Assembly (NCBI GenBank): GCA_044892525.1 | Contig: CM097885.1 | Span: forward strand, 33,234,001-33,294,000 | From: Schmidtea polychroa | Lineage: Eukaryota | Direction: 5' to 3' | DNA: 60,000 nucleotides | Shown: positions 1-60,000 of the stretch, piece by piece | How the letters are laid out: the number at the start of each line of letters is the position of its first letter | How positions within the stretch are numbered: the first letter of the stretch is position 1 | Made by a program: the position numbers and the translations under genes | The notes under the pieces: generated by a model | What the model saw: the letters and a program-made list of their open reading frames with translations, nothing else | Database searches by the model: none | What the model was told of the DNA's origin: nothing

Positions 1-1479
1 GTATCATCATTAAGGCAGTATCGTCTCTAGAATGGATGGCAAAACCTGGGAATTCATTTGGTACAAATTGTTTTAAAAAGACCAAAATTCAATATAGTCA
101 AGATTGTTTAATTAGACCAAATCAAATTTTTGCAAAAAAAATAAATATTTCTTCTTTATACATTTCTGTTACACCGTATACATATTATTATATGCATCTC
201 TAAAGGAGAAGCTTTTGCTCGTTTTCTTTATAGGAACTGAAGTTATTTCCGTCTTCAGTACCTTGAAACTCAATGTATAAATGAATATTTAACAAAAGAT
301 GAAAACTAAATATATTTACTTCATATTTTTAAAGAAGATTATATGTAAAATTCTTTATCCTTTCTACAATTGATAAAAACGATTATAATTATTTTTAAAC
401 AATTACATCAAAAAGGAACAGAAATTTCTAAGGAAATCAGTTTTAAGAAACGATGAAGTGAAATTGTCTAAACTGATAATCCAAGTCTCACGAGATTGCT
501 AATGTGACAAACTGGATGTTATAAAAGACGCTGTTAATTAATCTAATTTTTAAATAAATTTATTTGGTTATGTAAATTTTTATTGCTTAACTGAGATTAT
601 TTTTTAAGTTTAAAAATTAAAATTTTTGTATGCAACACTAAATAATTTGTATTTACTGTCTAAATTAATGGAGAAATTTGTTTATAATTTAACGGAGATA
701 GATTTCTTTTTTTTATTTTCCATTAGTTTTTCTAGTGCAATTTCAATACGAGTTAATGATTTTTCCATTATTTGCTTACAACATTTTTAAACACACTAAA
801 TTATTAATTAGTTTTTATTTTAGCTAAAGTTTTGTCTCCTTAATTGATGATTAATAAATAAAAATTTCCATCTTTGAAACTAAAATTGTTTGTAATTATC
901 ATTATTATTATTATTATTTCAGTATTTGTCTCTTGACATCGCATTATAATTTGAATGTTCTGCCTTCTTATATTCTATATCCGTATTCAAACTGGTTGAA
1001 CTATTTATCCACGTGCGTAATTGAGCGGTTATCACCATCTTTGTTTCATGATAAATGTGATTAAAGTAAATGTTTCTCATAATAATAGTGATTATAAGAC
1101 AATGATAACCATAAAAGACTTAAAATGTTAATACAAAATATATCGCTGGTAATTCTTTATTCCTAATGCAGTAAAATACATATTGCCGTAAGCAACAACC
1201 CTTTTATTTCCATTTTCACTCTTATGTTCTAACACTGCATTAATCATATTAAAACTTGCATCAGTATTGTTAAATAAATCAAAATCTATAATTATCTAAT
1301 ATCTATTTTATTACGTAACAGTTCAAATATTTATCTCTTTAAGATCGAAGACTATTATGTAATAATAAACATGAAATAAAAAGACATGTTTCACCAGACA
1401 ATAACATACACACACATTAAACCATTTACGATAAGTATTAGTTAGGTAATTTATTTATTAGATTAATTATATCTACCCG

Positions 1480-2227
1480 CTTTTAAAGGCTTTAACCATT
1501 CAATATACCAAATGATCATAGTACCTTAATTATCTAACATTTCATAACGGTTTTCATGTATTTTCTTTGTTATTTCCATTGGACCTCTGTATCGATTATC
1601 ATCTTTATTTAGTAAATCTATTTTAACTAATACTTTACCTCCAATGTTGAAAGTTCTACGAATTCATTTATGATTTTACTAACGGTTGGTGTTATTATGC
1701 TGTTTACTTTCTTGTATTATTTGTTGTTGCTTCCTATTGATATTTTCGATATAGTCCGGAATGTTTATGAACTATTTCACGCGTTTTTAATGTTAATAAA
1801 CCTTTCTTTTCTGACAAATTTCACAAGAATTTATCACAATTTTATTGATTTCATCTACTAACAGAACAAAAAATATATTTCTAATGTACTCTCTAGTTTT
1901 TTCAATGCCCTGTGAAAAATTTCTTTGTGAATTTCTTATATAAATGTTTTAATCTTTTCTTTCGGAATATACATTTTATTTTCATATTTAATCAAATAGT
2001 CACTTTTGCATCTGGATGATTGAAGTTACACTGTGAGCACTGTCGTATTTCTATTCTAGATAAAGCATCTGCAATGGAATGTAATTTGCCTTTGCGATAT
2101 TCTAGTTTCATATTCAAACTACTCAATAGGTTTATTCAATTTTGAAATTGGGCTGGTATTGGTTTCTTTGTTGTCATCATAAATGTTATAACTTTGTGAT
2201 CAGTGCGTAATATGAATTTGATTCCAT
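1480..2227 (-). pseudogene. Ty3/Gypsy pol remnant (RNase H C-terminus, integrase fragments)
   Basis: Manual minus-strand translation gives GIKFILRTDHKVITF...LEYRKGKLHSIADALSR (the RNase H TDH and ADALSR motifs) and a downstream YRGPMEITKK tail, with many stops. Confidence 0.8.
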
Positions 2228-4844
2228 GTTTGGAATATTGTGTAAAGTGAAAAACAGACAAAACATATTTTTTTTATGAATTAACCAATTATATTACATG
2301 CATTATATTACATTCAAGCAAGTAATACTAATTTAATAAAAAGTTATAAATAGAAAACAAAAACAATATACCTATATTATATGCAAAAGGTAAAATAACT
2401 ATTAAAAATAAAAAAATATAAAATCAAAATTTAATGTTTTTCACGTCTGTCCTTATTAACAACCCAATGTTCATAAATACTGTCTAAAATAATATTGATA
2501 AACGTTTTTATTCGCATCAAGTTATCTAAATTATTAGTCTTTAATCTGTTTCGTGATTTTGATTTTATAACATTCATCGAGCTAAAACCACGTTCACAAT
2601 CTGCACTGGATGTCTGAAATGTAGCACAGATATCTAGAAGCACTGTCAATTCTTTAATTTGTGAATCTGCATTAGCCAGCTTAACTAAATCAAAAAAATT
2701 AGCTACGGAATTACTTTTCATCTTTTCAATTATTAAAAACTTAAAATCGTTATATTGTTTTGAAATTGCTGTTCCAATTTGTTCGTCATATCCGGGAATT
2801 ATATTTTTATATTTTTTAACCAGCTTTTCTATACAATCTTGACCAAAGTTAAAATCTTTTGAATTTATTATAGCATTATGATCAAATGCATGCCAATCCA
2901 TTACGTCTTCTTCTGGAAACCTATTCTTTATATTCTTTATATACATAACAATTCGATAAATCGTAAAATTGCTGAAGTGTCGATACCAGGATTTTTACCA
3001 ATTAGATCTTTTATATCATTATTCCAATGAACTATTTCGCCTAAATATTGGTTTTCGATTTTGTTGATCCTTGCTTTAGCAAATTGCATTGCATCCATTA
3101 TTGTCAACAAACTCCTCTGAAATATTTTACAAAGAGATGACAACTCTTCAAGAACGTCATTTAAAACCATTAATGAAAGGCGATATTTTGGATCCTTAAG
3201 AAGTTTTAGGCAATATTTGCATATTGGATCATTACATTTCTCCCCTTCCTCAGTGCAGTATTCTATCAATAGATCGTAATTACTAATAAATGCTCTTACT
3301 ACAAAATGTCTTGACAGCCATCTAACTTCATTTAATGGACGAAATGTTAATACATCACATTCAGTTACGCTTGCCAATTCTTCAAAGCTTGCTTTCTTTA
3401 CGGTTGATCTACTAAACATGGCAAATACTGTCTTAATAATGTTTCAATATCACACATTATTGGTACTTTTTTCCAAGCATCATCAATTCCTAAATCTTCC
3501 TTGTGTGCTACACAATGCTGCTGCGATAAATGAGGGATTCTGTTCCGTAACAATGCAGCCACACCATTATTCTTACCAAGCATTACAGAAGCACCGTCTG
3601 ATGTAAACATTACCATATTATGCATATTGATATTATTTTTTATATAAAATTCATAAATAGCTTCAAATATGAAGGAACTAGTATATCCAGTCAATTTTAA
3701 AATTCCTGCAAATACGGTTTTATCGTCAGAAGAAATTTTTGGCCGGTATTTTATGTATAAAATTAAAGCTTTGTGTGTAGATATATCAGTGCTTTCATCA
3801 ACAATTAAACAATGAAATAACGATTCTCTTAGTTCCTCAAGAAACTGTTTTTGTATTACAAAATTAATGCATTGAACAAATTCGAATGCATAATTCTTGC
3901 TGCGCCAACTTTTGGGAATAGATATATATTTTTCTATATGCTCATGAATTTCCTGTACTGATGACATCGAAGTGTTAATTTTTATTGCAAGAATAACGTT
4001 GTCTATCAAAGTTTTGGTATCGTTTTTAATAGATTTTTTACGTTCTATCAAATCTGCACGTATCTGTCGTTCTTCTGTAGAGGAAGTTAACATTTCAACA
4101 ATTGCACCTTTTTTGCAATTACGTAATTTTATTACCGAATCTAAATGTACTTTTTGGCTTAAATGCCTCTTTAAGTAGTACAACTTCCAATTCGTCTAGT
4201 TCTTGCCATTTTTAAACTCACTTTCAGCTTTTGCTTCGGTACATATTTTGCAAAGAACATCATTTAATTTTTTCTTTTATAGTTGACGATGAGACGCATG
4301 TTTCAACAATTTCATTTAACCATTCTTTTTTGAATTTTGAAGATGTCTTGATTGTGGATTTTAAGCTTTCATCTAATTTTCGTTTTGACATACTAAATGT
4401 ATAAAAAATAAAGGGATTGCATTTTAAAATAATTTTTGAAATAAATATCACAGCCTTCTCAACATTAAAATAAATAATCAAAATCATAGTGCAAAATTTA
4501 ATTTACTGTAGATTACTTACTTATTTATTATTTTTCTATCATATCGTGGTGTTATCTGTTAGTTAATTTTAAATTTCACATCCACATTTATTGAATTCAA
4601 AAAAGTGAACATTGACATTTAATTTCAATGTTGCCAATTGAGACCCAGCAACAAATAACCCAGAATTTAGTGTGTAAATCTATACGAAATTTTCAACTGG
4701 GTGCGTTTACGCAATGAAAATGGTGACAAATAAAAAAAATTATTGTTTGCAATAATTTCTAGTGGGCGGATAGAAATGCTGAGTGGGCAAATGTCAATTT
4801 TTAACTGGGCGGCCGCCCGTTTGCCCAGCTTAGCTGGAACGTTG
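2228..4844 (-). mobile_element. hAT DNA transposon (ZNF862-like transposase), 3' end missing, inserted in the Gypsy remnant
   Basis: The 5' end CAACGTTCCAGCTA lies at 4844 (minus) with a GC-rich subterminal region. No matching inverted end or TSD is found near 2228. Gypsy pol lies on both sides. Confidence 0.65.
2431..4391 (-). pseudogene. frameshifted hAT transposase (ZNF862-like)
   Basis: The MSKRK N-terminus starts at 4391. ORF 3398-4183 has DESTD, SDGASVM and HCVAH, ORF 2937-3419 has VRWLS, and ORF 2431-2946 has SSADCERGFS (dimerization domain). These are in different frames. Confidence 0.9.
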
Positions 4845-6180
4845 CTTATAAGTATCAAGAATGTAATTTTTCATAATACCTTGATATATAAACACACTAC
4901 TCTCAAAATGTTTTATAGTTTTTAATGCTTTGTCTAACGTAGAATCAGACCAATTTAAGTTTTCTTAATTGTTTTCATACATTGCTTTCAATCTTTTAGC
5001 AAACATTGCATTATTTTTAATAAATTTCATATAATAATTACTTATTCTAAGTTTTTTTATGATGTGGTCTTTGGAATATTTTTATAGCCACTTGCTTATC
5101 TTGATCCGTTTGGATTCCGTCGAAATTTATAATCATTCTTCAAGGACATACATGTTTCAGGATTTATTTTCTACTAACCCAACGAAATTCAATTAAGAAC
5201 CTTTTCAATAAGTATTAAATATTTCCCCTTATATTTACCAAATACTATAATGTAGTCTGAATAAAAGATTGCTTTCTTCCAAATCAGATCATCGAAGATA
5301 CTTACCATAAATATTTAAATAAAGTAGGTGCTGCTGCAATTCTAAATGGCATTCTATTAAAACAAAATAAAGAACACGACATATTTAATTATTCATTTAT
5401 TATTTAGCCATTTTTAAACACCCAACAAAATTACAAATCTCGAAATTTTTCTCGTCATTCGTGTCCACAAAGGAAACAAGTTCCAACATACTTGCGACAT
5501 TTTTTATTTCTCTTTTTGTTTCTTTTTCTTTAAAACAATGAATTAAACAATATCCTACCAATTCTTCTTTATTTCATATGTGCTTATTCAATTTATTTAC
5601 CATTTTTCCAATTTGTCAATAAAAATTAAAGAGTATTTATCCTTCTCATAGTTGTATATTTCTAAAATCTTCATTAGGCGGTTTCAAAAATGCTTTTCTT
5701 AATATTTGCAAAATTCTTGACATATTTCTTCAAGACCTTCATAAATTAGAAGTAATTTTTTTAATAAGACATTTTATCATAGTGCTTCTATTTGATCCAT
5801 CCAATCCACAAAAATCAAAATATCTCTAGTAAATGCTTAATAATAAATGCTTCTAAATATTCATGTCCTTAATAAATTTAAGTTCTTGACCAAATTATTT
5901 ATATCAACAAACACAATTTGATGTTTTGGTTTACATTTGTGTATTTGGAGTGTTATACAATTTGCGTAATGTTGTAAGGTGGTTTCTAATTCCTGTTTTT
6001 TAACTTCGTGTTTGTTAGTGGATTTCAAATCCTATTTAGATTGTGGTCGGATCTTGGTTATGAATATTTATGCCATGGGTGTAAGACCACATACATTATG
6101 AATGACTGTCCGTCATCTCTGTTCTCAAGTTCTAGATCACAATCGACTGAAGGAATTGATTAATATTAGTAAACACAATT
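4845..6180 (-). pseudogene. Ty3/Gypsy gag-RT remnant
   Basis: The minus strand shows a zinc-knuckle-like CFLCGH (~5460-5480), the RT motif FNRMPFRIAAAP followed by IFDDLI (~5285-5365), and YILDT at the hAT junction. Left-right limits are approximate. Confidence 0.65.
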
Positions 6181-6382
6181 TTGTGAACATTTTTAAATTT
6201 TTAAAAATTTGAATTAAGAAAACATTATTTTATGATTTTTTAGGAAAATAAAATTTAAAAAATTTAATGAATTAGTTTGTTTGAAAAAGAGCAAATTAGA
6301 TTGATATAATTCGAATTTCAATTCTAGCTGATCATGACAGTGAGTCTGTCGAAATATAGTGTAGTTTAATATATAGAATAAT

Positions 6383-6482
<100 letters not shown>

Positions 6483-6809
6483 TCATCTTTAATATTATCT
6501 ATTTCTAAGATTTTCCTAGGATATTCTGAAATTTGTTATTAATTCCACAATAATATCACTTTCTTTAAATAAATAATTAATGATAAGCAGCTGAGAAATA
6601 AATGCTCTATATAAATGAATACGTTCTCAGTTATTGTCAGAAGCTGGAGACAAAACTTATGATAATTAATTTCAAGTTTCTGAGATAAAAAATATTTTTA
6701 TTGTATTTCTATAAAATATTTTTCTTTTTATTATAAATACTTTTTATTTGTATAATACTTTAGATTTTTTAATAAATATATGATATTTGGTATGAGTAGG
6801 TAAATGTGA

Positions 6810-7375
6810 GCACCATAGCCCACTATCGGTTATCGCCCATATATCCCTCCATCTAGAAAATAGCACTAGTGTTGCGATCTAGCGAAATGAGCTTCAACGC
6901 GTTGTGCAATTTTGACTATACTCAGATGTGATTTTTGGTTATTCTTAATATAGAAACCATATATTGTCCAGATATTCTACACGAAAATGATATGTTTTTT
7001 AACGACAAGCAAGATTTTATACAAATATATAGGAAAATATTTCTTTTCGATACTCTTTTTGTGCTATTTAAGGAATCGTTTTGGGAACGCGACATAATTA
7101 GTCGAAACATTCTTCATGAAAAACTTACGCCTTGGTTCAACTAAGAAGAATCTGAAATAAAATCCCAGTTCTCTCAGGAATTAAGAAAAGCAAAATTCAA
7201 TTGATAATTCTCAAAGATTCTGCTAAGTATTGTCGTATTTATTTATGACATTTTAAACATTCCATATTAGTTTTCGATGGATATTTCAAATCTTTGTTCA
7301 AATATCTCATATTATTGCGCCAAATAGTAATCTTTGTTTAAATAAACTCATTTTATTAATTAATCAATTATATCG
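6810..7375 (+). mobile_element. interspersed repeat, probable non-autonomous DNA transposon (copy 1)
   Basis: Diverged inverted homology to ~30350-31115. The shared pseudo-ORF reads DILHENDMFFNDKQDF. Confidence 0.7.
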
Positions 7376-7392
7376 GCTAAACCGATGACATT

Positions 7393-7855
7393 AGTGCAGA
7401 TTACATAACATCCCTGGAATTTGGCAAAAATTCAACGGTTCCAATTCATTGTGGGCCAATGATTTCATTCTGAATTGTTGAAAGTAATCTGTCAACATAC
7501 ATACATCCAACTTCAGATATTCCATCATATAATTGGTGTGTGTGACTCCGTCCCAAATTGGCGGCAGTTCCCAAGTTTTTTGCAGAACTTACAGGCTTGT
7601 GGCGAAATTGTAAGGAAAAATACGTTTAGAGTGATGTATTGATCCCGTAAATACTGCATCTGTTATAGGTAAGGTATTTAATGTTTTCAACGCGCAAGAC
7701 AAAGATTCATTTACAACCTGGTATGAATCAATGAACTTTTATTTCCTTACAATGTGCTAATAGAGTTAGATATTTCTCTGTTGTTTGAATACAACTCAAG
7801 CTCCAGCAAGGGAATTTATTAAAATCAACTTTTAAAATAACCTCTCAGGTAATGC
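7393..7855 (-). pseudogene. Polinton/Maverick protein-primed DNA polymerase B (exonuclease region) remnant
   Basis: Manual translation gives LHYLRGY, KFIDSYQVVNESLS, KRIFPYNF, LPP and EYLKLDVCMLTDYFQQFR...LEPLNFCQIPG. These match the pPolB motifs HNxxYD, FxDS, KGxFPY and YLxxDVxLLxDxFExFR, with stops and frameshifts. Confidence 0.8.
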
Positions 7856-7947
7856 AATTAAAGTAGGTAGTTAGGAGCCCGCTGCAGCAACTCCCCCCCT
7901 GCTGCACGATTTTTTTTGCTGCAACTTTTTATTACGCAATTGTTCCA

Positions 7948-8330
7948 CACTATAGTGAGGGGGTCTCGATGGTCCTGGGATTTTCAATACAAAAAAATTT
8001 TTTCAATACAAAAACGATGGTCCTGGGATTTTCAATACAAAAATCTGACTACCACTAAAAAAGCATGGAATTTTCAGACTATAGTGAGGGGGTCTCGATG
8101 GTCCTGGGATTTTCAATACAAAAAAATTTTTTCAGTAGAAAAAGGCGGTCTCAATAAAAAAAGCATGGAATTTTCACACTATAGCGAGGGGGTCTCGATG
8201 GTCCTGGGATTTTCAATACAAATAAAATTTTTTCAATACAAAAATCCGACTACCAGTAAAAAAGCCAAGGATTTATCAGACTATAGGTGGTCTCCTTGGT
8301 CCTGAGAAACAGGTGGTCTACACTAAAAAA
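7948..8330 (+). repeat. subterminal ~100-130 bp tandem units of element A
   Basis: Repeated ACTATAGTGAGGGGGTCTCGATGGTCCTGGGATTTTCAATAC, mirrored at ~20740-21180. Confidence 0.85.
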
Positions 8331-8339
8331 CGTGGTAAA

Positions 8340-8820
8340 TTTTTTCAATTAAAGTAAATAATGGTTCTAAAAAATTAAATTACAGTTAATTATGGTCCAA
8401 AATTTTCAATTACAGTAAATTATGGTCAAAAATTTTCAATTACAGTAAATTATGGTCAAAAATTTTCAATTACAGTAAATTTTGGTTCTAAAAATTAAAT
8501 TAAAGTAAATTATGGTTCTAAAAAAATTAAATTAAAGTAAATTATGGTTCAAAAAATTAAATTAAAGTAAATTATGGTCCAAATTTTTCAATTACAGTAA
8601 ATTATGGTTCAAAATTTAAAATTCCAGTAAATTATGGTCCAAATTTTTCAATTATAGTAAATATTGGTTCTAAAAAATTGAATTACAGTAAATTATGGGC
8701 TAAGATTTTTGAATTAAAGTAAATTATGGGTCTAAAAATTGAATTAATGTAAATTATGGTTCTAAAAAATTAAATTAAAGTAAAGTATGGTCCAAATTTT
8801 TAAATTAAGTAATCAATGGT
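8340..8820 (+). repeat. ~31-bp minisatellite (AATTACAGTAAATTATGGTC...)
   Basis: Tandem units seen directly. The mirror at ~19840-20710 has more units. Confidence 0.9.
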
Positions 8821-9109
8821 AAAAAATTTTAAATAAGTAAATTAAAGTTATAATTTAAAAATGAGTAATGTAATAAGTAAATTAAAGTAAGATTTTAAAA
8901 TTTATTAACAAAAAATAGAAGGTGTTTGAGAATTGAAATTTTTTAATGAAAATTTTTATGAAATAATTTTTTAAGTAATTTTTAATAGAAATTTTAATGA
9001 AATATTTTTTAAGATAATTTTTAATGGAAATTTTTATGGAATAATTTTTTAAGTTAATTTTTAATGGAAATTTTTATGAAATATTTTTCAATGACAAATT
9101 TGAATAATA

Positions 9110-9799
9110 ATTCAACAACAAACCAACAACTTAGTACCAACAACCAGTAAGTTACGAACATGTAGTTACAACCAGATACCTACAACTAGTTATTAACAAC
9201 CAGTTACCTGATACCAAGTACTTACAACCACCTACCAAGTACTAACAACCCACAACAACCAGGTACTAAGCAATAATTACCAACAACCACCTAACAAGTA
9301 CTAACAACCAACAACAACCAGGTACTAAGCATTAATTACCAACTACTAAGTACCTACAACCAACTACTAAGTACCTACAACCAACATCAACCAGATACTT
9401 ACAACTAGATATTAACAACCAGTTACCTGCTACCAAGTACTTACAACTAGATACCACGTACTAACTAACTCTCAACCCCCACCTACCCATTAACTAGCTA
9501 CTAAGTACTAACAACCAGCTAACAACTAGATACCACGTACTAACTAACTCTCAACCCCCACCTACCCATTAACTAGCTACTAAGTACTAACAACCAGCTA
9601 ACAACTAGATACCATGTACTAACAACCGTCAACAACCAGGTACTAAGCCTTATCAACCTACAACTAGTTACTAACAACCAGTTACCTGATACCAACTACT
9701 AAGTACCTACAACCACCTACCAAGTACATACAACCAACATCCACCAGGTACTAAGCATTAATTACCAACTACCAAGTACATACAACCAACATCAACCAG
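9110..9799 (+). repeat. A/C-rich strand-asymmetric degenerate tandem repeat (CAACCAACTACTAAGTAC-like)
   Basis: G-poor repeated words. It continues at 11997-12300 and 13320-13610 and is mirrored at 18855-19545. Confidence 0.85.
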
Positions 9800-11996
9800 A
9801 ACTCTCTCACTCTCGGTCGATGTTGGCTTAATTGTTTTTAACGCTTCCAAAATATTCTTCAAATTGCCCGAAATAATCCCATTTAACTCATATTAATTAA
9901 ATTCTTTAGTCAGGGATTTGTTTATATCCTCATTTATCGGCATTGTCTTGAACCGCGATGCTACGTTTTGTTGTAATTTATCCAAAAGTGTTGTACTTTG
10001 CGGCTGACTTATTCCTGTTGCTACTGTTGTTATTTCGCTGCAATTTTGTTCTTCTTCAGAGTTAACATCCTTTTGAAAGTGCTTGTTCATAATATCTTTT
10101 ATTGTTTTTAAAATTTCGGTTTTAGAACACAAGTTTAGCTCTTCAAAGGAAATATTTGATTTTAATATTTGTGGATTCTGTAAGAATTGTATAACTGATA
10201 CTATTTGCTTATTTCTTCTTGCGTTAAATCTTTTTTTAATGCAGAAAGAAGTTCTTTAGCCAGACTACTTCTATTTTCATTTATAGTTTCGAATAGGAAC
10301 TGGAAAATACCTTCGCTAGTTAATAAATTTGAATCTTCTTTACCGAGTGCTTCAACAGTTAATTTAACTGGCTTTAAAATATTCATTAAATTTTCCAAAA
10401 TAGTGATATCATTTTCTTCAATAATATAATTTTCAATATTTAAAAACTTTAACGTATCATTAACACTTTCTTTAATTTTCAAATATCTCTCAATCATCAC
10501 TACAATAGTGTTCCATCTAGTTCGGCAATCGAACAATAATGAAAGTTCTTTCCCATGCTTTTCTTTTATTTTATTTTGCAGAATAGAATTTTTTGTTGGT
10601 TATAGTTTAAAATATTTCACGATTTTCCTCAAACGATTTAAAATAATATTAATGTCACTATTAATATTTGGTACTTGTATGTTGTAATCTTCAAAATATG
10701 TGCTTTCATCAGAAAGTTCAGAGTCCGAGGAAGATAAATAAGAGTCAATTTGTGGTAAATATTCGACAGGTTTCTTATACAGAACGTCTAAAATAGCCAA
10801 GTGAACACCATGGTTGTAGCAAAGTTGATGGTATGACGGAATCAATTTACCAAACTTTACCATAACAACTGCACCATCACTTGTGCAACTAACTATGTCC
10901 GAAAAGCTTAGTCCAAAATCACGCAATCTATTTTTAACCATTTCTACAGCCTTTTCACTTGGACAAGAGCCATCTATTCTTGCAAGTCCTAAATTACAAA
11001 ATTTACCATCACTGTAGTGTAGATTAATGTTCATATACCGCCGGTTTCTTGTACTAGTCCATTCGTCTGTTGTGATGCTGAATTTGGTGTTGCTGGTTTT
11101 TAATACATTGATTTCATCGCATATATGACTTTTTATTTCATAATAATAATCTCTGACAAGTTTTTGAATATCGGATTGATGTTTTGGTAGCGTATAGCCC
11201 CGCTCAGTAATTGATTGTCGGATGAAGCTACTATTACTGATGGCACGAAAAGATATTCCATCCTTTGCAACTAATCGCGAAATAATTTGAGCTAAAGATG
11301 CTCGTTTTACAAATTTAAATATAGATGATTGAAATTTTGGCTTTTTGGCAGGAAGATTTTCTTCGGTTTCATTCTCTTGGTGTAAGGTATTTTTGGTCTT
11401 AATTGATATACTATGTTTCGTCTTTAAATGACGTATTAAACCAGTTGTTGATGATCCTTTAATGGATATTTTGTTTGTGCAGTAATTGCATACTGCATAT
11501 TCGCCTTTTTCATTTTTTTTGTAATGTTTCCATGATTCTGATTCCATTATTGGGAAGTCTAATTTTAAATTTTGAATCTACAAGTAAAAAATTTCGTTAA
11601 GAAGTTGTAATAATTTATTAATTCAGTGTTATTTGAAAAATATACCTTCTTTTATTTTCGAAATATTTTTGAAATATAATAATCAGTGTCTTTACGAAAT
11701 CAAACTAACATAACAAAACATTCATTTTGCATGTTAAAGAAAATCATGGAAACACAATAATCACAAAAAAAGCAATGCAATTAGATTCAAAAAAAACCTT
11801 TTTTTTAATTTTTCTCATAGCAAATTATCTCTCACAAAAAAAAAGAATACCTAGCAACTAAATTTTAAAAAAATTATAAATTTTTTATTCTTGTCTCGTC
11901 GAGAAGTACCATAATGTCTCGGCGAGACGAGAAGTTAAAAAAAAATACCATTCTAGCGAGAAATTTCTCGCGAGAAATCTCGAGACAGACACTCTA
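9800..11996 (-). mobile_element. 3'-truncated hAT transposon (BED-finger transposase pseudogene) in left arm of A
   Basis: The 5' end is TAGAGTG. ORF 10600-11547 has a BED finger, TTDEWTS, SDGA and CYNHGVHL, and ORFs 10201-10536 (TRWN) and 9893-10132 follow. It is truncated at TSTESERV. Confidence 0.9.
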
Positions 11997-12668
11997 CATG
12001 CAACCAACTAGCTACCAAATACTAACAACCAACAACAACCAGGTACTAAGCATTATCAACCAACTACTAAGTACCTACAACCAACTATCTACCATCTACC
12101 ATGTACTAAAATCCGACAACAACCAGGTACTAAGCATTAATTACCTACAACTAGTTACTAACAACTAGATACCAAGTACATACAACCAACATCAACCAGG
12201 TACTAAGCATTATCAACCAAGTACTAACAACCAAGTAACTTACCTAGTACTAAGCACTTTCAACTAGATACCAAACACTTACAACCAGATGACCACATGA
12301 AATTATTGGTTAAATATGAAAATAAGGGTTATAATTAGTTGTTTAGTAAATTATGGTGTAAAATTAAGTAATAAAGGATAAATAGGAAAATTAAGGATAA
12401 GTAAATTAAAGTTAAAAATTTTAAATAAGTAAATTAAGGTTCAAAATTTAAAATTAAAGGAAACAATGGTTTAAATTTTAAATTAAAGCTAAATGAGTAA
12501 ATTAAAGTAATAATTTTTAAATAAGTTATGTAATAAGTAAATTAAACTAAGATTTTTAAATTTATTAACAAAAAATAGAAGGTGTTTGAGAATTGAAATT
12601 TTTAAATGAAAATTTTTATGAAATATTTTTTAAGTTAATTTTTAATGGAAATTTTAATGGAATAATAA

Positions 12669-12699
<31 letters not shown>

Positions 12700-13189
12700 A
12701 AAAATAATAATAATAATAATTAAAATAATAATAATAATAATTCAACAGTTACCAACAATCGGTTACTAAATATTTTTAACTAGGTGCTGACAAATAAGTA
12801 CCAAATACTTACAACATGATACCACGTACTAACTAAATCTCAAACAACCAAGTAAAAACAACCAAGTACCAACAATCAACTAAATATTCTTTATTGTATT
12901 TTATGAATTGTTTTTTAAATTAATTGTTTATCTATCTTCAAAAATATGTTTAATTACAATCAGTAGAAAAACCTTTTCAAAATGTCTAAATTTAATAAAA
13001 ATGTTTATTTTCATCAAAAATGAATAATTGTCAACTCAACACCACGTGGAATTCAAAATAATTTAAATTACAATGAAAGACTAATGAATTCTAATTCACA
13101 AAACATTCTTCTTTTAAATGATAACTACTGACTTATTATTGTATTGTAAAATCGCATTCAATAAATACTTATTGTTGATCAGTTTTATT

Positions 13190-13329
13190 ATATATACTAT
13201 GAGTTTATCCGACAGGATGTTTTGACCCCCTAAGGGTACAGGTCGTAAAGGTACTGGTCGTAAGGGTACTGGTCGTAAATGTATTAGTCGTAAGGGTACT
13301 GGTCGTAAGGATATTGTTAACACTCAACC
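13190..13329 (-). promoter_or_regulatory. conserved Polinton-associated module (15-bp repeats + palindrome + TATA), divergent copy
   Basis: TATATACT...TATCCGACAGGATGTTTTGACCCCCTAAGGGTA followed by about 6 GGTCGTAAGGGTACT-type units. Function is inferred. Confidence 0.55.
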
Positions 13330-14599
13330 ACCACCTACCCATTAACTAACAACTAAGTACTAACAACCAGCTAACAACTAGATACCAAGTACATCAACCA
13401 GCTACTAAGCATTATCAACCTACAACTATATAACAACAATCAGTAAACACTGTACCAACTACCAAATACAAGATACCAAGTACCAACAATCAACTAACAA
13501 CACATAAAAATAATAGCAATTAAATACAAAATATTCTTCATCGCATACACTATTTTCTTATCAAATTCTAAAAAGTCAACCAACTACTTACAACCAACAA
13601 CTATGTACTAACAAATTGATTTTTAAAAGCAAATACTCTTCACTTGAAAAATTGGATGAAAAATTAATTGAACTCAAGGCATCAATAACTAGGTAAAAAT
13701 TGATTAAATTATTGTAAAAAATTTAAATTATTCGAAATAAATATCATAAAAATTTAATTAATGGACAAGAAAAAATTCTAGTCATCCAGTAAATAAAAAA
13801 ACTACTGATCATTCAAGTTGAATCAACTAAGATAATAAATTAATAAGATAAGATCTAGTAGATAATTGATTTAGATTGAATAAATTAATTGAAATAAAAT
13901 TAATTTTAAGTATTTTTTTAAAAGTAATACATGTACTCAAATTGATTGACTGATTTCTCAATATATTCAAAAAATCAGTATAAATTCATTACAATTATCA
14001 AAGTCAGCAATCTACAATAAAAATAATTATCATTAAATTCCAAAAGAGACTAGATAGCTAATGATAACATCTAACAAACCAGTAAATTTATTTAAATGAC
14101 AATAATTGGTATATCCAAGTGAATTCTCCAATAAAATCATCTAAAAAGCATCAAATTTCCCTGAAATATCTATATCTTTTAAGATTAGTATCTTATCGAT
14201 AAGTACTTGTTAAAGATCATATATTCACCTCAAACTAACAAGATTCCTTAAAATCCCTTAAATGACTATATTTCAACCCTTAATTCATATTATTACAAAT
14301 ATTTCACTAAAATCATCTAAAAAGCATCAAATTTTCCTGAAATAATTCTATCTTTAAAGATTAGTATTTTATCGATAAATATCCTTAAAAGGTTATATAT
14401 TTCCCTCAGACTAATAAGATTGCTTAAAATCCCTTTAAATGACTATAATTCTAGCTTTAATTCCTATTATCACGAATATTATAAAACATGTAAAATAATT
14501 TGATCATTAACACTAAATAATTTATAAAATCTAATGATAAAAGCAGTTATAATTAAATTTTTATTCTAAACATAAATCACTCTATTTGAAATTTACAAT

Positions 14600-15720
14600 A
14601 ATTATTACTGTACAATATAACTGACTAGGTCCCATTGAAAGATTAAATTTATCCATTCAATAAAATATATTTCTTCAAATGATCATTTTTACCGATATTC
14701 AACCGATTTAATTACTAATTAAAATCACCCGATAGATTTCTTTCAATAAAGATCAATTTTATTTAGTTGTTGTCGATGTTTTAAGCCCATATTCTTCAAC
14801 TTTTGTCATTCTCCGCCTAAATAAAGATAAAAATAAATTAAAGTTGATATCAATCCCAATTATCTGTAAAGTTTTCATTGTCAAAACCAAGTAAATCGAT
14901 CATTATCTCTACTTAATAAACCATAAATCTAAATTAATATACAATGGATTAATCACAACCTAATAAAACGATATAATTATTATTGATTCATAACTGACTA
15001 ATGTATTGCAATTTCCTTAAAAACATTGATATTTTACCAACATCACCCTTAAAAAATCATATATTCCCATCTTAACCCATTCCTCATTAAATTTAACCGA
15101 CTATATCTCCCTTACAATGGTATATTCCCATCTTAACCGATCTTTCATTACATTTAACCGACTATATCCCCTTAAAAGATCATATTTTCCCCATCTTATC
15201 CGATCTCTCATTAAATCTAACCAACAATATCCCATCTTAACCAATCTCTCACCAAATATTTCTACCCCTTTAAACATCTAACCGAATATATCCTTCAATT
15301 CTACCCACTTGAATCCTCCTTTAATTCAATTCAGTCTTAAAATCTTTAAAGAACTTCAAAAATATGACTTAATTGTTATAGACACCAAATATTCTTCCAT
15401 TGAAATAATTTAGTAGCTATGTAGTAAGAGTTCACTAAAAGATCAAAAATCAATATTTTCTACAAATATTTACCATCAAATACTGGAGATGATATATATT
15501 GATTGATCATAATTCTTCATCGATTCAGCCAATCATTTTCAAGCAATAACAGCAAACTAAATTTCTTTATATCCTACAATAATTATCACGTAAATTTAAA
15601 GTCCCTGATAAAGTTAACTGGTTTCTTAGCTTATGTTTTTAAAGATCATCAATGTGTAAATATTCTTAGAAAATTATTGAAAAAAATTATCTAGTCAAAT
15701 ATATTACAAAGTTATCATCA
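14600..15720 (-). pseudogene. heavily decayed gene with ~60-nt internal repeats, shared by elements A and B
   Basis: Colinear homology with ~37650-38620 (e.g. TGTCAAAACCAAGTAAAT, CCATTGAAATAATTTAGTAGCT) and ~20-codon repeats at 15050-15290. No intact ORF remains. Confidence 0.4.
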
Positions 15721-16330
15721 AAAATTTATTCTATCACTTAATTATTAACCTAATTGTCAATGAAATTAATTTTTATTTTAAAACTATTCAATAAAATACA
15801 ACTAATTATCAAGAAATTAATTAAATTTAATTAAATTTATCACCATTAAAACTTTTAATCAGTCAACATGAAATTCTTAGAAAATTATTCAATATGCTCA
15901 TCAAAATTTATCCTATCACTTGATTATTGTACAAACTTTAATTATTAACCTCATTAAAAATAAATTTTTATTTAAAATTAAAAAACCAATCAATAAAAAT
16001 ACATTCAATTATCAAGAAATTAATTAAATTTACCTTAGAATTAGCATTAAATTACAGATATTCACAAAAAATTACGGAAATTCATGAAAATAATAGAAAT
16101 TCACAAAAATAATGGAAATTCACAAAATTGATAAAAAATCACAAAAATGATAGAAAATTACAAAAAATGATAGAAATTCATAAAAATGATAGAAATTCAT
16201 AAAAATGATAGAAATCCGCAAAAATGATAGAAATTTACTTGAATATTTACTAAAACCATCAACTCTAAAAATTATCAATGAATGCCTTAAACAAATTTGC
16301 CTAATTAATCATTCAAATAAAAGCATTAAA

Positions 16331-16437
16331 TACCTTTACGACTAATACCCTTGCGACATGTTGAATGTGAGTAGTACCCTTGTGAGCAATACCCATAGGG
16401 GGACAGAATATTTTGTCGGATAAACTCAGAGTATATA
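16331..16437 (+). promoter_or_regulatory. conserved Polinton-associated module
   Basis: TACCCTTG...TACCCATAGGGGGACAGAATATTTTGTCGGATAAACTCAGAGTATATA. Confidence 0.6.
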
Positions 16438-16605
16438 TTAATTAACTCATTCAAATTTTTCATTGAATTAGTAAAATTATCATAATTTCGATAAAAATTC
16501 TAAAGTGGTAAGCAATGTAAAGAGAATTATTCTTTAAACTTTGATAAAATTAACAATGAAGGTGGTAAGAATCATCATTAAAGTGAGGAAATTATTCATT
16601 ACTCG

Positions 16606-19600
16606 TAGTACCTGGTTGTTGTTGGTTGTTAGTATTTGGTAGCTAGTTGGTTGCATGTAGAGTGTCTGTCTCGAGATTTCTCGCGAGAAATTTCTCGCTA
16701 GAATGGTATTTTTTTTTAACTTCTCGTCTCGCCGAGACATTATGGTACTTCTCGACGAGACAAGAATAAAAAATTTATAATTTTTTTAAAATTTAGTTGC
16801 TAGGTATTCTTTTTTTTTGTGAGAGATAATTTGCTATGAGAAAAATTAAAAAAAAGGTTTTTTTTGAATCTAATTGCATTGCTTTTTTTGTGATTATTGT
16901 GTTTCCATGATTTTCTTTAACATGCAAAATGAATGTTTTGTTATGTTAGTTTGATTTCGTAAAGACACTGATTATTATATTTCAAAAATATTTCGAAAAT
17001 AAAAGAAGGTATATTTTTCAAATAACACTGAATTAATAAATTATTACAACTTCTTAACGAAATTTTTTACTTGTAGATTCAAAATTTAAAATTAGACTTC
17101 CCAATAATGGAATCAGAATCATGGAAACATTACAAAAAAAATGAAAAAGGCGAATATGCAGTATGCAATTACTGCACAAACAAAATATCCATTAAAGGAT
17201 CATCAACAACTGGTTTAATACGTCATTTAAAGACGAAACATAGTATATCAATTAAGACCAAAAATACCTTACACCAAGAGAATGAAACCGAAGAAAATCT
17301 TCCTGCCAAAAAGCCAAAATTTCAATCATCTATATTTAAATTTGTAAAACGAGCATCTTTAGCTCAAATTATTTCGCGATTAGTTGCAAAGGATGGAATA
17401 TCTTTTCGTGCCATCAGTAATAGTAGCTTCATCCGACAATCAATTACTGAGCGGGGCTATACGCTACCAAAACATCAATCCGATATTCAAAAACTTGTCA
17501 GAGATTATTATTATGAAATAAAAAGTCATATATGCGATGAAATCAATGTATTAAAAACCAGCAACACCAAATTCAGCATCACAACAGACGAATGGACTAG
17601 TACAAGAAACCGGCGGTATATGAACATTAATCTACACTACAGTGATGGTAAATTTTGTAATTTAGGACTTGCAAGAATAGATGGCTCTTGTCCAAGTGAA
17701 AAGGCTGTAGAAATGGTTAAAAATAGATTGCGTGATTTTGGACTAAGCTTTTCGGACATAGTTAGTTGCACAAGTGATGGTGCAGTTGTTATGGTAAAGT
17801 TTGGTAAATTGATTCCGTCATACCATCAACTTTGCTACAACCATGGTGTTCACTTGGCTATTTTAGACGTTCTGTATAAGAAACCTGTCGAATATTTACC
17901 ACAAATTGACTCTTATTTATCTTCCTCGGACTCTGAACTTTCTGATGAAAGCACATATTTTGAAGATTACAACATACAAGTACCAAATATTAATAGTGAC
18001 ATTAATATTATTTTAAATCGTTTGAGGAAAATCGTGAAATATTTTAAACTATAACCAACAAAAAATTCTATTCTGCAAAATAAAATAAAAGAAAAGCATG
18101 GGAAAGAACTTTCATTATTGTTCGATTGCCGAACTAGATGGAACACTATTGTAGTGATGATTGAGAGATATTTGAAAATTAAAGAAAGTGTTAATGATAC
18201 GTTAAAGTTTTTAAATATTGAAAATTATATTATTGAAGAAAATGATATCACTATTTTGGAAAATTTAATGAATATTTTAAAGCCAGTTAAATTAACTGTT
18301 GAAGCACTCGGTAAAGAAGATTCAAATTTATTAACTAGCGAAGGTATTTTCCAGTTCCTATTCGAAACTATAAATGAAAATAGAAGTAGTCTGGCTAAAG
18401 AACTTCTTTCTGCATTAAAAAAAGATTTAACGCAAGAAGAAATAAGCAAATAGTATCAGTTATACAATTCTTACAGAATCCACAAATATTAAAATCAAAT
18501 ATTTCCTTTGAAGAGCTAAACTTGTGTTCTAAAACCGAAATTTTAAAAACAATAAAAGATATTATGAACAAGCACTTTCAAAAGGATGTTAACTCTGAAG
18601 AAGAACAAAATTGCAGCGAAATAACAACAGTAGCAACAGGAATAAGTCAGCCGCAAAGTACAACACTTTTGGATAAATTACAACAAAACGTAGCATCTCG
18701 GTTCAAGACAATGCCGATAAATGAGGATATAAACAAATCCCTGACTAAAGAATTTAATTAATATGAGTTAAATGGGATTATTTCGGGCAATTTGAAGAAT
18801 ATTTTGGAAGCGTTAAAAACAATTAAGCCAACATCGACCGAGAGTGAGAGAGTTCTGGTTGATGTTGGTTGTATGTACTTGGTAGTTGGTAATTAATGCT
18901 TAGTACCTGGTGGATGTTGGTTGTATGTACTTGGTAGGTGGTTGTAGGTACTTAGTAGTTGGTATCAGGTAACTGGTTGTTAGTAACTAGTTGTAGGTTG
19001 ATAAGGCTTAGTACCTGGTTGTTGACGGTTGTTAGTACATGGTATCTAGTTGTTAGCTGGTTGTTAGTACTTAGTAGCTAGTTAATGGGTAGGTGGGGGT
19101 TGAGAGTTAGTTAGTACGTGGTATCTAGTTGTTAGCTGGTTGTTAGTACTTAGTAGCTAGTTAATGGGTAGGTGGGGGTTGAGAGTTAGTTAGTACGTGG
19201 TATCTAGTTGTAAGTACTTGGTAGCAGGTAACTGGTTGTTAATATCTAGTTGTAAGTATCTGGTTGATGTTGGTTGTAGGTACTTAGTAGTTGGTTGTAG
19301 GTACTTAGTAGTTGGTAATTAATGCTTAGTACCTGGTTGTTGTTGGTTGTTAGTACTTGTTAGGTGGTTGTTGGTAATTATTGCTTAGTACCTGGTTGTT
19401 GTGGGTTGTTAGTACTTGGTAGGTGGTTGTAAGTACTTGGTATCAGGTAACTGGTTGTTAATAACTAGTTGTAGGTATCTGGTTGTAACTACATGTTCGT
19501 AACTTACTGGTTGTTGGTACTAAGTTGTTGGTTTGTTGTTGAATTATTATTCAAATTTGTCATTGAAAAATATTTCATAAAAATTTCCATTAAAAATTAA

Positions 19601-21264
19601 CTTAAAAAATTATTCCATAAAAATTTCCATTAAAAATTATCTTAAAAAATATTTCATTAAAATTTCTATTAAAAATTACTTAAAAAATTATTTCATAAAA
19701 ATTTTCATTAAAAAATTTCAATTCTCAAACACCTTCTATTTTTTGTTAATAAATTTTAAAATCTTACTTTAATTTACTTATTACATTACTCATTTTTAAA
19801 TTATAACTTTAATTTACTTATTTAAAATTTTTTACCATTGATTACTTAATTTAAAAATTTGGACCATACTTTACTTTAATTTAATTTTTTAGAACCATAA
19901 TTTACATTAATTCAATTTTTAGACCCATAATTTACTTTAATTCAAAAATCTTAGCCCATAATTTACTGTAATTCAATTTTTTAGAACCAATATTTACTAT
20001 AATTGAAAAATTTGGACCATAATTTACTGGAATTTTAAATTTTGAACCATAATTTACTGTAATTGAAAAATTTGGACCATAATTTACTTTAATTTAATTT
20101 TTTGAACCATAATTTACTTTAATTTAATTTTTTTAGAACCATAATTTACTTTAATTTAATTTTTAGAACCAAAATTTACTGTAATTGAAAATTTTTGACC
20201 ATAATTTACTGTAATTGAAAATTTTTGACCATAATTTACTGTAATTGAAAATTTTGGACCATAATTAACTGTAATTTAATTTTTTAGAACCAATATTTAC
20301 TATAATTGAAAAATTTGGACCATAATTTACTGGAATTTTAAATTTTGAACCTTAATTAACTTTAATTCAAAAATATGGACCATAATTTACTGTAATTCAA
20401 TTTTTAGACCCATAATTTACTTTAATTGAAAAATTTGGACCATAATTTACTGGAATTTTAAATTTTGAACCATAATTTACTGTAATTGAAAAATTTGGAC
20501 CATAATTTACTTTAATTTAATTTTTTTAGAACCATAATTTACTTTAATTTAATTTTTAGAACCATTATTTACTGTAATTGAAAATTTTGACCATAATTTA
20601 CTGTAATTGAAAATTTTTGACCATAATTTACTGTAATTGAAAATTTTGGACCATAATTAACTGTAATTTAATTTTTTAGAACCATTATTAACTTTAATTG
20701 AAAAAATTTACCACGTTTTTAGTGTAGACAACCTGTTTCTCAGGACCAAGGAGACCCCCTCACTATAGTCTGATAAATCCTTGGCTTTTTTAGTGGTAGT
20801 CGGATTTTTGTATTGAAAAAATTTTATTTGTATTGAAAATCCCAGGACCATCGAGAGCCCCTCACTATTGTCTGAAAATTCCATGCTTTTTTATTGAGAC
20901 CACCTTTTTCTATTGAAAAAAAATTTTTTGTATTGAAAATCCCAGGACCATCGAGACCCCCTTGCTATAGTGTGAAAATTCCATGCTTTTTTATTGAAGA
21001 CCGCGTTTTTGTATTGAAAAAAATTTTTTTTTGTATTGAAAATCCCAGGACCAAGGAGACCCACCTGAATTGACCTAGAAAAATCCATGCTTTTTTTTTA
21101 TTGAGACCGCCTTTTTCTATTGAAAAATTTTTTTGTATTGAAAATCCCAGGACCATCGAGACCCACTCACTATAGTGTGGAACAATTGCGTAATAAAAAA
21201 TTGGAGCAAAAAAAATCGTGCAGGACGGGGGGGGGTTGCTGCAGCGGGCTCCTAACTACCTACT
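16606..21264 (-). repeat. right inverted arm of element A (~4.7 kb)
   Basis: Reverse complement of 7862-12048 with extra minisatellite units. Confidence 0.95.
16658..18854 (+). mobile_element. 3'-truncated hAT transposon (BED-finger transposase pseudogene) in right arm of A
   Basis: ORFs 17107-18054, 18118-18453 and 18522-18761 are identical in protein to the left-arm copy, with the same stop, frameshift and truncation. Confidence 0.9.
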
Positions 21265-21699
21265 AATTAAGACTTGATTTATTAACCATGTAATCAACAT
21301 GTAAAACAAATATATATGCAAGGTTTTAGTTTTAAACAAGTACTATTAACTTTAGATGAATTGAAAATGTTATTATTAGTTTTAGTAATTAATTAAATAT
21401 TTGATATATTATAAGAAAATAGTTGGAAATAAAATAGTTGTACGAAAATATATGAAGATATCGACTATTTCAATGAAGCCCTTGCCAATATCAAAACTGA
21501 TTTAAAGAAATTCAATACTTGTATTAAAAGAACTTCGAAAAATCTCTCATGTCCTGTTCAATCGGAATTAGAATAATCGAACTCTGCAAACAACTCAATA
21601 ATATTTAAATTTCCATTATTTATTTTGAATAATTTTATAAATTAAATAAATGTATTAAATAAATGATTATCTTTTTTATTAACAAAGACTAATATTATT

Positions 21700-21712
21700 A
21701 TAATTATTATTG

Positions 21713-21768
<56 letters not shown>

Positions 21769-21850
21769 GTTATTATTATTATTACTGTTATTATTATTAT
21801 TATCATTACTATTATTAATATTATTATAAAAATAATATTATTATTATTGA
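21700..21850. repeat. (ATT)n microsatellite
   Basis: Imperfect ATT run. Confidence 0.9.
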
Positions 21851-22512
21851 AAACAATATTATTACAATTTTTTGACTATGAATTTGTAAAGATATCGATG
21901 TTTTTTTTATATTCACGAATTTTCACAGCAATACATATACATGACTAATAAAGAATAACTAACAATTTCATGGTTCATTAAATTTGTTGATTAGGAGTGC
22001 CAGCACGATTATATAAACTTTGAGTTGATCGTCCATAAAACTTTTCAAAATGACCATTGCAATACATTGGATCATCACAACAAACATTTAAGTACACTGA
22101 TAAATACCCTTCAAAATGAGCTATTGATCGCCTAAATAATTTGTCCGGAACTCTCAATAATCAACTTTAAGTTAGCGTTCCCCTACTTTTAGAGTCAATT
22201 TGACCCGCTTAATTTTTATAAAAATTTTAGATTCTTAAAACTTGTTGAACTATCTTTTATTTATTGCCCATTACAGACATGCACGCGTACAGTCAGTTTT
22301 CTACCCCCAAAGTATGTATGTAAATATTAAAAGTATTTAGTATTTATTTGATTCAGCGGTGGCCTTTTTGTAAAGTCTATTTAATTAAACTATATAGTGT
22401 GTTTGTGGGCGAAATCTTATTTAATAAAAAGACTATAGAGATTGTGTGTATTTATTAAAACTTTATAGATTGTGTATTTATTAAAATCATATAGAATGTG
22501 CGTATAATACAC

Positions 22513-22896
22513 TAATTCTTGATCTGCACTGTCTCTTCCTGCCGAGAGGGCATCCTTGGTCGACGAATTGACGACCTGTTGATGACTAGATCTCTTGAAC
22601 TTTCACTGTAGAAAAGAAACTGCATTACGGTCACTTATTTGACAGCGGTCCAGAGTCGATGAAAGCAATGGTGCTACGAAGGTTTTCCTAGCTAGTTTTG
22701 AAGGAGGGTTTGAGAAAACTATTTATGGTTTTTCAACTTCAATTTCATCACTAGAATTAGAATCCCATTCTATTGTTTCATTTATGGCTTTATTAGAATT
22801 TGCTAGTTTATTTATGGCCTTCATCTTTTCAAATCGAAGTTTTTTCCTCTTTTGGATTCTCCATCGTTTCCCATTGATACCATTCATACAATCCTG
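22513..22896 (-). pseudogene. hATm-like transposase fragment
   Basis: The minus strand gives LSSTLDRCQISDRNA and, after a frameshift, DLVINRSSIRRPR. I recall these motifs as typical of hATm (Cc8K15.2-like) transposases. Confidence 0.55.
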
Positions 22897-23021
22897 ACAA
22901 CTCGCAAGGGTATTATTAAACAAAACATACATTTATTTAAACAATAAAATAATTTAACAAGGGTTATGTAAATACAAAGTCATTTTATTATTAACATTAT
23001 TATTTTTATTACAATTAATAT

Positions 23022-23406
<385 letters not shown>

Positions 23407-23751
23407 TTATTATTTTCAAGGTCATTTATTTTTTTCAAGGTCATATTATTATTTTTCAAAATATTATTTATTTTCAAAATAATGTCTTTGTCCCCGCGGT
23501 TTATTTTTGTTTTAATTATATAATAATAATATTTTTACTTTTGTTTTAATTATCGAATACGTAATAATTTAATTTTGTTTAACTCGTTGATTATAGAATA
23601 ATAATATATTTTTATTTTAATTATTGATTACGTAATAATTTAATTTTGTTTAAATCGTTGATTATATAATATATTTTTTGTTTTGAATATTCTTCTTCTT
23701 CTTCTTATTATTATTATTATTACTTTTATTATTATTATTATTATTATTATA

Positions 23752-23895
<144 letters not shown>

Positions 23896-24090
23896 TGCAA
23901 ATATTCATAAAACCTAATTTCTACGTCCATTTCATCCTTTTCAGAATTTTAATAATTTTCAATATTTTCACGGTTTTCAACATTTTTAACTTAACATCGA
24001 ATATTTTTCAAAGTATTATTTTCAAAGAATTATTTTAAAATTATTTTCAAAGTTTATTATTATTATTATTATTTGCGAAGTTCTTATTAT

Positions 24091-24130
24091 TTTTGTCCCC
24101 CTATGGATATTGCTCATTTGGGTAATGGTC
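24091..24130 (-). promoter_or_regulatory. partial conserved module at inner arm boundary of C
   Basis: TTTGTCCCCCTATGGATATTGCTCATTTGGGTAATGGTC. Confidence 0.45.
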
Positions 24131-25554
24131 CTATTGAAGGAATATTGTTATCGGATGGATAAATCTTTCAATGATATTTTGCTAAATTACCTTTGTTAAA
24201 TATTATTTTAAATGACTAAAAAAGAGAAAATTAACCAATATTCTTAAATTATTCACACAAAATATCCATGTTTTGGTTACTCAAAAATCCCAATGTAAAA
24301 ATGTTAACCATATATTTCTCACAAAGATATATTACACCCAATGATCATTAAATTAGAAAAGAATTGTAACCCTATATTTCTAACTAATAAGCACCTTAAT
24401 TGGTTAAATGATAACCAAATGATCATGTTTCTATTATGACTCCTTTTTGACTCGAACAAAGACAGAAATTTACTCCAAATGATAGACTTTCTACCAAATT
24501 ATCAATGAATATATGTTGTTATTAATGATTATGCATTTCTAACTAAATTACCTAAGAATTTTTAACTAATATACATATGCCTTAATTAATATACCCTCGG
24601 GTCTTGCACTAGGCTTTAAAATAAGCTATCGATCGATGAAATAAATGATCATGTTTCTATTATGACTCCTTTTGACTTGAACAAAGACAGAAATTTACTC
24701 CAAATGATAGACTTTCTACCAAAATTATCAATGAATATATGTTGTTATTAATGATTATGCATTTCTAACTAAATTACCTAAGGTTTTTATTGATTAATTT
24801 GTTGTATATTGCATTGATACACCAAAATGTTAGATAATATTTATAAATTAACTAAAAAATACACAAAAATACTATATAACCTAAGAATTCTGTTATGTTT
24901 CTAGTTAAATAATTGGTATATGTATCAACTATATAAAAATTGTTATGAATCCAAGAATATTTTAATTAAATGGTACAACCAAAAACATGGATTTCTAACT
25001 AAATTGGTAAATTTATCTGGAAATATTTTACTTAAGAAATTCCTATATTTAAAATAACCATGTACTTTTCAGTAAATTACCTAAAGATTTGCTATACGGT
25101 ATTATTAAATAAAATAAGAATAAAATTAAAAATAATAATAATATTATGTCAGGGCATGAAAAAATAATATAATTGTTTGACTAATAAATTTGCAATACAA
25201 GCGCATAATTAACAAAGACTTTGCAATAAATGGGCATGATTAACAAAGACAATAGAAATATTATCTTTGCATTTTGTCGAAGATGATTATGGCAGTAAAA
25301 TCAGAGGAGAATCAATGGACAGAAGAAAAGCATCATTATGATTTATAATAATTGTAAATATAATTGTATATATATTTGTATATAATATATAATTGTATAT
25401 ATATTTGTATATAATATATAATTGTATATATATAATTGTAAATTTCCATATATATAAATAACACTATTTCAAAAATTAATACAAATGAATGTGTTTTAAT
25501 CAAAAAGTATTACAATAAAACAATAAATTTATAAAAACAAATTAAAACATTTAT

Positions 25555-25803
25555 TTACGAAACAATAATAACCAAGACCATTGTAACACATAATGTCAAC
25601 TTTAAAATATTGATTAGGGTTTCTTCTACTTTTCGAGCATTTTCATGGTTTTTGCGAAGATCTTTTTCCCATTTTGATGAACTCATGGGTATCCCTTCAT
25701 CATATCTTCAACATTTGGTAGTTGCGCCCAATATATTTAATTACCAAGATGATTTCATATTATTTGATAATTTTTCCCGTCATAATCCATTACCATAATT
25801 CAT
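25555..25803 (-). pseudogene. small decayed ORF with hydrophobic C-terminus
   Basis: Reads ...KWEKDLRKNHENARKVEETLINILKLTLCVTMVLVIIVS*, with the stop overlapping AATAAA. The 5' part is disrupted. Confidence 0.35.
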
Positions 25804-25822
25804 TTGATATAATATTGAGAAC

Positions 25823-26571
25823 TTACATATATATAGTATGATATTCATTAATCTATGTTGAACAAGCTTGGCAATTGTGAACATTCTTCTCGTGACACTT
25901 AGAACAAACAATTACGTGACCACACGTAAATACAAAACAGAAACTTGATTTTCTTTACAAATTGAACAAGTTAAATACCTTTTCTTAACATCGTTCAGTT
26001 TTTCCGTTAGCTTATTTTCAATCAAAGACTTTTGCTATCCATTCATAAATCAATCTACTATATCCCGGTTTCAACCTTAAATATCTGCAACTCCAAAAGT
26101 ATTCATTCAGTGAATCGTTGTTTACCACTATTTTTTCTAAATACATTAAATAACTAGATAACTTCAAAATGCATTTATCATAATTAAATAAATCAAATAT
26201 TCAATAGAGGAATGTTTGAAAATTTTTAAAATATTTATGATTTGCTTATCACTGTAAGTATCATGATTATTTATAAAATCTTCAACTGTATTAAAAAATT
26301 TCAATGAACGCTTATCTTCGGAATAGGTTGGACTTAATTTTTCCTTATTTCTAGTAGGATTTCCTTGCTATAAATGACATATATAAAAAATATTGACAAA
26401 ATAATAAAGTTACCAAATGTGTTTTGTGATTTACACATTCATATTCATACTTGTAGAAATCATCAGTAATAAATAAATTTCTTAATAACTAAATTACTTT
26501 TGTTTTTACATTTATAACGATTGAGAAAGCCAATCAAATTAGAGTTTTTAAAATGTAGAAATTGTAACCAT
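25823..26571 (-). pseudogene. C-terminal RING finger (IAP/C3HC4-type) protein pseudogene in element C
   Basis: Reads TCSICKENQVSVL / FTCGHVIVCSKC...NCQACST*INEYHTIYM*, with a frameshift and an internal stop. There is a putative 46-nt GT-AG intron at 26368-26413. Confidence 0.7.
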
Positions 26572-26626
26572 GGTTTAACCTTCAAATGTCTAAGTAACAT
26601 CATATTGTATAATAATAAGCATGACT

Positions 26627-26699
26627 AGTACCCTTGCAACCTGTTGAGTGTGAGCAGTACCCATAGGGGGACAAAATATTTTGTCGGATAGACTAGGAG

Positions 26700-26707
<8 letters not shown>
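26627..26707 (+). promoter_or_regulatory. conserved Polinton-associated module (perfect GACAAAATATTTTGTC palindrome)
   Basis: TACCCTTGC...TACCCATAGGGGGACAAAATATTTTGTCGGATAGACTAGGAGTATATA. Confidence 0.6.
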
Positions 26708-26783
<76 letters not shown>

Positions 26784-27373
26784 TAATAATAATAATAATA
26801 TACTTTGGAAATAAATAATAAGAAATTTGAAAATAATTTTGAAAATGATAATAATAATATTTTATAAATAAAATAAGAATTTTGAAGAAAATAATAATGA
26901 AAATATTGAAAATCGTGAAAATTATGAAAATGTTAAAAATCATGAAAATATAGAAAATGATGAAAATATTGAAAATTATGTAAACGTTAAAAATTTTGAA
27001 AATGTTCCTGAAAAAAAAAATTATCAAATATTGAAAATGATGAAAAGGTTCCTGAAAATAATCATCAAATATTGAAAATCGTAAATTGATGCAGAAATTA
27101 AGTTTTATGAATATTTAAGTAAATAATAATAATGAAACTTCTAAAATAATAATTAGAACTTTGCAAATAATAATAAAAGAAATAATAATAATAAAAAACA
27201 ATAATATTTATGCAAAGCATGTGCAATAATTATGTCTTTGTTAAAATAGTCAACTTTAGCGTCAAAATAAGTTTTTAAAATATATTTAAATTTCAAAATA
27301 CCGCAACGTAATATATTTGTTGTCCTACCCTTCATTGATTTAAGTTGGTTGGAATTAAATAATAATTATATTA

Positions 27374-27452
27374 TACCCTTTGAGACATGTTAAATGTGAG
27401 TAGTACCTTTATGACCATTACCCAAATGAGCAATACCCATAGGGGGACAAAA
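27374..27452 (+). promoter_or_regulatory. partial conserved module
   Basis: TACCCTTTGAGAC...TACCCATAGGGGGACAA, truncated within the palindrome. Confidence 0.5.
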
Positions 27453-27653
27453 ATAATAAGAACTTCACAAATAATAATATTAATAATAATAATAATAATA
27501 ATAAAAAACTTTGAAAATAATTTTAAAATAATTCTTTGAAAATAATACTTTGAAAAATATTCGATATGTTGAAAATCGTGAAAATATTGAAAATTATTAA
27601 AATGCTTAAAAAATTGAAATGGACGTAGAAATTAGGTTTTATGAATATTTGCA

Positions 27654-27815
<162 letters not shown>

Positions 27816-28119
27816 TATAATAATAATAATAAAAATAATAATAAGAAGAAGAAGAAGAAGAAGAAGAATATTCAAAACAAAAAAATATATTTTATAATCA
27901 ACGATTTAAACAAAATTAAATTATTACGTATTCGATAATTAAAACAAAAGTAAAAATATTATTATTATATAATTAAAACAAAAATAAACCGCGGGGACAA
28001 AGACATTATTTTGAAAATAAATAATATTTTGAAAAATAATAATATGACCTTGAAAAAAATAAATGACCTTGAAAATTAATAATATTTTAAAAATAATAAT
28101 ATGACCTTGAAAATAATAA

Positions 28120-28216
<97 letters not shown>

Positions 28217-28248
28217 TTAATAGTAATAATAATATTAATTGTAATAAA

Positions 28249-28390
<142 letters not shown>

Positions 28391-28508
28391 GTAATAATAA
28401 TATTAATTGTAATAAAAATATTAATGTTAATAATAAAATGACTTTGTATTTACATAACCCTTGTTAAATTATTTTATTGTTTAAATAAATGTATGTTTTG
28501 TTTAATAA

Positions 28509-28600
28509 TACCCTTGCGAGTTGTTGAGTGTGAGCATTACCTTTGTGAGCATTACCCATAGGGGGACAGAATATTTTGTCGGATAGACTAGGAGTATATA
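28509..28600 (+). promoter_or_regulatory. conserved Polinton-associated module
   Basis: Full copy ending GGATAGACTAGGAGTATATA. Confidence 0.6.
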
Positions 28601-28646
28601 TAATATATTAATATATATTATATATTAATACTAATAATACTAATAC

Positions 28647-28798
<152 letters not shown>

Positions 28799-28799
28799 T

Positions 28800-29577
28800 T
28801 AATAATATATGGCTCTTTCAAAAGGTCTTGGATTGGGCTTTAAAATGAGCTATCGATGAACAATTTTCGTTGGCGGGAACTCTGTAAATTTAAATTTTAA
28901 AATATGACCTTGAAAAAAAATGACTTTGAAAAAAAAATGACCTTGAAAAAATAATTTATTGAAAAATAATAATAGGACCTTGAAAATAATAATATTTTGA
29001 AAAATAATAATAAAATAGTCAAATGACCTTGAAAATGGTCTCGGGAAAACGTTAATAACTTTGCCAATAATAATGATGATGGTACCTTCAATAGCTCAGT
29101 CGAAAGGTCTTGCGCTAAGCTTCAAATTAATCTATCGTTTAATAAATTCGAATAATGGGAACGATAACCTTTGGGCAAACGAAAACCAGGGGCCCGCTGG
29201 ACCACTAATAATATTTTTGAATAATAATAATAAAATAATAATATATTTTAAAAATAATAATATGACCTTGGATGAGTCATGGTCTTTGTTTAAATGACCT
29301 TGATGAGTCATATGTCTTTGTTTAAAATTTAACCTTGAAAAAATAAATGACCTTGAAAATAATAATATTTTGAAAAATAATAATAATTATATGACCTTGA
29401 AAATGGTCTCGGGAAAACGTTAATAACTTTAAGCTATCGTTTAATTAATTCGGATAATGGGAACGATAACTTTTGGGCAAACGAAAACCAGGGGCCTGCT
29501 GGACCACTAATAATATTTTGAATAATAATATTTTAACTATGAAAATAAGGTGGTCATCGTTTGTTAATAACTTTACC

Positions 29578-29611
<34 letters not shown>

Positions 29612-29950
29612 TTTATATATCAACAGATAGATATTGCACTGGGCTTTAAAATGAGCTATCGATCGATGAAATAAAATGATTGGAACGATAACTTTTGGGC
29701 AAACGAAAACCAGGTTCCCGATGGACCACTTAATAATATTTTGAATAATAATAATAAAATAATAATATTTTTTAAACATAATAATATGACCTTGATGAGT
29801 CATTACGATGAGTCATGCGACCTTGGGAATGACCTTGGATGAGTCATGCGACCTTGAAATGACCTTGATGAGTCATCGGATGAGTCATAGTCTTTGTTTA
29901 AATGACCTTGATGAATCATGTGTCTTTGTTTAAAATTTGACCTTGAAAAA
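28800..29950 (+). repeat. subterminal repeat units of C with TGACCTTGA and ATGAGTCAT clusters
   Basis: Diverged homologues of the units at 45690-47100. Confidence 0.75.
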
Positions 29951-30140
29951 AATTTTTTTTTTAAATTTCCGGCCGGGGGGAGGGGGGGGGTATATGTGGT
30001 CCAGAGGGCCCCTTGGTTAGATGGCCCCATACCATCTACTCCATCCATTTTTGCTGGTTGCTGAATATATTTAAATAACTCTATCAATTTGCTTATTTTT
30101 AATTAATTTATTCAGTATCTATTTTAATGAATTCTCATCC

Positions 30141-31115
30141 TTAAGGGAGAGGGGGGACAATATTCCATTCTTCCGAAAAATCACTGCTTTTACCAGAGGT
30201 GTATATTCGGCTCCCAGGAACAAGATATGAATTTTTCGCCTTCAGTCCCCCGCGAAAATATCTTAGTTTTAAATGAAGATTCGAGATCTATATTATGAAT
30301 TACATTTAAAACAAAAACATTGATATTAATTTCTCTATTCAAGTGGGCTCTATATATTAATAAAATGAGTTTATTAGAACAAAGATTCCTATTTCGCGCA
30401 ATAATATGAGAAATTTGAACAAAGATTTGAAATATCCATCAAAAACTATAAGGAAAGTTCAAAGTCCTGTCAAATATCTCAATTTTTCGATGAAGTGTCA
30501 TAAATAAATACCACAATACATAGCCGAATTTTTGAGAATTATCAATTGAATTTTGCTTTTTCTTAATTCCTTGGAGAACTAGGATTTTATTTAGATTCTT
30601 CTTAGTTGAACCAATACTTAAGTTTTTCATGAAGAATGTCTCAACTAGTTATGTCGCGGTCCCAATGTCCCAAAAGATTCCTTAAATAACACAAAAAGAA
30701 TATCGAAAAGAAATAGTTTCCTAGATTTTTGTGTAAAATCTTGCTTGTCGTTAAAAAACATATCATTTTCATGTAGAATATCTAGATAATATATGATTTC
30801 TATATTAAGAATAACCAAAAAACACATCTGACTATAAACCAGATTGCACTATGCACATTTTTTACAATAATTATATTTTTTATGGTACAAAATATTTGAG
30901 TGCTTCTGATTAAAGTCTAAAAACCAAAAATAGTTTTCACTAAGTCAGAAATTGCTCTTTGAACTTTTTTGCATATTTTGAAGTTCAGAATTAATCATGC
31001 GCGATTACTCGTTCGAACAACGCGCGGAAACTGATTTCGCGAGATTGCAAAACAGGTGCTATTTTCTAGGGGGATGGAGGAAGGGTAATATGCGCGATAA
31101 CTGATAGTGGTTTAT
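30141..31115 (-). mobile_element. interspersed repeat, probable non-autonomous DNA transposon (copy 2)
   Basis: Inverted homology to 6810-7375. TTAA-GGGAGAGGGGGG at 30141 resembles a Kolobok-type end, but the other end was not found. Confidence 0.6.
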
Positions 31116-31605
31116 GAGGCTGGTATGATATTCAGTGGAAAATATGAAATAAGAATCTGCTTACAAGATTTTTTATCTCGGTGTCTCATTAGCAGATTAG
31201 CCATTCTTATTGTACATTTAATACGGGTTCAAATAAACAATATTCTGTCATTATAATTCTAAAATAAGCTTTGTAAATTATTAAAAAAATTTTATTAATA
31301 TAGTAAATTTATAAAATAATATTTCAATTAATATAATTTCATATAATTATTATATTGTTGGAATCTTTATCTGTTCAAACAAGTTATGTTTCAGAAAATG
31401 TTTTTTTTAATAATTTTTCTTAATTTTTATCAATAATTACATTGACTTAAACCAAATTTCATGCAAAAAGGTACTTTAATTGATTTTTGAATAATTTAAG
31501 TTATAATTTTACTTTACTCTTACTGCCACTTCAGTTTCTAAATAAATAAAAATCAATTTAAAAATTAATAACAAATAATGACCAAATAATTATAAAATAC
31601 TTTAA

Positions 31606-31847
31606 CCCTTTCTAAGGCAAAGGAAACTAAAAGTGATGTAAAACTCAAAGTTTATTAAGAATAATTATATAGTTACAAATGATCATAAACACATCTATGG
31701 TTTCAAATACTATAAATTTGTTCTCTTGTGGCTTAATATATGTCAGTAGTTGTACCAAAAGTAAAAATCATTACCGACAGAGTTACACTTAGATATTTTT
31801 ATTAGTTTAAAATGGTGTACAGTAAATTGCCACCACCTTAGAAAGGG
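31606..31847. mobile_element. piggyBac-like MITE
   Basis: TTAA|CCCTTTCTAAGG ... CCTTAGAAAGGG|TTAA, a perfect 12-bp TIR. Confidence 0.85.
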
Positions 31848-32039
31848 TTAATTATAAAATTAATTAAAATGCTTTCTTGAAATTCGGTCCTTTATATATG
31901 TAAGTAGTATGATTGGTCCCCGCCAGACCAGGTCCCCTCCAGACCACATATACCCCCTCCCCCCCCCCCCGGGAAAAAAAAAAAAATTTTTTTTTTTAAT
32001 TTTTTGTTTTAATTAATTGGCCTGGAGGGGACACACTTT

Positions 32040-33390
32040 TTTTCATCCCAAAAATTAATGTTCCCACCAACGGATTTTATTGGACAATACCTCATCTTAA
32101 AGCTCAGTCCAAGACCTTTCGATTGATCCATAGAAGGTATCATCATCATTAATATTGACAAAGTTATTAACAATTGATGACCACCATCTTTTCAACGTTA
32201 AATTATTATTATTATTCAAAATATTATTAATTGGCCGGGCGGGGACATACTTTTTCTCATCCCAAAAATTAATGTTCCCATTATCCGAATTTATTAATAG
32301 ATAGCTTATTTTGAAGCGTAGTCTAAGACCTTTCAATTGAGCCATAGAAGGTATCATCATCATTAACATCGGCAAAGTTATTAAAGTTTTACCGAGACCA
32401 TTTTTCAAGGTCATTTATTTTTCAAAATATTATTTTCAAGGTCAAGGTCAAGGTCATTTATTTTTTTCAAGGTCATTTATTTTTTCAAGGTCATTTATTT
32501 TTTCAAGGTCATTTATTTTTTCAAGGTCATTTATTTTTTCAAGGTCATTTATTTTTTCAAGGTCATTTATTTTTTCAAGGTCATATTTTAAAATTTAAAT
32601 GTACAGAGTTCCCGACAACGATAATTATTCAACGATAGCTCATTTTAAAGCCCAATGCAAGACCTTTCGATTGATTCATAGAAGGTATCATCATCATTAT
32701 TATTGACAAAGTTATTAACAATTGATGACCACCATCTTTTCAACGTTAAATTATTATTATTATTCAAAATATTATTAATTGGCCGAGCGGGGACATACTT
32801 TTTCTCATCCCAAAAATTAATGTTCCCACCAACGGATTTTATTGGACGATACCTCATTTTAAAGCCCAATGCAAGACCTTTCGAATGAGCTAATGAAGGT
32901 ATCATCATCATTATTATTGACAAAGTTATTAACATTTTACCAAAAATCATTTTCAAGGTCATATAATTATTAAGTGGTCTGGCGGGCCCCTACTCTTTTT
33001 CATCCCAAAAATTAATGTTCCCATTATCCGAATTTATTGGACGATACCTCATCTTAAAGCTCAGTCCAAGACCTTTCGAATGAGCCATAGAAGGTATCAT
33101 CATCATTAATATTAACAAAGAGAATGACTCACCCAATGACTCACCCAACGATGTCTAATATTTTTAGAACGATGACTCATCAAGGTCATTCCCAAGGTCA
33201 TATGACTCATCAAGGTCAAGGTCATTTTTTTTTAATTTAATTTTTTGTTTTAATTAAGTAATCTTTTTATTTTCAAGGTCATTTAATTTTCAAGGTCATT
33301 TAATTTTCAAGGTCATTTAATTTTTCAAGGTCATTTAATTTTCAAGGTCATTTACTTTTCAAGGTCATTTAATTTTTCAAGGTCATTTAT
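32040..33390 (-). repeat. subterminal ~550-570 bp tandem units and 16-17 bp TCAAGGTCA arrays
   Basis: Repeated 105-aa pseudo-ORFs, plus (TTTTTCAAGGTCATTTA)n at ~32405-32585 and ~33270-33386. Mirrored at 45517-47130. Confidence 0.9.
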
Positions 33391-33428
33391 TAAAATAATT
33401 ATTATTTTCTAAGTTTTTAGTTTCTAAG

Positions 33429-33462
<34 letters not shown>

Positions 33463-33465
33463 TTA

Positions 33466-33540
<75 letters not shown>

Positions 33541-33626
33541 ATATATACACCGAGTTTATCCGACAAAATATTCTGTCTCCCTATGGGTATTGCTAGCAAG
33601 GGTACTACTCACACTCAACAAGTCAC
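33541..33626 (-). promoter_or_regulatory. conserved Polinton-associated module
   Basis: TATCCGACAAAATATTCTGTC core, mirror at 45274-45360. Confidence 0.6.
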
Positions 33627-33760
33627 ATGGTTATTGTTCACAAAGGTACTGGTAAAAATATTCAAGGTAAAATTTTCTAAATTCTAAATATTATTCTTTA
33701 AATATACGCTCAACTCATATAATTAGTGGTGTGCTCACTACAACATACATTTCAAAGTAA

Positions 33761-33842
<82 letters not shown>

Positions 33843-33874
33843 TATTATTACGCGCACCGGGAATATTATTATCA

Positions 33875-33985
33875 TATATACTCTTAATCTATCCGACAAA
33901 ATATTTTATCCCTTTATGGGTATTGCTCATATGGGTAATGGTAGCAAGGTGTACTACTCACATTCAACATGTCTCAAAGGGTATA
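33875..33985 (-). promoter_or_regulatory. conserved Polinton-associated module
   Basis: TATCCGACAAAATATT core, mirror at 44913-45022. Confidence 0.6.
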
Positions 33986-34206
33986 ATATAATTATTATTA
34001 AATTCTGACCAACTTAAATCAATGAAGGGGTAGAACAAAAATATATTAAGTTGCGGTATTTTAAAATTTAAAAATATTTTAAAAACTTATTTTGACACTA
34101 AAGTTTACTTAATTAACAAAGACATAATTATTGCACATGCTTTGCATAAATATTATTATTTTTTAAATTTTCAATATTTTCTTTTAAAGTATTAACACGC
34201 GCGGGA

Positions 34207-34251
<45 letters not shown>

Positions 34252-34259
34252 GTTAATGA

Positions 34260-34957
34260 AAAATCTAAAATATGGTTTACACACACAACCCCTCAACCAT
34301 TATTATTATTATCAGTATTAAAAACCTAAAATATTTTCTACACACACACACACACACAACCCATTAACCATTATTATTATTATTATCAATATCAAAAACC
34401 TAAAATATTATTTACACACATACAACTCATTAAACTTATTATTATTATTATTATTATTGCAAATATTAGTCAAAAACCTAAAATATTATTTACACTCACA
34501 CAACCCATTAACAATTATTATTATCAATATTAGTCAAAAACCTAAAATATTATTTACACATGCACAACTCATTAACCATTATTATTATCATTATTAGTGA
34601 AAACCTAAAATATTTTTTACACACACACACAACCCACTAACAATTATTATTATCAATATTAAAAACCTAAAATATTTTTACACACACACACATACAACTC
34701 ATTAAACTTATTATTATTATCATTATTAGTGAAAACATAAAATATTTTTTTACACACACACACACAACCCATTAACAATTATTATTATCAATATTAAAAA
34801 CCTAAAATATTTCTACACACACACACATGCACAACTCATTAACCATTATTATTATTGCAAATATTAGTCAAAAACATAAAAACACTCATAAACCATTATT
34901 ATTATCAATATTCGTGAAAACCTAGAATATTATTTACACTCACACAACCCATTAAAC

Positions 34958-34960
<3 letters not shown>
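34260..34960 (+). repeat. ~60-70 bp minisatellite (AAAACCTAAAATATT...ACACACAACCCATTAA)
   Basis: About 11 degenerate units, mirror at ~43940-44640. Confidence 0.85.
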
Positions 34961-35014
<54 letters not shown>

Positions 35015-35186
35015 ATTATTATTATTATTAGTGAAAAAACCTTAAATAATTTTTACATACTAAGTTATGGGGTAGAGTATTATTATGTTTGCAGTATTCT
35101 GTGTTTGCCTTTACAGGAAGTTGTCAATAAGGAGCGATAATTTTACACACACATTCTATATACACATACCTTGTTTAACATGGGTG

Positions 35187-35280
35187 TATATACTCCTAGT
35201 CTATCCGACAAAATATTCTGTCCCCCTATGGGTATTGCTCACAAAGGTACTACTCACACTCAACATATCGCAAGGGTATA
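35187..35280 (-). promoter_or_regulatory. conserved Polinton-associated module
   Basis: Full copy, mirror at 43621-43712. Confidence 0.6.
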
Positions 35281-35373
35281 TTAATTATGGTTAGTAAATA
35301 AAACCTATCACACACACTTTTATATTTAAACTATAAAAATCAAGACAAGAGAGGACAAGGCAAAGTTTATGCA

Positions 35374-37047
35374 TTTATTATTGCCAGGCCTAATGAGCAG
35401 TGACCAAATATCTGTGCCTGAAAGACACGGTGGATATTTGTTCGCGTCCACAAGGGTCGTCTGTGCCTTCCCCAAGTGGGGTCAAAAGAACCTGGGCATT
35501 ATAGTTTTCCGTACGGAACATTACGCCTAGCATGGGTAGTCAACTACCAGCACATTCGAAACGTATAATTTCAAAATACATGCGTCATTGGCACTATAAC
35601 CAAATTAATTAATGTTTTCACTAACACAAATATATATTTACAGAGGCCTCCCACTAGTTGGATTACAACCGCCCACCACGACGATCAGCTTGTAAATATA
35701 TATTAATTAAGGGATAAAGAGGACCCACCCAACCCTATTATATTTAATTTACAAATTTTTCTCGCTCTTCTGCTGGTATTCTATCTCAAATTATCATCTC
35801 CATCGGGCCATTTGGAATACATCTTGCAAATTGGACGTATTTCTTAGTCTCTGATGCGGCGTCAACTATCATTGCTAAAATTTATATTGATTTAAAAGCA
35901 ATTAACTTACATTATCTAGCATTTTATCGTCACAGGCTTGATAAATTAGGCAACTGTTATTTGTGGTATACTTTTTCAATGTCATTTCCCACCATAAAAC
36001 ACAGATACCTAAATATAATATATATATATTTTAAAGAATTAATTCATGTCTTACATTAATAATAATATTCTTCAGGTAGTACTTTACAATATCTAATTGC
36101 TAAAACATTGGTTTTTCCCATTTTTCTTGACATTCGTTGAAAGATTACATAATTTAAGTCTGATAATTCATGTTGAAGGACACCCACAATCAGCTAATTC
36201 ATTTAAAAAATCTAGAACATAGCAATGTTTCACCATTTTGTCTGGTTCATTTTCTTCTATAATTCATGTTTTAATAAGAAATTTCTAAATCCAGAACATA
36301 AGTCATTTAGTGTTTCACCATTTTGTTCATCTTCTTCATAATTATATAATTCATTTTCTTCATTACTAAGTAAAATAATTAAAATATTGTAGTAAATTCT
36401 TTATTTGCTTACTTTATGGATACTAAAACGAAAGAAATAAAGTTATTTCAAAAGTATATTTAAATAATTTAAATTTAAATAATTTAAATTTAGTTATTTA
36501 AACATATTTAAACAATTTAGTTATTTAAGCATATTTAAACATTAACATTATTATATAGTATAATTTTATATAATATTATAATTTTATGTACACTTATATA
36601 TCCTTCATTTAATTTTTTAAATTCAAAATTTATAATGAAGATTCTTTGAATTAAAAAATATTCTGTTAGTATTTCCAAACAGAAAACAACGAATTCAATA
36701 ATTAAAATCTTAATTTTCATGTTGTTAGGGTTGTGGCCAGAAGTTAATCGCCATCTAATCGTTTGTTCTCAATTTCGCTCATTTTTGTTCAAAACATTCA
36801 GGTGAGTTGTTATCTGGAAAGTTTCTTTGAGCTCAGTTTTGTTAAAACACTCACGGTATTTTTGAGGGACGTGACACTGGGAATAAATTAACAATGGGTG
36901 GTCATCCATACATGTTGTTGGTTTGAACTGTTGATTTATTTTAGAAATATGTATATTAAAAACATTTAAGGTATCATTCAGTAAAATAATATAGTATTTT
37001 TGAGTATTTTTAGTTGATTTATAAATAACAGTATTTTGATATATCAA
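35374..37047 (-). pseudogene. intron-containing cargo pseudogene(s), left-arm copy
   Basis: Reverse complement of 41853-43526. Confidence 0.5.
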
Positions 37048-37055
37048 TAAAGACC

Positions 37056-37141
37056 ATATACTCCTAGTTTATCCGACAAAATATTCTGTCCCCCTATGGG
37101 TAATGCTAGCAAGGGTACTGGTCACACTCAACAAGTCGCAA
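37056..37141 (-). promoter_or_regulatory. conserved Polinton-associated module (differs from its mirror)
   Basis: Full copy with several differences from 41757-41843. Confidence 0.6.
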
Positions 37142-38835
37142 TATTAATCATTTAGAAATTCTTAGGTAATTTAGTGAGATGATCAGAAATTCGTGAATAT
37201 TTTAAATGTAACTTTACACTTATGTCGAGCGACTAATTTATTGGTTAACTTTGTAGTCATTTAAAGCAAAAATTAATTTATTCATCTAATGTTCGTTACA
37301 ATAGTTAATAATATGAGAAAAACATGGTCATTATTCATTGATAATTTTAAATTCTTTATCATTTGGAGTAAATTTGTTTGAGGCAAAAATAATTAAAGGA
37401 GTCATAATAGAAATATGGTTATCATTTATCCAATTAAGGGGCCTATTATTTAGAAATATAAAGTAACAATTATTTTCTAATTTAATTAGATGATCATTAG
37501 ACGTAATATATCTTTGCGAGAAATTTAAGATGTTTGAGTAACCAAAACATGGACATTTTGTGCGATAAATTTATGAATATTGGTTATTTTTAGTCATTTA
37601 AAATAATATTTAGCAAAGGTAATTTAGCAAAATATCATTTATCCACCCGATAACAATATTCCTTCAATAGATTAACTGATATTCAACCTATTTAATTTCT
37701 GGAAATATAATTAAAATCATAAATTTCCTTCATGAAAGTTAAATTTTCTTTAGTTGTCGATGTCTAACTCTTTTAAGTCAATATTTTTGTTACCGTTATC
37801 TTCATAATGAATGTCCGTCTTTAAAATGTTAAATAAAATAATTTAAAGCAATAACCTTTGATATCAATTATCTCTAAATATTTCAAATATTGCATTGTCA
37901 AAACCAAGTAAATTAGTCATTACCCATTAATAAAACCGTGGATAATTAATAAAAACTGGTTCTGAAACATAAATTACTGTGCAATAACATTCATCACAAC
38001 CTCTAAAACGATATAATTTCACAGGAACTATTCATAGCTGACTATTTCCCTTGAAAATTTGATATTTTACCAATAAGAATATATAAATATTCAAAACATT
38101 AACCGATCCCTCACCAAATATCTTTACCCCTTAAAACACCTTAAATCGTATATATTACCATCTTAACCTTCACTAAATCCAACCGAATATAATTTCATCC
38201 ACTTGTGCCCTTTAATAAATCTTAAAATCTATAGAAAATTCTTCAAAATATGAATTTTATTTAATTGTCACAGACATTCCTCCATTGAAATAATTTAGTA
38301 GCTAAATTCAAAGAGTCCACTAAAAGATCAAAATTCATTAAAATAAATATTTAACCACATGTGTCATCAAATACCTAACTAGAGATGATAATATCTCATT
38401 GATTGATCATAATTATAACCATTATAACATGATATATCTTTCAAACTAAATTTAGGTATATTTTACAATAATTTTCAAGTAGATTTTAAATATATCATCA
38501 TCGTGAAAAAATTAGATTGTTTCAACTTTAGATTTTCAATATTTTAAAGTTCATCAATGTGTAAATATTCTTAGAAAAATATATGAAAAAATTATTTAGT
38601 CAAATTATCATTACAAAGTCATCATCATCATCAAAATTAATAAAATATAGCAAATTATCAATAAATTAATTAAATTTATCTTAGAATTAACACTAAACCT
38701 TAAATATTCTTTCAATTAACATGAAATTCACAAAAAAAAAATGTTAGTAAAATCCCGCTAACTCTAAAAAATTACCAATGAATTTAATGCCAAATAATAA
38801 CCAAATATTTGCCTAAATAAAATCATTAAAACACA

Positions 38836-38949
38836 CCAGTACCTTTACGACCAGTACCCTTACGACCAGTACCCTTACGACCAATACCCTTACAAGCAGT
38901 ACCCATAGAGGGAGAAAATATTTTGTCGGATAAACTCCGAGTATATATA
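38836..38949 (+). promoter_or_regulatory. conserved module with expanded 15-bp CCAGTACCCTTACGA repeats
   Basis: 4-5 units followed by TACCCATAGAGGGAGAAAATATTTTGTCGGATAAACTCCGAGTATATA. Confidence 0.6.
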
Positions 38950-39946
38950 TAATAAAACGAATTAACAATAACTCCATCAAATTGAATCAGTCAAATTATC
39001 ACAAATTTTAATAAAAAATCTTATTCTAAAGTGGTAAGCAGCGTAAAATCGAAAGATAATTTTAATAACACAGAGATAAAATTAACAATATTATTCTCAG
39101 GTGGTAAGAATCATCATTATTCTATGATTAATTAATAATGAAATTCAAAAAGGTGAAAATAAGGGTTTGAATTATTCATTAATGGAACGTAAACGTAAAT
39201 ATACCGAGAAGTGTCATAGATAAGATGGAAATATATTAATTGCATTTATTTAAAATTATTTCATGAAATTCATAAAAATTTATAAAAATGATCACTTTAA
39301 TAAAAAAAAAATATTTAATTCAATGTTCAAAGAAATAGTTGTTGGGAGGATTAGTGGAAAATGGGGGGGGGGGCTATAAGTGATGAGTATTTATAAATTA
39401 TTTCTAATATATGAGTGACTAACGAATAATAATAATGTGATAAACAATTATTTTGATAAAGTATTTAATCCAAAAATGACAAACATACATAACAAATGGT
39501 ATTTGACTAAGCAATTATGATAACTTTATATTTTAAATTTTGATTAACTCCTTTAATATTGAATTAATAATTATGAGATTTACTATTTTACATTAAATAT
39601 TTCAAAAACAGTTATTCTAAAAGATAATTCAAGATACATTACTCTTTTTAATCAAAATAATCTCTCAAAGTTAAGAAAATAACAAAGTGTGTCAGAACAC
39701 ATACCCAGCATTAACTTTACTTAAATTTATGAAAACATCAAGTAAGCAATGATAATAGAGGGATAACAGACTCAAAAATAAAATATTCTTACCACCTGAG
39801 AATAATATTGTTAATTTTATCTCTGTGTTATTAAAATTATCTTTCGATTTTACGCTGCTTACCACTTTAGAATAAGATTTTTTATTAAAATTTGTGATAA
39901 TTTGACTGATTCAATTTGATGGAGTTATTGTTAATTCGTTTTATTA

Positions 39947-40060
39947 TATATATACTCGGAGTTTATCCGACAAAATATTTTCTCCCTCTATGGGTACTGC
40001 TTGTAAGGGTATTGGTCGTAAGGGTACTGGTCGTAAGGGTACTGGTCGTAAAGGTACTGG
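39947..40060 (-). promoter_or_regulatory. conserved module (mirror of 38836-38949)
   Basis: Reverse complement copy. Confidence 0.6.
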
Positions 40061-41756
40061 TGTGTTTTAATGATTTTATTTAGGCAAATATTTGGTTATT
40101 ATTTGGCATTAAATTCATTGGTAATTTTTTAGAGTTAGCGGGATTTTACTAACATTTTTTTTTGTGAATTTCATGTTAATTGAAAGAATATTTAAGGTTT
40201 AGTGTTAATTCTAAGATAAATTTAATTAATTTATTGATAATTTGCTATATTTTATTAATTTTGATGATGATGATGACTTTGTAATGATAATTTGACTAAA
40301 TAATTTTTTCATATATTTTTCTAAGAATATTTACACATTGATGAACTTTAAAATATTGAAAATCTAAAGTTGAAACAATCTAATTTTTTCACGATGATGA
40401 TATATTTAAAATCTACTTGAAAATTATTGTAAAATATACCTAAATTTAGTTTGAAAGATATATCATGTTATAATGGTTATAATTATGATCAATCAATGAG
40501 ATATTATCATCTCTAGTTAGGTATTTGATGACACATGTGGTTAAATATTTATTTTAATGAATTTTGATCTTTTAGTGGACTCTTTGAATTTAGCTACTAA
40601 ATTATTTCAATGGAGGAATGTCTGTGACAATTAAATAAAATTCATATTTTGAAGAATTTTCTATAGATTTTAAGATTTATTAAAGGGCACAAGTGGATGA
40701 AATTATATTCGGTTGGATTTAGTGAAGGTTAAGATGGTAATATATACGATTTAAGGTGTTTTAAGGGGTAAAGATATTTGGTGAGGGATCGGTTAATGTT
40801 TTGAATATTTATATATTCTTATTGGTAAAATATCAAATTTTCAAGGGAAATAGTCAGCTATGAATAGTTCCTGTGAAATTATATCGTTTTAGAGGTTGTG
40901 ATGAATGTTATTGCACAGTAATTTATGTTTCAGAACCAGTTTTTATTAATTATCCACGGTTTTATTAATGGGTAATGACTAATTTACTTGGTTTTGACAA
41001 TGCAATATTTGAAATATTTAGAGATAATTGATATCAAAGGTTATTGCTTTAAATTATTTTATTTAACATTTTAAAGACGGACATTCATTATGAAGATAAC
41101 GGTAACAAAAATATTGACTTAAAAGAGTTAGACATCGACAACTAAAGAAAATTTAACTTTCATGAAGGAAATTTATGATTTTAATTATATTTCCAGAAAT
41201 TAAATAGGTTGAATATCAGTTAATCTATTGAAGGAATATTGTTATCGGGTGGATAAATGATATTTTGCTAAATTACCTTTGCTAAATATTATTTTAAATG
41301 ACTAAAAATAACCAATATTCATAAATTTATCGCACAAAATGTCCATGTTTTGGTTACTCAAACATCTTAAATTTCTCGCAAAGATATATTACGTCTAATG
41401 ATCATCTAATTAAATTAGAAAATAATTGTTACTTTATATTTCTAAATAATAGGCCCCTTAATTGGATAAATGATAACCATATTTCTATTATGACTCCTTT
41501 AATTATTTTTGCCTCAAACAAATTTACTCCAAATGATAAAGAATTTAAAATTATCAATGAATAATGACCATGTTTTTCTCATATTATTAACTATTGTAAC
41601 GAACATTAGATGAATAAATTAATTTTTGCTTTAAATGACTACAAAGTTAACCAATAAATTAGTCGCTCGACATAAGTGTAAAGTTACATTTAAAATATTC
41701 ACGAATTTCTGATCATCTCACTAAATTACCTAAGAATTTCTAAATGATTAATATAG

Positions 41757-41843
41757 CCTTGTGACATGTTGAATGTGACCAGTACCCTTGCTAGCAATAC
41801 CCATAGGGGGACAGAATATTTTGTCGGATAGACTAGAAGTATA
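41757..41843 (+). promoter_or_regulatory. conserved Polinton-associated module
   Basis: Full copy directly upstream of the cargo pseudogene. Confidence 0.6.
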
Positions 41844-41852
41844 TGGTCTTTA

Positions 41853-43526
41853 TTGATATATCAAAATACTGTTATTTATAAATCAACTAAAAATACTCAA
41901 AAATACTATATTATTTTACTGAATGATACCTTAAATGTTTTTAATATACATATTTCTAAAATAAATCAACAGTTCAAACCAACAACATGTATGGATGACC
42001 ACCCATTGTTAATTTATTCCCAGTGTCACGTCCCTCAAAAATACCGTGAGTGTTTTAACAAAACTGAGCTCAAAGAAACTTTCCAGATAACAACTCACCT
42101 GAATGTTTTGAACAAAAATGAGCGAAATTGAGAACAAACGATTAGATGGCGATTAACTTCTGGCCACAACCCTAACAACATGAAAATTAAGATTTTAATT
42201 ATTGAATTCGTTGTTTTCTGTTTGGAAATACTAACAGAATATTTTTTAATTCAAAGAATCTTCATTATAAATTTTGAATTTAAAAAATTAAATGAAGGAT
42301 ATATAAGTGTACATAAAATTATAATATTATATAAAATTATACTATATAATAATGTTAATGTTTAAATATGCTTAAATAACTAAATTGTTTAAATATGTTT
42401 AAATAACTAAATTTAAATTATTTAAATTTAAATTATTTAAATATACTTTTGAAATAACTTTATTTCTTTCGTTTTAGTATCCATAAAGTAAGCAAATAAA
42501 GAATTTACTACAATATTTTAATTATTTTACTTAGTAATGAAGAAAATGAATTATATAATTATGAAGAAGATGAACAAAATGGTGAAACACTAAATGACTT
42601 ATGTTCTGGATTTAGAAATTTCTTATTAAAACATGAATTATAGAAGAAAATGAACCAGACAAAATGGTGAAACATTGCTATGTTCTAGATTTTTTAAATG
42701 AATTAGCTGATTGTGGGTGTCCTTCAACATGAATTATCAGACTTAAATTATGTAATCTTTCAACGAATGTCAAGAAAAATGGGAAAAACCAATGTTTTAG
42801 CAATTAGATATTGTAAAGTACTACCTGAAGAATATTATTATTAATGTAAGACATGAATTAATTCTTTAAAATATATATATATTATATTTAGGTATCTGTG
42901 TTTTATGGTGGGAAATGACATTGAAAAAGTATACCACAAATAACAGTTGCCTAATTTATCAAGCCTGTGACGATAAAATGCTAGATAATGTAAGTTAATT
43001 GCTTTTAAATCAATATAAATTTTAGCAATGATAGTTGACGCCGCATCAGAGACTAAGAAATACGTCCAATTTGCAAGATGTATTCCAAATGGCCCGATGG
43101 AGATGATAATTTGAGATAGAATACCAGCAGAAGAGCGAGAAAAATTTGTAAATTAAATATAATAGGGTTGGGTGGGTCCTCTTTATCCCTTAATTAATAT
43201 ATATTTACAAGCTGATCGTCGTGGTGGGCGGTTGTAATCCAACTAGTGGGAGGCCTCTGTAAATATATATTTGTGTTAGTGAAAACATTAATTAATTTGG
43301 TTATAGTGCCAATGACGCATGTATTTTGAAATTATACGTTTCGAATGTGCTGGTAGTTGACTACCCATGCTAGGCGTAATGTTCCGTACGGAAAACTATA
43401 ATGCCCAGGTTCTTTTGACCCCACTTGGGGAAGGCACAGACGACCCTTGTGGACGCGAACAAATATCCACCGTGTCTTTCAGGCACAGATATTTGGTCAC
43501 TGCTCATTAGGCCTGGCAATAATAAA
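41853..43526 (+). pseudogene. intron-containing cargo pseudogene(s) of unknown family, right-arm copy
   Basis: Five short AT-rich GTAA...AG intron candidates (42488-42534, 42846-42891, 42990-43025, 43148-43211, 43259-43306) separate GC-richer exons with in-frame stops. AATAAA lies at 43521. Confidence 0.5.
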
Positions 43527-43620
43527 TGCATAAACTTTGCCTTGTCCTCTCTTGTCTTGATTTTTATAGTTTAAATATAAAAGTGTGTGTGATAGGTTTT
43601 ATTTACTAACCATAATTAAT

Positions 43621-43712
43621 ATACCCTTGCGATATGTTGAGTGTGAGTAGTACCTTTGTGAGCAATACCCATAGGGGGACAGAATATTTTGTCGGATAGA
43701 CTAGGAGTATAT
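43621..43712 (+). promoter_or_regulatory. conserved Polinton-associated module
   Basis: Full copy. Confidence 0.6.
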
Positions 43713-43885
43713 ACACCCATGTTAAACAAGGTATGTGTATATAGAATGTGTGTGTAAAATTATCGCTCCTTATTGACAACTTCCTGTAAAGGCAAACACA
43801 GAATACTGCAAACATAATAATACTCTACCCCATAACTTAGTATGTAAAAATTATTTAAGGTTTTTTCACTAATAATAATAATAAT

Positions 43886-43939
<54 letters not shown>

Positions 43940-44645
43940 GTTTAATGGGTTGTGTGAGTGTAAATAATATTCTAGGTTTTCACGAATATTGATAATAATA
44001 ATGGTTTATGAGTGTTTTTATGTTTTTGACTAATATTTGCAATAATAATAATGGTTAATGAGTTGTGCATGTGTGTGTGTGTAGAAATATTTTAGGTTTT
44101 TAATATTGATAATAATAATTGTTAATGGGTTGTGTGTGTGTGTGTAAAAAAATATTTTATGTTTTCACTAATAATGATAATAATAATAAGTTTAATGAGT
44201 TGTATGTGTGTGTGTGTAAAAATATTTTAGGTTTTTAATATTGATAATAATAATTGTTAGTGGGTTGTGTGTGTGTGTAAAAAATATTTTAGGTTTTCAC
44301 TAATAATGATAATAATAATGGTTAATGAGTTGTGCATGTGTAAATAATATTTTAGGTTTTTGACTAATATTGATAATAATAATTGTTAATGGGTTGTGTG
44401 AGTGTAAATAATATTTTAGGTTTTTGACTAATATTTGCAATAATAATAATAATAATAATAAGTTTAATGAGTTGTATGTGTGTAAATAATATTTTAGGTT
44501 TTTGATATTGATAATAATAATAATAATGGTTAATGGGTTGTGTGTGTGTGTGTGTGTAGAAAATATTTTAGGTTTTTAATACTGATAATAATAATAATGG
44601 TTGAGGGGTTGTGTGTGTAAACCATATTTTAGATTTTTCATTAAC

Positions 44646-44690
<45 letters not shown>

Positions 44691-44912
44691 TCCCGCGCGT
44701 GTTAATACTTTAAAAGAAAATATTGAAAATTTAAAAAATAATAATATTTATGCAAAGCATGTGCAATAATTATGTCTTTGTTAATTAAGTAAACTTTAGT
44801 GTCAAAATAAGTTTTTAAAATATTTTTAAATTTTAAAATACCGCAACTTAATATATTTTTGTTCTACCCCTTCATTGATTTAAGTTGGTCAGAATTTAAT
44901 AATAATTATATT

Positions 44913-45022
44913 ATACCCTTTGAGACATGTTGAATGTGAGTAGTACACCTTGCTACCATTACCCATATGAGCAATACCCATAAAGGGATAGAATATTTTG
45001 TCGGATAGATTAAGAGTATATA
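44913..45022 (+). promoter_or_regulatory. conserved Polinton-associated module
   Basis: Full copy. Its upstream block 44735-44915 is also present in element C at ~27200-27375. Confidence 0.6.
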
Positions 45023-45054
45023 TGATAATAATATTCCCGGTGCGCGTAATAATA

Positions 45055-45139
<85 letters not shown>

Positions 45140-45273
45140 TTACTTTGAAATGTATGTTGTAGTGAGCACACCACTAATTATATGAGTTGAGCGTATATTT
45201 AAAGAATAATATTTAGAATTTAGAAAATTTTACCTTGAATATTTTTACCAGTACCTTTGTGAACAATAACCAT

Positions 45274-45359
45274 GTGACTTGTTGAGTGTGAGTAGTACCC
45301 TTGCTAGCAATACCCATAGGGAGACAGAATATTTTGTCGGATAAACTCGGTGTATATAT

Positions 45360-45360
<1 letters not shown>
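45274..45360 (+). promoter_or_regulatory. conserved Polinton-associated module
   Basis: Full copy. Confidence 0.6.
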
Positions 45361-45437
<77 letters not shown>

Positions 45438-45440
45438 TAA

Positions 45441-45474
<34 letters not shown>

Positions 45475-47371
45475 CTTAGAAACTAAAAACTTAGAAAATA
45501 ATAATTATTTTAATAAATGACCTTGAAAAATTAAATGACCTTGAAAAGTAAATGACCTTGAAAATTAAATGACCTTGAAAAATTAAATGACCTTGAAAAT
45601 TAAATGACCTTGAAAATTAAATGACCTTGAAAATAAAAAGATTACTTAATTAAAACAAAAAATTAAATTAAAAAAAAATGACCTTGACCTTGATGAGTCA
45701 TATGACCTTGGGAATGACCTTGATGAGTCATCGTTCTAAAAATATTAGACATCGTTGGGTGAGTCATTGGGTGAGTCATTCTCTTTGTTAATATTAATGA
45801 TGATGATACCTTCTATGGCTCATTCGAAAGGTCTTGGACTGAGCTTTAAGATGAGGTATCGTCCAATAAATTCGGATAATGGGAACATTAATTTTTGGGA
45901 TGAAAAAGAGTAGGGGCCCGCCAGACCACTTAATAATTATATGACCTTGAAAATGATTTTTGGTAAAATGTTAATAACTTTGTCAATAATAATGATGATG
46001 ATACCTTCATTAGCTCATTCGAAAGGTCTTGCATTGGGTTTTAAAATGAGGTATCGTCCAATAAAATCCGTTGGTGGGAACATTAATTTTTGGGATGAGA
46101 AAAAGTATGTCCCCGCTCGGCCAATTAATAATATTTTGAATAATAATAATAATTTAACGTTGAAAAGATGGTGGTCATCAATTGTTAATAACTTTGTCAA
46201 TAATAATGATGATGATACCTTCTATGAATCAATCGAAAGGTCTTGCATTGGGCTTTAAAATGAGCTATCGTTGAATAATTATCGTTGTCGGGAACTCTGT
46301 ACATTTAAATTTTAAAATATGACCTTGAAAAAATAAATGACCTTGAAAAAATAAATGACCTTGAAAAAATAAATGACCTTGAAAAAATAAATGACCTTGA
46401 AAAAATAAATGACCTTGAAAAAATAAATGACCTTGAAAAAATAAATGACCTTGAAAAAAATAAATGACCTTGACCTTGACCTTGAAAATAATATTTTGAA
46501 AAATAAATGACCTTGAAAAATGGTCTCGGTAAAACTTTAATAACTTTGCCGATGTTAATGATGATGATACCTTCTATGGCTCAATTGAAAGGTCTTAGAC
46601 TACGCTTCAAAATAAGCTATCTATTAATAAATTCGGATAATGGGAACATTAATTTTTGGGATGAGAAAAAGTATGTCCCCGCCCGGCCAATTAATAATAT
46701 TTTGAATAATAATAATAATTTAACGTTGAAAAGATGGTGGTCATCAATTGTTAATAACTTTGTCAATATTAATGATGATGATACCTTCTATGGATCAATC
46801 GAAAGGTCTTGCATTGGGCTTTAAAATGAGCTATCGTTGAATAATTATCGTTGTCGGGAACTCTGTACATTTAAATTTTAAAATATGACCTTGAAAAAAT
46901 AAATGACCTTGAAAAAATAAATGACCTTGAAAAAATAAATGACCTTGAAAAAATAAATGACCTTGAAAAAATAAATGACCTTGAAAAAATAAATGACCTT
47001 GAAAAAAATAAATGACCTTGACCTTGACCTTGAAAATAATATTTTGAAAAATAAATGACCTTGAAAAATGGTCTCGGTAAAACTTTAATAACTTTGCCGA
47101 TGTTGGGAACATTAATTTTTGGGATGAAAAAAAGTGTGTCCCCTCCAGGCCAATTAATTAAAACAAAAAATTAAAAAAAAAAATTTTTTTTTTTTTCCCG
47201 GGGGGGGGGGGGAGGGGGTATATGTGGTCTGGAGGGGACCTGGTCTGGCGGGGACCAATCATACTACTTATGTATATATGATCTTATAAGAATTTCTATA
47301 AAATTTTATTAATATTTAAATTTAATAATTAAAAAAGCTTTTAAATTTATTTGATAAACTTTTCTTAATAT

Positions 47372-48110
47372 TTATTTATTAAAAAACCAATTGTAACTGA
47401 AGAAATCATTTAAGTTTATTCTGCCCTCAGGGTTAAAATCTAAACATTTGTCAATTAGGTTTCTGGCATTTTCTGAACATTTGTAATATGGTATAGAAGT
47501 AATATTCTCATAATCATTCTCGGTATTAAAAAGTAATCTTTTTTCAATAGAAATATAAAGTAAACATCCAATTTCGAAAACCATATTTTTCTTGATATCG
47601 TATGTGTTTTCTTTCACTGCCTCATAGCTTGAATATCCGAGAGTGCCAACATATTCACAATGTTTACGATTTTCTTCTAGTTTTTCATAGATTGAACTTT
47701 CGAAGTCTATAAATTTGATATTTTTAGGTAACTATTTTTCATAATATTTTCAAGCTTTATATCTAAATGATAAAAGCTTTTACTGATTAATTTCTGTAAA
47801 CCCTTGATTACATTCCTTAAAATCTTTCTCATACGAATTTCACTTCTTGATTTTGTCCATCCTATCTCTATTGAGATTTTCCATAACTATTGTAAATGCT
47901 GTATTAGTCTGAATATAATCTTAAACCTTTGAACTAAGATTTTCTTTTTCAATTGATTATGGAAACAGTAATTCTTTCGGTATTTGAAAAGGATAATGTT
48001 TATTTCGAATAACCTAATAATTTTCGGATTTTGAGAAACATTTAATGACAACAGTTTTATGATCTAGATTTTTGTTCGATTTGTTTTATGCTCTTTTCGA
48101 ATTATTTTCC
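47372..48110 (-). pseudogene. intronless Ser/Thr protein kinase pseudogene (PIM/CAMK-like)
   Basis: Motifs VVIK, FTIVME, YHLDIKLENI, KFIDFE, YVGTLGY and LIDKCL..NPEGRI are present, with frameshifts and stops. Confidence 0.8.
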
Positions 48111-48950
48111 GGTTCTTGGATTATTGAAATTAATTTATAATTTTTATTAATAATAATTTTTTGATTAAGTTAATTAAATAAATTTTAATTCTATAAATTG
48201 AAATAATTTCATAAAACTATTTTTCGATTTTCACCTCAGATTTAATTTAATTGGCATTGTATTTATAAAGGAATTGACTATGAATCAGTAAAAATATCGA
48301 TGTTTTTTTATATTCACAAATTTTGCCTAATCCTTTTTATAAGTCTAAGATAATTCTTATAATTTAAATATTATTTTCATTCAGGAATCTTTTTTGTCCT
48401 ATTTAATATGTTAATCGAACATAAAATCTATTATTAATTATGTTTTATAATATAGAAGACTTTTCTCTTAATATTATTATTTGCTTTGGATCAAAAAATT
48501 TTGTTTTCAATTTTTTTCGAATAACCGAGGACGGTTAATAAAAACTTTATAAACTGTCTTTGAATATATTTAGTACAAATCACAATATGAGTAATACTGG
48601 GTTAATATAACCAAAGAAATTCATCTATGGTGGGACATTTTGACCTGAAGGTTTCTAGGAACCGATGAAGGTTAAGTTATATTTGATATTATTCTTTGAC
48701 TTCATTTATTTAAATTTATTATGTATGTAGAAACAATAAAAGAGACATTTATCTATATAATAAAATATGTGAACATCAAAATATTAGTTTTGCATTATTT
48801 ATTTCAGTGAAATTAATAAATTTCATTATCATATTTGATAAACATTTACCCGAAACCATATTAAACCTATTGACGTAAATTTCTTTTTAATTTATTTATT
48901 TTGTCTAGAATTTAGAGTTTTCTGCGTCAATTAATTTGACAGAAATAAAT

Positions 48951-49068
<118 letters not shown>

Positions 49069-49452
49069 TACGATGTGTATTATATTATTCTTATATTTAT
49101 TTTTTAATGAAAGTTACCATCAATCTCTTTATCTTTAATTAGTATAATTTTGATAGAATAATTGACAGGTTGAAATTGAATTTTTCTGAGTCTATTGTGC
49201 TTTGAGATAAGTGGTTTATCATTTTTCTTTAAGAGACATAAGTTCTTTAAAATTTCTCTTCTGTGGAGACGAATCTTAAAGTTAAAATTAAATTAGAAAT
49301 GAAATTTTGGTTTCAAGTAGTTACGCAAATTTCTCAATATAATATTCAATTATTTTTTCATCTGTTTTCTTTTTTATTTTATTTAACTTACAAATTAATT
49401 AATTATAAATTTCAATATAGAATACCAACCTGGATATTGCAATAGATATATA

Positions 49453-50168
49453 TACTCAACTCTTATTTTACACACTTTTTTACACGATTTCGAAATAACA
49501 CGATCCAAAAAATCGATATAACACGAATTTCAAAATAATTTTATAATTTAAAAGAAATTCACGTTTTACAGTGTATTTTATTCATTATGTACATGTATCT
49601 ACAAAAATAAAATATAATTAGGAGAATAAACGAATTTTATTATATCTCTTGCATTTTCTTTTCTATTGCTCGTTGCATTTTATAGATTGTGTTAAGCAAT
49701 TCATCATTGAGTATTTTGTGTTCAAAGTGTTCATTTCGTACGATGCATAAATCGTTTTCTTATGTAAAGCTAACAAGTTACATATAGATGTGTTAGACTC
49801 TAGCGATGAAAACAATATTATAAGTGCTCGGTTATTATCTAGTATTGATGATTTCACTAAATAAGCTTTTGATTTGTAATTCAAATTTTTTATAATTAAT
49901 TATGGACTAAAATTTATTTGTTATCTTTTTTAATAAAAATGAGAATGAGATATATACGAATATGTTGTAGAATAATTATATATGTGTTTTCATAAGATTT
50001 ATTTGCACGAATTTTCATACCAAAAAGTTTTTTTTCATCTTACACGGTTTTCTAAAATTCTGGAACACATCCTCAATTTTACTATGTCTTCATGTCTTTT
50101 TTACATGGTTTTATTTTACACGGATTTCTTTGGAACGTATCTACCGTGTATAAACGTAGTTGGGTGTA
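49453..50168. mobile_element. possible pogo/Tc1-mariner-type MITE
   Basis: Degenerate TA-flanked inverted ends (TACTCAACTCTTATTTTACAC vs GTGTATAAACGTAGTTGGGTGTA) with subterminal ACACG repeats. Confidence 0.4.
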
Positions 50169-51689
50169 TAGTGCCTATTAATTACTAACTCCTTGTGTTC
50201 TTTAATGAATTACCTAGAAAATCAACAAACAAACATTGATAATAAATTATCATTAAATTAGAAAAAAATACAGATTTCAATATTAATCACTTGACTGCTA
50301 AGTTCATGTTCAGTTTCGATTGATAATCTCAATTCATAGACCGTCTTAAATACACAATTTGATACTTTTTGAACCTTTTCATTCTTTTTTTATATCACTC
50401 AAGTTACATTGTTAATCTTTATTATATTTTTAATCATTAGCCTATTTTTCAAATTTTAGGTCGAATAATTCATTTTTTATTGTTTTTCTGTAAATACAAA
50501 TTTCTGTGTATTTTGCAAATAATAATACAGTTTTTCATAATTTTATTCTCATTATTTCTTTTCTTGCCACCAGTTCATCATAAACCAATTTTCGTAACTT
50601 TTATTTCATTTTATATCTGAAGTCATATTTCTTTAAAAAATAAATTCTTGTTTAATTTTTATGATATTAATCAAAATAGATAATAGTAAAAATATTTTCA
50701 ATTTTTCTTTCATTTTTTGTACTAAAATATATATTTTCTTTTAAATCTGTATAAATAATTTAATTTTCACATTAATATTTGGGCAATAATTAACTTATCC
50801 AAGTATCAAATTGAGACTGATTTCACTAAGTGGTTTCGTCCTAGATTTTCCTAATAAGTAACAAATCTACGAAAAATTTACTATTAAATTCAAAGAAAAA
50901 ACAAAATATTGGAAATCAAATTTAATCTTTCACATACAAATGTTATTTATATACTGTTGAAATAGTTATCAGCAAGATAGTGAGATATAAGTTTCATGGT
51001 TAAACTCGGTTTGAAGGGTTGGATATATCAAAAATCAAAACCGAATCTTATGAAAATATCAATGGCGATTATACATTATTTGATTCAGAAAATTCCAACC
51101 AAATATCACATAACATATCTGTAGGGTTAAACGACTCATATATTAGAGTATTGTTAGAAAATCGCAAATAAACATTTAATATTCCATTTTAAGTCAAAGA
51201 GGTTGGTGAAATCATCAATTCCAGCTTAGAATTATTAATTAACTTCGACATTACTTGAATTCAATTGATGAATTCAAAATAATTTTATTATGCATGAGAT
51301 AACAATGATAAAAATTTAAATTTTTCATAATAAATATTCTTCTATTAAGAAAATAATAGTTTAAAACAAATTTTAGTTAAAATCTATGTCTATTTCTAAC
51401 AATGAGTAAAACATTTTATTGAAATCGTCTAAATTTATAATTCTGGTCGTAACACTTGTATGTCTGTATTTATGTATGTTTCTGCTACAATATATTTCTT
51501 CTGCATAAGTTATTTATAACAATAAGTAGATAAATTTAATAAAATTTAATATTCGAATGAAATTAGGTGGGAGCAAGTGATAAACAAATTGTTGATTTTT
51601 TTATATACTGAAATTATGCAAGCACGTAAGTTGTGTTTGATTTTCGAAAGAGTGCAACGATATCACAATAATTTAAGAGTTTCTGTTAA

Positions 51690-51907
51690 CCCTGCAGAGC
51701 GCGCGCTAAAAAAATAGTAAAAATAGTAAAGACTGTTGTCTAAAATTATAATGATTTAATAATGTATTAATGATTTTGGTCGAAATTAAAGTAAAGCTGA
51801 AATGAATCAGCTACAGAATGTTCTGAATTGATGCTACGCCACAAAAAAAGTTTTTACGCAAAAAAAGATCGTCTGGGTCTGTGAGACCCAACGCGCCCTC
51901 TGGCGGG
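51690..51907. mobile_element. piggyBac-like MITE
   Basis: TTAA|CCCTGCAGAGCGCGCG ... CGCGCCCTCTGGCGGG|TTAA, an imperfect TIR. Confidence 0.75.
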
Positions 51908-53457
51908 TTAATAACACTGTACCGATGTGTATTTTTAAAATAAATTCGCACATTTACCAAAAATATTGTAATAAATGTTTAAGTATTTTGCATTATGAAA
52001 TAAATAAAAATAAAAAAAAGAATTAGATGTTCTAATTTGTATACCACTAGAACATAAAAATAACTAATTAATGTAAACCTAAAATTTAAACAGAGAACAG
52101 CAGATTTTTTTAAAATTTCTTATTTCTTATTTATTTCGGATTTCTATTTATTTAAAAAAGAAAACTTACAAGGATGCTTATACAATAAACAGATCTTAGT
52201 TGTTTTGATTAAATAATGAACATTATTTTTAATGAAAAAATAATTAGGCATAAAAACATTTTTTTGATTATTGATTTTAAATTACAAAACGCATATTCTA
52301 ACGTAATAAGTAAGCATTAATTGAATTTCCTTTTTCATTGAAATCTAATGATTTTCTTCTTTGGAATAGTTAATTTAATAATGATATTTATTCACAAAAT
52401 TGATTATTTAAGAAATTTTTTAACTATTTAAAAAAAACAAAATATTACATATTAATTCACAGTGAATTTACATCGACGTCTAGTCTAAGTTTTCAGGGCA
52501 TCCGTTTATGGAAAACTTTGCTAAACGTTTCAAAAATATTTTAAATGTTTCTTTTAAAAATGAAATTTGTAAATATATCTTTTGAAATAAATAATTAGAA
52601 AAAAGCATTAATTAATCAATGATTATTAAATTAATAAAAATTTAGTAGAATTAATAAAATATAGTATAATAATTATTTAAATAAAAATATAGATTGATTT
52701 TACTATTACAAAATTTGAAATTTTATCTATTAATTTTAAAATTATGTAAAATATATTTTAACAATTTTTTTTCATATATATTTTTTTTCATATTTTCATG
52801 TATTTAGTAAAATGTAAAGTTATTTTGACAACATTATATAAAATAAAAAAAGGTGGTACTTTAGTTTGGTTTATGAAAGAATAATGTTGTGATAGTGATT
52901 TTTTACACACAAAACTAATTCGAATTTTTACAAGCATTTTATGGCAAATATATATTTGAATGAGTTTTTAACTGTCGTTTCATATGGATTAGCATCAGGA
53001 CTTTTTGGATCACCAAATGCCAAACAATCTACATTGACAGAATAATCACAAATAAAATCTTTATTAAACTCAAAATGTCATCTGATTTTACTTTATTTCA
53101 GTCAAATAATAACAGGGATATTATCTTGTTTTGAATAAATTAAAACAATTTGGAAACTTTATTTTCAGTCATATACAATTTTTAATTAAAGCTCAATCAA
53201 ATTTAAAATAATTCTATTTAAAAATGTTACTCATTATAATACAAAAAAAATAATACAGTTTGGCTATTTTATGTTTATAATATGTTTATATTTATGTTTA
53301 TATTTTAGCTATAAGGGTACTGATTTTGAAAATAAATAAATAAATAAATGAATAAATAAATAATATAATATAAGTATCTTGTGATTAAACTAATTGTGAT
53401 TAAGAATAAGATACAACTTCAATGATTGATTAAGACAGAAAAAATTAGACTTTAATT

Positions 53458-53563
53458 TGTATTGCTATCCATTCATCAAGATAACTTGGCAGTAGTGCTT
53501 CGTTTGTTCCATACATATATTCGAACTTTCTTTTTGCAGGACTCCAACAAGCTTCAACATTGT
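53458..53563 (-). pseudogene. Merlin/IS1016-like (ISXO2-type) transposase C-terminal fragment
   Basis: NNVEACWSPAKRKFEYMYGTNEALLPSYLDEW matches the NxIExxWSxxK...YLDEF motif. Confidence 0.65.
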
Positions 53564-54538
53564 TCCAATAAAAAAATTTATATTATATTATATTACATTA
53601 TTTATTTTCAAAATCAATACACTTATTCTTCACCATAACCTGCAAACTTCCTTATATATAACAAAATATATTTTACATTATAAAATAATTGATCCAATAT
53701 TTATCAAAAATGATCTTATAAAATATTACTAAAGTTTTTCATCAAATTTTGAACAGTTATTAGAACTTCAACATCATTAACATTTTGTCAAATCACTTTA
53801 GTTTTCTTTAATTTAATATCTTTTTAATCGAATTCTATTTTTATGCTTTCTTCATTCATTAATTTTAATAATTGTTAATTACAACAAATTTAGACATTAA
53901 ACCAATTAAATCCTTCCTGTTATTTTTTTGGTTTGTTTTGCATTCTTTCAAGCTTCACTGTGAAGCCTTCACAATTTAATATAAACGTATTTGATGGTTT
54001 TAAATATTAAATAAACATGATAAATCATTATATGATAAATAAATTAACAATTATCTTGTTTCATTGATAGCCAAAAAGTAAAATTTATACGAAATTAAAA
54101 TCAAAGTTTTCTAATTGATTATATCAAAGAATTAATCAAAAAATCAATATTTTATTAAAATTTTTTTAAAATAATTATTATCTTTATTTATGGTCTGCAT
54201 TGAGAGAAAAGGAGAAAACTTAGTGGAATTATTTTTATTAGACTTGCATAAAAACGAAATATTTTATGTATTCATTGCTTTGTTTTATTATATAATTGAT
54301 ATCAGACACTTTCCATTAAAAAAGGTTTTAAATGAATTGTGTTCGAGAAATTTTAAACAAATATTGTTTTGTTTATTTCAATTTGAATAATTTTGAAATA
54401 ATTTATCAATTTCAAGACGAATTAAAAATTTTGTTAAACCAAATATTTTGAGAATTTTTTTGGTCAAATGAAAATAATATATAATGATTTTATATAATAA
54501 ACCAAAAAGTATATTGCGTAATTTTAAACGTTCTATAT

Positions 54539-55265
54539 CAGTGTTGTCCAAACTGTGTGCCGCGGCGAGTGCCCAGGTGTGCCGTGAAATTTTTTAAAAA
54601 AAAGTCAAAAAAAACCCTGTTTTTCCAAACAACTTAATAAAAGGAAATTGAATTGTGGATATTTTAACAGTTATTTCAAATTTAAATGTTATTGATCAAT
54701 CCATTTGTTGAAATATCTGAAACAAATTTGTCAGGAATTGAGCTGGAAAACCTCACTGATTTGAGAAACGATATAACTTTGAAGATATTATTTTCTCAGA
54801 ACGAATTGTCAGAATTTTGGGTTTTTGTTAAAGACGAATATCCAAATTTGAGTAAGAAGGCAATTGAAATATTATTACTATTTGGTTCTTCTTATCTCTG
54901 TGAACTGGGATTTTCAACTCTTACCACAATTAAATCAAAGAAGCGGGAACGATGGTTAACATTGATCAAGAATTAAGAGTTTGTTTGTCAAAAATTCCAC
55001 CACGATTGGAACTTATTTGTTCGGAACATCAAGCACATAAATCTCATTAACTATGTTTTATGAATTTTTCATTCACTAATTTTTCTAAATTTAAAATTTT
55101 TTACATTAAATTTATTTCAAGTAAATAAGTTTTTCATTTCTTATTAAAAGATTAGTAAAAGTGCAATAAAAAATTGCAAATAAAGCAAAAAAAAATTTAG
55201 GTGTGCCGCGAAAATTTTTAATTCAGCCAAGTGTGCCGTGGCTCAAAAAAGTTTGGACAACACTG
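54539..55265 (+). mobile_element. internally deleted hAT (Buster/Charlie-type) element
   Basis: Perfect 16-bp TIR CAGTGTTGTCCAAACT and a degenerate 8-bp TSD (TTCTATAT/TTTTAAAT). It contains dimerization-domain ORF 54686-54976 (SYLCELGFS). Confidence 0.9.
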
Positions 55266-56499
55266 TTTTAAATTATCAAATTACTACATTGAATACACAA
55301 AAGGACAGTATAAAAATTATATTATAATACATTATTGTTTTATATGAACATACCTACAAAGATTATGAATATTTACTATAAAAAACAAAACTTATAAACA
55401 TAATCATTTAATACAGGTAATTATAATTATAAAATATGCAATTTGAAAACTTTTCACGCTATTTATCACTTTCAACCTTCTTAGAGTAGTAGAGGGTAAA
55501 TGTAAATTATAATTTATTTTAAAAATTTTCAATTTTAAACATTTTTGGAAATTTCGAAAACGATAATAGATTACTGGAAATTATTGAAAATGTAGAAAAA
55601 TTATCAGTAAATGAAAATATTTTAGAAGAACTTTAAAATGTATTTAAATAAAAATTAAATAAATTAATCACAAAATTAATCACAAATGACCTGTAATTCA
55701 TAATAAATGTGTCATTGGTGTTTTATGTCAGTGAGTCTTATGTAATATAAAAAATTTGGTATGGTAAAAGATGGCAAATTTAAATATTTAATTAAGTTTT
55801 GTATATTTTGTTTTTTAAATATCAATTTTTATTAATGGTCATTTTTATAATTATTTAATAGATAATAGTTATTAGCTATATTTCCAGGATACAGTGATTT
55901 CACGTGTAATTTAATCACCTATTTCTTGTTAAAATAATTATTCGTACAGACACTAACAGGTGAAATTATTATCTTATTGTAAATTATTATAAGAACCTTT
56001 TTCAATTTTCATTTCTGATTTCCTTTCAATTGAATCGCTTGACAAAGACTGTGCTGAAAATTCGTGAATATCACAAAATATATCGATACCTTTATTGGCT
56101 CATAATCAATTTTTAAATAAATACAACGTTATTTTAAATTATTGATAAATTATTTAATACAAAGCATTATTATCCCTCCTTTTTATATTAGTCTTTCCCC
56201 TATAATTTTTGCAAACAAAACAAATAAATTAACAAACAACAAAATAATTATATGAACTGTATTTTCTTTAAAACAAGACAATTAGACAGATCACCTATTG
56301 CCTCTCTGTCCAAGGTAATCTCTTTATTGATTTTGGAGATATACTAACCTCATTATTTTCACATTTATTATTTATCTTTTTATTTTTGCCAAGTTGTGGC
56401 TCTCCATAATTTAAGTTTATTGTTTTTGGCTCTTATGGAAGAAATGATTGATCACTCATGTTATAGATATATCTACAGACACAACATTAGAAACCACAT

Positions 56500-56900
56500 T
56501 TCGGCAGGTTGAAATTGTTACATTTTGGATTCAATTATTGAATGAGTATTCGGAAATTTCAGAATAAATGGTGAAAGTATTAATACCTTTCGTAGCAACA
56601 TATCTTTACAAGAGATCTTTCTCTCTTTAACATTGCTACAAAGACAAAAATACAGAAACAAACTTGATGCAAAAAATGTCATGTGCCTTCGATTAACACC
56701 AATTTCTCCAAATATTGTAGCTAGTTCACCCAGGTCATTAATTTTATTATTTAAACAGCCATTTTAAGTTTTTATTGTGTTAATTTTTATCTCATTTTGA
56801 ATTTTATTATTTTTAAATAAATTTGAACTTATATTTCAAAAAGCTAACTTGGTATTCATAAATAAGGGTTCCGCGAGCTTTTGAAGTTTGAAGACCACTG
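56500..56900 (+). mobile_element. 3' fragment of hAT (Buster/Charlie-type) element
   Basis: FWIQLLNEYSEIS...LIPFVATYL...KYRNKLDA remnants and the end GGTTCCGCG...GTTTGAAGACCACTG. Confidence 0.7.
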
Positions 56901-57119
56901 CTTTTAAAGAATTACAATATTATTTTTAACTCGAATTCCTGTGAAGTTTCATCTATCGTGTTAGATAACCCCCTAATGTTTAGGGCCTAAACAATATCTG
57001 TAGACTTAATAACGTAGATGCATATTCCAGTAAATGAGCGGAAATATTCTATGTTTTCTTAGCTTTATACGTTAAGTCATACATGTATAATTCGCCAACT
57101 ACAAAGCCCGCTTTCTGAC

Positions 57120-59900
57120 TAGGGTTTCCATTCCGAGTACTCGGTTACTCGACTACTCGACAAATTCGTCAATTTATCGAGTTTTAGAATACTAAGTTAA
57201 TGGAATCGAGTACTCGAGTTTTAATAAAACAATTTTTTTTTGTAAAATATAACTTAAATTTGATGCATATAAATGAGACCATACTAAAAAACTACGATTA
57301 AAAAGGGTATCGAATTTTCATAATATATAAACACTGATTCGCCATCTGTTGAAAGATTGATTTGACATAATTCATAAAACTTGTTTAGTGTTTCTATAAC
57401 AAATGGCCGTAAGAACGTTTAAAATATTTTCTGGTTTTCGGTCAATGTTACCTGGCCAGTCAATGTTAGGCAATCTGACGGTTATTTTATTCTTATTATG
57501 TCTTAAATAAGTAAACAATATTTTTATTATATTATTATAAATTATGCGTGGTTGTAGCATAATTGTTTTTCTGCTGTAATAATTGAACAATACTTCACCA
57601 ATACACTCGCTCCATCATTTGTTGAAGCAACAATATCCGTTTCTAAATTCATTCCAAATTCTTTCAAAATATTCTCCACTAACTCTTTGGTTTTTTCAGC
57701 AGTACATTTTTCTTTAATTTCAACTAGTCCCTTACAGCTTAGAATTGTTCCGCAGTGATTGCATTTAGCTTCATTTGCATTGACATTTTGAAAATAATTT
57801 CAAGCTTCTGATTTTCTTTTACTCATTATGCCTATTGGTAATTAATATGTTAAAAAATGATTAAATAAAACTATTAGAACTTAACCTTATAAAAAAACTA
57901 TTAAAGTTGAAAATTTATCAAATAATAATAAAATTATTGTTTAATTTTAATTATAAGCACTACTGGATTAATAAACCATTTGAAATTGCACGATTTGCTT
58001 ATTTCTAGAAATAGTAAATGCAATGATACTGATTCTGAACCGTCAACATCTAAAACAATGAAGTTATCTAAAGCTTCAATTAAGAGCTTTTAAAATCTCA
58101 AATAAGTTTATCAGAAATTTTAGCGAAATGTGCAGCAAATGGATGGATTTTCATTTAATGCTATGATTCATTCATATGTAATTAAAGGCTATGTTACCAG
58201 CCGTAATTATGCCATGCCAAAAAGCTGTACTAGTATTCAAAAACATGTATTAAACTTTTTTGAAGAAAAAAAACAAGAGACCAAAACTGAATTAATAAGA
58301 TTATTGCATTCAAAAAAGAAATTTATTATAGCAGTTGACGAGTGGACAGATGTTTCAATGCGGAGATTTTTGAATGTGACTTTGCGCTCTTCAAATTCAA
58401 AGGAATATGTCCTTGGACTAGTTGAAATTAAAGGAAAATGTACTGCTGAAAAAACCAAAGAGTTAGTGGAGAATATTTTGAAAGAATTTGGAATGAATTT
58501 AGAAACGGATATTGTTGCCTCAACAAATGATGGAGCGAGTGTAATGGTGAAGTATTGTTCAATTATTACAGCAGAAAAACAATTATGCTACAACCACGCA
58601 ATTCATCTGGCCATCCTTAAAATTTTATATAAAAGTTAATTTAGATGAAGATAAGACTGAATATGATGATGAAGAACTTTTATATGATGAAGATGATGAA
58701 GATGAAGAAAATCAAGTTGATGAAGAAGATGACAGAAATTTAGTAATGGAAATGGAACAAAATTCGGAGTGTTTTTATTGGTTTCTGATATTAAATCAGC
58801 GTTATATGCAATGCAAAAAGTAATTAAATTTTTTAAAAATTCATCGATTCGTACTGAAATTCTATTAAAGCATGTACGGCAAAAAGAAGGCAAGAACTTA
58901 AGATTAATTTTAGATGTAAAAACTCGTTGGAATACATTGGCATCAGCTGTAAACAGATTTTTAAAGTTAATTGAATGTGTAAATAATGCCTTAGAAGAAC
59001 TTGGTTTACAAAAGTTTGATGAAAAATATATTCTTGTTCTAAAAAGCATATCAATTACGCTTGAACCTACAATGTTAGCAGTTCAAGAACTTAGCAAAAA
59101 AGATGCTAACTTAATAACAGCAGAAGAGTGAATCTTATACGTTATGAAGAAACTTAAGAATATAGATACTGAACTATCACTAAATTTATTAGAAATATTA
59201 AAAAATGAAATTGGGAAACGTAGAAATAGAGATATGGTGTCCCTACTTATATTTTTACATCAGGGAGCTTGTGTTAAACCAAACGAGAATGAGTTTTTAA
59301 ATTATTCATCTAAATCTAGCCTTAAAAATTATGCCAAGCAACTATTTCTAAGATTGTTTACCCACAATGAATTTGAAAATCGTGAAGTTGCAGAAGATTT
59401 AGAAACTGAAATAATACATTTAGAAGAAGATGAATTAACGGAATACGAAAATTTATAAAATTGTATTCAAAGTTTGGCTAGACCTAAGCAAATTAAATAA
59501 AATGAATTTAACATTGAAAGAGAATTTAAAAATCTTCAAGGAAATAGAGGGACTGTAGCTCCAACATCAACCTCTTGCGAAAGAGTATTCTCGGTATCAG
59601 GAAACAAAATGACAAAAATAAAATGTATAGATATTTAAATAATTAATATTTTGTCTAAAAAGTATTTTTGTTTTGACTAAAATATTTTTCTAATGTTTAA
59701 TGGATTAATTTAATTTTTTATTATGTTATACTTGTTATAATGAACTGTTTATGTTTTTAAATAAATAAGTATTTTTAATAACCTTTTGTTAAGAAATTAT
59801 TTTTCCTAGAAATTATTTCGAGTACTCTAGTAACCGGTTAATTAAAAAAAAGGTACTCGACTACTCGAGTAATTAAAACTCGAGGAAAATGGAAGCTCTA
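57120..59900 (+). mobile_element. hAT DNA transposon, decayed and internally rearranged
   Basis: TIRs TAGGGTTTCCATT / AATGGAAGCTCTA, perfect 8-bp TSD TTTCTGAC (57112-57119, 59901-59908), and subterminal TACTCG repeats. Confidence 0.92.
57955..59630 (+). pseudogene. hAT BED-finger transposase pseudogene
   Basis: STTGLINHL, then ORFs 58130-58639 (VDEWTD, NDGASVM, CYNHAIHL), 58769-59131 (TRWN) and 59144-59458, then PTSTSCERVFS near 59560-59590. Confidence 0.9.
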
Positions 59901-60000
59901 TTTCTGACGCATTGGATATTACTATAATTTGATTGGCTAGTTAGCATTCACTGCTGTCGGAAATGAATGCTGCTAACTTTGTCGTGTTCTATTGTTGATA

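Follow-up and report, generated by a model that had tools for sequence, protein, structure and literature searches.

How did the same dead hAT transposon come to stand, mirrored, in both arms of one giant palindromic element? The question is raised by element A, which lies in a window (the whole stretch of DNA that was analysed, 60,000 nt) of Schmidtea polychroa (assembly GCA_044892525.1, contig CM097885.1, 33,234,001-33,294,000, forward strand); positions given here are those of the window. A preliminary description had proposed that the hAT inserted and decayed once, that the whole arm was then duplicated in inverted orientation, and that this class of element can propagate hitch-hiking cargo. 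The relevant features, together with a second element of the window, B, are collected in Table 1.

Table 1. Coordinates of the features of elements A and B in the window.
Feature	Position	Strand	Basis or remark
Left TSD of A, AATTAA	7856..7861	.	identical 6 bases at 21265-21270
Left tip of A with the AGTAGG end, 100 bases of unique sequence and an array of ~100-bp repeats; outside the recent copy	7862..8341	+	tip alignment, TRF
Left 30-bp tandem array, 16.7 units; contains both putative template-switch registers (8362; 8606-8679)	8342..8844	+	TRF
Putative donor tract of 3687 bases, made up of array, AT block, minisatellite rich in AACC, hAT and a further 52 minisatellite bases	8362..12048	+	
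Left dead hAT, with the TAGAG end of its 5' TIR at 11996 and its 3' end lost at 9800	9800..11996	-	
Unpaired centre of A: remaining minisatellite, second AT block, family core	12049..16605	+	
Inner junction, blunt join of core and copied tract	16605..16606	.	family contigs depart here with other letters
Putative recipient tract, repeating 8362-12048 in inverted orientation with a single mismatch	16606..20292	-	
Right dead hAT, with BED finger and catalytic core; two stops, frameshift near 18417-18423, and a cut behind 18854; lacks the 3' TIR and a second 8-bp TSD	16658..18854	+	
74-bp exact copy of left 8606-8679	20278..20351	-	inner 15 bases common with left 8362-8376 (junction homology)
Older part of the right arm, with 30-bp units of its own, a ~100-bp array of 4.3 units and the CCTACT end	20352..21264	-	TRF, alignments
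Right TSD of A, AATTAA	21265..21270	.	
Element B: AGTAGT ends, TSD TATGTA, 7.2-kb arms, ~656-bp loop	31903..47268	.	

Judged by its sequence, A (7862-21264) is a gene-less element of the Maverick/Polinton type, with ends AGTAG and a 6-bp TSD. The end motif of these elements is given, together with the TSD, as (AGT)2//(ACT)2 or (AG)3//(CT)3 in the available part of the source (PMC8097293); A agrees with it at five of six positions (AGTAGG//CCTACT) and B exactly (AGTAGT//ACTACT), and the TSD is 6 bp long in both. The terminal inverted repeats of A are arms of 4.2 kb, and their first 30 bases are the same at both ends. Genes for pPolB, integrase, ATPase, protease and capsid were sought in A and not found, the hAT holds its only ORF of at least 150 aa, and Pfam searches matched no family in any of the six frames of its centre (12049-16605, E 0.01) or of B 35000-39800. 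Since the Maverick genes are absent, we class A as a probable non-autonomous derivative of Mavericks and not as a true Maverick. The family core in its centre is 64-84% identical to B, and summed contig depth over 12760-16539 is very high, a value that is not a copy number and serves only to say that the core is far more abundant than the hAT. A reading of 13190-16440 as a separate TA-flanked MITE was abandoned, since B has this module and the core too, arranged differently.

The passenger has a BED finger (PF02892, E 7.7e-12) and 40 homologs of 557-683 aa, the best 45% identical; homologs with PF05699 align as far as 18857, and the C-terminus is cut in this copy. BED finger, transposase and C-terminal dimerisation region are those of the hAT superfamily, and the subgroup may be that of the Repbase labels hATm/hATx. 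As to TIRs at both ends and an 8-bp TSD, only the 5' TAGAG is kept, and the 8 bases 5' of it are not repeated at the 3' join. These losses lower the case for a mobile copy, not that for a hAT origin; without a 3' TIR or second TSD, the hAT could not have moved itself. The two copies mirror each other exactly, their coordinates summing to 28654, and the lesions previously described were all found again: an in-frame TAA at 18052-18054 (the first stop), a frame change at about 18411-18435, where the copy is one base shorter than its family, and a 3' cut directly after TSTESERV, ~33 residues short of the homologs' end. Both arms have a further in-frame TAA, at 18759-18761, which had been overlooked.

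Alignment of the copies to each other and to hAT family members in public contigs showed that the arms share these lesions, whereas the family is without the first stop and continues beyond 18854; stop and cut are private to this copy. Among the private letters checked, eight are coding and six of these alter a residue, as neutral decay would. The private stop letter occurs in no contig of the four public runs (0 in 4/4), where contigs show presence only and the samples may lack the locus. The window letters at 18053, 15896 and some other places are missing from all contigs of runs X20 and X1, so those samples may lack the A locus. The runs consist of short contigs, no record spans A, and they neither confirm nor refute its two arms. 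Of the runs with a small share (X4-X18), X4 was the one compared with the window, and such runs say nothing of habitat or host.

When the arms are aligned without gaps (8362-12048 and 16606-20292), they differ at one of 3687 bases, the synonymous Ser-codon change at 9956/18698 that had already been noticed. Divergence steps at 8362/20292: the outer 478 aligned bases differ by 25 substitutions and 10 gaps (Fisher p 4e-23 when compared with the inner tract), the first 133 bases alone have five differing sites (p 3e-7), and ~390 bases of older array are kept as the right arm's own. On this pattern, a 3.7-kb inner stretch, and not the whole arm as first proposed, reads as recently copied from arm to arm; within one element, near identity is bounded by older sequence and by a new join. 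The proposed order of events stood up better. The hAT differs from family contigs at 16/1915 and 15/2045 sites (0.73-0.84%), as against 1/3687 between the arms, and the copying is therefore supported as far younger than the insertion, by an estimated 55-60-fold and at least 5-fold. All 12 private hAT letters checked are present in both arms, and two independent insertions would be expected to show ~32-37 differences in 2197 bases (P of at most one, about 3e-13), which argues for one insertion that decayed and was then copied.

The right arm can be parsed as its old tip followed by left 8606-8679 and then left 8362-12048, with 15 bases common at the switch, and the 74-bp piece (20278-20351) has left-arm letters at four sites where the old right array differs. 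The inner join is new: among the joints and loose ends listed, where the left inner join does not figure, eight family contigs of run X1 cease to match behind 16605 and go on otherwise, and the left arm past 12048 stays minisatellite. The right arm of B is composed exactly of pieces of its left arm; one of them, of 310 bp, is out of register, and a new inner join lies near 39777, on that side of the core where A has its own. The arms of B differ in an 80-bp patch (6 substitutions and a gap), and its tip of 165 bases is identical between them.

The account we lean towards, at roughly an even chance, is in-place break repair by template switching between the arms of A. A would have inserted long ago, and its tips would have drifted ~5% apart. 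A TAG-ended hAT landed in the minisatellite of one arm, where its 3' end was lost and it acquired two stops, the frameshift and ~0.8% of neutral change; that this came before the copying is shown. Recently, the right half of A may have been broken and resected; its outer end, within the 30-bp array, would have entered the left arm, either of this element or of its sister chromatid, and been extended by 74 bases. A second invasion, 303 bases further out and by way of 15 bases common to both places, would have let it copy another 3687 bases through the hAT before end joining attached it to the core at 16605. The product of this last step stands in the right arm; the route to it is what we infer. 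The hAT would have been doubled by host repair machinery, not by hAT transposase, with the tips uninvolved. Several observations sit awkwardly with such repair. The join 16605|16606 is blunt, with no microhomology; that copying took this direction and happened once is an argument from parsimony; the 5% by which the tips differ may reflect two family members and not age in place, and part of it falls in arrays that turn over; and the identical tip of B suits whole-arm synthesis too.

The blunt inner join is also what gene conversion between the arms of a palindrome that was still complete would allow, given a separate deletion of the right inner half and loop; the tract may then have exceeded 3.7 kb and run in either direction. 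B is almost fully palindromic, the ancestor of A was probably likewise, and the human palindrome P6 (see below) offers a precedent. This course nevertheless requires two events, the inner end of identity coincides exactly with the new join (12048/16606), and plain conversion leaves the out-of-register 74-bp piece unexplained, for which reasons we consider it unlikely.

The mosaic signature common to both complete elements of the window (2/2) suggests another route, by which Maverick proteins mobilised an aged parent copy that carried a single hAT: a protein-primed polymerase would have copied back at the core, then returned to the old right tip within the array, and the product would have inserted here with the hAT doubled. 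The intact 6-bp TSDs and very abundant core are in keeping with such a history, which we regard as doubtful: the tips of A were not made alike, though replication would begin there; motif scans for a partner element, with the tip and core motifs of A, gave no match in viral and metagenome contigs; and the hAT stop letter is missing from the four runs, a weak point given that contigs show presence only. The suggestion that the class propagates cargo finds no support here, the hAT having passed from one copy to two within one element and no second locus with it being seen in the contigs. A general form of this idea is tentative at best, namely that Maverick proteins copying giant palindromic satellites rebuild one arm from the other by template switches in tandem arrays and at the core. 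If it were true, A and B would be two snapshots of a process that duplicates any DNA landing in an arm and takes it along to other sites, and would bear a direct footprint of Maverick DNA replication. To our knowledge, the mechanism of that replication is still only a model.

An assembly or library artefact (a fold-back or amplification chimera) is improbable. The near-perfect identity of the arms could suggest one, and the joins lack confirmation from public runs without the private letters of the locus at several places, but the sequence comes back to a right tip that differs and to a TSD that matches, next to unique flank. An artefact would, besides, have to involve two separate switches, and the arms of B differ in their 80-bp patch. 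Literal duplication of the whole arm, or a defective hAT that inserted twice independently, would suit the mirror position and shared lesions as far as a single origin goes and is very improbable given the diverged tips, a family without the first stop and cut, and the near absence of differences between the copies.

The near-identical arms of gene-less Maverick-type palindromes are easily taken for a recent 'snap-back' birth. A seems to have regained 99.97% arm identity over 3.7 kb when already aged, long after the hAT had entered and died and with its tips 5% apart, and the age of such elements therefore cannot be read from arm identity. Nested insertions can serve as markers instead; counts of one-arm and two-arm insertions, with tip and inner divergence, across the many copies of this genome would separate host repair from Maverick replication. 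Host repair alone would make A a clean case and an unsurprising one. A is a dated example of how giant mirror-image elements may stay symmetrical.

Among known systems, adenovirus panhandle conversion and the central deletion of palindromes are further precedents, which carry no weight here. The passenger is like the hAT superfamily in its BED finger, its homologs and a family found as near-identical contigs, and unlike it in being dead, without 3' TIR and second TSD. A and B share with Mavericks/Polintons a 6-bp TSD, AG(T)-type ends that in A agree at five of six positions, terminal inverted repeats and a length of 13-15 kb, but have no polymerase, integrase or capsid genes; the arms of A consist of tandem arrays and a nested hAT, and arms here are 4-7 kb long compared with, for example, 744 bp in the C. 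elegans Polintons described in the accessible part of 10.1101/2024.01.15.575659. In Galileo/Foldback elements, extension of a TIR through repair from the other TIR has been proposed, and the excerpted text describes internal sequence taken into the inverted repeat by repair, and repeat counts unequal between TIRs (PMC3573991); Galileo is a P-superfamily element, however, whereas A has Maverick-type ends and a tract of 3.7 kb that includes a foreign dead transposon and is thereby datable. In the human Y palindrome P6 (110 kb), as summarised in PMC8600007, conversion moved a 1.4-kb deletion between arms, so that there too a kilobase structural change from one arm ended in both; the change in A is a 2.2-kb insertion, in a mobile element and not a chromosomal palindrome, with a new inner junction. 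A parallel to the repair proposed for A is the aborted synthesis-dependent repair of the Drosophila P{wa} assay, in which, by the extract of PMC3330096, kilobases of templated synthesis, dissociation and re-invasion are closed by end joining; in that assay the sister locus serves as template once P has been excised, whereas in A it would be the inverted arm, following a presumed break.

A dead, truncated hAT transposon lies mirrored in the two arms of the palindromic mobile element A, and the order of events was insertion, decay and then copying. In a window of eukaryotic, AT-rich DNA (25% G+C), the left tract at 8362-12048 matches the right tract at 16606-20292, inverted and ungapped, at 3686 of 3687 bases (anti-diagonal 28654). 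The sole mismatch, at 9956/18698, is a silent serine change, confirming the single synonymous difference noticed in the preliminary description.

Coordinates of element A, its mirrored hAT copies and the comparison element B
Feature	Positions	Strand	Basis or ends
Left hAT copy	9800-11996	-	mirror comparison
Right hAT copy	16658-18854	+	mirror comparison
Element A	7862-21264		starts AGTAGG, ends CCTACT; AATTAA on both flanks
Element B	31903-47268		exact AGTAGT ends; TSD TATGTA; 7.2-kb arms

The first frame of the hAT matches a BED finger (E 7.7e-12), and a search of 2068 candidates gave 40 longer homologs, the best being 45% identical. Alignment to six of these homologs placed a premature stop (18052-18054), a change of reading frame (18411-18435) and a 3' cut directly after TSTESERV, about 33 residues short of the homologs' end; these lesions had been reported from the sequence alone, while a second stop at 18759-18761 had not. 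Neither a 3' TIR nor a second TSD was found when both were looked for in the window hAT, so the hAT did not move by itself after the cut. Elsewhere in the window, a second, broken copy of a hAT family has an ORF at 58124-58639, of which 186 coding bases (58415-58600) are repeated inverted upstream at 57545-57730 with 98% identity, and the transposase-like frames at 2431-4195 on the minus strand are broken and match DUF4371 and the hAT dimerisation domain weakly.

Four of 22 listed sequencing runs, three from one organism (two studies) and one from another, all consisting of short contigs, were compared with 12760-19030, which covers one arm only. Position 18053 is C in every contig of all four runs, indicating a hAT family that lacks the stop there. 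One contig of run X4 and one of run X20 match as far as 18854 and then carry other letters, which in X4 continue in frame; by this comparison the lesions belong to the window copy. Between the window hAT and the long family contigs there are 16 differences in 1915 bases (X1) and 15 in 2045 (X20). The listed rows include 13 hAT differences that the runs have in common, of which 12 were checked; all 12 occur in both arms, and six of the eight coding differences among them change a residue. With the family form taken from other individuals, the hAT has diverged from its family about 55-60 times as much as each arm has drifted (1/3687 between arms), the confidence limits giving a factor of 5 or more, bearing out the earlier proposal that arm copying is much younger than the insertion. 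At several places the X20 and X1 contigs do not show the letters private to the A locus, so the locus may be missing from these samples, and for this reason the missing stop letter is weak evidence against spread of the hAT cargo. Run X4, labelled as another organism, also holds a 2391-base contig of the hAT family (depth 8) that runs past the cut; within 1909 bases it departs from 16946-18854 at 36 substituted positions and 6 gaps. The contig could stem from a close relative, from prey, from contamination or from horizontal transfer.

The preliminary description had the whole arm duplicated, and this does not hold. The outer 478 aligned bases of the arms differ at 25 substituted sites and 10 gaps, with 5 sites in the first 133 tip bases alone (p 3e-7 against the inner tract). 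A 30-bp array has 29.7 units on the right and 16.7 on the left; the additional units on the right are the mirror image, in register, of left 8334 to about 8730 but have variants of their own, and are the old right arm. The right arm is a mosaic: from the tip inward, old sequence extends to 20352, followed by 74 bases copied exactly from left 8606-8679, with left-arm letters at four sites that differ from the old right units, and then by left 8362-12048. The switch between the 74-base piece and the main tract sits within 15 shared bases. At the inner end, the minisatellite continues in the left arm, while the right arm meets the core with no shared bases, and eight X1 family contigs depart from the window exactly behind 16605; both new joins therefore lie in the right arm. 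An AT block in the left half of A belongs to an older direct duplication (8829-9004 vs 12489-12664, about 90% identical).

Element A is probably a non-autonomous Maverick derivative, and its ancestral form was likely a nearly complete palindrome. Mavericks are defined by a 6-bp TSD and (AGT)2//(ACT)2 ends (PMC8097293). No ORF of 150 aa other than the hAT was found in A, its centre gave no Pfam family in six of six frames, and tip and core motif scans of viral and metagenome contigs for a partner gave no matches. A and B have core blocks in common at 64-84%, and B is built like A: an identical tip (165 bases, no substitutions) is followed by a 310-base piece of deeper register, a jump back and about 7 kb with two isolated substitutions, and the right side has a new inner join. 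Comparison of the two B arms over 7213 columns shows 20 differing sites and 10 gaps; ten of the sites fall at the outer switch, six in an 80-bp patch (37063-37140), two at the inner join, and two are the isolated ones. The patch (37063-37140 vs 41755-41837) falls in a module of about 100 bp that occurs about 15 times in the window, and its differing letters agree with those of other module copies, suggesting that a paralogue served as donor in a conversion. Contig depth peaks in the bin with this module, which is often followed by AAT runs. A third, damaged B-related element (22897-30040) is partly palindromic (22897-24133 vs 27410-28524) and has an AGTAGA-type right end at 30040; its left tip was not found within the window. 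Another repeat lies outside A and B in two inverted copies (6814-7360 vs 30356-31116, 77-83% identity).

As to how the copy was made, we favour, at roughly even odds, a single in-place event of break repair. The outer right end would have invaded the opposite arm within the 30-bp array and re-invaded out of register, synthesis would have proceeded across the hAT, and the copied end would finally have been end-joined to the core. It is considerably less likely that the arms were converted and the centre deleted separately. Equally doubtful is that an aged parent was mobilised, that a Maverick polymerase switched templates and that the product then inserted at the A locus; the unlike tips of A argue against replication starting at the ends, although they could derive from two molecules, and the identical tip of B is compatible with either repair or replication. 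An artefact is improbable. No contig record in the four runs spans the A stretch, and the joints listed for them do not confirm the two-arm state. Whole-arm copying or independent hAT copies can practically be dismissed; two independent copies would be expected to differ at about 32-37 sites (P ~3e-13).

In literature listings composed mostly of titles and the starts of abstracts, with subscription papers largely outside their scope, neither gene-less giant palindromic Mavericks nor a transposon nested in such an element and mirrored in its two arms was found. The mirrored hAT provides a dated marker: the age of palindromic elements of the A type cannot be read from arm identity, and nested inserts allow repair to be separated from replication genome-wide, with Maverick replication an unlikely agent of the arm copying. 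The copying process itself is already known from other inverted repeats. Such repair was proposed for TIR extension in Galileo by Marzo et al. (PMC3573991), re-invasion and end joining followed kilobases of synthesis in Drosophila (PMC3330096), and both arms of the Y palindrome P6 came to share a 1.4-kb deletion (PMC8600007).

Follow-up and report, generated by a model that had tools for sequence, protein, structure and literature searches.

The window analysed here, a stretch of 60,000 nt (25.5% GC, no N), contains a gene-less foldback element, element B, together with two further foldback elements, A and C, and remnants of hAT-type transposases. The base composition and the hAT-type remnants are compatible with an AT-rich animal genome. 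Element B starts with AGTAGT, ends with ACTACT and is bordered on both sides by a perfect 6-bp duplication, TATGTA (Table 1); these are the ends, (AGT)2//(ACT)2 or (AG)3//(CT)3, and the duplication length by which Polintons/Mavericks are recognised. In the sections of PMC8097293 cited here, Mavericks/Polintons are described with (AGT)2//(ACT)2 ends, a 6-bp target duplication and a length of about 15 kb, and element B resembles them in all three respects. On the other hand, it differs from them in having no genes and in its arms of 7.2-7.5 kb, compared with 46-1,447 bp in the intact vertebrate Mavericks of the same source. No stop-free frame of element B exceeds 114 aa, and accordingly the Polinton/Maverick genes for pPolB, integrase, ATPase, protease and capsid were not found in it; a Pfam search of its two 105-aa ORFs gave no match. 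Element B has Polinton-type ends, yet it is no autonomous Polinton. A Mutator-type foldback element with a 9-10 bp duplication was considered as the identity of the host and dropped, because the 6-bp duplication and the AGTAGT ends were confirmed. Our literature search, with most subscription papers outside its coverage, found no account of gene-less giant palindromic Polintons or of module-level conversion within them.

Table 1. Features of element B and their positions in the window
Feature	Coordinates	Strand	Remarks
Element B, gene-less foldback element	31903..47268	.	15,366 bp; (AGT)2...(ACT)2 ends
Target-site duplication TATGTA, left copy	31897..31902	+	6 bp
Target-site duplication TATGTA, right copy	47269..47274	+	6 bp
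Left arm	31903..39111	+	from the arm alignment
Right arm	39785..47268	-	from the arm alignment
Non-palindromic spacer	39112..39784	.	673 bp
Left-arm module copy	37056..37141	+	head with 16-bp near-dyad, ~15-bp units; 5 nt fewer at 3' end than other copies
Right-arm mirror module with difference cluster	41754..41844	-	41837, 41831, 41797, 41773, 41766, 41755-41762
Module copy	33876..33985	+	one base (33906/44991) differs from mirror 44912-45021
Module, mirror of 33876	44912..45021	-	16-bp exact word in common with 3' part of right-arm module; 16436 likewise
Module copy	33543..33660	+	identical to mirror 45240-45357
Module copy	35188..35282	+	identical to mirror 43618-43712; 44-bp exact match to 5' half of right-arm module; candidate, non-unique donor
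Module copy	38835..38946	-	4.7 tandem 15-mers; identical to mirror 39950-40061
Only isolated substitution outside modules	32864..32864	+	G in left arm; A at 46039 in right arm, minus-strand reading
311-bp templated copy in right arm	46794..47104	-	100% identical to 32365-32675; replaces 32066-32109 of left arm
In-element donor of the 311-bp copy	32365..32675	+	18-bp array has left-arm length, not right-arm length

Element A (7862-21264) has AGTAG...CTACT ends and a 6-bp duplication, AATTAA. Its arms show many differences over the outer 500 bp, for which the window holds no donor, and one differing base over about 3.7 kb inside 8361, as if its two ends were derived from different family variants. 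The same hAT-type zf-BED transposase remnant lies in both of its arms (10201-11547 and 17107-18453), which indicates that arm copying took place after the insertion. Element C (22897-30040) is a relative of B in a state of decay; its right end looks intact, while its left end and inner junctions fall inside copies of the repeat module described below. Elements A and B also share an orthologous site with homologous flanks (16255-16600 in A, 38750-39130 in B), occupied by the short module type in A and by the tandem 15-mer type in B, and in both elements the boundary between arm and spacer lies about 165-170 bp from the module of this site. Outside the three elements there are inverted repeat pairs at 6814-7360 and 30356-31116 (83%) and at 57546-57730 and 58415-58599 (98%). 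Within element B, tandem arrays of a 17-18 bp unit containing TCAAGGTCA, a putative nuclear-receptor (NR5A/ERR-type) binding word, occupy 32448-32584, 33265-33389 and their mirrors. A weak Rfam match to metazoan SRP RNA on the minus strand at 35591-35689, where the arm is richer in GC, scores 29.6 bits (gathering score 70; E 7.7e-5) and is probably due to chance.

The module is composed of a head of about 45 bp, which begins at a TA-rich word and holds a 16-bp near-dyad, followed by a variable number of units of about 15 bp. The near-dyad retains 14-16 of its 16 positions self-complementary in 9 of 11 copies. There are five mirror pairs of modules in element B, three of them identical, one with a single-base difference and one with the difference cluster that is the subject of this study; further copies lie at 13192 and 16436 in element A and at 24091, 26704, 27452 and 28599 in element C, and none was found in the 24,087 bp of the window outside the three elements. 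When the module was folded against shuffled sequences, no signal appeared (z -0.57 to +1.23 in 8 folds), and comparison with Rfam and with tRNAs (ARAGORN) gave no match and hence no known-RNA origin of the kind that defines a SINE. As terminal inverted repeats, the best end match was 8 of 10 bases in 2 of 10 copies, and no target duplication was seen. The module was rejected as a MITE on these grounds. The head at 37056 opens with a TATA-like word, and a promoter role, predicted from this word, is conceivable.

Public data on the module come from assembled contigs, as distinct from raw reads, of 4 of 18 runs (X15, X16, X17 and X1, from 2 studies). In these runs many contigs (166, 38, 25 and 54) begin sharply at 37056 with loose ends of AT repeat, and in 4 of 4 runs the depth of the module head is many times that of its flank, a rough figure that is not a copy number. 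Taken together, these two observations indicate that the module has many copies in other contexts. Exact patterns of the module head were found in 0 stretches of viral contigs and, with 33-base and 21-base patterns, in 0 of metagenome contigs.

We aligned the left arm globally to the reverse-complemented right arm. At 36881, 37443 and 37554 both arms have the base that is the rarer one in the family, the other letter accounting for 76-100%, 70-100% and 83-100% of contig depth, and this sharing of family-rare alleles shows that the two 7-kb arms were recently made identical by arm-to-arm copying. Between 32111 and 39111 only 8 substitutions separate the arms, and 6 of them lie within one interval of 86 bp, which is the module at 37056. 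Five of the module substitutions are clear, at left/right positions 37063/41837 (C>T), 37069/41831 (T>C), 37103/41797 (A>T), 37127/41773 (C>T) and 37134/41766 (A>T); the right arm is a net 5 bases longer at 37137-37140, with 1-2 further changes, the number depending on where the gap is placed. This cluster is flanked by 2,101 bp upstream and 1,600 bp downstream in which the arms do not differ. When 8 substitutions were placed at random, 0 of 300,000 simulations put 6 of 8 within 86 bp, and 1 of 300,000 reached the alternative count of 5 of 7. The cluster is present in the assembly and is not a product of chance.

The only other substitutions in this part of the arms are 33906, inside a module, and 32864, outside the modules. 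The remaining arm differences are five repeat-length changes (the 18-bp unit, three of AAT, and poly-A), one change in a G run and one large replacement near the terminus. An initial annotation of this DNA had reported apparently identical flanking arm sequence around about 6 substitutions and a 4-nt indel, with the mirror module at 41757-41843, and a SNP in a second module pair (33875/44913). The flanks and the substitutions agree with our alignment (counting five clear changes and 1-2 more), the three word pairs it had quoted correspond to 37103, to 37063 with 37069, and to 37127, and the second SNP is real and lies at 33906/44991; the indel, however, measures 5 nt and the mirror extends over 41754-41844. 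An even spread of mismatches along the arms, which it had named as the contrary outcome, was not seen, considering that three quarters of the substitutions (6/8) share one 86-bp interval. The large templated replacement, the substitution at 32864 and the repeat-length and G-run changes were absent from it and were found by the arm alignment.

The large replacement gives an independent view of how differences arise in this element. It is a copy of 311 bp with a donor in the same element that is 100% identical, as non-allelic conversion would leave, and its junctions share 18 bp at one side and 1 bp at the other. The 18-bp array inside the copy has 7.6 units, the left-arm length, compared with 8.6 units in the right arm's own copy. 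Accordingly, templated copying occurs in element B, and it does not need a module.

For the module itself, the states of the right arm also point to a template. Among the 249 possible single changes to the left copy, 36 are present in other module copies of the window, giving a background of 14.5%; 5 of the 6 right-arm states are found in such copies (p=3.3e-4). The tract extends from module column 8 to about column 85, that is, over the whole module, and ends at the module ends. In the six colinear module copies, 27 of 45 informative site pairs contain all four gametes, which indicates that the module family has already recombined. The 5 extra bases have the same length as the common module end, with 4 of 5 letters agreeing. 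On the other hand, no copy in the window is 100% identical to the right-arm tract. Tiling the tract from window copies requires several of them and leaves two bases unmatched. Over 44 bp its 5' half is the same as 35188/43712, and a 16-bp word is found again in 33876/45021 and in 16436; no source in the window exists for the T of column 8, for the C among the 5 extra bases or for a 21-bp word at the 3' end, the last having no other match there within 2 mismatches. As a control, the longest exact matches of the left copy to other copies measure 37-38 bp, compared with 39-44 bp for the right copy, so that exact matches of this length name no donor. For the same reason 35188/43712 was not accepted as the donor. 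The initial annotation had proposed gene conversion or template switching between module copies, with variant states that mostly occur in other copies, and had suggested identifying donors of the variant tracts. The occurrence of the states in other copies holds (5 of 6), and a templated origin is further favoured by the tract ending with the module; a single donor within the window does not emerge, and two right-arm bases lack a source there. We consider it likely that the right-arm module was overwritten by non-allelic conversion or template switching from paralogous modules, and we give this reading a probability of about 0.6.

The two bases without a template in the window could also be taken as the mark of an untemplated burst of clustered mutations from error-prone repair. 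Considering that 5 of 6 states match other copies (p=3.3e-4) and that the extra bases follow the common module end in length and in 4 of 5 letters, such a burst is extremely improbable. The same two bases, which match no other window copy, also speak against an error of assembly or polishing from mis-mapped repeat reads. Palindromes pose difficulties for assembly, repetition in this region is extreme, and the right-arm haplotype is not seen whole in contigs: T at 37103 (43-61% of depth in all four runs) is the only right-arm state that appears there. However, absences from the contig tables carry no weight, since the tables also lack alleles that other modules of element B carry (C in column 37069, A/C in columns 37120-37121) and contigs drop variants; for this reason the direction of conversion could not be fixed from such absences, and the attempt was rejected. 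The public contigs neither support nor contradict the right-arm haplotype. Mis-mapped reads would presumably affect identical arms alike and would erase differences rather than make them. Three of the other four module pairs are identical, the target duplication of element B is perfect, and the flanks retain the minority alleles at 36881, 37443 and 37554, which means that polishing did not draw the arms toward the majority state of the family. An artefact is thus improbable.

Another source of the tract would be a sibling copy of the element, belonging to another subfamily, whose module at the same site would have been passed on by a short allelic-like conversion or in a chimera of two siblings; in that case the conversion could also have run the other way, giving the left arm the common type. 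The nearest neighbour of the right module is the left module, with 5 differences in 82 columns compared with 8-10 to other copies, so that a sibling-copy donor also fits. The two mirror modules also share a site-specific middle (37104-37126), and the right module keeps a 5-nt junction that recurs at the orthologous remnant in element C near 24600. The region flanking the module is multi-copy and polymorphic in contigs, and one contig (X15 record 13, 37109-37207) bridges a left-type gap-free junction. However, the arms have the same base at each of the 7 flank sites checked that are polymorphic in the family, which confines the tract to 37017-about 37221, and a sibling donor would still need hypervariable modules, again pointing to conversion among modules. 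We regard the sibling copy as a rather unlikely source.

The initial annotation had further suggested that mismatches are enriched in modules and that the module is a recombination hotspot. Modules make up 7.5% of the arm and contain 7 of the 8 substitutions, but we set aside the binomial p of 1e-7 for this count, because changes within a cluster depend on one another. If each cluster is taken as a single event, 2 of 3 substitution events fall in modules (p=0.016), in partial agreement with the suggestion; when the cluster that prompted the question is left out, 1 of 2 remains (p=0.14). For a hotspot the same 2 of 3 events can be cited, against which only 1 of 5 module pairs carries a tract and other internal repeats, as well as terminal subrepeats, have also been rewritten. 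At least four junctions of element C lie inside module copies (22897, about 24130, about 24600, and a head loss at 24091/27452), a figure that covers the junctions inside modules. These breakpoints fall at different module columns and there is no fold signal, so a fixed breakpoint or initiating motif, as a hotspot would have, was not found. The module as a recombination hotspot is thus weakly supported. As other internal repeats have been rewritten too, the abundance of donors explains the pattern without a special site, and in the simplest reading overwriting happens to any repeat for which many diverged donors exist.

A more specific role for the module would follow if element B were copied by copy-back synthesis with programmed switching. 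Foldback Polinton passengers would re-make one arm in each replication round through the polymerase of a Polinton partner, and the 90-bp module, a 16-bp dyad with 15-mer units, would be a cis-acting template-switch site at which synthesis pauses or the strand is nicked; the right arm would then record one error-prone synthesis pass. Outside the cluster, four differences can be polarised: the 311-bp copy, the 18-bp unit in excess, 32864, and 33906, for which the orthologous copy at 27452 serves as reference. In all four the right arm has the derived state, although so one-sided a result (4 of 4) has a two-sided probability of 0.125. The sequence of the 311-bp copy is that of its donor as found in the left arm, but this event needed no module. 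The element C junctions inside module copies and the self-complementarity kept by the near-dyad would suit such a site; the different columns of those junctions, unlike a site-specific cut, and the absence of a folding signal do not, and templates within the element do not spell the 3' end of the right arm. The right-arm bias of the polarisable changes is the sole hint in this direction, and we consider both copy-back synthesis and a switching role of the module unlikely.

Returning to the overwrite of the right-arm module from paralogous modules, we propose a course of events that agrees with the arm comparison. As for direction, donor, repair pathway and timing, we infer that it was probably the right-arm mirror copy of the ~90-bp module that was overwritten, after or during arm copying. 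The repair of a break or of a stalled fork, by strand invasion or by a switch of template, may have led into another module copy; the donor could be a single copy at another place in the genome, or several short tracts could have been patched together. Synthesis would have stopped at the module ends because homology ends there, and the return to the element's own arm may have run through the AT-rich words at both ends of the module. Modules would gather such events because they have many donors, diverged by ~8-10%, which would make conversions visible, and no dedicated cut site would be needed.

One consequence of such events is that the divergence between arms cannot date foldback elements unless templated tracts are removed. 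If copy-back synthesis were true, each arm asymmetry would capture one event of synthesis, derived changes would accumulate on one of the arms, and foldback elements would shuffle segments with the module as the joint. A genome-wide one-arm bias together with switches fixed to modules would then be sequence evidence that bears directly on the copying of ends in Polinton-type elements.

Several known systems resemble what we observed. Dispersed Tc1 copies undergo template-directed exchange, in which repeats are rewritten from dispersed copies during repair. Element B also recalls the snap-back or copy-back genomes of linear DNA viruses, of which AAV snapback genomes are the case treated in the cited part of PMC10924063, as these are palindromic products of template switching. 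Both analogies are drawn by inference, and no replication intermediate or excision was observed for element B. The copying of Polinton-type ends has itself so far been inferred by analogy to adenovirus-type replication, according to the cited sections of PMC8097293. Related topics are treated in PMC3014272, PMC6431247 and 10.1101/2024.01.15.575659, parts of which serve here as context.

A closer likeness is found in Alu-to-Alu gene conversion, in which, as the cited parts of PMC8230782 and PMC6598467 describe, a short repeat is wholly or partly replaced at a fixed site, hybrids arise and the flanks are unchanged. Unlike Alu, the module is only ~90 bp long and was found only in the three foldback elements of the window, and its lack of consistent terminal repeats or a target duplication means that it is not shown to be a mobile element. 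For human LTRs, the cited sections of PMC4921805 report non-allelic conversion as SNP clusters with minimum tracts of 3-86 bp and many-donor patchworks, and the module tract is similar, with ~6 changes in ~86 bp and derived states that match paralogues; the same sections describe acceptors that are patchworks of many donors, occasional extra mutations and intra-element conversion, as seen here. The two cases differ in that the LTR clusters analysed there have donors of 100% identity and a direction taken from phylogeny, whereas element B offers its mirror arm as the reference and the window holds no donor of the module tract. Accordingly, the overwrite of the module most likely belongs to this known process and is not a proven special hotspot, and as an ordinary conversion tract it provides a clean example with a built-in control, the mirror arm.
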